Assembly (NCBI GenBank): GCA_035084275.1
Contig: CM068761.1
Coordinates: forward strand, 2,232,001 to 2,296,000
Length of the DNA: 64,000 bases
Source: Hydrolagus colliei
Lineage: Eukaryota
Reading direction: 5' to 3'
Below, in pieces: positions 1 through 64,000 of this stretch; position 1 is the first letter of the stretch, and the number at the start of each line of letters is the position of its first letter. Both the position numbers and the translations under genes were made by a program. The notes below the pieces were generated by a model, which was not told the origin of the DNA, did no database searches, and worked only from the letters and a program-made list of their open reading frames with translations.

Positions 1-125
1 ATCGGGAGTCGGGAAATCGAGTGAAACGCTTTCGCTTTCCTCAGGTGAGGGAGGTTTCCGCTCCTGAAGCTGTTCGTATCGTCGAATTGGATTGACTCGA
101 GATCGGAGCTCGTTTCGAAACTGCC
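1..125. promoter_or_regulatory. CpG-rich segment (edge of an island) with an IRF-E/ISRE-like motif and a candidate 5' splice site
   Basis: Many CpGs in 1-120. GCTTTCGCTTTC at 28-39 is the reverse complement of GAAAGCGAAAGC (IRF-E consensus). CAG|GTGAGG at 42-50. Truncated by the window edge. Confidence 0.4.
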
Positions 126-170
126 TCTGTACTCTCTCTGTAATACTGAATGGTAACGCTTGCTTTTGAT

Positions 171-310
171 ATAATAAATAATAATAATAATAAACCTTTT
201 CTGGACGTCTCAAAGCGCTTCACAGAATATACTGTAAAGTGAATTGACTCTATATTTGTAGACAAAACACGGCAGCCAATTGCACACTACAAACAGTCGA
301 GGATTGAAAT
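171..310 (-). mobile_element. tRNA-derived SINE, 5'-truncated
   Basis: (TAA)n tail, then GACGTCTCAAAGCGCTTCACAGAATATACTGTAAAGTGAATTGAC...GGCAGCCAATTG, matching the other copies in the window. Confidence 0.9.
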
Positions 311-456
311 GTGGGGGACGCCGCTGTACGCAATTGGCTGCCGCATTTCACCCACAAATATACAGTCAATTCAGTTTACAGTATATTCTGTGAAGTGCTT
401 TGAGACATCCAGAAGCGCTGTGAAAAGTGCTGTGTTAAATGCAAGGCTTATTATTT
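311..456 (+). mobile_element. tRNA-derived SINE, 5'-truncated
   Basis: GTGGGGGACG...CAATTGGCTGCCGC...CACAAATATACAGTCAATTC...TGTGAAGTGCTTTGAGAC...TGCAAGGCTTATTATT. Confidence 0.9.
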
Positions 457-574
457 AGATTATGCAGAGAAAGAAAGTTGATGATCTCAGTGGCATTGCA
501 GGTCTACGCCCTACGTTGCTTCTCCGTTGAAGCCATCTGTCCTTGTGCTGTTTCCCTATACCATCCAATCACTT

Positions 575-912
575 CCTTCACATGTGGCTATCTAATTTCC
601 TTTTCCATGTCCCTAGCGTTGCGGTTTCAACAGCCACCACTGGCAATTAATTCCACACTCTGTGAATCCTACGGGAGACTCTCTCTTTTTATCTTGAACG
701 TCTCTATCGTATCACCTCTTAAACCTCTCTGCTCCAAAGGAAAGAATCCTGATGTCTCCAACTTAACCTCTCCCCCACTCAAGTGTATATGCTTTGGTAT
801 CATCCTGGTGAATCTGCCTTCAACCCTCTCCGTTGCCCCAATATCGTTTGCTGCAGTGCAGCATGCAAAACTGCACACACTATCTCAACTGTGTCCTAAT
901 CAAAGTTACCAG
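575..912 (-). mobile_element. CR1-type LINE fragment (ORF2 C-terminus/3' region), degenerate
   Basis: ATCCTGGTGAATCTGCCTTCAACCCTCTCC and AACTGCACACACTATCTCAACTGTGTCCTAATCAAAG are typical antisense CR1 ORF2 motifs. ORF 669..878 reads ERVEGRFTRMIP, like the CR1 LERVQRRFTRMIP motif. Confidence 0.8.
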
Positions 913-932
913 GGGATCCGAACAGGCAGATA

Positions 933-1257
933 GGAGTCCTGTAGCTCAGTGGTTAGTGGTTAGAGCACTCGCCTTACAAGCGAGAGTCATGGGTTCGAAT
1001 TCCCAGCCAGGACAAAGCATTAGACAAGTTTCCTTACTCCACACATGCCTGATAATAATTTGTTTAAAAAAGAACAATAATAATTTGGTCACTTCAATTC
1101 ACGACTGTTTGTGGGATACTGCTGTGCACAATTGGCTGCTGCCCACAAATATACAGTCAATTTACTTTATACTGTAGTATATTCTGTGAAGCTCTTTGAG
1201 ATGTCTGGAAGATGTGAAACTCGCTATATCAAATGTAAGGATTGTTATTGATATTAT
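933..1257 (+). mobile_element. tRNA-derived SINE, full length
   Basis: Pol III A box TAGCTCAGTGG and B box GGTTCGAATTCC. Anticodon arm CTCGC-CTTACAA-GCGAG. Shared body and (ATT)n tail. Confidence 0.93.
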
Positions 1258-1605
1258 AGGATGGCTCCTTACTTTTAATAATTTGTGCAATAATCCAACT
1301 TGTTTTTTTTAGCAGTTGCTGGTATTGAGTTGCTGAATGTATGATTGAATGGGGTTCTAAATTGGCTATTTTTATCTGCGAGTTACACAGATTCTGATGA
1401 AGGCAGCCTGCGCGCTGCATGGTGAAAATCTATATTTGTTTGTGATGACTGAGCTGTATTTTATTTTCGTCGGAAAATTTCTTAATTAATTAGCTTCCAG
1501 CAGTTCAGCAGTCTACTTCGTTTTGTATGCTATCTGTTTTGTATTGAAAACTCTTCCTGACACATCATGTGTCTTTCCCACAGCTTACTGCGATTTTGTG
1601 GGACC

Positions 1606-1765
1606 ATAATAATAATCCTTGCAATTGATGTAGCTTCTTATCGGGTTTGTCGAAGACTTCTCAAAGTGCTTCACAGAATATACTGTGAAGCAGATTGACT
1701 GTAAGCGCTCTGAGACGCCATCCGAATCAAAGTTGTTGTTGTTGTTGTACATTTTGCGGGCAAAC
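1606..1765 (-). mobile_element. SINE 3' fragment carrying an antisense L2-tail insertion (1704-1745)
   Basis: The SINE tail is interrupted at GACTGTA by AGCGCTCTGAGACGCCATCCG...(GTT)n and resumes TGTACATTTTGCGGGC. Confidence 0.8.
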
Positions 1766-3218
1766 ATACTGAAGTGCCAGGGCATGCTGCAAATGCTCCC
1801 TTTTTCGAATGAAATGTAACTTCTGGTCTGAATTTATCCGATGCCTTCAAAATGCCTACAGCACCGCAGCGGCGGTGAAGGACAGACAGAATTGTGAAGA
1901 CAATTCCTATATCATACATAACGATGGCTCTCGAGTGAATCGGAGACAGGCGCACCGTCTCCGGGGAGCTTCACTCATATGATTTACGATGTCGTCTAAA
2001 ATCTTTCGATTGGATTTACTGCCTTGCAGTTTACTGATATGTATGCATTATTCTACATACGGTATATATACAGTACATATAATTTAAACATAATACCTTT
2101 TTGTTTTACCCCTTCCCTTCCACTTGATTTATCTGCCCAGGCAACTGTTTGTGGGTGTTTTTTTTTAGGGAGTAGAGAGGTGGTCGCGAAATCTGCCGGT
2201 GTTGGCGTTGATGTCACTCTGACTGCTTGAGAGGAGGGTATTATTTCAGCATCAATGAGTTGATGTCGCAGGTTTAAACCTCCATCTCCCGGTAGATGTG
2301 TCTTAGCGTGCCTCGACATCCAGGAACTCGGTTGGATTTTTTTTTTTGCAAATAAAATCTTCTGGTAATCCTTTAAATGGAACTGAGTTTATTTTGGAAT
2401 TCAGCTATTAGCAGTATAATTGAATATTAGAACATAAGTGGCATATCTAGTGTGCACTCGTGGAGCGAAGCGTGGTTGCAACTGTAAAGGTTATTTTATA
2501 CAACAACGTGATTAACCTAAATCCTGTATTAGCCTACTTGATCAAAGTGTGCTACAAAGCAATGCTTTATAAATTGGGCCAAGCACCTGGAACCCTTAGA
2601 TAATCCTTAGTGTGTGACTGGTTTCCATAGACCTTATATCCACTGAATCTTTATAAATGACAAGTGTTTTAGGCTCTTATGTTATCTCTGATTTGTGTCA
2701 TTCTCTCGCTACCTAATTAGCGTCAAGAGATCAGCTATTCTCTGTTGTCAGTTGCAGCAGAGTTTTACAGATAAGATTACTGATGTTTTTCCCCCCCATT
2801 CCGGCTTTTTTTTTAAGAACCTTAGTTCAAAGCTCCGGGAATTGTCTCTGTTCCGCTTGAGGGAACTTTTTTTTAATTTAAAAAATCTTTGCTTTTCTTC
2901 TAAAGCCCCGGAGGGAGGGAGTGTGATGTGCACTTTTCACTTAGTACAATTTAATGTATTCCTTTTTACAGGTAGGCATTGCTTTTAGTTCAACTTTAAT
3001 TTTGAGTTTCATTTGAATTGTGGTTGAACTTGATTTGAATTTCAGTTGAAATTTGGGTCCTATTTTTGCCTTGTGGTTTAAGTGGACATTAAGGGACTTT
3101 TCTCCATAAATCTCTCCCTGTTATGTACATATGTATGTGGTGGGTGGGAGCTGTATGAAATTTGTTGCAAGACACGTATGCAATTTGTGTGGGAGAGGTT
3201 CACCTCTAAGTTAAGTAG

Positions 3219-3327
3219 TAATAATAATAATACTCCTTGCATTTGATATAGCACCTTATCACATGTTCGAGGCATCTCAAGAAGATTCACAGAATACTCT
3301 GTAAATTGAATTGGCTGAGTATTTTGC
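3219..3327 (-). mobile_element. SINE 3' tail fragment
   Basis: (TAA)n CCTTGCATTTGATATAGCACC...TTCACAGAATACTCTGTAAATTGAATTGGCTG. Confidence 0.8.
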
Positions 3328-3459
3328 AAAATAATACAAGATATATATATATATCCTGTATATAAATACAATATATCCTGGATATATACACCTGCATTAG
3401 GTGAGCTCTGTATTTGGAACTGGAATGTCGTCAATTGAAATTATCTGTATTATCTTTCA

Positions 3460-3990
3460 ATGAGGTGGGGGGGCATGGGAAGATGGTTGAAAGCGCAGTC
3501 AAAGAAGAAGATCCTGAAGTGGATCTTCAAATAGGGGAGAGAAGAGGTGAGTGTAAAGGGACTTCAGGAAGAGGTCCAGAGATAAGGGAAACTTACGCTG
3601 AAAGCCTTGTTCAGAACAGGAATGGTCCGAGAATCAAAGGTGGAGACAGCGAGGTAGTGTTGGGTGTCACCCCCATACATGTGTTTGTGGAAACTAACCT
3701 CATGTCTGCTGATTACATCGTTGAGTGGAAGTAGGTAGAAATTAAACAAGGAGGGAACCAAACAGAGCTCTGAAGAACGTTGCATTTGATGGTACATGAG
3801 TGGGAGGACAAGCCATTCGGAGATACAAAGTGGAAAGTTTAGGATAGTGAATCCGGGAGAGGACGGGAACTAGGAAGATGGAGCAGAGAGGAGGTGCTGA
3901 AGAAGGACACTATGATCGGAAGGCGGCAGAGAGATCAAGAAGAATGAGGAGGCAGAGAGAGTCCTAATCACAGAGAGGGAGGACATCATT
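3460..3990 (-). mobile_element. Old L2-type LINE 3' fragment
   Basis: Purine-rich tract resembling the antisense L2 copies at 9824 and 51281 (GCAGTCAAAGAAGAAGATC...GAGGTCCAGAG). Confidence 0.6.
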
Positions 3991-3994
3991 GGTG

Positions 3995-4080
3995 GTCTCA
4001 CCAGTTTAACATCTCATCCAAAAGATGACAATGCAGTACTGTATTAGTGTCTGTCGACATGAGTTCAAAGTCCAGGTATG
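3995..4080 (-). mobile_element. Deu-domain SINE relic (AmnSINE1/SacSINE1-like)
   Basis: AGTTTAACATCTCATCCAAAAGATGACAATGCAGTACTG resembles the antisense Deu domain as I recall it (GGTTTAACGTCTCATCCGAAAGAC...ACAGTGCAGCAC). Confidence 0.6.
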
Positions 4081-4636
4081 GGTCTTCCAATTGAGCTAGG
4101 CAGACACACTAAAATATATATATATATATATATCATTTCAATTCGGGATCAGGTGGTCTTAAATTGTGTGATTTGCAAACGGGTTTGGTTTCGTTAATTG
4201 GAATTTGCATTGTTCTAGTAAATCCCAGAACAAAGTCTGAAAAGGTCAGTCGCGCAAAGTAACAGGCTTTGTTGATTCGGGATTGGCACTTTGCTGGCCG
4301 TAAATTGTGCAAGCCGAGAAGTCACAACCAAAGATCCAATTAACTGCAACGGTAAATTGCCAAATTTTGCAAATTGGACTTCAGTGTCTGTGAGAACTGT
4401 CACAATTACTGTGAGTATCTCAACGATGCTAATATGTGTACAGATAAAAGTTCAAATGTGATTGAATGCATTATCATTATGGCTCAATTGGATTGTTCTC
4501 CACTCGTAGGGTTTTGTGTGAGAGGACAGTTGTGCTTGTGTTCAACTCAGCATGTAGAGCCAGTTAGGCACACAGTCCAGATTCAAGCCCTGTATTGTAT
4601 TACAGATAACAGGAGCTAATCCCGGGTTTAGATGGT

Positions 4637-4786
4637 GTTTGTGGGATACTGCTGGGCGCGATCGGCTGCCGCTTTTCGCCCACAAAACACACTTGTCAAT
4701 TCACTTTACAGTATATTCTGTGAAGCGCTTTGAAACATTGATAAGATGTGAAAAGCGCTATATCAAATGTAAGGATTATTATTATA
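4637..4786 (+). mobile_element. tRNA-derived SINE, 5'-truncated
   Basis: GTTTGTGGGATACTGCTG...TGTGAAGCGCTTTGAAAC...AGCGCTATATCAAATGTAAGGATTATTATT. Confidence 0.9.
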
Positions 4787-6163
4787 AATGAGATTACTTC
4801 CTAATATTGACTCTAGGTATCCAATACTGTTACGTCATTCTCAGGAAATAAAGAATGTTATTAGAACTTGACTATAGAATATAACACCCTCTGATGGGTA
4901 CTATAATTTGTTTTTAAAATGCCTGGTGTAGTTGTTTTCCCATAAGGGTTCAGACAGAATTGTTTGGTTTAAACTGTTGGTAATTGTAATGAGCTGGTCA
5001 GATTGTTTGCATTACTGGTTTCATTTACAGAGGGTTGCATGAGAATTGAGCTCTAGCATCTGGAAACATACTTGTTTTCTTTTTTGTTCAAAATTAATTA
5101 TAAAACAATGCAAAGATCTACAGGAATGTGCTAAATTCACAAGCATTCCTTAGCATGTTATTGGCATTATGAGCATTTTCCCAATGTTTAGATGTCTCTG
5201 CATTGAAAGACTGCTCCAAAAATCTTGTGGTCCTTTGGTTAATTATCACTCCCACCCCTATTGTTCCTCTAAATCAAGAGTTCTCTCTCTCCCTTTCTCT
5301 CTGCAAATGTCTTTGAGATTACCTTATGTGAAAAGCAAATGATAAGATATTGTAATTTTTTATTTGAGTTGGGGTAATTTACGTATAAAATATAATATTA
5401 TAGTTTGCAGTTCTTCACAATGAAGCTTTATGTGTAACTGCGTGTGAGCCTTGGTTTTGTTAATTGCTGAAACTTGAAGGTTCTCATTTTACAAGCTCGG
5501 ATTTTCCTACATAATTAGAATACGAAATGGAGTAAAACTGCATTTAATCTGATTGTTATGGTTAAAACATTTAGCAAAGGCTAATACAAATATATGGTAC
5601 AAGAATGGATTACAATATGATATTGTTCTGCATTTATAAAATATATGGTAATACTATTCCTGTCGACCAGCAGGAAACTTTTGAGAGCTTTGCTATATTG
5701 AAATGGACAGGTTATTATACTAATATGTTAATACTAGCTCCTCGTATTCACCACATAAGAAGATGGGTGCAACTGAGGAATGTCCTTCATCCAGATTTGA
5801 ACGTAATCAGTGGAATAATCTACAGATTCTACACATCTGATTGCTCACAATTTCAGGCGATCAGTGAAACAGATAATGGTGTTAGCTGCCTTAAGACTTT
5901 TGAAGGAACACATCCAGAATGCATTTAACGCAGACTATTGCTGTTAAATTCAACTTGTCATGAGTGTGTATTCAAATATTAATGACTGGTCCTTCTGCTT
6001 TGAAGTTTGCTCTCCAATTTAGTGGAATTTCCAGTTTATTAGTTATGTTTTGGTGGCAATAAAATGTAAGCTAATAATGGTAATACAGTATATGCCAGAT
6101 CAATGATATTTCATTGTACTTAAAAGTTCCCGAGTGTTTTAAAAAAACTATAATTATCCTTGT

Positions 6164-6288
6164 ATTTCGCCCACAAATATACAGTCAATTCACTTTACAG
6201 TACAGTATATTCTGTGAAGCGCTTTGAGACGTCTAGATGACGTGAAAAGCGCGATATCAAATGCAAGGCGTATTATTATATTATTATT
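6164..6288 (+). mobile_element. tRNA-derived SINE, 3' fragment
   Basis: TTTCGCCCACAAATATACAGTCAATTCAC...GCGCTTTGAGACGTCTAG...(ATT)n. Confidence 0.9.
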
Positions 6289-6294
6289 GCATTG

Positions 6295-6495
6295 GATGTA
6301 GCACACCTGCATCCCACACCAAACGCCACTGAAATGCTCAAACACAGCTTTGTTAACATCTGACTGGGCTTTTCAGATTACTCCTTACAATCCCCAGTTC
6401 CATCATCGTCAGCTTGCTAACTGCTCCAAACCTGGGTCACTCGCAACCTCACCCACAATAGACTCTGCCTATCATCACTCCAGTCCCTTGCTCGG
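6295..6495 (+). mobile_element. Degenerate L2 ORF2 fragment
   Basis: Residual similarity to the L2 HAFVTSRLDYSN...HITPVL coding stretch (CACAGCTTTGTTAACATCTGACTGGGC...ATCACTCCAGTCCCTTG). Confidence 0.5.
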
Positions 6496-9044
6496 GTACC
6501 TTTCATTTTCTAATAACAAGTGATCGTGTAATCCTTTTTAGTAGTTGTTAATTAATAGCACCTCTAATTCTCCTGTTAATGAGTTTATTGAGATGTGGTT
6601 AGCGCAGCACACAAATTAGACACCATTGGGATCAAAAGCAGGATATTGTAACTTTGGCTAGACAGCCAAAAACCAAATCATATTATCTGGGTTCATTTTT
6701 TTTAATGTAAGTTATTGCTTTAAATATTGTTCGGCTTTATTTTCCAGGCTTTGAGATTATACAAGCATAAACGTATCATTCCATTACTCCTTTAGATTTG
6801 GGTCTGGAATAGATTCCACAATATGTCATGTAAATACAGTATATAGTATGTACGTCTATTACCTCACAGACGCAATGCCAGTAATGAGAGCTTCACATTG
6901 TAACAGATCCTTTTAGTTATTGAATTAAAAAAATCTGTTTTGCCAATTAAAAAGACACCCACACAAATATACCCTAAAGTACTGAGTTCAGTAAAAAACG
7001 CACTGCATTTGTCACTATGGCATACTGTTCCTGTCATTTAACTGTAATAAACCCCTAGTTTGGGTGCAGAGCGTGGAAAAATAGAAGCTGTTGGCTCTTA
7101 ATGTGAGCACTCTGGCAACGTATATGCAACCAATCTGTGGGTACCAAGAGCCAGTGATATTTGTAGTGTGTTTGCGGTTGTAACATTCTCTTGGGGGGGG
7201 AGGGGGGGTTGGAATTACTGTTTAAATCACCCAACATTTGTCGTCATGGCTACTGTCTGTGTATGCCCCACCATCCCGAAGTGGATTGGAATTTTGCCAC
7301 TGTTTATTCTCCATTTAATGCCCGTCAAATGAGACCAAGTGATATTCTCACCTCTCTGCAAAGTGAACAATAAATTGTGTGAACGCAGAATCAATATCTA
7401 ACTGTAGTTAGCGTGCTCTGTCTTGTGATGCCTTTGAAACGACAATCTTGTAGGAGACAAAGCACTCCACCAGCGATGATGCTGCATCAAGGAGATTCTT
7501 GTGTGATTCCATCATGTGAAAGGCTTGCCACACACAATCGGGTGTGATATGCAATCTCAAAGTGATGAACCAGTAGGTCAAACCACCTTTTCATTTCCCC
7601 GACGTTTCTTATATCCCATTTATGTGTGGTTTCACCCACTAGAAATGCTGCGAAATGCCTATTTTATTCACCTGATTGCGTTTGGACTCTGTATAGCAAT
7701 CTCTGATTAACAAGGCCTCAGTCTCCCTGTTAATTTGAATGAAGAAAACAATAGTTTGGGAATTGGGTTTAGTTTTAACCCAATATTTTACTAATTTATG
7801 CGTAGATCTTTCTCAACAAAAAAAGTAACAAGACTCTTTCACCTGGGCAGCTTTTCACCTACAGGGGCATTGCCAAAGAGATATTTATTTCTCGCTCTGT
7901 CAAACAATAGAAAATATATAAAACACAAATACTGTTGCATATTCCCATCTACCAGGAATTAAGAGAGAATGACGATCTAGTATCATTATTGTTTCTCGAT
8001 GTATTGTATTTAGCAATGATTGTATTTTTGTGAGTATGTTTCTTGTATATGGCAAAACTGAAACCCTGTCGCCATGTGCCTTATCAGCCGGCCTACCATA
8101 AAGACTCTCTTCTGCAATCAAAAAGGCAAAGACAACAATGTGAGTCTCTGCAATGGTCTGTTAAATTGAGTTACAAATGTGAAACTCTCGGCACTAAGAA
8201 TAATTCTGCTGAAGGATGCTTAGTTTGTTTTTGAATTACTATTAATAGGCCACTTTAATTGTCTGAGAACCTCTTTACATGAAGATATTTCTTGAAATCA
8301 CCTCGAGGCTTGACATTTCTTTAAAAAATAATGCGGGTGGCTCTGACAGATTGTAGCTCTGATACAGTATATTGCAGTGTCTTAATTAGATCACCATAGA
8401 TTTCCTTTCAAAGCAACAATATTTCAGAAATGTAAACACTATTAATGTGCACAATTTTAACAGTATGTGAGTGCTGCAAAATCATCCACAATGCAGTCCA
8501 CTTGTGGATTCTGTTGCATAGAATATGTATGATTGAGTAATGTCACTATATGGGCTATTTTGGACCACTCTGCTTTCATCTATTTTGTTTTGTCTACTGT
8601 AATGAAAGATCCAATATTCCCTAATCCTAACAATGTGCTCACTGGTTTCGGGTCAAATTTATAATCTTCAAAGTCATACAAACTAGCAATTAATCTCTGT
8701 TCATTGATCTTGATGCAAAGTAAGATCCTTCTGAGAAGCGATTGCTGCAGCAAAATCAAACTCTGTAGCAAAAACACATAGAATAAAAATTATCGAAATC
8801 TGGAAAGCTTACAAATATAATGTTTCTACATAATTCAAAAAAAACTCAGAAGTTTGGCATACATACAACATGAGGCAATGTAACGTTATTAGTGAGTTCT
8901 CTTGGTAAATTTTTCAGAGATTATAATAAACTCTCAATCTGAAATTTTGCAATCTCATGTAAAGATCACCAGTCTGTAAATCCCTTCATGCTCTAGTACC
9001 TCCTCTGATCTACCCCTCCATCATTAGTACTTAGAATTAATTCT

Positions 9045-9175
9045 ACCGGGGAAGCAAAGGTATTAAGCCATACGGAGAAAAGGTGGGGAGATGAGATCAG
9101 AAGCTTTTCCATAAATAATAAGTTGGTGAATCAGACTCGATGGACAGAATGTTCTGCATCTATTCTTCTGTTCTA
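9045..9175 (+). mobile_element. CR1-type 3' tail relic
   Basis: GGTATTAAGCCATACGGAGAAAAGGTGGG...CAGACTCGATGGACAGAATG...TTCTTCTGTTCTAT resembles a CR1 3' UTR end. Confidence 0.55.
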
Positions 9176-9823
9176 TTTATTGGAAAGAGGAAAACAAGAG
9201 GAAATATTGTAACTTTAAAACAAAGTATCATTTCAAATGTATTAAACTTGTACTAAAAAAGAGTGGAAAGGGAGAAGGTAGCCAAAATAACAAAACTAAC
9301 AGAATTATATTTGTGTAGTGCCTGTAGTGCCGTGGGAAGCACATCCCAAGGCACCGAAAATAGTCTCAACTCCACAGAGAGGTAAATAATTGAGTGAACT
9401 TTACCGAAGGATTCCTTTATTTTGAAGCCTCTACTGCTTTCAAAACTCTTTAATGAAGGGAAGAGGAAGAGCGAAACCGACAGCTGGAAATTTTTTATCA
9501 ATCCAAGTAACAACAGATCCCAATGTAGCTTGGCCAGAGTCCAGATTGCAATCAATAAGACTAATAGTGAAGGGAAATGTTGTGGACTCGTATCTGCTCA
9601 GAGCTAAAGTAATACTGTCCAAACTTATTTAGAATACAAACATGTTCAGCCATTGGAGAGAAAGTAGAGTGTAAAATGTTCTCTGCTGAGGTTAACTTGA
9701 GTCTTTAAGGTAAAAGGACACCCTGTGTCACACAGTCAACTTGTGATTACTAGTTGATTTACACTTCTTTTTTTAGCAGGTAACTAAATAGCTAAAACTA
9801 TTATTGAAAGAGGCAGATCATTA

Positions 9824-10385
9824 AACAACAACAAGAGCAACTTTGATATAGCGCCCTCCATGCCGGACGGCGTCTCAGAGCGCTTCACAGTAGCGGATCC
9901 CGGGACCGAGCCAGGGGGCAGGGGTAGGAAGGTGACCAAAGGTGCGGTCAAAGAGAAAGGTATTTAGCTGTGATCTGAAACAGGGAAAAGAGGGGGCGAG
10001 GCGAAGGGAGTGAGGAAGGGAGTTCCAGAGCCTCGGGGCTTAGTGGCTGAAGGAATGGCCGCCGAGGGTGGAGTGGAGGATTCGGGGCGGATATGGAGGA
10101 GGCCAGACCCGGTGTAGCGAAGGCAGCGGGTGCTGGTTCTAGGAGAGAGGAGATCAGAAAATTAGGGGGGTGCAGAGGAGTGTGGGGTTTGAAAACTAGG
10201 GTGAGAATCTTAAAGTCGATCCTCTCAGGGACAGGGAGCCAGTGAAGTCTGGCAAGGACTGGGGTAATGGGGGAGTGAAGTTTGGTGCGGGTGAGTATGC
10301 TGACGGCAGAGTTTTGAATCAGCTAGATTTTGTGGATTGTGGTGGAGGGAAGACCGGCGAGGAGGGTGTTGCAATAGTCCAGCTT
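9824..10385 (-). mobile_element. L2 LINE 3' end (ORF2 C-terminus + 3' UTR), 5'-truncated
   Basis: The minus strand translates KLDYCNTLLAGLP...IQNSAVSILTR...PITPVLARLHWLPVPERIDFKILTLVFK with a stop and frameshift. Tail TGTGAAGCGCTCTGAGACGCCGTCCGGCATGGAGGGCGCTATAT...(GTT)n. Confidence 0.92.
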
Positions 10386-11651
10386 CTAAATGGTTAAACG
10401 AAGGAAGTAAAGTTTAAAAATATCACCACAGTAGGTTAAACGTTTTTTTTTAATTGCCAATTCTATTTGAAGTCAATAGCAGTCATTATGTTGTGATTAA
10501 GTATAGTAAAATAATGTGCCTTTCTCGATATCTGCAATCCTCATTTCAACTAAAATAGTGGGAGTACAAGTTTTGGTTACAATTAGTTAAAACTTTTTAT
10601 CCTTGAATGAATATATTGGAGACAAACAAGATTTTAGTTATGATCTCGGAAGACAGAACCCAAGGTAGACTGATTTGACTGTGAATGTAATGACAGAATA
10701 GACCATCGATCAAATTAGAACGAAACATTACACTGGATTGTTAATCCAAACAGATAACATTGAAGAAGACAATCGTGTTTATTCTAAGAGAAATTGAATC
10801 AACCGACTGATGATCACTTGACGTGTGAAACGTGTGATTTTTCTGTAAACCAAACGTGACTTAAAGCAGTTACTAATCATTTTGTAACCACAAATATTGG
10901 AACTTATTGGATGATAGAACTTGTACTACTACAGATGCTCTCACATTCTCTATTGTGATGTGTAGATATGGTACGTTATTCAATTATAAGCACACACTGA
11001 AAGATTTGTCACATGATGAAGAATGATGTATGACTTTGAAATATTATCTTACCGTGCTGAGAGATACAAATGATGATTTAATTCCACTGTACCCTGCAAT
11101 CCACATTTCTATCTCTCTCATTCAGTGCTTGAACCTCAGATATAAATTTTGGGAGTCGTAGGATTTGCAAATCAAGGAGTTGATGACTTTCCATCTTTAG
11201 GTTCAATTACGATTGCTATGAACACAAATCAAAATAGCAATAAAATTCAACTATGACCATGTCATTTAAATGGGGGTGAGAAAGAAGGGCAGAAATCATG
11301 ATACTTATCCTTTTGAACCATAAACGTCAGCATGCAGAAGCATCACTCAATACTTGCTGGCGTACTCCATGTAGTATTGGCAAGGGAATTCTGTGACTTT
11401 ACCATTCAGAATGTGCCAGGTAAAGCGATCTCTGGCTATTATGCTTGGCTAAATCACTTGTAACGCTTCCAAACCTGTACAGCAACCCCACCTACAGGAT
11501 ACCAGTGTAATTCTGAGAAATTCTCCCAACACGCACAATCAACAAGTCAATGAGTTTAATTTAAACTATTTTGAACCTCCTGTTGAATGAGGCACATCAC
11601 CAAGTGGATCCCCTATATAGCAGAGTTCTGTCACACGTCAAACATATACAG

Positions 11652-11809
11652 TAATAATAATAATAATCCTTACATTTATCTAGCGCTTTCCACATCTTAT
11701 CGACGTCTCAAAGCGCTTCACAGAATACAACAACATCCCAAGGTTGGGACCAGAGCAGGAGGGAGGGGTCATGGTTGGGGGAAGGAAAGTAGGAAAATTG
11801 ACTGTATAT
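11652..11809 (-). mobile_element. SINE 3' tail with an internal L2-like replacement segment (11728-11793)
   Basis: SINE tail to CACAGAATA, then a G-rich segment like the L2 subterminal region, then AAATTGACTGTATAT. Confidence 0.7.
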
Positions 11810-11904
11810 ATATCAACCATGATTGAAATTAATATATTCCAATAAGAGTGTCCGTTTCCCTCCCCCCTAATATGCCTATGACCAGGCTGATCCTGGCAAA
11901 ACAT

Positions 11905-12185
11905 TGGGAGGATGTACCAAAGCGCTCATCAGTCAAGGGTCGGGACCCGACCCCAGTGGAGGTGTAGGGTAAGGAGAGGGGAGGATGGCAGAAGGCACGA
12001 CCAAAGAGGAGGGTCTTGAGACCCGGCCTTGAAGGAGACGAGGGAGGAAACGAGACGAAGGGATTGCGGGATGGAGTTCTAATGTGTGGGGGCAGAGAGG
12101 CTGAGAGCCAGGCCACCGATGGTAGGTCGAGTCGGGCGGTAGACACGGGGCAGAACGGAGCCCACTGAATGGAGGGGACGGGCAG
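11905..12185 (-). mobile_element. L2-type LINE 3' relic
   Basis: CAAAGCGCTC...GACCAAAGAGGAGGGTCTTGAG...GGAGTTC...CCACCGATGGT, similar to the other antisense L2 copies. Confidence 0.65.
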
Positions 12186-12199
12186 GTTCATTGGGAGAG

Positions 12200-12587
12200 T
12201 CTCTACGACTACCTCTGCGACTTCCTAACCACCTACCAACCTGCCCACCCCCCTCCGCTCAGCAGGCTCAGGCCAGCTCCACGTCTCCCGACCCACCAGC
12301 CCCAACATTGGCGGGGTGAGCCTTCGGCCACTCTAACCCTCCCCTCCCCCCACTCCCCTTCCCGACCTCTGGATCTCCATCCCGCAGTCCCTCTGCCTCG
12401 CCCCTCCCCGTCCCCTCCCTGGCCCTCCCTTTCAAGTCCCGCCTCAAGACCATCCTTGTCGACTGGTCCCCATCGGTCATCCCAAATTTCGTTCCTCCAT
12501 CCCCGACCCCAGGTCAGATCTGAGACCGATGAAACAATGGCTACCCAATCGCTTTACCTGTCGTGAAAGGCGTTGTTGTTGTTGTTG
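12200..12587 (+). mobile_element. L2-type LINE 3' relic
   Basis: Reads YLCDFLTTYQPAHPLRSAGSGQLHVSR..NIGG (L2 ORF2 end), then TTCAAGTCCCGCCTCAAGACC and a (GTT)n tail at 12572-12587. Confidence 0.7.
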
Positions 12588-12589
12588 AC

Positions 12590-13470
12590 ACCAACCAACC
12601 GCCGCGCCTGCGCAGATTGTTCGATGGGTGTCTAGTGGTGGTGGTGGTGGGGGGGGGTTTGCGCGTGTTGCATGGTGGGGGGTGTAGTTCGTCCCGGGGT
12701 CAGTCAGTCAGTCAATCGGTCGGTGGCAGCGGGAGAGGTGGGGAGGTGTGCGCTTGCGCACTGGCGCCAGTCGGGAATCGAGTTGCGCGCGGAGCGGGAG
12801 GGCGGCGTCGCCGAGCGCGCGCGCGCGCGCATGTGTGTGCGCGTGTTGCCGCTGTCGGTTGCCACACAGAACATTCGTTCCTTGCCGTCGCCTCAGCGAG
12901 GAGCTCGAGCTCTGGTGCCTGGTAACGGACGGCGGCGGCGGCGTCGTCGTCGTCGCCCGCGTCGTTCGCGTCCCCCTCAGCAACACAGCGATAGCAACTA
13001 CAAGTACAACTACAGCAACAGTCGAGGCAGCAGGAGGAGACGTACACAGCTTTTTCCCTCAGCAAGACAGCCCGGTCAAGCCACCGGAGGAGAGATTTAT
13101 TAGTACAGCTGGGAGCCAGGAGTGGAAAGGGGGGAAGGTGGGGAGGGAGTGGGGGGGGGGGGGCGAGAATTATGCCGCTGTGCCCCTGGAACGGCACCGA
13201 TTTGAGGAGAAGCCGGAGCCGCAGCTCTTACGATTCGAAATGATGCCGTTTGCTCTGAGGGAGAGGAGCTGAGGAGGGGGTTGGGTGGGATTGTTGGGGT
13301 GGCAGGAGGCAGAGGGCAGGCGAGGCGAGCCTGTCAAGGCAGTCAGTCAGTATGTGCAGCCGCTGCTACTGCTGCCGAGCTGCTCCGGGTTCCCATCCGA
13401 CCTCTTGATGCTACACTATTTTGCTATACAAATATGATGAAATGGCAGCCCAGGAAGAAGGTAAGCCAGA
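12590..13470 (+). promoter_or_regulatory. CpG-island promoter / 5' end of an unidentified gene
   Basis: Very high GC and CpG density in a CpG-depleted background. NRF1-like GCGCCTGCGC (~12604) and TGCGCTTGCGCA (12749-12760), (GC)8 tract, RFX-like GTGCCTGGTAAC (~12915), (CGG)/(CGT) repeats. Confidence 0.85.
13442..13460 (+). CDS. Candidate coding end of first exon (MAAQEE+G, phase 1; alternative ATG at 13434 gives MMKWQPRKK, phase 0); may instead be a non-coding exon
   Basis: Strong Kozak context gaaATGG at 13442, followed by a consensus donor AAG|GTAAGC at 13460/13461 and downstream G-runs. Product not recognised. Confidence 0.4.
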
Positions 13471-13869
13471 GACGGGAGGTGGGGGGTGGGGGGGGGGGGG
13501 GGGGGGTAAACTGAACAAAAACACACTCACAAGGATAAGTCAAGATAATCTTGTGTGTGGGGAGAGGGGTCTCTCACAAGCCCTAGGGTGGGATGGGGAT
13601 GGTAGGGGGGGGGGGGGGGGGGGGGGAGCTGTGTTGCTTGCTGGTTTGACACTTTTATTTTTTCTCTCTCTCTCTCTGCCTGAAAAGTGAATGTGTTGGA
13701 ATCGAGCTCGCTTTTGGCTTTTCGTTTTTTTTTTTAACGATCGCAAACCCAACTCCACACACACAGACACACACAGACACACACTCAAGCAAACACACTT
13801 AACGATCTGGGATGCAATGACAGTGATCCAATGCTGCGAAAAACTTTACACTCTCTTCTCTCATATACT

Positions 13870-13874
<5 letters not shown>

Positions 13875-13915
<41 letters not shown>

Positions 13916-13920
13916 TATAT
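13875..13920. repeat. (TA)n/(CA)n microsatellite
   Basis: Read directly from the sequence. Confidence 0.95.
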
Positions 13921-16900
13921 TTTCACGGAATTGAAGCATTTCCTTGTTCCAAATACTGTCTGTTCGAGCCCGCTGGTTCAGGAATGTAGCACTCGTTTAA
14001 TTATGTGTGTTGAACACCTTTAAGTATTAAAAGCCTGGCCAGTGCCCCCCCCACTCCTCCTCACCCCCCCCCCCCCCCCCCCCCCCCACAGCCCCTGGTC
14101 TGGGGTGAGATGTCAGATAGTACATTTAAACCTGAAATATTTCTGTGCCAACACATCGGACTGGTGGGTGGGTTTGGGTGTACGTGTAAAATTCTGTGCA
14201 AAAAAACAAGTGAGCAGAATCAATGCAAAACAGTGCTCAACGTGGCCATTGGGGCTCTGTAGATAATATGTGGTTATCGGGGGAAACTCGAACACTTTTG
14301 AGTGTAAAATCGTTATTATCTTTTTATATCGAGTTTTTTTTCCCCCTGCCCCCCCCCCCAAAAAAAAACAACGTTTCGAAACATTTTTTTTTGCTGCTGA
14401 GGGTTGTAATCGACAATCCTCACTTGGACATTGGCAAACAGATTCTTCCCGTTTGATTTGCAGCCAGATTATGTATATGCATCGGAAAGAAAGCCGCACC
14501 ATTGTTTGAGAGTTTCTCACCCGCTACTTCTTAAATATTAATGAAATAATATATAAAGTTGACATTTTATCGGTTGCTGGAATGGCTTGTACCCCGGGCT
14601 GTGTGAGCCCTTGCGTTTCCCAAGAGCTGATATACTGTATTTCCTTGGCTGTATATGGGTCCCACTGGGTGGGTGGGGTGGGGGGGGGGGGGGGTAATGA
14701 AGTTTTAAAGCAGGGTCGGAAAAAGTACATTCAGCGGAAAACAAAATGAAAAAGAGATATAAAGCTATTTGAAAAATGTGGCACCGCAGAGGTACATTTC
14801 AATGACAGTCGTTTGGAAGCGAAAGAAGTTGCAAGAGATTCCGAGTCATTCCGAACGTGATTTGTTCTACACATGGGAATGTCCTGAGATGAAAATCCCG
14901 TTAAAATTGACGATTTTTGTTTTTGAAAAAAAACAGATGTTCGATAATCTATAGTTTTATACAGCGCTTATTTGATTATAAGGTACAATTTGTGATTAGT
15001 GTCTCGGAGCTACAATATGACTAAATCGTTTTTTTTTTAAAAAAAGTTATAAATGATTCCAGGGTATACAAAGTGATTTATTTCCTCCCTCTTTTGGCAA
15101 AGTCTTGTTTTTAGTAATGTGCACCCTGTAGTATTTTTTACTCAAACAGAATCTGCCTCCAACATTTGAGACATTAAGTACTTATGCATATCGAGTGTCT
15201 GGGTAGATTAGGGAAATATTGTACTTTGAGGTGAAATTGAAAAAAAAATCCATGCATTTGCATTCTCAATAGTGAATTTTCTAATCCTCTAATCGTTTAA
15301 TATGAATAATATTGACTTCCCTGCCTCCCTGACACAAGTTACCCCATCAGTTTTTAGTATACACCCTGTTATATTCGCCATATGAAATGTTACATTTCTG
15401 CATCATCGCTGTGGCATTTGCTGCCGTGATCGACGCGGTTCTTGTGGTTTTAAGTAAAGAGGAGTCCCCAGAGGGTTAAGATATGACGTATTTAATAGAG
15501 ATCAGCTGCTTGGAAAGATTTGGCATCTTTACTGTGCGGAATAGAGTTCGGTGAGAAATGGCTATGAATGCTCAAGTATTCAGGCCCAGGCCGTGTTCGT
15601 GGCTGTAAGGAGTACTGGAAGTGCAGAGCTGAAATTTACGAGTCGACAATAAAAGGCAGGAGAAAATAGAGGCATTTGAATAGATTTCTCTGCTTTCAAA
15701 ACAAAAGATTGATGATGTTCCTTCTTCCTGCGTTAAAAGGCATCGTACAATTCCAATGTTAAAAAGATGCTGAGCTTGGGCCATTTTATCTTCCTGTTAT
15801 TTTGTGTGTCCTTTCCAGTTCACCACCACAACAGGAGTGCTGAAAAAAGAATGTGAAATCTGGCAAGCTCTTATGTTTTTCGGTTGATCTGTACATCAAG
15901 ATGAACTAAATTTATCACATTCAATAAAGGTCACACACCAGGGAGAAGATTTTATCTTTCTGGAGCAGAATTCATTCAATTTATTTATATTTCAGGAACT
16001 ATTTGACTGGAAACTTTATTTCAGATGAATAAAGGAGCAGATTGTGAAATATTGATACCCACACACTAGATGTCACTACTGCATTAAGTGAGTTGAATCC
16101 CCAGGGTGGAATTACCATCTGCCACTACCAACATTACATACCCACTCCCATAAACAATCCCTTATTTATCAAATTTGTTGAATAGACTCTTGTTTTCTTT
16201 TGTTGTTGCATGAGCTTTGCAAATATCTTCCCACCGGGAAAACAACTGAATAGCCATTGAATATAAGAATAGGGGTGAAGGGAGATTGTCAACAAAAAAA
16301 TATTTTTAATCAACTGGTTATAATTTGTGTCATCTAATTTTGACCTGAATTCTTCAGATGCGAAATTTGTGGATATTAGTGATGAGAATTAGCGGGATTT
16401 TGTTTTTGGTCAGCCGGTGTCTGCTCCATGCTGAAACCAATTGAGTATCCACATTAGACTGAGAGCTCCAACAATGTATGCCATAAATGCATAGAGGTTT
16501 CCTAGTGTCTGAAATGGAATACTTTCTCCCTGGATCTAATTCTAGAGAGTATGGACAGCAATAGATTGGAGAGAGCCAAGGCTCGGGCACCTAGAAGGTG
16601 TGTGGAGTGCAAGTTAAACCACATAGCTTGCCATTGAAAGCTTTCTCTGGGAAGCTTCCTGTTGATTGTCCAGTTGAGCACCCTGCCCAATAGGACTTTC
16701 AAGGGTAACAGGAGTTGATTGCGAGGAATTTCTGCCCCAGTGAAGAGCCAGATGACTGGTGTGGGGTGGTTGGCAGTATCTTAGCATCTGACATTCTGTT
16801 GTCCAATCATGACATCTTGGAGCCAGCTGAGCTGGAATGGGGGTTGAATGCAGGCAGGACTGACAATGCTTAAGTGGAAACATCTTGCTTATGTTTGAAC

Positions 16901-17144
16901 GTGTACTCCATACATACATGTACATTTATTCTTGTGAATACACCATTCAAGTAACCTATTGAAATTGTGGTTGAACTTGTGAACTGCATCTTGGACCTTT
17001 GACCCACAGTGAAATGAAAAGCAATGAAAAGTAGCATTGAGTGACTATCTTTGGACAGCAGGTTTTCTGCTTGGGAGTATTGGGGGGAATTTCTACGATT
17101 GGTTCATTTTGGGGGTTAAACATTTTCTGACTTCAAAGAGTTTA

Positions 17145-17425
17145 ATTCCTGTAGTGTAGTGATTAGTGGGCTTGCGTTATAAGACTTGGGTTCGTTTCCC
17201 GGGTGGGGTAAACCTTAGGTACGTTTCCAAACTCCACACACACATACATACCTCTGTTTATCCAGCCATGAGTAGGAACTTCCTTGTTGGATCACTTCCT
17301 GGGGTTATTAATCCCTCATAAAATATAATAATAATTGGATCACTCACTCTACAACTGTTGTGGGGTACTGCTGTGTGGCTGCTAATTTCACTCACAGAAT
17401 GCACAGTCACTACATTTTACAGTAT
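17145..17425 (+). mobile_element. Older, longer tRNA-headed SINE variant; tail remnant resumes at ~17751-17800
   Basis: Diverged head CCTGTAGTGTAGTGATTAG...GGTTCGTTTCCCGG. Extra central segment CTCTGTTTATCCAGCCATGAGTAGGAAC. Body to TTTACAGTAT. Confidence 0.7.
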
Positions 17426-17709
17426 ATAATAATCCTTGCATTTGATATTGTGCTTTTCACGTCTTCTAGACGACTCAAAGTGCTTCACAGAATATACTGT
17501 AAAGTAAATTGACTGTATATTTGTTGTCGAAATGTGGCAGCCAAATTGCGCACAGCAACATTCCACAAACAGTCATGGATTGAAATGGCCAATTTTTTTT
17601 TCAAGAGATTATTATCAGGCATTGGAGTAAGGACACTTGCCCAAGGTTTCGCCCTGCCTGGAATTGAACCCACTTTTAAGGTGAGTGTTCTTACCATTGA
17701 GCTACAGTA
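17426..17709 (-). mobile_element. tRNA-derived SINE, near full length, nested in the older SINE
   Basis: Tail ATAATAATCCTTGCATTTG through head ...CCATTGAGCTACAG. Confidence 0.9.
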
Positions 17710-19202
17710 CTTTCTTAGGTGGGTTGTGACTTCCTTTTCTCTAATTCTATAGTGTGTGAAGTAATTTGAAATGTCTCAACGATATGATGAGGTGCTGTAA
17801 GATTTATGCTGAATGAAAAATCCAGTCCCTTTGTTTAAAGATGTTTTCTGCTTGTCCCATCTATTTAGCTGGATGTGTCCTTTCTGTTTCTTGGGTAACA
17901 ATGAGGAGGGGACTTGGTCTCAACATTTTGCCCACAGTGTTCAACAGATCTGAGAAAACAGTGTTTTGCCATTCACAGATTTTAATTTTTCTCTGCCCAA
18001 CGTATAGGTAAATATTTGATCTGTGCTTGGCATTTTCTCAATTTATTTAACTAGAGTTCTGTGCACCATCATATGCTGCCATATTTTGCATTTGCATACT
18101 AATCAATGTCATAATATATTTGTTTCAACCATTTTACTTAAATAGTTTAAGTACGCTGTGAATAGTTGTTGGGTTGGAGCTAGGATTTGGGGAAATGTGA
18201 ATGGAGGAAAGATGTTATACAGAAGCATTAAACCCTTATCATTACAGTATTTCTCCAGTGTTCAGGATTCACGCTTCCCACTATCTCTCCCATTTAATCC
18301 TGCTGTTAGCTAAGACTTCAAATAAACTCAGGAAAATGGTGTGTCATATATTAGCAAATCATTTGTATGCAGACATCATCTTTATATATGGTTTTTAGAC
18401 CGAATATTGGCAAACTGTGCCCACCTTTTATGAAAGATGGAAGAGAAATTGAGTGAATGGGAGAGAGGCAAAGCTCCCTCTCTAATCTTTCTACTATTCA
18501 TGTAAAATGGGGTGTAAATTGATCCATATTTGGAATTATTGTATGGGCATTCACAACTAACCAAGTACATTCCTGCCCAATCAGTGGATCTCAATGTTGG
18601 CCTGATGATTTAAAGTGATGTGGGTTTAATTTCTGCTGTTTCTATTCTTGTTTTAATCCGTCATGTATTTGCCACAGAAGAATATAAAAAATTTAAACAC
18701 ACTTGCCGTTGAAAGGCTGAGATTTAATACCACTCGCTAATATGGAACTTTTATCATGCAGCATTTTAAAATGTTCACATAGTGAATAACTTTGAACAAC
18801 AGCTATCCCGCTAATGGCAATCAGTGAATGATCAATTGTTTTTCATGTGAACATTGATGAGGTAAGAATGTTGCCCTGGACATCCTTTATCAGTTCTCAA
18901 CAGACAGATTCTGATCAGTTTATTCAAAATTCAACCCTAAAATATTTCGTTTGATTTCAGCACTGAGAAGGCTGATCTGAAGAAAGAGACATTTTCAGCC
19001 CCAAAAAAGGCCAATTGGTCCAAGTCGGTGCTACTGCGAATACTATAAATCATTTTTTAATATCAATCCTGTTTTCCAGCTCTTTCCCCATAATGCCCTT
19101 TTTTAAAAAAAAATACAAGGCCAAATGAAAAAGAAACCTCTTGCTTGCACCAAATGTGGGGCAGGTACTTGGGAGTTTGGGTTTGTCAGAAGTTGGCCAG
19201 AC

Positions 19203-19333
19203 CATGACTGTTTGTAGGACACAGTGCTATGTGCAATTGGCTACTGGGTTTCACTCACAAATATACAGTCAATTTACTTTACAGTATATTCTGTGAAGCA
19301 CTTTGAGACATTTAGAAGACGTGAAAATGACAC
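19203..19333 (+). mobile_element. tRNA-derived SINE, 5'-truncated
   Basis: CATGACTGTTTGTAGGACAC...CACAAATATACAGTCAATTTACTTTACAG...GAAGACGTGAAAA. Confidence 0.88.
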
Positions 19334-19401
19334 TGAATGGTTTTTCAAATGTAAGTTCACCTGCCATAGCAGATTGACTTCTGGTATTTCGCCAAAAATG
19401 A

Positions 19402-19762
19402 AATAATAATAATCCTTGCATTTGATCTAGCACTTTTTACATCTTCTGGACATATCAAAGCGCTTTACAGAATATACTGTAAAGTGAATTGGCTGTATGA
19501 AGCGCTCTGAGACGCTGCCTGGCGTGGAGGGCACTATATAAATCTAAGTTGTACATATGTGGGCCAAATCTGGCAGTCATTTGCATACAGCAGTGTTCCA
19601 CAAACAGTCGTGGATTGAAATTATCAATTTATTATTCATTTTTTGAGGGATTATTATTAGGCGTGTGGAGTAAGAAAACTTCCCCAACGTTTCACCCTAC
19701 CTGATAGTGAAACCAAATCTCTTGCTTGTAAAGTGAGTGCTCTAACCACTGAGCTACGGGAC
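19402..19762 (-). mobile_element. tRNA-derived SINE, full length, with an antisense L2-tail insertion (19498-19549)
   Basis: Complete tail-to-head match. Insert TGAAGCGCTCTGAGACGCTGCCTGGCGTGGAGGGCACTATATAAATCTAAGT flanked by TGTA. Confidence 0.9.
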
Positions 19763-20829
19763 ACTGTCATCACTGATTGATTTACATTTATGCACAAAGT
19801 ATAGTGCAATCAAGAGAATACAATGCATATACCAGTGGAGAATTGGGCATATTTCCTGCCAACTTTGGTAAATTTAGCAACAATCAGAAACTGCAAAATG
19901 ACTTTGAAAATATTTTGGTGGTCAACTATTACTGTTCAATAATTCTTTACATTGAAGCCTCATCAGCTCAGTGGGGGTTGGGGAGGTAGGGTTTGCTGTG
20001 TAAAATTCTATCCAAATACAATATACACTTTCAGTAGGTATAATGTTACTGTAGAATTAACAAATCATTTATAATTCAACCAATATTTCTGCATTTAAAT
20101 TAAATTTCTGCATCTGATAATAATAGCTATCCCTTTACTGAAGATGGCTATCAATGTAACATATGTTTATGCATTTCCCATAACTACAGAACCAGAAGTA
20201 AGTCTATAGACAGTAATCTAATATAATGCTGCAACTGTAGTAATGCTATATACTGTAGATAGATATCTGCAGTGAAGTGGAGTGTGCGTCCTTAGAAATG
20301 CAGGAAATAATCCTAACAATTACAGCATTAATGAATAAATCATGAGTGATATGTCCCACAGAAACACAGCACCTATCTGTTAACATGAACCATGGCCATT
20401 GGAAAATAGCATCTTAGCTGAAAAGGCAGGGATAGGAATGACCCCAAAATGTAATTATTTTAAAAAAAACCTACACCATTCTGAAATCGTCTTGCAGTTA
20501 AATGGTTTTGTGTAGCAATTTGTCACGTGTTTCTGAGGCCCCTAAGGCATGGAAATGAATTAGAATCACTTTTTTGCTGCAGATGTTTAAAATAGTGTCA
20601 CAATGAATCGATTTTTTTCCGCTGCACAGCGCATTGCTACGTGATACCATTTCTTCCCATCAGTGAAATAAAATGTGGGTTAAACTACCTCTTCTGGGCA
20701 GACATTATTATTGGAATTAAGGCAAATATACTTGTTATTTGATTGGAATTTGGATTTCAGTGTTGTTAATTATTTGCCATTTCTTGCAACAAGAGGCAGC
20801 GTTATCAGGAATGAAAAAGTAAATATAAT

Positions 20830-21212
20830 GAGGATTACCAGTTTCTGATATTAATCGATAAAATTGGGAATTGTTGATTTTCCCCCCACCAATTGTCTCC
20901 AAAGGAAAATTATTCCTCCTGTTAAATATAGTTTCTTTTACAAAAAAAAATATTTTAATGTCTGGAATTACAAAAATTACCAAATTCTGGGTTGTGAGGT
21001 CAACATGGAGGTCAGGTCCAATGTTGCACCCACGAGCTATAAGTAGCAAAGCCACTAAGATCACTTACTGCACAATGCAACAAGACCCAGAGGTCAGCCA
21101 TATTTAGAATCAAACCAATTGCTAAAAATTTAAAACATCTGAAAATTATGCAAAATGTCGATATTATCTGACCCAAATTAAAACAAATCTATATCGAAAG
21201 CCGGCAACCCTG
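20830..21212. mobile_element. hAT-type non-autonomous DNA transposon (MITE)
   Basis: Right TIR ATATCGAAAGCCGGCAACCCTG versus degenerate left GAGGATTACCAGTTTCTGATAT. 8-bp flanks AATATAAT / AATATAAA (7/8) fit a hAT TSD. Confidence 0.6.
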
Positions 21213-21414
21213 AATATAAATGTGACCTTTAGTTCTTGCGAGCTAAATGCCACCAATCCTGCTCCTCTGAGATAATGTTAAAACTTTAAAAGAGTAGATT
21301 TGTGATGTGCAGAATGCACAATTTAATTCTGAAAATCTAGATTTCAAACAAATTGGGAAATATTTAAGGAGCTGTTAAAATTAATTCCAGCTAAATCAAC
21401 ATTGATTGAAAGAC

Positions 21415-21740
21415 AACATAGAATTACATAGAATGTTGCAGCATGGAAATGAGCCATTTGGCTGAACTAGTTTCCACACAATTATACTCCAATGAGCCTG
21501 TATCCATTCTGATTGCCTCTCATGCCTCTCTATTCCCATCTACCTCACTCATATACATCAGATTTCTTGTTAAATCTTGATGCTCTTTGCTTTAGTTTAC
21601 AGCAGTGAGCTCTTTCCTTTAGTTTACAGCGGTGAGTTTTATACTCTCACTACCCTGTGCGTAAAGTTCATGTTATACTCTATTTTAGAAATGCCACTAG
21701 CAATCTTTCATTTATGCACCTAATTTTGTTCTTTTCAGTG
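21415..21740 (-). mobile_element. CR1-type LINE 3' end relic
   Basis: ACATAGAATTACATAGAA tail repeat, GAGCCATTTGGC, ...CTCACTACCCTGTGCGTAAAG. Confidence 0.6.
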
Positions 21741-21839
21741 GAAATTCACCTTATCCTATATGGAGGATAGTCAGAAATGGGAACTACAGTCTGGAAGGAA
21801 GTTTTGAGTGCGGCACATTTGGCAATTTTAATATATAAA

Positions 21840-22235
21840 CAACTTGCAAATGCTGAGAGGTGGCAAATGCTGTTCATTGTAGATAATTATAATAGTGAAT
21901 AGTGTCAGAGCAAGAGGGAGATAGGTGTTAAATGGAACAATTATAGAGTATATTTATCAGAACTGATTTTTGGGGGTTAGTGCATAGAAATCTATAAAAC
22001 TATTAGCTCAGTCGTTGTGGCTGTGAAAGGCAATTAAAGTACATGGTTAAGTTACCAGAGGGAGAGTGTATAACCAAAATAGGTTGTGTTATTTCTCTGT
22101 GAGACTTTTATAAGAGCCAAAATGGAATACTACATATAACCTTCACTTAATATGAGGAAGGATTTTATTACCCTTGAAAGAGCACAGGGTGAGTAACCAA
22201 AGTGATAATCTGGTTTTGGAAAATCTACTTTATGT
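21840..22235 (+). mobile_element. Degenerate CR1 ORF2 (RT C-terminal) fragment
   Basis: Residual WQM-FN (GGTGGCAAATGCTGTTCATTG), LEY and KD..LE..Q (GAAGGATTTTATTACCCTTGAAAGAGCACAG) motifs. Confidence 0.6.
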
Positions 22236-22689
22236 GGTAAACTGAGTGTCTGAACCAAGCGGAAACCCATTTCCATGGTCAAGGACATCCAAATCAAACT
22301 GAGAGGTTCTACATATGTGTGCCACTTCCAAATGAAAATGTTGCTGGGTCTGAGATGGAATATGCACTCTCTTCCTGGAGGGGCTTAGGCTGCATACCTA
22401 ATCTGGAAAGAATTAGGCACAGGTTGGCATGAGCCAAAATTTAGGGACCCAAGAGTGTGTGTTTGGGGATATTGCCGGAGATAATCCAGTTAAAACCACT
22501 CAGCTTGCTATTGTTAGTACTGTTTAGCAAACTTCCCGTTGCTTGTATTGTTAGGCCCAACCTACCTTTTTAGGGTTTGGCTTACTCCGTGATGCTAACC
22601 GCGTAAATCAATAGTTACAATCTCATTAAGGACTGTCAGGGTAGGGTTTGATTTGTAGATTTGTTTTGAAATCTACCCAACAAGTTTCT

Positions 22690-22822
22690 GCTTCAACATG
22701 TTTACGGCCACCTCCGCCCAACACCCTGCCCCTGGCTTGGAGTCCAGGCTCCGCCACTGTTAAGCACTTTGAGATGCTACCCGGTGTGGAGTTTACTATG
22801 TAAGTGGAAGTTGTTGTTGTAG
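22690..22822 (+). mobile_element. L2 3' tail fragment
   Basis: CCCTGCCCCTGGCTTGG...ACTGTTAAGCACTTTGAGATGC...AAGTTGTTGTTG. Confidence 0.75.
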
Positions 22823-22929
22823 TATTGCCTCCTATTCTATAGAGAATAGGTCTCTTGAGATATTGTGGCAAGCAATTTAACCTGAAAGGTATGTTAACAA
22901 AATAAACAAGTGATGTTTAAAACTTATTA

Positions 22930-23140
22930 TAGTAAAAGCCCTTTATCCGGCACCCTTGGGACCTGGCCAATGCCGGTTAAAGTGCCTGCCGGATATTCGA
23001 CCAAAAACGCCCCCCCCAAAAAAAAAATTCAATGCATTTTTCCCGGATAAATTCCGGTTAATCGAATGCAGACTTTTTTTGTGATGCTGGCTAAAAGGAA
23101 GTTGCAGTTGAGCGGGTGCTGGATAAATGGGCTTTTACCA
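22930..23140. mobile_element. Tigger/pogo-like MITE (211 bp)
   Basis: TIRs TAGTAAAAGCCCTTTATCCGGCACCC and GGGTGCTGGATAAATGGGCTTTTACCA, with TA on both flanks. Confidence 0.85.
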
Positions 23141-23284
23141 TACATGGATTCAGTGAACTATACTGTGTGTGTTTGTGTGTATATATAGAACCCTTCAGGC
23201 ATGGTAGCATTTGGAGCTAAGTAACTGGTGGGTTAAATATTACAACTCAATACTAAGTTCTGGCAAATCCAATACTCAGTAAAG

Positions 23285-23428
23285 AAGAAAGAACTTGCAT
23301 TTTTATTGAGCTTCAGAATGTTTCAAATAATGACACTGTCAATGTAACTTTCATCTAAATAGGCAAATTAAGCCTTGATTTAACATTTCATCTGAAAAGT
23401 GGCACCTCTGACATTGCAATACACCCTA
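23285..23428 (-). mobile_element. Deu-domain SINE relic
   Basis: AAGAAAGAACTTGCATTT tail and GATTTAACATTTCATCTGAAAAGTGGCACCTCTGACATTGCA. Confidence 0.6.
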
Positions 23429-24544
23429 ACCTTAATTCAGTAAAATGGTGGAAACAAATTGGTAAAATGGTGGAAACGAAATGTCAGAGCATACCCAGAT
23501 GTACATTACATACGTGGAGCTGATTTCTTTATCTATTCGGAAGTATTTACAGATATTCTGTGGTAGTTCCTGTCCATCCTGATATTTTACATGGTAATTT
23601 TTAAGTGTTGTGTCTTTTGGTTACCTTATTTTTAACATTTTATTGTTTGGGAGTTTTTTTTAAAGAGACCAGATATATGTTCAAGACAGCGTATTTTCTA
23701 GTGTACAAAGTTGATTGAGATGCTTAAAACGTTAAATTAAAAGGGGATAGCCTGTAGCAATAGAAAAACTCATCATAATAAATTTTTTGTAAACTGTGGC
23801 TCCCATTGAATGGGCCTATGTTTCCCCTGAGAGGCTTCAGTGAGGTAGTTTCCATGCATCTGTCAGAGCTATCTTGTTCTCTGTCGTCCTTGCATGTATT
23901 TCACAATTGGCAAACAGTGCAAAGCCGTAAATAATTACTTTTGAATGATGAATTATCTGAGGCTAAACTTCCTTTGTTTATGCTTGTGGCTTTAAATATG
24001 ACTTCAGGATATTACATGAGTGACACGTTACTATTGTTCTTTCCCGTGTGTGAGCAACTGTAGATTACTGCTTGGTTGAGCCTATACAGTATTTATGCAA
24101 AGTACTTGGAATGCGTTACTCCACTTAAGGCTTGCCATTTAATCAGTAGAAAAGAGCCAGTAAACAGCATTATATCCCTGCAGTGGATGAGATGCATCAA
24201 ATCTTAATATTTTTATCATTTACTTTGGGTATTCGAGCTAAGATTGATGTTGAATTGTTTCTGTGATTTCCTTTCATTGCTTTACAAAGATCTAACATAA
24301 ATTATTCCATCGCCTCACTCACCTACTAAATATTTTAGACATTTCTATTTGTACAACAGAAAGAATACAAATTAAAACAAGGTCTATTTATTAGTGTGGT
24401 AGGTTAGCAAAGTATCCTCTGGGATTTAATTTTGAGACTGGTGTGTTACAAGTTTCCCAGCCCAATTCTTAGTCACTAATAGAGGACCAAGTCAGAATTA
24501 ACTATGAACATTTAATTTAGTTTGTTAGGATGCAGCCAGATAGA

Positions 24545-24648
24545 TGCTGATCCACAAAATAGTCACTTAACTTACAGTATGTCTTGTGAAGTGTTTTGCG
24601 GCTTCCTAACGTGAAATGTGCTATATCAAATGTAAGAATTATTATCAT
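24545..24648 (+). mobile_element. Old SINE 3' tail
   Basis: ACAGTATGTCTTGTGAAGTGTTTTG...GTGCTATATCAAATGTAAGAATTATTAT. Confidence 0.7.
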
Positions 24649-25477
24649 GAAAGTGAGTTACTTGTGTTTTGTTCTCACTGGAAATCCTGCACTAGCAGCA
24701 TAGTGTTAAACCTTACTGGTACCCTTAGGTAATCTAACGTTGAGAAATGTGTCAGGAAATCAGACTCTTGTATTTCTTGACATTGGGAAAACTCTTTCTA
24801 GAAGAAATGGCTGGCTATACTCTTCCTGCACCATTGTTTCCCACAGGAGTTAAAATTACAGCAGAAATGCATCAGTGGGCCAATTTTGGCTCTATGGACT
24901 AATTCCCCTTTTCTTATTCTGTAATTTCCATGATTTATGTCACCCAAAACATCCTTAAAATAATAATTTCATTCCAATAGAATTTTTTAATAGGATGGTG
25001 TGAAATATTTCAATAATCATCACTGAATTAGTCAAAGTAACACTGGATTTAAATGTTTAATGGTGCGTTATCATTCATTCTTGCAGGTTTACAAATTCTT
25101 AATCCTACCTCCACCAAGTTTCCTCAGATAAATTCATGGTCTTAAAAAAAAGTAGCTTAAGTAAATATTAAAAATATCATCTACGTTAATTTTATAGTGT
25201 AAGAGTTTGATAAATGCCAATCTACTTATCTGTGACCTACTCCAGAGAGTATGCTGCCTGCTTATAATATATAAAACCTGGGAAACATTTTGAGGTAGAT
25301 TTACACACAGAGCAGTTCAGTTAATAAATTGCTTTGCTGAATAATCTCGTGGGGACCATCAATACCAAGAGCTATGATCTGGGCAGCGCTGAGAAAATTT
25401 GATTATTTGATCAAATTGAAATTGTTCCTGGACAATAAGAGAAACTATTGTAGAGCTGAAAGAAAAGGTACTAGTAC

Positions 25478-25750
25478 TATAATAATAATCATTACATTTG
25501 GTAGAACATATTTTTGTTGGAAAAGAAGTCCCAAAGTATCTCACATGATCTACTGTGAAGTGGAGTGACTGCTCGGCAGTCACTTGCAACAGCAGTGTCC
25601 CATTATTTTCGGTATTGTTGTACAGGACACTAGGAGAAACTCCCTTCTCTTGTTGAGTGGTGCCACAATATTTTAACATACACCTGAACATGCTGACGGA
25701 ACCTTATTTGAATGACAGTACCTCTAACAATGCAATATTTCCTAGTACAA
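25478..25750 (-). mobile_element. Deu-domain SINE relic
   Basis: Tail plus AACTCCCTTCTCTTGTTGAGTGGTGCCACAATATTTTAACATACACCTGAAC...GACAGTACCTCTAACAATGCA. Confidence 0.65.
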
Positions 25751-27959
25751 CACAGATACTTGGCAGTTTGGCACAACACGGTCCAAGTTTCTGTGATAAA
25801 TTGATTCTATCTTAGGTTTTATTGAGAAGTAGCAGAGCATTTTCAGGATCAAACCATTTTGTATAAATGTTTTTATTCAGTTTATGTTGTTTCTTTTGCG
25901 ATCAAGTTGCTGCGTGAATCATTACATTTGCTGTTGTACAAATGAAAGTGGTTGAAAGCTGGTTGCTTTTATCTGAGGTTTATACAAATACTGATCCAAG
26001 GCTCATATTTCTTGTCAAACGTTTTTTGTCCAAACTTGTCAGGATTCAGTTGCTCCTGAAATCACCAGCCGTAGAAGTTTTCTCTCTAATTGTTTCTAAG
26101 AACATGCTTTTACCTCTGATTTCTAATCAATTTGTATCCTCTGTACAGCCGCTGGGTTCCATTTCTTCTGTTTCCACTGTTTTATACTTACGTTATTTCC
26201 CTTTGACTGTTTGAAGCTTGATATTTTAAAATCAAATCTGCCTCTATCCGATGAACTGAGTTTAATATCTTTAAATTTGATTCCCTATTGGCTATTGGTT
26301 TTTTGAAGCCTCAGTAAATTGATGTTTGACCTGGAAGTATCATTGAAGTGACCTGGTCAATCCAATGACAATATTTTAAAGTGACATTGGGTGCTTCAAA
26401 CGCCCACAGTTTCTCTTGTTGGTAGTTCAAGGGGGAATGCTGTCAAAGCAAGTTATCTCATTCTCAAAACCCTAAGGATTAAGTTATTTACTCTATCAGG
26501 TACTTTGAAATAATGATTAATTCATTAGATCTTTTGTACTTCAAGTGTGTTTCATGTTGTGTTGCAAAAGAATTAAGTTTGGCACATGTAGTCAGAGGTT
26601 AAAGGTAATAGTGCATTCTTCCACCTCAAATCATTCTAGCTGCTTTTGAGGAATTAGCTTGAGTCGGGAATAATTTATGATTATAATTTATAATTGATCA
26701 TTTGAGCAGCTGAAAAGTAATTGATAATGTTTGTTTCATATTTTATCAAAATCATGGTAAAAACTGCTGACAACCAACACACATCATTATTACCATTCCG
26801 TAACCTGCCCAACATGTTCAGTAGTTTAGGAAAAGATGTGTTCCTATTTTCCCATTTTTCTTTCTTCTCCCAAACCTCTTTCCATATTTGAGAAAAGAAA
26901 TTTGAAGCTTAGTCAGGACTAGGAGTCAAAGACTATTCTCGTGGTTGGGAAGCCTGATGCCAGTAGAGGGTTAGAGGTGTCTGACTGTTTTGCCATTTGT
27001 GTGTTCAGACAAAGGTTTTCACATAGGCCAAAGCTCATAAATGGTTGGGACTTTGAGTTGTATTGATTTGCTGTAGGCTGCAAAGAAGCTGTTTGTTAAT
27101 GGAGTGCAGCAGTGCCATTACTTTCCTCCTGTGCCTATAGAGCAGAAGTCCCTGGAGACGCATTCTTTCCTCTTAAACACCAAACATGTCAAGACATTGT
27201 GATGAATAATATTCTGTTGGCTTTTCGTGACTAAATAGAACTGGCCTTTTTGGAGGCATGCTTGGCTGTAGTAACTCTCAACAAACCTTTGACTTTGCCT
27301 TTCCTTTTTTGCCCCCCAGAGAGTGAATAATTTATCTTAGCCCCTTTTATGTTTCTTCCAAAATGTATTGCTCCCTCACTGGAAGGTAACCATAAGGGCA
27401 ACAGTAACGGGGATTTATACATCAGATTGTCAATCTGCTTTCAGTAACATTTGGCAGAAATGCACTGTCGACAAGTTGGTGTTCCGTTTTGTTTGGCTTA
27501 CACATGCCGATGAGGTAGTATGAGCTTACACAGCCATTCTGTCCATCTGTGGTTTGATGTGAAAAATCTCAGCAACATTTGAAAAAATGTACTTGCAATT
27601 TGAATTGAACAAAACTTGGTGAACTTGAATGAATCAAATTATGTATATGTCACGGAGGTAATAATAGCAAGTATATGTATAGTTTGTAATAATATAATTT
27701 TTCATTTGATATAGTGCCTTATCACATAATCAAGACGTCCCAAAGATTTTACTGTATAATAACTGTGTATTAATATGCTAATGGAGCAGCCAGACAGCAA
27801 TGTGCCGCAAATAGCTAGTAAATGAATCTGCAATTGTATCTAAGCATTGATGGCCAGGGTAGTTTTGGTACTCTGTTTGAGCAAATCTGAATTTGTGGGT
27901 GCAGAATGTCACTTCATCTGTTATTTAATAATAATAAATTCTCTAACTGTTCTCCCCTC

Positions 27960-28160
27960 ATTGTGAAGGGTGTTTCTCCCAGTATATTGGCCGACAACAG
28001 CCCCCCACCCCCACCAGCCCGACAAAATGCTCACTTCCTGAATGTTTAGTTCCATTTGACACTATGGGGCAACTTGCCATGTTTGTGTATAATAGTCACT
28101 ACATGTTACAGTAAAATCTGAGAAGCAATTTGAGATGTCCATTTGACGTGAAAGGCACTA
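27960..28160 (+). mobile_element. Old Deu-type SINE 3' half
   Basis: TTTCTCCCAGTATATTGGCCGACA...AGTCACTACATGTTACAG...TTTGAGATGTCC...CGTGAAAGGCACTA. Confidence 0.5.
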
Positions 28161-28336
28161 CAGTAAAACCTTGATAATCCGACATGCTTAAATTTAGCAG
28201 TTGCCTAATTGAGCTACATCACTGTTTTGCAATTATCTACAGTATATTTGATGTAAATCTGGTTTGTTCATGCAGGTGTTGTATACAACAATCCAATATG
28301 CAATAACAGAAGTACTTGCTTGAAGTCAGATACATA

Positions 28337-28515
28337 TGGAGTGAGTTACACAAAGAGGATGCTGTGTGAGGAAGCGTCAGTTGCACAGAAGAGGTTATGT
28401 GGAGAACAGTAAGTTACATCAAAGGAAGCTGTGTGAGGAAGAGTGAGTTACACATAAGGAATTGTCTGAACTAAAGAATGGGTTATTATAGTCAAAAGAA
28501 CTGTATGTGATAACC
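28337..28515. repeat. Degenerate ~34-bp minisatellite, 4-5 units
   Basis: Units such as GAGTGAGTTACACAAAGAGGATGCTGTGTGAGGAA and CAGTAAGTTACATCAAAGGAAGCTGTGTGAGGAA. Confidence 0.75.
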
Positions 28516-28848
28516 AGTTAGCAATATGGACAGGCAGTCAATGTGTTACCAACATACAAAGAGCAATGCATATTTTATGTAATCTAGTTTCAGTGATACT
28601 TTTCTTTTGCTACAGTTATTGCCTTAGAATTGATTACCATAAAATTAAAATTCCAAAGTTCAGCAAATTGTGTTGACTTGAAGTTAATAGTATTTTTGCA
28701 ATGATCCACAACAAAATAGTGATTTACGTTTTATTTTTAGGATTAATATTTCATGAGGAATGATTTTTAATTTTTTTAAAGTCTTGATGATCAAACAACT
28801 GACTTTCTATTTTTGGGAAACTTCTATAAAATTCCTTTTACTGTAGTA

Positions 28849-29641
28849 CAGGGTGACCAATAGACGTGAAGTTAAAACCATTACAATGTCTAATAAATCT
28901 TAAAGAAATTATGATATGTTTGTTTTTTTTAGATAATAGGGTAGCAGAAAAATAAGAAAATTGATCTAGTCATGGAGAAATGGAATAATGAACATCACGT
29001 TGCAATTATGGAACTGTACTTCTTGAATGGACACAGTGACAGTTATGAGGAAAAATTGGACTACCTGATAGTCCACCAAAGATGGCCATAATGTGCTATT
29101 TTTCTGTATTATGTGGTACAAGAAATGTTAAAGATGCATAAAGACATAGGCGGTCTTGAACAGTGTGAACCTTCTTCCAACAAGATGGGGCAACTTGTAA
29201 GACTGCAAAGGAAACAATGTAAATTTTGCGTGAAACTTTCCCAAATTACGTCATATCCAGGTTTGGTGACATCCCATGACCCTCTAGATCTTACTGCCCG
29301 CGAATACATTTTGTGAGGTTATTTAAAGTCACTAGTTTCTCAAAATTGGCTACAATCTATAATAATAATGTGTTGAAGGGCAATATCAGAGAGGCTGTGC
29401 AGTTCATTCCAGGCAAAACATTTAGAAAAGTAACAAAAATGTCATTATTTGTTGTCGTGAATGTGTAGATGTACAGAGAAGTCACCTTTTGAGTTATTAT
29501 TTTTAAATACTAGTTTATTTTATTTAATAAGAACGTAACAGCAAAGACTACTGTTGTTTTTTCATGCAATGAACTCTGTTTTTGAAGAAATAAAGTAATT
29601 ATTATTAAAATAAATGGTATCATGACTTTTTGGTCACACTA
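28849..29641 (+). mobile_element. Tc1/mariner-superfamily transposon, internally deleted, with decayed transposase C-terminus
   Basis: TA|CAGGGTGACCAA at left, TTTTTGGTCACACTA at right. Around 29280-29340 reads PLDLTAREYIL*GYLKSLV, like the SPDLTPxDFFLWGYLKxxV motif. Confidence 0.75.
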
Positions 29642-30343
29642 TTATTTATTGTTGGACTGATGTCTGCTTATGGGGTGGGGAAAAAGCATTTTTGTGGATG
29701 ACTTTCTAAGATCAGAAAGTGGTTATCATATCCAGTTGGTTAAAATTAATTACCGCAGTTTGATATGGAGGTTGTGATTGTGAGAAAAAATTTGGACTAT
29801 TAATCGACTGCCTTGCTTCTGTGAGAACCTGCTGTAAGACTGTTGATTATTGTCCAATTTGACTCACATGTTTGGTTTTGGAGACTTGTAAGCTAAATAA
29901 ACCTTTTGAAAAAATGTTTAGCAACTATCAGTATGAAGAGCTGTGAGTTAGGTTTTTGCTGTGGGTACCCCGTGTGAAGTAACAGTGTGCGAAGGATTTC
30001 ATAAAATTCTTGATTCTGGTTATTTGATGCTGCTTTGAATCCCTATTCTGACCTCCATCACATTTTAGTTTCTTACCCATTCACTCATCTCAAGAATGTT
30101 CTCTTAGGTTTGGGAAAATTGAAGGAACTGCCTTGAGAGGCTGTCCAGCTTGCTGTGCCAGTTGTTTGTCCCAGCAGACTGAGTTAAGGCCTGCATATTC
30201 ACTTTGACAAATAATGTCCTGATCTGGAGCCCAGTGTAAAACAAAGAGTTACACATTGGTCGGAGTGCAAAATGCTTTAACACACTTGCTTGAGATGCAT
30301 TGATCATGCCATAAACACTTGGAGTGAACAATCATCTGAACTG

Positions 30344-30505
30344 TAATAATAATAATCTTTGCATTTGATATAGCACATTTCACATCTTCAAGACATCTCA
30401 AAGCACTTCACAAGGATATACAGTACTGCATATATGGGCGAAATGTGGCAGCCAATCACACAACCAGTTATGGATTGAAATGAGCATTTATTTTTTTGAG
30501 GGATT
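30344..30505 (-). mobile_element. tRNA-derived SINE, 5'-truncated
   Basis: Tail and body match to ...GGATTGAAATGAGC...GAGGGATTA. Confidence 0.85.
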
Positions 30506-30994
30506 AAGAATGTGTAACAACTACAAATAAACTCCAAAGCATTATTTTAGCACAGGATACATTTCTTTTTGAAAGTGAGCCTCTTTCAGATCTTCCTAGT
30601 AACAGCTTTGGACACAATCCCAGTTTAAAATACCATTTGTATGCATGCAAAGTCTGGTTTTGTTGATCCCCGAGGAGCTTTCCCATTTGGAGTTTTTCAG
30701 AAGGGTTTTGGTTACTGCTGACTGCCACTATTTTTCCCTACTAAAGCCTTATGGAAAGTTCAGCATCATGTGAGATGCTGAGGGGATGTTTTGGATTATA
30801 TTGCAGTCACTTGAAAAAAAAGGTTTTATGGGAACTTATATACGGTGTGATGCTAAGTGTAGTACACCTGCGTGTATTTTAATACAATATATGTCTATTT
30901 CCCTTATTATTATACCATAATAATCCTTATACTGTAATTAGTTTAGCAAATTTTATATCAGGAGGATGCTTAAAAGTGATTTACTGTATTCGTG

Positions 30995-31200
30995 TATGAA
31001 AACAGCAGCCCATTTGACAACAACAATGTCCACAGAGATACATGAAAGGAATGATCATTTTTTATTTTGGGGAAATGTTGGTTTGGATATCAGTGGAAGC
31101 TAGTTCTCTTTTTGAGTAGTGTCATGGGATCCTTAATGTCCACCTTATGTTCCAACTGCTTGCAATAAAGACCAGCATCTCAAATCAATAGCACAACACC
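30995..31200 (-). mobile_element. Deu-domain SINE relic
   Basis: TTCTCTTTTTGAGTAGTGTCATGGGATCCTTAATGTCCACC matches the antisense Deu core. Confidence 0.65.
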
Positions 31201-31761
31201 CTGTTTTTATTGTAGGGTTCTCCAGTGTGTCACAAGATCTCGTTCCTGGGTGATGTTCATTCTGCACCTGGTGCAGTAGATCATTTTGTAGACACTTTGT
31301 ATTTAATTTGGTATGGTTTGATGATTTAAACCTATCAGAATTTTTCTCTGCAGTTAATTACATGGTGGTTTAGGGACTACATTCCAAATAGATGGATAGG
31401 AGGGGGTTGTAGGCAGACAGGCAGAACCATGACACAGTATGACCATCAGCTATCTGGACAGCTGTAATATGTTGCAGAAGAGTCTAAAAGAGAATGCCTT
31501 CTGGGTCAGTATGGTCACGGTCAAAAAACCAACACTTTGGCTTGCTGTCTTTGCTTCCTCTATTTTTCTGTTACTGTTGTAAAGTGCAGGTTTATTCTCT
31601 ATTATATAATCTCAGAGAAAGATTTTTCAAAAATTTGTTTCTAAAATTGAAAATTGTGAGATAGAATTGTGAGAAAGTTTACAGATCCAATTCTCAGAGC
31701 TGTATCTAAATCAGTGTGAAGATGTGAGACATTCTTTAATGTTTTGCGAAGCAATAACAGT

Positions 31762-32081
31762 GGAGCTCCTGTAGCTCAGTGGTTAGAGCACTTGCCTTAC
31801 AAACGTGAGACCTGTGTTCGAATGCAGGCAGATCAACTCGAAAACGAGTTTTCTTACTCCATACGCCTAATAATCATCCATCCAAAAAACCAACCACAAT
31901 AATAAATATTGGTAATTTCAATCCACGACTATTTGTGGGACACTGCTGTGCGCAATTGGCTGCAGCGTTTCGCCACCAAATATACAGTCAGTTCACTTTA
32001 GGGTATATTTTGTGAAGCGCTTTGAGACGTCGATAAGATATGAAAAGCGCTAGATCAAATGCAAGGATTATGTTTATTATT
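31762..32081 (+). mobile_element. tRNA-derived SINE, full length
   Basis: GGAGCTCCTGTAGCTCAGTGGTTAGAGC...GTTCGAATGC...tail. Confidence 0.93.
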
Positions 32082-33809
32082 CAAGTAGCATTCAAATTGC
32101 CTATTTTGATGATATTTGTAACCTGTAGTATCCAACTATAGAAACCAGATGCCAGTCTGGAAATAGGATTCACTATCTTTGCCAATTTAGGTCTGAGACA
32201 TCCATGGATATTTAACTGCTTGAACCTCTCATGTATACAATCTAACTTAGTTACCTTTTTATTTTTAAGCTTCTTCGTAACAGACTAGACAGGAAGTATA
32301 GTATCAGTCGAGACTACTTAATCATAAGTCGCGTCTGATTTATTTTGGGGGGTGAATTTGCTTGTTGAAGTACGAGAAATGTTACTGCCAGGGATTAAAT
32401 ACTTTCTAATTTAATTAATCCATTGTCAGCATCCAGTGTTTCTAGATCAGGTATCATCGATTCACTTTGTTGTTACCTCCTGATTAAGAGTATCCTGATG
32501 CATACCTCCCTAGTTCCACTAGTGTCATGCAAACAATTTAGCATTCAAAGTCTTTGTTCACCGAGTAGAAATTGCCTGTTTTGATGAGATTTCTACCTAC
32601 AACAATTGACTGCAGAAAGCAGATTCCTGTCTGGAAACAGGAGCACTCACTATCCATTGACTCTTTGCCAATTTCAGATCTGATTAATAAATGGATGCTT
32701 AACCACTTGAACCGTCTTTGCAATAAGTGGTTCAAACAGTCAAATATCCATGGAGGAACTGGCTGATCCCAAACTCTGCCACCCTTTTTGTCTTGTCACC
32801 CACAGCAAACTCCACTGACCAATTATTGCAGCCCTCACCAGGTGGTTCCACTGGCATCTTACCCAGATGAATGGCGCTACAGGCACATTGCTGTATTTTT
32901 GTCTATCTAAAGTGAATAGGAAATGGGAATCTGCAGGTTTTATTGAAGGTTGTTCCCTGTGAACAGGGGCTTGAATTGGGTTAGTTTCCCTGCCCTTTTA
33001 ATCCAGATGTTATAGAAATAAAGCTGCTTAATTGGGTAGGATTGTACTATAGACATATATCCTCCAGACACCACTGTGAGTCTGTCAGAACGTGTCAAAA
33101 TCTGACCCTTAACTCTCTTGATAGAAATAATCTTTTCAGCCATTGTCCCTCAGGGCTTCCAAGGTTGGTATCTCTGGAGGTCAATAGTTATGCCTGATCT
33201 TGCTGGTTCCTCCCCCTAGAGAGACAACTAACGTCAAGAAAATATCTATTAAGTTAATATTCATTCTACCCCCCTCTCCCTCCCCCCCCCCCCCCCCCAC
33301 CTCCCTCCAAACATGGGGGTCAGTGGCACGGAATATTGCCTTTATTTTCAGCTATTTATACCATGTCATAAGATATCAGTGTTACCCACATTATACAGCA
33401 CCTGTAATTGACTAACAATACGTTATCCCCAATAATCGTAGCTTGTTAAAATTAATGATTGTGTAGTGACCTGTAGCACATACTTTTAGAATAGTCGCAA
33501 ATCAAAATCCCTTTAATATTGCTTGACTTCCTGATTTTATGACCGCAAAATGTCAAGGCTTTTTACAAATGATGGGAAAAAGTACAGATCTTTATTCAGC
33601 AATAGCACTCTTCAATAAAGCACGGCTCACTTATGATGAGGTCTGGACCTGCGCGAAGTGGAAGCGTCTGGCTTCTTGTACCGACCGCCTTTCCCTACAT
33701 TTAAATAGATAACTTCCGGTTCATCAGGTTGCCACTGTAATTTCCTCGAGATTTGTGCACTGAGGTAATGTCGCTTTCTGGCTTACTTTCTGTCACTTTG
33801 TGGGGGTAG

Positions 33810-34100
33810 GAAGGACAGTTTGAGGGTCAAGGGAGACACCCAAGGTTCTGGAATGAATTCAGTGAGGTGGAGTGTGCATCATGGATGGTGATGCTACCAG
33901 TGCCTGAGGTGTGGAGGTGCCGACTGGAGCCTATCAAGAGGAACTCAGGCTTGTTGGTGTGCAACCGGAGAAAGTTAGCTCTCATCCAGGATTTGATGTC
34001 TGATAATCCTTCTGTCAGGACTGTAGTCAGGCGGCAGAGAGATAGAGTTGGGTGTCATCCGCATACATGTGGAAGCTGACTCCCATGTCTGCAGATGATA
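33810..34100 (-). mobile_element. L2 reverse-transcriptase fragment
   Basis: The minus strand encodes GVSFHMYADDTQLYLS (YADD catalytic motif), then IKSWMRANFLRL...PEFLLIG. Confidence 0.88.
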
Positions 34101-34671
34101 TCACCACCACAACAATATTACATTTGTACTGCGCCTTTCCCATCATGAGGACATCCCGAGGCATTAGAGGGTGTACACGATCAAGAGGAGAGGACTGAGT
34201 TTTGTGGGATGTTTGTTTTGTTGTTTTTTCCAATTATTTTGTAAAACATTTGTAGTAAATCTCATCCAAACATAACATGTCTTGGCAAACTACAGCAGCT
34301 TTGTGTTTATCCAGATTCAGCTGTGTGGAGAATGTTGGTTCTTTACACAACGCTGGGAGGAGGATTGACCTAATTTCTGTTGATTTTTGCCTGATTCGTC
34401 ACTCACAGCAACATTTTAAAGTTATGTCACTCACAATATATTAGAAAGTTTTAGAGATGGATATGTGGTAGGGATTATTTTCTACCATTTAGTTAATAGT
34501 AAGGAGAATTCTGCCTGATATCCTTTTCTTTTAACGTGATTCGTCAAGAATCCCCAAAGTTCATTTGACTTGTCAGTGGTAACAAAATAGGCATTTTTAC
34601 AAGAAAGGACTGCTTAGGGTTCTCTCATGTGTGCAACTTCTTGGCTGAAAACCAATATTATTTGTTCTACT

Positions 34672-35001
34672 ATAATAATTATTATAATCCTTGAATTTGA
34701 GATAGCACTTTTCACGTATTCTAGACACCTCAAAGCACTTCACAAAATATACTGTACAGTCAATTGACTGAATACTTGTGGGCCAAACGCGGCAGCCAAC
34801 TGCACACAGTAGCGTCCCCCACAAACAGTCGTGGATTGAAATGACCAATTTTATTATTGTGGTTTTTTTGGGAGGGATTATTATCAGGCGTGTGTGTGGA
34901 GTAAGGAAACTTGCCCAAGATTTTGCCCTGACCTGCCTAGATTCGAACACAGGTCTCACGCTTGTAAGACGAGTGCTCTAACCACTGAGGTACAGGACTC
35001 C
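34672..35001 (-). mobile_element. tRNA-derived SINE, full length
   Basis: Tail-to-head match ending ...CTCTAACCACTGAGGTACAGGACTCC. Confidence 0.93.
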
Positions 35002-35699
35002 CACTCCAGAGGAAAGGGAATAATGGTTGGATGTGCTTCCAGGGAGGACATGTCTGTTGCTCTGGCTATTTGTTTTCTGCCCTGGCTACAATGCCAACAA
35101 CAAATACAGCAACAAATTATATTTGTACAGCGCCTTCATGTTGGAAGGATGTCCCAAGGCACTGAACAATCAGTGATTTGGCCAGAGACAAACTGGCAGA
35201 AATATGATTTGTAAAGCTAGGCGAAGAGACTTTCCTTTTGACTGAAGCTTTCGATCATTGAATTCTAATCAAATTACTTTCTGAATGGGATGCGTTAAAG
35301 CAACCTTTTCTTGTTTTTCAAGTCGATTTTGTTTTCACTCGGTGCCAAACTCACAACTTCAGAAGAAATTAGAAAAAGATTTTTAGTTTTGGAGTGTCTG
35401 GAAAGGCTTGTGCTTTTGGCGAGACGCAAGGATTATACATGGTACTGCAGTTTATAAGATACTCAATGTGAAGTGTTTTCAGGCAATATACACAATTCCT
35501 CGGCCTGCCATCCGACACAAATGCAACCCAACTAAAGAGTTGAAAGGAAAACAATTCAGATACTTTGAAATTCAATCTGATTCTGAGTTGTAACTGCATT
35601 GGGCCAGGTAAGAAGCATTCCCACTCTTTTCTAAAGAAATGTATAATCCTATATATATAATCCTACATATATCTATATATATATATATATATATATATA

Positions 35700-35813
35700 T
35701 TTGCCCACAATATATTCATTCACTACACATGCTACAATACAGCATATTTTGGGAAGTGCTTTGAGATGTCTAGAAGACATTATAACGTGCTATATCAAGT
35801 GTAGGGATTATTA
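35700..35813 (+). mobile_element. SINE 3' fragment preceded by (TA)n
   Basis: TTTGCCCACAA...GTGCTTTGAGATGTCTAGAAG...GGGATTATTA. Confidence 0.75.
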
Positions 35814-36422
35814 AATAGTTCATTCAGATGGCAGTGTTTTCATTTTTGTGTTTTGCCAGAAGAAACAGCACTTGTCGTCTAATTGTCATGATTCTTGCCT
35901 TAAAAATGTCATGCAATGTCACTTGCAAAAAAACGCAATCACTATAATTGTGACACAGAAAATTCTTGTCAAGTGCTCTGAGACATTTTAATGTTAAAAT
36001 GTGCAATATCAGAGGCATGGATTATTATTTTGATTGCTGCTGGCTAGCTGGACAAGTTCCTAATTGAATCTATTAAGGTGCAACCTTTTTCTAATTGACT
36101 TTTTGAAATAAGATTACATAAATTAAATGATTAAATGAAACACGCAAATTGCTGCTACAATTATTGTGCAGTTCATGTCACCGTGTCCACTTTAATCACA
36201 AGTAAACGCTGGCTATTCAGTGATCTCTCCTTGAATGAGTTGAGTTGGAATAAATCATAAGAATATTAATACTTGCATTTCATTATATTGATAATTGGAT
36301 CCTTTTGACATTTTGTTTTTCTGCCCACTCTGTATTGTAAAGGAGGAGATGATTCATATTGTGTGTTTGAATGTCAACTTACCACTCTTAAATAATAAAA
36401 TAATAATCCCTACATTTATTAT

Positions 36423-36640
36423 TAATAATAATAATAATACTTGCATTTGATATAGCGCTTTCCACATCTTCTAGACGTCTCAAAGCGCTTCACAGAATAT
36501 GCTGTAAAGTGAATTGGCTGTATATTTGTGGGTGAAATGCGGCAGTCAATTGCGCACAGCAATGTCCCACAAACAGTCTGTGGATTGAAATGACCAATTA
36601 TTGTTTTTTTCTGATGGATTATTAGGGATTGTTATCAGCC
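36423..36640 (-). mobile_element. tRNA-derived SINE, 5'-truncated, inserted into an older SINE tail (36392-36420 and 36645-36715)
   Basis: Young tail and body. The flanks show AATAATCCCTACATTT and GTGCTTCACA...CTGTAAAGTATAGTGACTG of an older copy. Confidence 0.88.
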
Positions 36641-38215
36641 TTAATACACTCTGAGTGCTTCACATGATGTACTTGGACTGTAAAGTATAGTGACTGTGCA
36701 TGTTGTGGGCAAGCTGTTTTGCAATGGGGAAAAAGTCTGCAGCTTTGTGTCCATAATTTACCCACTGGACAAATTCCTGATCTTGGCAGTATCAGGAACT
36801 AAGCATCTAAGTACTTCTCCAAAGGGAGAGAAGAAACATCAGAACTTGTCAGCCAGGCCACTCTGGCACATTCCTAACCACCAGATCAAGAGCCGCAATG
36901 ACTGAATCCAGGCTCTTTAGGGAACTCAGTTGTCTTCTAGGCAAGGGAAATGGGACTTGGAACAAGAAGAAAAAATAAACTGCGGAATCCTTGATGTTCC
37001 TCAGTCCATATTCTTCACTGTCTTCAGGTCCCATTTGCACACATCTGTAAGAAATGATGAAACGGGTTGCCAAGTATCATCCAAATTTTCGTAAGTGCTT
37101 CATCAAACACTGGATCCTTTTTTTCAGACTTGGCACACTGGGAGCGATCAGAGTATAAACGTAACCAGACATTAAAAAAAATGCTGTTCTGCTTCCGCCT
37201 TAATTATTAATATTGCCCCTTCTGTTTCAGCAGAAAGATGAAGGGCTAGAGATGCAAGTATAAACACACATATTTCTCAAAATCTGGCAAGTTGCTTTGC
37301 TTTTCATCTCTCTCTCTCTCTCAAACTATATACAGTAGCTACTTGCCCCTGGTTAGCTGGCGAGTTTCCCCACCCCAGTACGTCTGATCTCCTGCCAACA
37401 GTTTGGATTCATCTACTCTCACCTCGGGATGATCTATCTTTTCCCTTGCCCCAACCACATGAGTCCAAACATTTCCTCCCAGCACGTTTGCACTCAAATC
37501 GAGCATTCTTCGTGTGAGTTAAAACATCCAACTGAGAGCGAGACTGCCTTGCAAACTTATTCGAACCAACAGAGTGGGCAGAAGCATTTACCTGAGCCAT
37601 CAAATTTCAAATGCCATACACAGTGCGCCTTGGCTACCTTGCCTGTGTTGTTTTATTTGTGTCTTGTTATTTTCTTTTCATCTGGTCCTAATCACACAGG
37701 TACATTTTATCTAAAATAGTTAGGTTTCCGTGGCTCAGGTGGTAGATTTGGTCTTAAAAGGCAGGCGTAGAAGTGCATTTATGATGGCGTGTCGATATGT
37801 TTGAGTAGAATACTGCGTACTGTTTTACCACTGTATTAATAGAAAGGTTATACAATATAATAATGGAAACGTTTGCATTCAATAGGATGTACTTTGGTGC
37901 TATCTAATGTACAGTAGTACAAAAAACAATACTTTACTTTAACAGTATTGTGCAGGGTATGCTTGTGATTTTGCTACAATTTTAATGAGCAGGTAACTAT
38001 GCAGCCTGTGCAAAGATACTTTGGCAGAATCAACCCATAATTCATTCAATAATTTGCAATGGGAATTGCACTGAATATTGATTCATCAGTAAATTGGCTT
38101 GTTCCGCAGCCACCGAGCAGCAGCTGATAAATTTAGCTGATTTCATTACTCACATGACATATAGTACCAGGCGTGAGGAACTTGGAAGCGGTTGGTTAAG
38201 GTTGTGTAATGTGAA

Positions 38216-38345
38216 AATAATAATAATAATAATAACCCTTGCATTTGATATAGCGCTTTTCACATCCGCTTGACGCCTCAAAGTGCTTTACGGAATACGG
38301 AATATACTGTTAAGTGAACTGACTATATATTTGTGGGTGAAAATG
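38216..38345 (-). mobile_element. SINE 3' fragment
   Basis: (TAA)n CCCTTGCATTTGATATAGCGCTTTTCAC...ATTTGTGGGTGAAA. Confidence 0.88.
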
Positions 38346-41032
38346 TAGAGTTCATGAGAAGCTACAGTTGTATTTTTCTGTTTTTCTCTCGTTTCCGTGG
38401 AGTTAGAAATGCATTATTTTTAGGCTATTTTTCAGTCGTGTTCCATGTTTCGTGCTGTAGAAACCACAAAACCACATGGTGAGGGGATCACAAACCACCA
38501 CCCAAGGCCCAAATAACATCCTGTTCATATTTCGGTTGTTCAATGAAATTCCTGATACAGAACAAATGGTTTATTAACTCAGTGGCATGGATTCCCAGTG
38601 GGATGTTTGGTTAATTCTTTAATTCTGGAAGTTGTAATACCATTGCATTGTTTTTATAAAAAGGAGATTAAGCAAGAGTTGTTCATTATTTCTGTTCCCC
38701 CTCCCATTACCCACCTTGTAAATGGGCTTGTAAGGGTAATAACATCAGAGTTTTTTTTGTTGCAGGCTTTGTCTGTTCTGACAAGATTCTTCAGCTAGCA
38801 GCTACATTATACCTTAAGGAAAAATGTGTATGAATTAGCTCATAGACAGATCAATAAATCCTAGCATATTACAGGAAATAGCTGGTCTGGCGAAATGTAG
38901 TATTACACTATACATAAGAATGTTTCTGCCTTGGTGGCTATGAGACCCATACAGTGCAGAAGTGAAAGGAAATTTCCGTAACCCCACCAATTCACGTGGT
39001 ATCCCTCTTCAGAATGTCTTTAAAGACTTCTGATGGTTTTTTAAGTAGCGTGCTAAAACAATTTGCAATTCAACTGTGACTTATCTTGCACACAATATAT
39101 CCAGTGGAGAAATGCAATGTTCATTTCAGAAGTTCGGGTGGACAGTAAAGGTAGATAGCTTACTGATCCAGGGTATACAGAGCACCTTTTAATTTTATTG
39201 CTTCTTATTCTCTCTCACCCCTCCTCCCGATGGACTGTGTGTTACAGTGAGGTAATGCATAAAATCACAGACAGAGCACTCAACCGATGACATCAACCAT
39301 TGAATTGCTTTGCATGAAGATGCATTTTTGCAGTAAATTGATGGTAGGTCTCTGCTGTGCACTGATACCTTCTGGGAGCTGAGAGCCATCAGCATATGTC
39401 AGAGAACGAGTGGCAGAAAATACATTTATTCCTTCTGTTTAGATTGAAAATCAATCCATTTAATGGAGTTAATAAGACTCGGCTCAAACAACTGGTGGTC
39501 TTAGATTTGTGGTTTAAAATGATTTTAACTCAGTTTTAATGTGCCAACACAAATCTTGAAATATCTAAAGGGAACTCGGTTTAGTTTATAAAAGATTGTA
39601 CAATAATATACAGTTTGGAATCCGCTTTAACTGTGTGGCTTAATAACGTCTTTATCATTGATTGTTCTAAACCTTTTAACCTTTTATTGCTTATGGTATG
39701 GAATGTATTGCATTTTATTCATAAGAGTAATCTAGCCTTGGACAAAGTGTGAGTTAAACTTTTAGATTGTGTTTTGGACCAGTCTATGAGGTGTGTAATG
39801 AAAAGCTCAGTCAAGATGGATGAAAAAACTCTGTGGTTAGCTGCGCAGCCTCTAGCATTAATCACGGTGGCGTCAGATTAACAGTACTAAATGTCATCTT
39901 ATTCTGAATCAATACAGCAATGATTATTTTTTATTATATACAACTTTGAGGTGATTCCTAGCCACATTCCATTTCGAGTGAGTCCACTTGAAATATTTTA
40001 ATCATTGCTATAAATATTTCCTCTGGCAAAAAAAAAATAAGAAGAAAGGAAAGAGTGTTATGTTATTAATTTTACAACCTATTTCGTTCTGTCTTGCAGG
40101 CATTGTTGTTGTGTTGGATAACTCCCACTAAAGACTGATTACATTTAGTGATTGGATACGATATGTAGAAGGGGCTGTGTGGGAATTGCCGGAGCACAGA
40201 GCTAACTCTTTGTTTGTTCGGAACTCTAGTTAATAGTTTGACGTAAATCGCACCATTTTCTACAAATACATCTTCCTTTCTGAGAATGGGGGTGAATGTC
40301 ATTCTGGAGACTGGAAACCTCTGTGCCTTTGGACTGAATGGATTTTCCCACATCTTCGCATACCACTGTATTGGCACAGGGCCTTCCAAGCCATCTCTAA
40401 GGTTGTAATGCAGAATAAAGCTCCCTCTGTAACTACAACTGTTATTACACTAACAATGGGAGAGACATTCCTTCTGCCACGAAGTGTAGAGACCTGGAAC
40501 CCGTGTTTATTGATTATAAAAATATCTGCCGCACACAGCAACAAACCAGAATAGTGCCCCCATTGTGCTTAACTCTAATCGGAGAGACCATCTCCTGCTC
40601 AACTGCTGCCTGACATTTCCATTTCTCACGTTGGCTTCGCTGTGGCCTCTCTTAAGTAAGACTGCCAATTAGTGCCGAACTGTAGGCAGTTTGCGCTGCG
40701 GACTTGCCCGCTGGGAAATGACTCCTTGAAATGGAACCAGCAGAGACGAAACCTTTGCTTCAAGGGGCTCAGAGATGAAACAAATAGATTACAAGCCAAT
40801 ATGCGACCCCATTTCTCACAGTTTTCTTTAATAGCAAAGCACAATAGGATTTTGTATTCGGTAGGTACACACTAGAAAGTGGAGCCTTTAATCAGAATTT
40901 CTTCCAGACTAACTGTCGAATTACTGAATGTGTTTGTCAGTGGCTCGATTGTCCTACTGCAGTTGGGGGCAACCATGGGATTGGTTTGATATTAATCATG
41001 AAAATCGAAATCAGCGTGTCATTGCTGACTGT

Positions 41033-41361
41033 GGAGCTCCTGTAGCTCAGTGGTTAGAGCACTTGCCTTACAAGCGTGAGACCTGTATTCAAATCCAGGC
41101 AGGTCAGGGCGAAACCTTGGGCAAGTTTTCTTACTCCACACACACACACACACACACACCTAATAATAATCCCTCCAAAAACACCACAATAATAAATTTG
41201 GTCATTTCAATCCACGACTGTTTGTGGGGACAATGCTGTGCGCAATTGGCTGCCGCATTTCACCCATGTATATGCAGTCAATTCACTTTACAGTGTTTTC
41301 TGTGAAGCGCTTTGAGACGTCTAGAAGCTATATCATATTCAAGGATGATTATTATTATTAT
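41033..41361 (+). mobile_element. tRNA-derived SINE, full length
   Basis: A and B boxes, internal (CA)n, body and tail. Confidence 0.93.
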
Positions 41362-44300
41362 ATAAGAGGACTGTGCCGTTACTGACTGAAAGTTCACATT
41401 TGGGACAACGGCAATTTATATTCAGTGGGAATTTTCAAGGAATTTGCGTTTTTTCAGGCTTACGTACAGATTTCACCGTGGTTCCAAAAATAACCTTAAA
41501 TTGAAAAAATATTTTATTTCCCTTTCATTCCTGAACCGTCGTAAAGTTTGTTTTGAGTCAGCGGTGTACAGTAAACTCTTGAGTTCATTACCATCTGGTA
41601 CTGTGCTGCACATGTATTTATCCACGTTAAAGGGGCACAGTCTTGCAACAGACCTTTTTATTATTTGGGAAGGAGATTAGCACAGAGAGCTTGTGAAGAT
41701 TACTGTGTTGTGCCACAGGCAAATGTCCCAATTTGAAAAAAAAACACTGAAAAACACTGAAAAAAAAACATTGACGTTATTTTTGCAAACAACCAAAAAA
41801 AAGGGTTTGCGAAGCATTCAAAAGAAGTTGATGCCTCTAAAATCCTGAACGTATAGAAATTATGTTCATCGCATCAGAATAACCAGTATTTGAGGGCAGG
41901 GCGAGTTAAGGTAGCATTGGAAGGGCCAGTGTTAATTTTCGCAGTGTATCAAGTCCAAAGAGCCAGACAACAGATGTCTCATGGAGATGGTAACCTCTCT
42001 ACATACAAATAATTTCCGGTGTTTATGTGGTGTAGAAGTGCCTAAACATACGCCTCCCTGTTTTTATGTCCGGTGTTATTATGAGGGATTTAAAAGAGAG
42101 AGTATCGGAGATTGGGGCATGGTGGCTGAAGGCTAATGGTGGGACAGAATGAGTGAGGAACAAGCAATTGAACAGTGTATGAGTAGGAGAAAGAGCTGGA
42201 GAAATGATTTCGGGCGAGGCATGATTGTGAAGAGAGTTGTGGGTACGCTGAGCCAGTGAGAATGAGATTAACGTGTTTGCAGAGCCTGTGGTGTGGCAGA
42301 GGACTGTGGCAGAGGCTAATAAATGTTGGGAGTTATGAAGGAACTTACATGACCGAACTGAAAATTATGGAGGTGCTATGTTTAAAACCGTTGAACCCAT
42401 TCAGCCGAGGGGGGTGGCTGAGTGTCACTGAGCAAACGTGTATCCTTGGGAGATGGGGAAAAAAATGAAGATTCTGGAAAGTAAAACCTTCAGGAACCTC
42501 GTCTCTAGATTTTAGTGGTTAAAATACCTTGTTGAGTTGACGAAAATAGTTCTTCGTTACCCCAAAGGCAAGTCCATTTTGATTAAGTCTCGCTTTTCCC
42601 AGGCGTATCGGGTCTCCTGCTTTTAGTGTCTAAATCTGGCAAGAGAGGCTGATATGGGGGATAGAACGGTGTGATTTCCATCTGTCTTGCTACATTTCCC
42701 CGAAACGTAGAGGAATTACAATGGGCATTAGCATGTGCTGGCAGTGCGAAAGGTATGTGTAGTGCGTAGAGCATGTGTGCACACCATATGGAAACTGGAC
42801 AGGCTTGCATTCAGTACACGGAAACTGGCCAGTGCACAGGGAACGATATGGCTGAGTGTGCACATGCACTGTGAAGCTGGCTATCCGGCTCTGGCTCACC
42901 AGAATTTTATGGATCCCAATCACCACATTATAACTATACAGGACAATATAACCATAAGAAAATACAGGCGATGTCTCTTTTTCAAAAAATCTAACATTTT
43001 TGTAGTCATTCAGTCATTCAGAGAAATAAGTTTGAGATGTATTCAGTTGTCACTTGAACGTACAGTGTATTCCAATCGCGCCCCCCCCCCCCCCCCCCCC
43101 CCCGGCCGCCTCATAAATCTTTTCAAGCCCATTGTACACATCTGAAGTCTTATTTGATTGGGATTATTCAAATAATTGGATGAAATGCTCTTGAAAAACC
43201 CCCAATATCAACGCAAGTTGCTGTTGTTGTCCCTGGAAAAGGTGATGTAAATCAGAGTAAGAAGGAAAGCGCATAAAAGTTAGATTGGGGAACACTGGGG
43301 AGCGTGAGATCTTGGTGTTTTGGTCTGAGTGCCTGATCACATCTGCCTATTGAGTCATTCCACTTTGGCCCGTGCGCTTTTTCTAGAACAAAACCTTTCC
43401 AATGAGAAGAACCGAAAATTAGCACTCGGATATGTATTACACAGTAACAACTGTTGTAGGGTGAATGAATTATCGTCGAGTCGAATAACATCTGTAAAGA
43501 ATTAACTGTATTCCATCAATCTTGTTTGTTCATTATATTGTATGTAATCAATCCAGTGTATAACTCCAAGCAAGTTTTATAATTTGGGGGTAAATTCTCT
43601 ACAAGTCACACCTGGTATGCAATCTGTATTTAAAGGACATATAAAAGCCCCACTGGAATCTAAACCTGATACAGTGAGTCTTTTTTGTTGGCTATTTGCT
43701 TCCTCCCACGTCTATTTCCTTTGTACCTAGCACCAAAAACTACTGACTCGAACATGATTCGATTGTCCCATCTCTGCTGAGTTGTTCACGTGAGTCTAGA
43801 CAGTGAGTATCAGCGAGTTAATTTCAATGCGGGGACCCGAAGTTCTACATCCTGTTAATGCTTGAGTGCTTAATTGTCTTGAAGCGCTCTGGGACGCTAC
43901 CCTGTAAAAAGGCACCATATCAATGCAAGTTGTTGTTTAAATTGAAGATTGTGCAGAATTGTGGAAGATTCTTAAATTCAGTCAAAATTCAGTCAAAGAC
44001 AACAAATAATAATATGTATATAATGTGTGCATTTATATAGTATCTTTGATGTTGGGGGTAGCCATTACTGAACCATACTGGTTCCAAATTAGACAGGATT
44101 GAAGAATTTTCATAGAATTCGGCAGGATACTAAATTTTAAATTAAAATAAATCTGCATCCTCTAGCAGAAGTCACTGATTTTCATGCCCCAATACAGAGG
44201 GTTCCAAAGGCCAATTTCTGTCCCAAATAAGGTCGCCCAAATGAGCACAAGACTTGAGAATTATACCTTTAGCCATTCTAGTGTGTATGATTCAGTATCA

Positions 44301-46620
44301 CAGCAAGAAGTGCCATTATCCACTGGGTCATCAGTGGAGCTTATTACTGTACTATGTTCCATATTGCGGTTACGTTCCATTGAAAGACTTCTGATTTATC
44401 CAGAGCTCCTGACACTGCTGTGAAATTTAACCCATTTATACTGCGGGCAGTTTTTAACAGCACTGTCAACGGCATACAAACACACGCAAGATTGTATATG
44501 CCCACATTTGTGAACGGGCTTTCACAAATGGCTTCCAGCTTTATGTTTGCCACTCTTTCATGGTGTCCTGGCATCCTGAGTATGTGACATGCCGACATCT
44601 AGAAAGAAGGTGGTAGGTAGTCAGAGACACATTGATATACCGTTGCTCTGATGCTGCTTTTGTTCTGAAGGGAGGGAGAAAGTCTTGTGGCAAAAGCATT
44701 GCCTGAAGGTAAATTTGGCATGAGTGCCAAATCAAGAAATTCGTCACAAAACAATTGAATGCAAACTAGTTGCTCTTGGGCTTTGATAATTGCGTTGCTT
44801 CTGGTGCAAATCTCTCATCGTGGTTTCAAAATTACATTTAGGAGCTGCAATGAATAATAGATATTTATGCAATGTGTTGTAGGTTTCTTTTATTTTCTGC
44901 CCGTGCGAGCTTGGGTTTGAGGAGTTAGGTGGGAGTGAGATTTATTCACAGAAGAATAGGGGCAGAATAGGGTTCCGGCGCCCGTACGGTTGGCCTGCGC
45001 GGTTGTGCAAAGTGAGCTGTGTGACGTTCGTAGTTCCCAACGCAAGCGTACGGTTGATTCCTTATAACAAAACATCACGTAAATATTTAGAGTAAATAAA
45101 TACCAGGGCCTGAATGAAACATAAACAGTTACGTAAAGAAAAATTCATGAAAAACAGACCCATTTGGTCTTTCTAGCTGCTTTCCTTGTGTCTGGGCTCA
45201 TTTAAAAAAACAAAATCTGCACTCATGCCCTTGTTAACCGTACATTAGGGTTGCAATTCTTGCTTGATTCATGCTGCCTTTGTGTTGAATGGTGAAGGCG
45301 CAGGCTGTTTGGCGGCAAATACCATTTGATTCCATGCCCAGTTTCATCCTTTTAGAGATCCCACCACAACAATGAATCCGTTTTCTATAGCGTCCTTTTA
45401 TTGCAGAGTAACGCCTCCTAGTGTTTGACAGAAGTGGGCACAGGTGGTGAGCGGGGGTGGGGGGGTGGGTGGGGGGTGAGGGAGAGCTGGGTTTGGTGGT
45501 GGGGGTGGTGGAGTGGGGGTCGGAGGGGCAGTGACCGCAGGCATAGTCGAAAAAGTAGGTTTTAAAGTTGGACGTGAAGAGAGAGAATCATACAATGGCC
45601 GTTTGTGGGATATTCCCGTGCACAAATGTAGCACTCGCATTTGTCCACAAACTCGAACACAAGGTCACACTGCACGTTACAGTGGAAACCTTCCCATGAA
45701 AAGCTTTGGGATGTCCTGCCGCCCTGAAAGGCACTCTACCAAATATAAGGCTTATCACTTACCGCAAGCAGTTTTACAGACGTCAGGAGAAATCCCGTCT
45801 GCGCACTCCTCTTTTTCAAACATTGCGTGTACTTTACTTGAACTGGCGTACTACGCTTTCTATAATGTGCTCCCAACAAATTGTACAGCAAAAATAGTTT
45901 TAATAGTCTGCAGAGCGCAGACCAGAGGAATCTGACTCGCTAACCAGCAATGAGAGAGGGCTTTTTTGTTTTTTGTTTTTTTTGCTGATGAAAAGCATAA
46001 TTTGACTATGAATCAGTGAAACGTGCCTGTCAGTGTTTCCGTTTTCCACACACAGTGGTTTGAACGCATTGCTGGAATATGAAGGACGAGACAGCTTGAC
46101 TTTCAATGAAATGTTTCGGTGACTGTTGCTCATTAAAAGTATCACATGTGAATATTGGAGCTGTCTGTCTGCCCCGGCGCACCACTTTCTACCGCAGCCC
46201 ACAATCCTCAACCAACAGAAACATCTGTCTTGTTTCCATCCATGAAGATTAAACCTCGGGCACTGCTATTTATATTATATACAGCCTCGCTGATCAGAGA
46301 GGCATCTAATCTGAAGACCTCTTTTATGCTTTGAAGGAACATTTACAATATTAATTCAACTACGACTAAAAAAAATGCCAGGTACAGTGCATCTCTTCCC
46401 TCCCGTCTTTTGTGGTTGGATATAGTTCAGACCATCCTGTTATCTAGCAGGATTTTCCATTCCCTAAGAGGGTGGGACCTTAACTTAGTAAAGACAAGTC
46501 TGTTACGCTGATTGCTCTGGTTGAAACTAGCCAACATTTTTTTTTTAATCTTTATAACGGGAATCGAAATGGCTATGAAATGGCCCGCCTTTGCTGGCCA
46601 GCTATTTGTACAAGTATTTA

Positions 46621-46846
46621 CTACGACAACAGCAACTTGCGTTTATATAGCGCCTTCCCTCCACGCCAGACGGCGTCTCAGAGCGCTTCACAATAGCAGA
46701 GCCCGAGGCCGAGCCAGGGGGAGGGGGAAGGTGACCCGGTCTAACGGAAAGGTCCTCGGGCGCGACCTGAAGATGGGAAAGGAGGGGCTGAGGTGAAGGG
46801 ATCGAGGGAGGGAGTTCCAGAGTGTCGGGCTGTAGTGGCTGAAGAA
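46621..46846 (-). mobile_element. L2 3' end fragment
   Basis: CAACAGCAACTTGCGTTTATATAGCGCC...CGGCGTCTCAGAGCGCTTCAC...GGGAGTTCCAGAG...TAGTGGCTGAAG. Confidence 0.88.
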
Positions 46847-46984
46847 AATTGGCTGCTGCGTTTCGCCCACAAATAGACAGTCAATTCACTTTGCGGTACA
46901 TTCCGTGAAGCGCTCTGAGACGTCGATAAGATGTGAAATGCGCTATATCAAATGCAAGGATTATTATAATTATTATTATTATTT
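46847..46984 (+). mobile_element. SINE 3' half fused directly to the L2 fragment
   Basis: AATTGGCTGCTGCGTTTCGCCCAC...CAAATGCAAGGATTATT. Confidence 0.9.
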
Positions 46985-47793
46985 GCACGCTGCTGCAGTT
47001 TCAAGAAAAAGCCACAGCGCCTATGACAGTGCAACCCAGGCCGTTTTGCTGACTGAAATATCACATCCCTCCCCAAACGTCAGCCTGATGTTCAGTGTCA
47101 GGCACTGATCGGTCTCGCCGCGTACGTTTTCTGTTTTAATTTGAAATTTCCAGCCTTTTCTGGCGTTTTCTTTTCATCTCATTAAACCAGCCAATGCCTC
47201 CTAATTTGTTGTCTTTAGAATCCCTTTGAACGCTGGTGGAAACGGCCCCGGCTGAGTGCAATTTCCCGTCCCAGCTGAACATGACAAATGCATTAGCACT
47301 GTTAGAAGGAGCGATAATGATGGCTGACACCGCTAACTCCCCCCTCCCCGTATAAAACATGTCCTTTCCTTCTGAGATGACAGCCGAAACGTGTTGGCAT
47401 TTTCATTTTTCCCATCAATTACGAGGACAGTGCGGGTGATGTACAGGATTTTTGGGGGAGAAAGCTCTGCTTTGTTCCTTTCACCAAGAAAGGTGAGCAC
47501 AGTTGAGCGGAGGATTGAATACCACACGGTGACATTAGTCGCGTAAACGTGGAACTTTTAATTGATGATTTTCGAATTCCCGAAACTAGTTTTTAAAAAG
47601 GAAAACGCAATACCTTCAAGGAGGAAAAAGCGGGTCGATTTTCCAGGCATAAATTAAATACCACGCAGTCAGTCAGTCAGTCAGTCAGTTGTCAATGGAA
47701 AGGATCATTCATTTCAAATGCTGATTTGGTGGGAGTTTCATCCAGCAGAGTGTGGGCTCCCTGCTTACTGAAACACGAGTGATTATTATCTAT

Positions 47794-47909
47794 GTTTTGC
47801 CCACAAATATACAGTCAATTCACTTTACAGTGTATTCTGTGTTGCGCTTTGAGAGGTCTAGAAGATGTGAAAAGCGCTGTATCAAAAAATGCAAGGGTTA
47901 TTATATTAT
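47794..47909 (+). mobile_element. SINE 3' fragment
   Basis: TTTGCCCACAAATATACAGTCAATTCAC...TGCAAGGGTTATTA. Confidence 0.88.
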
Positions 47910-48619
47910 GACATGAGACATTACAGTCCGCAGCGGGAGAGAATACCATTAATAAATGAAAGAAAGGTTTTGAACATTACAGTACTGTATATGAATGCAT
48001 TACATTCTTTATTGTATATTGCATTCCACTTCATTTTCAGCAGCCTCAGGGAGATGTCCACTTTCTGAACTGTAAATGTCAGGATCGGAGTTCGGCGTTG
48101 AATCTTTTAGCACTTCGAGTGTTAAGACCTCGGATCTCACACTTCAAAACGGGCGACAGGTGTGGTCCAGAGAGGTTTGAACTCACTCACTGACGAACAG
48201 CTGACTCTGAACTCTGCTGCTTGAGAACAAAGTGACAAAAAGCCAATTAATGGTCGGATATATAGTGCGCAGGAGGCTGAGGAAACATGATAGGGGCCTC
48301 TGCAGAAAGACTGTGGTAGCCTTAATCACGGAAAGCCTGTTGTATGAAAAATCCTTCAGCTCAAACGCAGAATTTGTGTCGTGTAGAGGTACAAGGTTGT
48401 GTTTAATGTTGACTTACAGGTGGACAGGCCTTTAAACGACATTCAGCAGTAAATGCAGTAGAACAAGGAGAGAAATTGAAGCAGTTGCTTTCGAGTAACC
48501 AGTAGGGAATGGACTGGGCGGGTTACGGAAACCTTAGCGTGAACTATTGTGTTTGTTTCACTAATTCCTGAAGCACGTTCCACATTCTGGGAACGACTGG
48601 GAAACTGTGTTAGAAAGAG

Positions 48620-48800
48620 TCAGGAACAGGAAGAGGCCATCTGAGCCAACTTCGCTGCCGACCATTCCCCTGCCTACGTATTGCAAACTGCGCGCCTAAT
48701 CCTAGCTTCCCTGCCTTCCCTCTGAATCCCTTTAATGTATTAAATTCCCAAGTACCTCATTGTTCTCACCTCTGGCTTTCTGAGGCAGTGCCTTCCATCC
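48620..48800 (-). mobile_element. CR1-type 3' tail relic
   Basis: AGGAACAGGAAGAGGCCATCTGAGCC...TTTCTGAGGCAGTGCCTTCCA. Confidence 0.55.
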
Positions 48801-50851
48801 CAGGACAGATTAAATTGCCGCAGGGTTGATCTGACAACAACAACAACAACAACAAAATCACTCTTGTCTGGCGACTTTCACGTCAGGAGATGATTTGTGT
48901 TGCGTAGAGGCGCGGAGGTCTGACTGTATTCTGTACGCGTTTTATATTCCAAACAAAGCCTGTGAACTAAATAAGCATTGGAATCGCACCGAACTGCGGC
49001 AAATTAAGTTCTTCTGCGAATGCGGCAACGGATGAAGACTGCGTTTCTAATAATTCAGTGCTGCCTGCCCGGTAAGGATCGGGACGTATTTTCCCCGTGC
49101 TTCATGGCAGCAGGTAAGCGAGGGCTTAATGGAGGCTTTATGAGTTAGTAACGCCCTGAGGCGCTGCTCTGTATCAGAGGGGTTGCCACATACGTGCAAG
49201 TTGCTGTGTAAAATTCACCCTCACTCTGTGGTTAATATACTGTCATTGTTCGGAAGTAGTGTGGAATCGCAGAGCAGTTTGCAGAATTTCAGTGGTAAGT
49301 CACAGTAGAACTGCTGTCAGAGAGAGTGACTGATTGATTGAACGCTGTATCTCAAAGTAAATTATATATTTTTTCTTCCCCCCCCCCCACCCCTCCACCC
49401 ACCCTCTCCTCACAATTCTCGTGTTCTTTTAACAAACCAATCGTTTGGGATTGCTGGCTGTGTGGGGGCTTGATTTTGATGAATGAGATTTCTATCAAAT
49501 AATGACTCGCACTTTCACAGATAGCAGGTGCAGGGAACGGAAAATGTTCCCCAGGCCAGGCCTGTATCTACTGGATGACAACACCTCACAAATTATCACC
49601 TACAAGTTCTGTCTGCAAATGTGCGGTCACTAGACTTCACAGACACCCGTGATACAATAGAACGATCTCCCCACACTTCCCCCCCCCCCCCTCCTTCCTT
49701 CCTCTTCAGCCATTCTGGCGGTCATCTCTCTTCTTGTTGTCGTTGTTTTCTACGGTCTCACTCTGCTGCTCACTCACTCCGCGCGGAAACCTTGGGGCTG
49801 CTTGCAAGTCACCTTGACACCACTGCCTTACACGCACACGTTCCGGACTCTCTTTACTCCTCCGACTCGCCCTCTCCTCTCTCTCCGTCTTCCTTTTAAA
49901 TTCTCCCCCACTTCCCCCCCGCCCAAAACCTGAAATTTCACTCACCTCCCTCATCCCTGCTCCTTTGTTGATGCCCCCCCCCAACACAGACTCAGACATT
50001 ATCCTACTTGAAAGTGTGCTTTATAAACGCAAGCTGTTATTGGACTGGTAGTTTAGTGTGGACGCATTGCAAATATTTCTGCCTTCACGCTTATTCATTG
50101 TGAAGCAATTTTTTTAAAAAAACTAATAATAGATATATCGTACTGACAAACATTGAAAAATTTCTGAAATATTCATTAAAGAGCACAGAGGATTTCCAGC
50201 TATACTTCGTTCAGATGGAAAAGGAGGGCAGGGCAAAATCTATTATGCTGAGAAATTGTTTTAATCAGAATGTTTTCGGAAAAAAAAAAAAATGCCTTGC
50301 CGAATAAAACATTATTTTCTGTAATTCAAAACCAATTGAGTGTGGCCCTTGAATGAGTTTCTGTGAGAGAAGGGGAGTATTGATTCAGGTGCTCGGAATA
50401 CTGATGCTTTGAAGCAGCGGATTCCTTGGGGAGTTTCGAGCTCAATGGTCAAAGGGGAAAATTATTAAAATGTGAACTTGTGGGTCACAGTGAATTACTG
50501 CTTAGTTTTTCATTAGCTGGATGGAGCCGCAGTCATCGCAAGAGGTCAGATATAAACAACACACAAGATATGAATCTATCCAAACAGTCTCTGATATAGT
50601 ATCTGATACCTAGTTCCTCATCGGTCCCAGTGTAATAATTGCATTCGGACAACTGGATTTGTTCTGCGGAGTTCACTCGTATAAACGTGACATCAAAGCA
50701 GGAAGTTATTTGCGTGATGACTAACCAATGTGAGTTGTTAAAGTGGTTTCTTAAAATCATTTAAACGCGCGTAATGGAGGAGTTGCTTCACAGAGCAGAC
50801 AGCTTGCATTATACAGAATCATACTTTCAATTATAAAAAAAATATATATAC

Positions 50852-51031
50852 TAGCACAGAAGGAGGCCATTCTGCCCATTTTGCCTGCTCTGGTTCTCTG
50901 AAAGAGTTATTGCTTTAGTCCTACTCCGCTGGCTTTTCCTCTTAAATAATAATAATCCTTGCATTTGATATCGCGGTTTTCACATCTTATCAACGTCTTA
51001 TTATTATTAGGCATAAGGAAACTTGCCCAAG
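50852..51031 (-). mobile_element. CR1 tail relic (50852-50942) followed by an internally deleted SINE (50945-51031)
   Basis: GCACAGAAGGAGGCCATTCTGCCCA; then the SINE tail joined to TTATTATTAGGCATAAGGAAACTTGCCCAAG. Confidence 0.7.
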
Positions 51032-51280
51032 CTGTCGTCTGATATTAAGAGTGAGCACATATATATGCTGTAATCTGCAATTTAGAGTGTATGCGTGTTT
51101 GTGTATCTGTATGTATCTTTGTGTGTGTATGCATTTTTTAATGTACCTATCTGTGTCTACATATTTGTGTGTCTGTATGTGTACGCGTGTGTGTGTGTGT
51201 GTGTGCCTCTCTCTCTGGATAAACTAACATTAACATTGAATGCAATGTACAGTCTGATATTAATAGGGACACCTCTATAT

Positions 51281-51710
51281 GCAACAACAGCAACAACAAC
51301 TTGGATTTATATCGCGTCCTCACTCTCTCCATGCCAGACGGCGTCTCAGAGAGCTTCCCAATAACAGATCCCGGGACCGAGCTGGGGGAGGGGAGGGTGG
51401 GGGGGGAAAAGTGACCGAAAGCGTAGACGAAAAGAAAGGTCTTTAGCTGAGAAACTAGGAAGAGAGGGGGGCGAAGGTAATGAGGGAGGGAGTTTCGGAG
51501 CTTCGGGGGCGTAGTGGCTGAAGGCACGGCCGCCGATAGTGGAGCGGAGGATTCGGGGGGAGGAGAAGGAGGAGACCAGAACCGGAGGAGCGAAGGCAAC
51601 GGGTGCTGTGTTGGGGGAGAGAGGAGGTCAGAGAGGTGGGAAGGGGTGGGGGGTGGGTGGTGCAGAGGAGAGGAGAGATTTGAAAACAAAAGTGAGGACC
51701 TTGAAATGAG
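51281..51710 (-). mobile_element. L2 3' end fragment
   Basis: (CAA)n tail, CAGACGGCGTCTCAGAG, GATCCCGGGACCGAGC; colinear with the 9824-10385 copy. Confidence 0.9.
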
Positions 51711-54700
51711 ATAGTCTGATATTAACAGTGAGCATCTCTATATAGTCTAATTTACCAGTGAGCACTTCGATAAAACAGTAGTCTGATATTAACATTATAC
51801 GAGTCTGTGTCTCTGTGCGTCTGTCTCTCTCTCTCTCTCTCTCTCTCTGTGTGGGTGTTGTGTATGAATATCTATTGTCTGTCCCCACCTCCCCATCCCC
51901 ATCCTGTATACTGTATACTGTAAATAAGACACAGCCAAAGACTCGACAAGACAAAACAATACGAGTGTGAGGGACTTGCTCTATTGCCTTATCAACCTGG
52001 CTTGTTGATAAATGCACCCGATTAAAATATGGTGTAAAGTATAATTTACAGACAGTTGTATTGTGTGATAGATCTGGACTCAGTGAAGTCTGTTTATACG
52101 TGATGCAAGTATCACACAGGGCATGGCACATTTTTACAGGTATAATACGTACATTGTATAGGGTGTGAAATATGGTATGTCTGCCGAGTATTCCATTTAA
52201 TACCCAGGAAAAATAAATCCGAACAGCTGTCTTTTTGATTTAGAAGCGTTCCAACTGAACGAAGATGATTTGAATTTGATTATTTGGAGCAAATTTGGAT
52301 TCCGCCATTCCTAAACCCAGAATTCGTCTAATTCCAAATTCTGGAAATGGTTCTTTTTGGGTCTCAAATTGACCCAAGTTAGGATTTCTGGAAAAATAAA
52401 TCCCCGTATTTTCTCTGCAAAAGAGTGGGAATAATAATTCCCAAGTGTTATATTAAATCAACCACTTAATCATCATCGGTATAGTTCTGGATCTCAAAAA
52501 AACCTCTTTTATGAGTATTTTTTCGACTGCCCCGACGCCTTCAGTTTAATTTAGGTCCAAACCATTGTCATTAGAAAGAATCATATTTCATCGAGCAAAA
52601 AGCGTTACAAAAGCCAATCCTACCCATTGTTTCATCGAATGAGAGGCTTGCATTATAAATGATCTGTCATTTTATATTCCTTTTCTTTCCGTGTGCAGAA
52701 ATGGGAACTTGGCTATTTTCAAATCCTCGGTTGAGTTGGTTGCATCGAGATGTATTGTATCACGATGTGAGGTTTTTACTTTTATCGAATGAAACCGAGT
52801 TTTGTGAGGCATTGCGAGGCGAGATCAAACTATTGAATTTGAATTGAGACTTAATTCGTAGTCTGCGTCGACATTGGATCCTCACCTGAGGAAAAAGAAG
52901 CGTTGAAATCTTTGAACCAACGTTGTTCAAGCTAGTGAGAATTGGTTGTCAGAGAGTGTGTGTGTGTGTGTGTGAGACAGTGAGAGACAAGAGAGATTTG
53001 GGTGTTGAAGGAACATTGCCATTTGGTGAAGTGCCCTGCAAGATTTATCAGATCAGTATTGCTATCTGCGGAAACACGACTTTCGTGAGTGATGATAGAA
53101 AAAAAAAGGGGAAAATACTTTGAAAGGTGTAATTTCCAAAGCTAACCGAGTAGGAATCAGCGCGTGCAATTATTTGCGTCTTGCAATTTAAGTTGATGCA
53201 GAATTGGGGAGAATTCTAAAATTTTCGTCTTAAATGCATGTGGAAATCAGATTAATGAACTGGCAGGAAGAAACCTTGAACCCAGCACTTGTAAAAATTT
53301 ATCCTCACATAACGTGTCATTGTTACCCTCCCCGCTCTCTTAAGTTCCGTCAGCACCCCCAGCTCGTGTGCCCGGCCAGCTGTGTAAAGCGCTTTGAGAC
53401 GTCCTCGCAATGTGAAAGACCCTATACAAACGTAAATCGTATCGCAGTATTTATTTTTCTTTGACAATGCCAGTGAACTTCTTGAAATGATATTGAATAT
53501 GATGAGGGTGTGTTATTTCTGCAGTGTTTGTTCCAGGGCTGTTCAGTTTGCGTAACTGAAATCTTAGACACACACACACATATATATATATATATTTATA
53601 GTTTGGCAAGAAAGTACTTTGGATTGTTTGGAATTTTCACAGACTGCTGTTATTAAAGACCTTTTTTTTAATGCTTTGTCTCGAAGCCCATTAATCATTC
53701 AACTTAACTGAATGGGAACAGTGATTAGAAGACTTACTGCTCCTATATTATTTTAATAAATTACCCCCAAATGAACTTTTGCTGAGCTGATGTGTGTAAG
53801 ATTGGGCTGAAATGCAGCTGGTGGTGGGGGGGGGGGGGGGGGGGGGGGAAATCGGGAGGTGCTTTTTAGTTTGAACAGCAATTGACGTTTCACTTGCAGT
53901 TTTAAATCTGATCCTGACAAAGTGATGAAAGCCTCTTTTCTCTGATGAATTAGAACACATTGTGTGCAGAAAGCAAACCCAGAACAATAGTTTGGGATGT
54001 GCCGAGACTGAGCAGGTTCGGGGAACGGGCTCCTATATATAAAACAAAATTTAATCGCTCTGTCTCCTACAGCCTGGGAGGCATTTGGAACAGATAGTCA
54101 TGGCGAAACAGGCGGACTAAAAGTGTTTTGGAGTGTTTGTGCTGTTAAAACATTGTTTGTTTGTATTCCTATGCGTCTGAATCCGATCAAAAGAAACCCC
54201 AAGGACCTACAAAATACAAACGCTCGCAATCACAGATTATTCTGCGTAGGATATCATGGCCCAACAATGCTGCGGATAAATTGGCAATCACATTCTCAGC
54301 TATCTGTGGGATGTCGCTAAGCACAAATTGGCCATTGCGTTTTGCTTCCAAAGACGACAGTTTCTACACTGATCAGTAATTATTGGCAAAGTACGTTGAG
54401 GCGTGTTTGACGTTCTCAGACTTATTATTTATTACACTCTCCTGTGCCGGTATCCTGGCTCGGATCCGACAAACGTGTAGTCGCCGTAGATAGCATCGTA
54501 TCGCAACCGGGAAACGCGTGGCTTTCGGCAGCTCGACTCCCGGTTGCGTTGAACGGGTAGCTCTCGTCTCTCTTGTGTCGAGGAATGGGTTTGCGTGTGT
54601 GTGCGCGATCCTGCGGTCGGCGTGCGCTCCGTTCCGTGCCGGTTGGTTTCCGTCAAGCGTCCCCATCGCGACAACTTTCAGCAGTCGTTCAGCATACGTA

Positions 54701-55082
54701 GCCATCTACAGGTCGACAAAAGACTCTTCCCTTCTAATTACCGACCAACCCGGCTGTCATTATTTATCAGATTGCTAGAAGCTATGGTAATTGCTTTAAA
54801 CCAGCTTTTTGCCCTGTGTGTTCCTTTTTTTTTAAGCGTACCTTTTATGGATCAAGCCCTGATGCCCCAATGTAATTACTCGCGGCTGAAAGCCTCCCTA
54901 TGTAAGGGGTTATGAATTGCCGAGCGGTTGCGGATCGCCCTGTCAAGTTGATCCCATATCTCTGCGCAATATCAGCCAATTCACAGAATAATGGGAAGTT
55001 GCATTTGTATGTATATTCTTCCTGCTGTTCTGCAGTAATCCTATGTAAAACCCGAGCTAGGATTTTAGTATCTGTCTTGTCC

Positions 55083-55170
<88 letters not shown>
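55083..55170. repeat. (TCTG)n tetranucleotide microsatellite (~22 units)
   Basis: Read directly from the sequence. Confidence 0.97.
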
Positions 55171-57367
55171 ATATTTGTTATATTACCATTTAGATATTTT
55201 TATATTTATAATATATAATATGTGAAGAGGAGGGAGCCCCCCCACCCCCCTGCTTGGCTCGCTGGATACACTCTCTACCTCACCACCCAGTACTAGAACT
55301 CGTACGTAGCACCTTTCAGGTCAGGAAGGCGTCCGAAGGCGCTGATCTCTGCCTCTCATTGACTGCCCACAACCAGCAAGTGAAGCAAAAACTCAAGCGC
55401 GCAGTGTCTCTGGGTTTGTACCATCCTAAAATTGACTTGCGCTTGCTTGCAAGGGTTGAATGCTGTTGAAATCAGAGCTGTGAGCGTTTGATTTAAGTGT
55501 GATCATTCATCATAAGCAGGAACTGGAGCCCCCCAATCAGTGATTGGACCAGAATTGCCTTCATCCTGCAAATTAGAGGAGGGGTGGGGGAGGGGAAAAA
55601 TCCACGGTTAGAATTGTCGATTCTTATTGAAATTCCTCTTGCGCTTCATTTTTCTGCAGCCTGATTGGAGTTATTGACTGAAAATCTTATCTCCACTTAA
55701 ATAAAAGCATAGTTTCTAAATCGAATTAGGGATGTGGTACTCTGTTTCTGGCGGTCTTTGATTTCTTTAAGAGGAAAGATCTTTTTTTTGTCGGAAGTGG
55801 TGGGGGGGGGGGGGAAAAAAAGGCTTGTTTTAATGGACGTATGTGGAATACAGACATTCATTGTTAATGCAGACAGCATAAATATTTTACATGCTTGCTT
55901 CAAATGAACAGATCGCTTTATACGTTTTTGTCCCATTACATCGTCTGGGCAAACCGTTTATTAAACGCGCCTGCTCCCTGCCGCACAGCATACAATTAGA
56001 ACAGCGAGATTAACACTTGTAACTGACTGACTGGCAGAAAACTGTCAGGCCAGCATTGACTGAACAAAACCCACGATTCAGAACTGGACTGGTCGACATA
56101 ATGAGGGAGGCTAGCCGTTGAGTTGCCGGTAACACACAGCAGATCAGTCGGCATCTGAAAGAACACTTGTTGTTGACTTGTGACCTATTGTTAGAATGAC
56201 TCTTCCGCGGACCTGTTATTCACACACTGGCTCTCCCTCTGGATACAAAAGCCTTCGAAGCATCTTTTCAGCGGTAATTTCCACGGATGGTTTCAGCGTG
56301 TTTGCGGGGAAACAGCACATCAGCGCGAATTATGCCACTCTTCAGAAGTGTGTGTGGTTTCATACTCTAGAGAGATGTGACTAGGAACTGACATTATAGC
56401 AACAGGATTTTTTAAGTCCTATTTTCAAAGCAGTTACTTTGTACTGTAACTGCTTCGACACTGTATTCCAGTGAAGAAAAATTCCTCCTCAGTCTAGATT
56501 TAATATTATTATTTGATGCTGTTAATGCACCATATTGGACTGTCTAACGTACCATAATTAGACCGACGTCCTCCCGACGTGAAAGGCTACATCTATAAAT
56601 GTTGCTTTGTTGTTGCCGGTGTCTGGAATTCGATAAATTGACGAATTCCATTTTGAACCTCGCAGCCAGTTTTCTGCAGCCTCAGAGAAGAACTTGCCAA
56701 AAACAAACCTGAAGCTGAATTGAAAGAATCTACCAAACTCGGGAGGCTCTAAAATACGAAATAAACAGCGTGAATCCAGAACCGGCGCGGGCAATCGTAG
56801 TGAAACAACAACAAAAATGGTTTGGTAGTTGCGTTCAGCAGCTTGACAGTCTATGCACTGTGAACTCTATGGGAATATCGTTTCGTCTGGTTGCAAACAC
56901 TGAGAAAGCATCTCTGCTGAGAGGTTTGGTTTATCATCAGGAAGATGGCATGGGGGTAATTGCACCTAGAGAGGTCTGCATCTCAGCGCTCAGTGGCACA
57001 TCTCATCGTTACCTTCGCCATCCAATCAACAACTAACTCAGTTGTGTATTTGTCATCAAGTATTTTTTTTGGATTCCACAAACGTTTTGAAACTGTTGTG
57101 TTTTTCGAACAGATTTGAGCAGCTGGACAGTTTGTTTGGGTTATTTCACACATGGTAGTTAATGTATATTAACTTTTTACTGATGTCTTGCCCAAAAATA
57201 TAACCTTCCCCTGTAAATGAATTGTTGCTGGGATTGTTTGAGTGCAAACATGGCTACATACACACACACACACACACATACACATCTACACATTAACTGG
57301 CATCCACTACGGTTCTTCCATCAGTGAGAGGGATAAGACTTTATTGAATTCTCATACAAATCACGAC

Positions 57368-57445
57368 GTGTGCATGAGAGGGCAGACTAGGAGAGACTGT
57401 GGGGTGAGAAAGGTAGTTTCTCCTAGTCTGCCCTCTCATGCACAC
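57368..57445. other. Near-perfect inverted repeat (27-bp perfect stem, 78-nt hairpin)
   Basis: GTGTGCATGAGAGGGCAGACTAGGAGA (57368-57394) is the exact reverse complement of 57419-57445. Confidence 0.95.
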
Positions 57446-58802
57446 AAAGGACACTCCTGTGTTGCCCCATTTATTGACTTCATCGTTAGCTCCAAGTTCT
57501 TTGGAGACGGGATCTAGGACAAAATCAAAACCATTCAACAGCCTGTGTATGACCGAGCTACAAAATGCTCCATTCAATTGATTAACAAGGCCATCAGAAC
57601 CCTCCGATCTATTTGCTAGAAGCAGAATTTCATGAGTTGTGAAATTTTCCCATGCTATTCGGTCACTGGGGTTTGTTTTGTGGTGGAGAGTTGGCTTCCA
57701 AAATTCACCTCGCTGGCGAGGCTTAAGCTACCGTACTCCCTAGAACGAAGTTTCGCTTAGCGATCGATTTATCATCAACGGGAGATAAAAACTGATAAAT
57801 TGCTAGAGTCATCAGCGGTTGGGGGAGAAGGTGGGGGAGGGGGTGAGGTGGGTGGGGGTGGGGTGGGTGGGGGGGGAGGTGTGGAGGGTGCTTGAGCTCA
57901 CAGATTGAAAAAGTCACCCTCTTCAAGGTTGAATTCTGATAGATCCTTGCACCAGCAGCTGGTGGATAGCTGCAAATCTACCCCATACTGCTTAATGAAA
58001 CGTCTGGTCCAGACTGTTTGGATGGGGGTGTTAAGAGTCCAGTCATGCTTTTTTTTTCACACACCGCCCCCCCCCCCCCCACAATGAGATAATGGACCCT
58101 AAAAGAAATGGTACAAATTTCCACCTCTAGACCTTTCCCGCAGAGTAAGCCTCGGTGTTTTCTGTACCACTGTGGACATTAAAGTCACATGTGGTTAGTA
58201 ACGGCCTTTCAGTTCGGCTCGATGTCAGATGTAGTGTTACTTAATATGCAGGCAATGTTTCCCAAGAAGCTGTCTAAAGCAGCACTCCCCAACTTCCATC
58301 CATCCCCAAAAAATTCACAGAGAAAGAGAGCGAGAGAGTGAGAGAGAGAGAGAGAGAGAGAGACAGAAGGAATTGTATGATCAAGTTTGGAGATCCAGAT
58401 AGCAGACCGTTCGAATGTGCTTTCACACCTTCAGGACTTTCACCTGTAAAATAGGAGGTTAAATGTTTGACAGACTGACCTGGAGGTGACGAAAGGAGGT
58501 GTGAGGATGTGCCCTTATCGAGGGAAAATCCCATGTTAAAAAGCACACATTATGAAAATGCGTCTGCATCTCCACATCTTACCGATGAGCTAGACAGGCC
58601 ATTCAACCATCAACATTCCTCTGGGACACATTGTATTGAAGGTTGAAGGGCTATGTGAACTCACTTCGATTCAGAACTGCCCAACCCAAGTCAGGGTTTA
58701 GTGACTGGGGATGTGGGAGGGGTATTTGTGGAGCTGCCCTTGTTATACCATGGGTGATCACCGAACATACATTTGACTTAATACCAATGTAGTGTGTTAC
58801 AA

Positions 58803-59149
58803 TAAATAATCATTATAATCCTTGCATTCGATATAGCGCTTTTTACATCTTATCGACGTCTCATAGCGCTTCACAGAATATACTGTGAAGTGAGTTGACT
58901 GTATATTTGTGGGCGAAACGCGGCAGCCAATTGCGCACAGCAGCGTTCCCCACAAACAGTCGTGGATTGAAAATGATGAATTTTATTATTGTGCGTTTTT
59001 TTTGGTGGAGATTATTATTATTATTATTATTGTTGTGTGTGTGGAGTAAGGAAACTTGCCCAAGGTTTTGCTCTGACCTGCCTGGATTCGAACACAGGTC
59101 TCACGCTTGTAAGGCGAGCGCTCTAACCACTGAGCTACAGGAGCTCCAC
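58803..59149 (-). mobile_element. tRNA-derived SINE, full length, young
   Basis: Near-consensus match ending CCACTGAGCTACAGGAGCTCCAC. Confidence 0.95.
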
Positions 59150-60120
59150 ATTGCTTATCAGAAGCCATATTGCGGCCAGTTGTGGAGCCATTCTGACCTC
59201 TGCTATACGTTGTAACTCTGCCGTAACTTAATTTGTTTGAAGTGCAGCCAAAAGAGAAGATCATATCAGCTGATCCAATGTGTAGTCTCACGTACGACCT
59301 TGAAGTTGAGGTTTAGCCTTGTGATGTGCCTTAATTTGAAAGACTCCAAAATTCAAATCCCGAAATATTTCACTTATGCATGATCTATTATCTATCCAAA
59401 GCTGATGACTCTAATGCTCATCCTTATCCCAGCTTGAGAAAGCGAGCGAGCAGAACTACAGTTCCCTTCTAACACGTGTTCAGGCGATTTAAAAACATGA
59501 GCCGCTTATCAAGGGGATTTTTGTTCACCGAGTCAAGGATTCAAGATTTTAATACACTGGGAAATTAGCTCTGTAGTTATTCTCACTTCACAAGAAGCAG
59601 TTATTCGCATCCTCGAAAGCTCCGTGTCCTTGGGAAACACCTCCGATAAATAACGGGCTGTAGCATTTCTTGTACGGAACAACAAAGGATTCGAGATCCT
59701 TCCTGCGCAGAATGTGATGAGAGAGTCCATTTCGCACTGAATCCTCTGCCCGGGGTTAATACCCCGAATCCAGTGGGAGCCGGCAGTTCTGGTGAGAATA
59801 ACTGGCTCCTGGGACACCGAGAGGCTCACAGAGATTCTTCAGGATTATGAAGGCTGAAGCAGGTAGCAATTAGTTGTGACAGGTGGTGATTCACAATCCT
59901 GCTGTGACAATTAAAGTGCCTCAGAAAGGTTTAATGCTGCACGGGAATCATTCCTTCTCTTGTGTTATGACACAAGGCTAGGTATTTCTGAAGTGTAAAT
60001 CCGACGAAAAAGTTACCACCAAACCTGCACCGTAGATCAACTCGGTTTATTTTGTTGTTTGTCAGTGTAGATAGACGGTCTGTGTTTCAGAGGTTATATC
60101 ATCTGGGGCTTGTGGTAGCG

Positions 60121-60240
60121 TGTCTTCTCTTCGACCGCACCTTTGGTCACCTCTCTACCCCTGCCCGTGGCTCGGTCCCCGGGATCCGCTATTGTGAAGG
60201 GCGTGGAGGACTCTATATAAATTGAAGTTGATGTGTTGTT
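60121..60240 (+). mobile_element. L2 3' tail fragment
   Basis: TTCGACCGCACCTTTGGTCACC...CCCGGGATCCGCTATTGTGAAG...TATATAAATTGAAGTTG. Confidence 0.8.
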
Positions 60241-60384
60241 ATCCAGACTGGAGGACAGCTGGCCTGCACCCAGTATTCAACTGATATCATTGCCAAAGCC
60301 AGCACTGGGAAGCCTAGGATGGATCTTCTTGCGATAATCTCCTGAGATCAGGAACAAACCTCATCTAGATCCGTCTGCTTAAAC

Positions 60385-60720
60385 TGTAAGATCAGTGGTT
60401 AGAGCGCTCGCCTTACTCTTTAAGCGTGAGATCTATGTTTCGAATCCAGGTAGGTCAGGGCGAAACCTTAGGCAAGTTTCCTTACTCCACACACACACCC
60501 CCCCCACCCCCAATAATAATCCATCCCCCTAAAAAACCCTGTAACAAATTGGTCATTTTCAATCCACGACTGTTTGTGGGGGATGCTGCTGTGTGCGCGA
60601 TTGGCTGCCGCGTTTCGCCCACAAATATACAGTCAATTCACTTTACAGTATATTCTGTGAAGCGCTGTGAGATGTCTAGAAGATGTGAAAAGCGCTATAT
60701 CAAATGCAAGTATTATTATT
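60385..60720 (+). mobile_element. tRNA-derived SINE, near full length
   Basis: TCAGTGGTTAGAGCGCTCGCCTTAC...TTCGAATCCAGG...tail. Confidence 0.93.
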
Positions 60721-61080
60721 AAACATCATTATAGCTGCAGTAAAAATCGGAGTGATTTGTATTCAGTTGTAGAAAAAAACTACGGAAACTTACAAGTAAA
60801 TGTTTACCCTTGGCTGCGCAGTGCCCCGAGATGCCCTTCTGAGGCGAAAGGCGCTATATAAATATAATTTGTTGTTGCGGGGTACTTTATGCTCCTCCGT
60901 TGTGGCCAGGTCATGTCTGTGAGTACATCAATTACATTCGGCAATGGAATTTTGTCTCCCAAAGTGGCATGGGAAGATTTCGCCATTGGTTATTTCGAAT
61001 GCACGGCATGGCATGTGTGTGCTTCGAAACAGAGGTGGTGAGGGTGGCGGGACGGTAATTTTGTTCTTGGTATGCCTCTT

Positions 61081-61425
61081 AATAATAAATAATAATACAA
61101 TCATAATCTTTGCATTTGGTATAGTGCTTTTCATGTCTTCTAGATGTCTCAAAGCGCTTCACGGAATATGTTGTAAAGTTAATTGACTGTATATTTGTGA
61201 GCGAAACGTGGCAGCCAATCGCACACACAGCAGCGTCCCCCACAAACAGTCGTAGATTGAAATGACTAATTTTATTATTGTGGGTTTTATTTTTTGGACG
61301 GATTATTATTAGGCGCGTGTGTGGAGTAAGGAAACTTGCCCAAGGTTTCGCCCTGACCTGCCTGGATTCGAAACACAGGTCTCACGCTTGTAAGGCGAGT
61401 GCTCTAACCACTGAGCTACAAGACC
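61081..61425 (-). mobile_element. tRNA-derived SINE, full length
   Basis: Tail-to-head match ending CTAACCACTGAGCTACA. Confidence 0.93.
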
Positions 61426-62064
61426 TCTCTAACACAGAAAGAGGAGGGACTGAGTTTCTCTGAGGGGTTTGGGCAGACATAACCTCGTAAGTTGAGGGTG
61501 TTTCTACTTTGCCCTCAGTAAATTTGAGAACATTAACGCTGTCGATGTGATTAGACGCAGTTTGAACAAGTGAACAAGGTTGGAATGGATCCTTTTCAAA
61601 GGCTGGCTCATTTATGCTCGCAGCTACACTGATTATCACGCACTGTGTAATGTTGTACCTATCAGAGCTGTGCATATTGGCTTCTTATATCAGCGAGAAC
61701 ATGTTGAATATTGCTTTTCCTAATTATATATATTATAATTAACCTCCTTATGTTGTAACAACATGGTTTAGCTTGGGCACAAAGCCAGGGGCTGCGACTG
61801 TAAAATAAAGGAGCAAAATGAGCGTGCTGTTAATTCAAAACGATTCTTTTTGACGGACGAATATTTTTGATATTTGCTGAAACAAAACATGAATTAAATG
61901 CTGCCAGCGCTGGCCTTCAGCTGTTGGGAGTCAAGTTGGATTTTGTGTGATCATGTGCTGACTTCTGGCAGAACAATGCAGAGAGACAGAGAGAGAGAGA
62001 GAACAAGAGTAGAGATCAATGGCACAAGCTTCACTGAGAAAACAAGTGGCTCAGTCGGTATTTT

Positions 62065-62310
62065 GTGCCTGTTCAGGTGGACCTTAAAAGATCCCGTGGG
62101 ACTATTCAAAATGTTGGAGGAAATTTCATCGTTAACAGTCCCTCAATTTACATTTTAAAAAAACTGGTGATTTAGCTGTTTGTGAGACATTTCAATGTAT
62201 AACCAAGTGGCTGCATCAGTTGGCCACGAGTACAGTCACTACACTTCGCAATAAACCCTGTGAAGCACTTTGAGAATTTTGATGCCGTGACGAGATGCGA
62301 GAATTATTAA
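62065..62310 (+). mobile_element. Deu-domain SINE (SacSINE1/AmnSINE1-like) 3' portion
   Basis: CAGGTGGACCTTAAAAGATCCCGTGGGACTATTC Deu core, followed by GCTGTTTGTGAGAC...TGTGAAGCACTTTGAGA tail. Confidence 0.75.
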
Positions 62311-62431
62311 GATTGTAAAATGCGAGGTGGTGGACCCCACTTCAGGCCCTTCCATCTCTTGGAGGCAATCTCTTTGCGATCTCCAAAGGAACTGAATAAA
62401 AAGGCTTCACATCACTTCTGTTGTGGTCCTC

Positions 62432-62535
62432 GTGGAGCTCCTGTAGCTCAGAGCACTCGCCTTACAAGTATGAGACCTGTGTTCGAATCCGGGCAGATCA
62501 GGGTGAAACCTTGGGCAAGTTTCCTTACTCCACAC
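62432..62535 (+). mobile_element. SINE tRNA head only (3'-truncated)
   Basis: GTGGAGCTCCTGTAGCTCAG...GTTCGAATCC...TTCCTTACTCCACAC, then unrelated sequence. Confidence 0.88.
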
Positions 62536-63518
62536 GGCTCATATTAATCTGTTCTTAGCAATTCAGGCTAAAATTGCGATACTTTTCTGGTTCTATTTTA
62601 GAATTTCAGTGTTCATTTTTTTTACACAGAGTTAACATGTCCACTTCAGTTCTAGATAGTAAAAGGTCTTGTAATGCTTAATCTCGTTTCAATCGATTCA
62701 AGTGATCATGACTCCCCTACTAATGCTTTTTTTGCCTTAACTTGGAGGTGAGTTTCCCCAACGTTAAGCATGGGTGGGAGAGATTTTTTTCATATACGCG
62801 CACTCTCTTGCTAATTGTGTGCCTCGTGATCAGCGTGGCTCTTTGTAATTCCCAATTTATAGGGTGTGGGACTTCTGTTCTTCACACTGGTAACGGATCA
62901 GAACAGCAGGAGAATTTCAAACAGTCTGTCAGTGTCTGCTGATCATACTGCTTTGTTCTATCCAGCTGGAACCGTCACGATTCGCAGGGAGGGACACGCG
63001 ATGTGTGGCGCCCTTTTTCCGGTCGGTGTTGGAGAGTGTTAAAACTTCTCTTATAGTGGGTTCGGTGGGATGGAACCCGTGTGACACGGCTCGCGTCTCG
63101 ATGACAGGAAATTCTAGGAAGTCCCTGAAGGTGTGGTTTTGCGATTGCTCGTATTGAATGAAATCCGCTCCTTTTTTTTCTTTTTGTCTCTCCTGCTACC
63201 CACCGCCCCCCCCCCCCCCCACACACCCACACCCCCCCACACCCCCGCTCCCCCACGTCTCCCGTCTCCCTGCCCGCTACGCTGCTAAAATGAACAGCCT
63301 GAGACTGCTACAGGGTCATCGCAAGTTGAGTTGTGGTGTTGGCAGAAGAACAGCTCTTTATTTTTTGTCTGCGGACGCACACATTTTTCCTAATGTCACT
63401 ACCAAGCAATTCCCTCGAAAGAAAGAGTTATCTCTGTCTTGACAGTTAGTAGCCACCGTTCACCGATGAAAAATAATATCCACAGTGTACACAAAACCCT
63501 GTGTACACGAAACCTGTG

Positions 63519-63776
63519 TGGGTATCCCCCGATTTACGTTCCTGAAAAATGTCACGCAGAATCGAAATGTCATAAATCGAAACGCGGTTCCCCATTCGGT
63601 CCCACGTAATACACTATGTGTACTGCGCATGCGCAAAAAAGAGGCGCCAAATTTTTGGGTCATTTTGGGTCATATATGAGCAAATGTCATATATCGATTT
63701 TAAAAAGGTGTTAACAAATTATATTTGTTAAATCAAAACCGTGTAAATAGAAACGTCGTAAATCGGGAGATACCTG
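63519..63776. mobile_element. Tigger/pogo-like MITE (~258 bp)
   Basis: TIRs GGTATCCCCCGATTTACG (63521-63538) and CGTAAATCGGGAGATACC (63757-63774) match 17/18. The right end is CTG|TA. Confidence 0.85.
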
Positions 63777-64000
63777 TACTTGTTTTTTTTTAAAAAAGCA
63801 TGTCAAACTTTGTGTGGAGGAGAGTCTTTGTAATCCTGTATAGAGCATGATAGAGTGAAAAGTCGACCAGACAACAACAACAATAAATTACGCTTGTATA
63901 GAGCCTCTCACGTCCCGAGATGCTGCCAGCTAAGTATTCTCCCACCTGCAGTCTGACCTCGTTGTGGCTTGCCAACCCAGCTCTGAAATGTTCACCTCCC

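Follow-up and report, generated by a model that had tools for sequence, protein, structure and literature searches.

In human DNA, the nesting of transposable elements within one another is marked by hotspots specific in position and orientation, which are the rule in the study by Levy, Schwartz and Ast; of the insertion types that cluster, 82% were unevenly distributed, and some hotspots are not accounted for by the known target word (PMC2836564). In crocodilians, Tx1-Mar LINEs and SINEU are reported to insert preferentially in Mariner-N4_AMi (PMC4494074). The target duplications of L2 elements peak at 3-5 bp, with extra 5' bases that are often derived from the flank (PMC4245944), and microhomology occurs at about 80% of the 3' junctions of ZfL2-2 (PMC2666801). 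The DeuSINEs SacSINE1 and LmeSINE1, and likewise SINE2-1_CM, from cartilaginous fish or coelacanth, combine a tRNA-derived head, a central domain and a LINE-derived tail (PMC3747384, PMC4824008).

The locus discussed here lies in a 64,000-nucleotide stretch of Hydrolagus colliei DNA (the window), where two minus-strand copies of a SINE of about 335 nt with a tRNA-like head each carry an antisense LINE 3' end at the same internal site. This focal site is most likely a hotspot of the ordinary kind, and neither a novel composite element nor a device for self-limitation. There is a strong case that separate 5'-truncated, GTT-tailed LINEs entered an abundant SINE at its TG|TATATTT word, which these LINEs favour genome-wide, probably by ordinary target-primed reverse transcription. 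As with the human hotspots, one family shows preferred positions and orientations within another, but the human study concerns mostly Alu, LTR and DNA elements, whereas here an L2-like GTT-tailed LINE enters a SINE with a homologous tail (PMC2836564). The likeness to ZfL2-1 and ZfL2-2 extends to short duplications, occasional target deletions, microhomology with the 3' tail repeat and 5' extras copied from the flank; in the extracts of the ZfL2 accounts, a preference for TA steps or for TG|TA does not appear (PMC4245944, PMC2666801), and the strong share of 40-80-nt stubs, a trait of the families of this genome, sets them apart from both elements as described there. As with Tx1-Mar, a non-LTR element is found repeatedly within another mobile element; unlike Tx1-Mar, which favours its host element (PMC4494074), these LINEs have fewer ends in the SINE overall than expected, and a small share of them sits at the focal site. 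A concentration of the Tx1-Mar type, at a single site of a single host element, was not seen among 251 unselected LINE ends, 11 of which lie in the SINE and none at the site. The SINE itself is likened by organization to the DeuSINEs and SINE2-1_CM named above. A literature search that covered few subscription papers returned none on the focal SINE site or on the target word of these LINEs.

Table 1. Nested and free elements in the window (positions are those of the whole stretch)
Feature	Position	Strand	Remarks
SINE copy 1, tail-side part	1606..1703	-	profile positions 237-331
Left TGTA of duplication, copy 1	1700..1703	+	right copy 1746-1749, whose TG overlaps the GTT tail
Insert 1, family-A LINE 3' stub	1704..1745	+	antisense to SINE; internal deletion; 5 GTT units
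Short rest of SINE copy 1	1746..1765	-	element 5'-truncated, without tRNA-like head
Free family-A LINE 3' end	9843..9887	-	outside SINE
Third nested piece, family-B LINE fragment	11728..11793	-	sense; other SINE site; host 11655-11809
SINE copy 2, tail-side part	19402..19497	-	
Left TGTA of duplication, copy 2	19494..19497	+	right copy 19550-19553
Insert 2, family-A LINE 3' stub	19498..19549	+	antisense to SINE; 1 GTT unit
SINE copy 2 body and tRNA-like head	19550..19762	-	damaged B-box region, internal T4
Similar LINE tail	22762..22814	+	
Similar LINE tail	43880..43933	+	
Similar LINE tail	46633..46690	-	
Similar LINE tail	51296..51357	-	
Similar LINE tail	60200..60230	+	

The two inserts, 42 and 52 nt long, match free LINE ends elsewhere in the window. 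Just as an earlier, sequence-only reading of the window had described, each is bracketed by a pair of TGTA words, the right-hand one directly followed by C. That reading placed both at the consensus position GACTGTA; the site is indeed shared, but copy 2 reads GGCTGTA. The inserts differ in sequence, the sole identical block in a local alignment being 15 nt. Their hosts are 76% identical across the tail-side part, 79% and 90% identical to the window SINE profile, and set in outer flanks unrelated to each other; copy 1 retains about 17 nt beyond the profile positions given in Table 1.

In five further SINE copies of the window the tRNA-like head scores above the Rfam RF00005 gathering score, and the head of copy 2 can be aligned; an intact tRNA was not found by ARAGORN. 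The SINE may resemble the Deu-domain SINEs. Its tail is homologous to those of the LINEs (39 of 50 columns against family A, 21 of 25 against family B) but ends in ATT repeats instead of the GTT of the LINE tails; the earlier description of the SINE as L2's "own parasite" stands as a suggestion. The LINEs are presumably L2-like, a label taken over from the sequence-only reading, and they display the hallmarks of non-LTR elements: the 3' end is constant and carries short repeats, the 5' end is truncated to varying extents, and the target duplication is short. One family-B copy, L249, encodes a reverse transcriptase (Pfam RVT_1, E 1.2e-32), and a family-A fragment with no Pfam match of its own (L048) is 64% identical to the L249 ORF over 103 aa. 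Stubs dominate across the genome, with a median of 67 nt and 61% of 247 LINE ends at 80 nt or less, though where a family has no long reference its lengths may come out too low. Since stubs prevail genome-wide, a tail-only length is not peculiar to the SINE site.

Recurrence at the SINE site is beyond chance. Genome-wide, 104 exact junctions were found there and none for a reversed control, and 29 of 30 loci drawn from exact-junction matches fall in the SINE. These 29 comprise 12 family-A and 17 family-B inserts, ranging in length between 35 nt and about 1.5 kb (15 of them 90 nt or less), with target duplications of 0-8 nt beyond TG, some small deletions, and extra 5' bases that are copies of the flank. 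The inserts are independent 5'-truncated LINE insertions, many separate landings at one spot, because two LINE families are involved, lengths, duplications and tail lengths vary, and the hosts are scattered among empty copies. A tree of hosts was built from 15 nested copies, without window copy 1 and the long inserts, and from 30 empty ones (162 columns, bootstrap not settled); the label changes 11 times there against a shuffled mean of 12.8, and a single clade of nested hosts is rejected on the same 45-copy tree (p-AU 0.016).

Fill rates along the SINE were obtained from whole-genome exact junctions divided by the number of empty 12-mers, itself an extrapolation from 950 kb of unselected sequence. 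The focal site is filled at 1.51 per 1000 sites (1.11-2.07). LINE tails also occupy five further SINE sites, in both orientations: the rate is 0.48 per 1000 at an antisense ACTG|TA site 16 nt away (nearer the tail), 0.46 at antisense site 103, 0.80 at an antisense TTG|CA site, 0.42 at sense site 257 and 0.71 at a sense head site, while the average SINE position stands at 0.10; the six tested sites were picked as candidate words, not randomly. About 275 exact junctions fall on about 190,000 sites, and an exact junction is present at about 0.15% of sites. The 11 unselected ends nested in the SINE compare with 26 expected from its 10.5% of bases (p 0.0006), a depletion to which LINE copies that predate the SINE may contribute; the 11 ends lie at 11 different positions, six sense and five antisense.

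The landing spot is most likely recurrent because it bears a short word that these LINEs favour throughout the genome: after the tails of the 251 unselected LINE ends, TA is enriched 3.4-fold and TTA 8.4-fold. The antisense orientation follows from the best word lying on that strand, and the insert is complementary to the SINE tail as a side effect of the homology between LINE and SINE tails. Sequence-directed L2 targeting, one of the alternatives first put forward, thus holds in the weak sense of a genome-wide preference for a short target word; an aim at the SINE as such finds no support, since LINE tails occur there at further sites and in sense orientation too, and LINE ends are depleted in it overall. 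Mechanistically, the endonuclease would prefer TA steps and the nicked strand could pair with the GUU tail through TG(T) microhomology; reverse transcription may then often halt near the foot of the 3' stem-loop, which would leave a 40-70-nt stub and a short duplication.

That said, the short word alone leaves part of the pattern unaccounted for. In a motif-matched comparison planned before its loci were classified, 157 TG|TATATTT words were sampled (122 within the SINE, 35 outside), and the 37 matched stubs in the SINE and five outside gave an odds ratio of 2.1 (95% CI 0.75-7.4, p 0.19), or 1.5 once two doubtful stubs were added. With upstream bases ignored, the SINE site is 5.3-fold (3.0-9.9) fuller than non-SINE N|TATATTT; the ratio becomes 2.9 (1.1-9.1) with automated upstream calls (5/21 TG, including chance TAT matches; 7/15 when read by eye) and all SINE fills assigned to TG. 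Four of the five non-SINE matched stubs lie at TTG|TA; among matched non-SINE sites without TTG, 1-2 stubs stand against an expectation of 8.8 (post hoc, p 0.0015-0.007). The site 16 nt away, which has identical upstream bases, shows a 3-fold lower rate, or about 2-fold for family B alone. The post-hoc split suggests a residual excess, with a possible 2-3-fold bias beyond the word.

It is extremely unlikely that the inserts trace back to one captured LINE tail that was later amplified as a composite SINE subfamily. Such an origin would fit the 3' junction common to many loci and the C after the site in both window copies, but not the two LINE families and the dozens of distinct 5' junctions and tail lengths, nor the window pair, which share so little insert sequence in hosts so diverged; among the loci examined, the only near-identical inserts were duplicates, either adjacent to each other (L293/L294) or on small contigs (L323 and two such contigs). 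The C variant accounts for four exact junctions against 104, and its rate of 0.77 per 1000 (0.2-2.8) is no excess over the T form, so the C is not a hallmark. Where the sequence-only reading looked to monophyly with identical junctions as the sign of a subfamily, the junctions differ and one clade is rejected; the variable 5' truncations and tail lengths at one site that it associated with targeting are present among the loci examined. We consider an even spread of insertions over the SINE, with the two window cases a pure coincidence, very improbable. The scatter of the unselected nested ends agrees with such a spread, as do the 2-26 windows with two such nestings expected in the genome (the probability for one 64-kb window being 1.5e-4 to 1.6e-3), yet the per-site rates contradict it, with the focal site about 15-fold above the mean position and 2-3.5-fold above the five other tested sites. 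Hardly credible, too, is the proposal that the LINE targets its SINE parasite and silences it through RNA fold-back over the tail. Fold-back of the insert is predicted in both copies (pairing probability 0.38-0.46), in competition with the tail hairpin, but copy 1 lacks the head that bears the promoter, and in copy 2 the B-box region is damaged and a T4 lies within the element. About half of the inserts are long and not tail-only, and 185 ORF2 ends yielded no established LINE that finishes in the ATT tail of the SINE. A self-limiting role finds no support, because LINE ends are depleted in the SINE, scattered and in both orientations, and the share of copies hit is well below 1%.

A rather unlikely addition to the word preference is that the wider SINE context lifts insertion about 3-fold, whether through pairing of the homologous tail some 30 nt away with LINE RNA or cDNA, through the imperfect inverted repeat around the site, or through a longer enzyme consensus. 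The difference from the same-context site 16 nt away and the shortfall of non-TTG sites outside the SINE speak for it, as does family A, whose tail is closest to that of the SINE and which makes up 41% of fills at the focal site against 21% of unselected ends (p 0.019). The pre-planned matched test, however, is not significant, and the sense arm of the inverted repeat, nearer the tail, is filled at a plain rate (0.42 per 1000) comparable to site 103, a lack of boost that speaks against a hairpin or cruciform as the cause. Moreover, family A contributes just 1 of 20 fills at the site 16 nt nearer the tail, but it accounts for 9 of 19 at sense site 257 and for 3 of 6 at the head site, remote from the tail; element age, or a word preference particular to the family, would fit this. 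More doubtful still is the narrower idea that a LINE with no other specificity has an about 3-fold higher rate of insertion beside DNA homologous to its own RNA tail, with the tail RNA or new cDNA pairing with the SINE tail about 30 nt from the nick in a weak form of homology-assisted target choice.

The preference of these LINEs for their target word is thus read against a SINE that serves as a ruler of known pre-insertion sequence, to which we attach modest weight. It yields a first per-site estimate for GTT-tailed LINEs, namely a TA step with TG or TTG microhomology, with families A and B differing. Nested insertions at the site recur independently and are therefore poor phylogenetic markers. 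If it is true that the residual 2-3-fold excess depends on the neighbouring homologous tail, it would represent homology-assisted LINE targeting, of specialist interest. Quasi-palindrome correction of the SINE hairpin was considered separately and rejected: the double variant that turned up among selected loci occurs 0 times against 90 in unselected DNA and the single variants three and two times, which makes it compatible with chance. The window also holds a third nested LINE piece, in sense orientation (Table 1), which the first reading had overlooked.

Two window copies of the abundant ~335-nt SINE, which has a tRNA-like head and an ATT-repeat tail, carry antisense stubs (5'-truncated, tail-only copies) of the GTT-tailed LINE family A at the same word, TG/TATATTT (site 238; hereafter the site). 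The coordinates, TGTA duplications, insert lengths and C after the site claimed in the sequence-only reading all held on re-reading the window. Both hosts are minus-strand copies of this SINE, whose profile matches 38 times in the window (a few of these hits are LINE tails); in five other copies there the head matches the Rfam tRNA family. The SINE presumably has a region like the Deu domain of DeuSINEs, families of which are named in PMC3747384 and PMC4824008; DeuSINE, like L2 for the LINEs, is a provisional label here. The inserts match free GTT-tailed LINE 3' ends elsewhere in the window. They share only a 15-nt block, have five GTT units (insert 1, which also has an internal deletion) and one (insert 2), and lie in hosts that are 76% identical, with unrelated outer flanks.

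LINE pieces associated with SINE copies in the window
Feature	Host SINE	Position	Length (nt)	Orientation	Remarks
Insert 1, family A	1606-1765	between TGTA 1700-1703 and 1746-1749	42	antisense	C after right TGTA
Insert 2, family A	19402-19762	between TGTA 19494-19497 and 19550-19553	52	antisense	C after right TGTA
Third nested piece, family B	fragment 11655-11809	11728-11793	66	sense	other SINE site; ~12 target bases missing
Family-A LINE 3' end		within 46633-46981, which spans both elements	~200		head to head with truncated SINE; no SINE remainder past LINE tail

The inserts at the site are independent insertions. Across the 1.0-Gb assembly containing the window there are 104 exact 3' junctions at the site (reversed control, 0), and 29 of 30 fetched loci lie within this SINE; a 5'-junction pattern gave 82 matches, and of 29 distinct loci read, 10 had an antisense stub either at the site or close to it. 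The 29 SINE-site loci comprise 12 of family A and 17 of family B, insert lengths run from 35 nt to about 1.5 kb (<=90 nt in 15), and at exact-junction loci there are duplications, small deletions of target bases, and 5' extra bases taken over from the flank. A composite SINE subfamily amplified after capture, one option of the earlier reading, is refuted by the two LINE families, the varied lengths and duplications, and the rejection of a single clade of nested hosts (p-AU 0.016, on a tree whose bootstrap had not settled). That tree held 30 empty hosts and 15 nested ones of 47 candidates, restricted to inserts that were short and had a good left flank, and excluding window copy 1; it needed 11 label changes against a shuffled mean of 12.8, and 77 of 500 shuffles were equally low. 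Nor did the C after the site prove to be a shared mark, the C variant having 4 junctions and a rate no higher than that of the usual form. Longer LINE copies encode a reverse transcriptase (RVT_1, E 1.2e-32), and a family-A fragment aligned to the RVT_1-bearing ORF at 64%. At loci L054, L055, L056, L057, L313 and L318 the upstream SINE flank is repeated once or several times as 5' extra bases, as expected of template jumps during 5' joining. Another locus, L314 (G000:C3 near 9019188), has two tandem LINE tails at the same SINE site. There the initial insertion restores the TG/TATATT word, which the second appears to have used.

The same exact-junction count was made at five other SINE sites, picked as candidate words, and each count was divided by the number of empty 12-mers, as extrapolated to the genome from 95 unselected stretches of 10 kb. 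By these rates the site ranks first among the six without being unique, and both orientations occur; an average strand position has 0.10 fills (LINE junctions) per 1000. A recognisable LINE tail was present in most, not all, of the comparison loci read (20, 20, 6, 6 and 6, in table order).

Exact LINE junctions at six SINE sites
Site	Junctions	Per 1000 sites	Orientation
The site	104	1.51	antisense
16 nt away (TG/TAAAG)	62	0.48	antisense
257	49	0.42	sense
Head	38	0.71	sense
103	32	0.46	antisense
TTG/CA	95	0.80	antisense

LINE ends have a genome-wide TA bias, and the SINE holds a large share of the best word. In 251 unselected LINE ends, TA directly after the tail is enriched 3.4-fold and TTA 8.4-fold. 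Eleven of these ends are nested in the SINE, each at a different position (6 sense, 5 antisense) and none at the site; as the SINE makes up 10.5% of bases, this is fewer than expected (p 0.0006), a depletion to which LINE copies older than the SINE may partly contribute. The commonest form of LINE copy is the stub (247 copies from the 95 stretches: median length 67 nt, <=80 nt in 61%), GTT-tailed copies of <=80 nt start close to the base of the 3' stem-loop, and the same stretches extrapolate to ~265,000 such ends in the genome.

Within the sample, 122 of 157 TG/TATATTT words are in the SINE. Junctions with a TATATTT flank number 299 genome-wide (control, 39); of the 100 listed ones, 70 read as DNA and 30 judged from listed text, 54 belong to the SINE site, 30 are LINE ends outside the SINE and 16 fall in neither class, and totals after last-letter correction of the pattern are about 275 for the SINE site versus about 115 non-SINE. 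The fill excess at the SINE site is 5.3-fold (3.0-9.9) with upstream bases ignored and 2.9-fold (1.1-9.1) for TG sites only, by automated calls. Searching directly for stubs that have a TG/TAT duplication gave 65 rows (control, 7), 51 read as DNA and 14 judged from text; after removal of duplicates, of rows that contained no LINE and of those in which the TGTAT did not represent the duplication, 37 stubs remained in the SINE and 5 outside (7 counting two doubtful ones), an odds ratio of 2.1 (0.75-7.4, p 0.19), or 1.5 with the doubtful stubs. Four of the five outside stubs are at TTG/TA; at other upstream bases outside the SINE, 8.8 were expected and 1-2 observed (post hoc). Family A makes up 41% at the site versus 21% of unselected ends (p 0.019). 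It accounts for 9 of 19 at sense site 257, so that its share at these two TATATT-flanked sites (L046-L095) is 41-47%, versus 1 of 17 typed at the TG/TAAAG site (L096-L115), which suggests a family-specific target preference. The TTG/TA skew and the family-A excess thus speak against a pure word preference and for a possible residual 2-3-fold excess at the SINE site.

By analogy with established L2 biology, the LINE would nick near a TA step, the nicked TG(T) would prime by microhomology with the GUU tail, and an early stop near the 3' stem-loop would leave a short duplication. According to PMC4245944, L2 target duplications peak at 3-5 bp and 5' extra bases are often flank-derived; PMC2666801 gives 3' microhomology at about 80% of ZfL2-2 junctions. 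Recurrent LINE landing at the SINE site is real and is another case of a known kind, working like the nesting hotspots, specific in position and orientation, that PMC2836564 describes as usual; these LINEs differ from target-specific ones such as Tx1-Mar (PMC4494074). A search of mainly open-access literature listed no publication on this SINE insertion site or on the target word of this LINE family. A genome with about 275-900 fills would be expected to contain 2-26 windows of 64 kb that hold two. The remaining option of the earlier reading, sequence-directed L2 targeting of its own parasite, holds in the weak sense of a short-word preference that acts across the genome. Homology-assisted targeting by the LINE, a different idea, is in our estimation very improbable.

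The earlier reading also proposed that the insert could fold back on the SINE's own tail. Such pairing is indeed predicted (probability 0.38-0.46), because the LINE and SINE tails are homologous (39/50 columns); as to the host copies, copy 1 has no head, and in copy 2 the B-box region is damaged and there is an internal T4. The numbers do not support the suggested self-limiting mechanism: an exact junction is present at about 0.15% of sites, which is not enough to restrain a family with 591 profile matches in 950 kb. Among 185 ORF2 ends, classed as 119 B, 36 A, 24 none and 6 whose best match was an adjacent SINE tail, no LINE could be shown to end in the SINE's own ATT tail, so no partner LINE emerged from this set. 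At the TTG/CA site of one SINE tail (L242, G000:C1 near 34801474) there is a bare GTT-type repeat without a LINE body, which may have come from an aborted insertion or from slippage. At L011, L015, L018, L020, L023 and L027-L029 the imperfect inverted repeat before the SINE tail has become perfect, a form that is rare in unselected DNA (0 vs 90) and that two changes by chance could explain.
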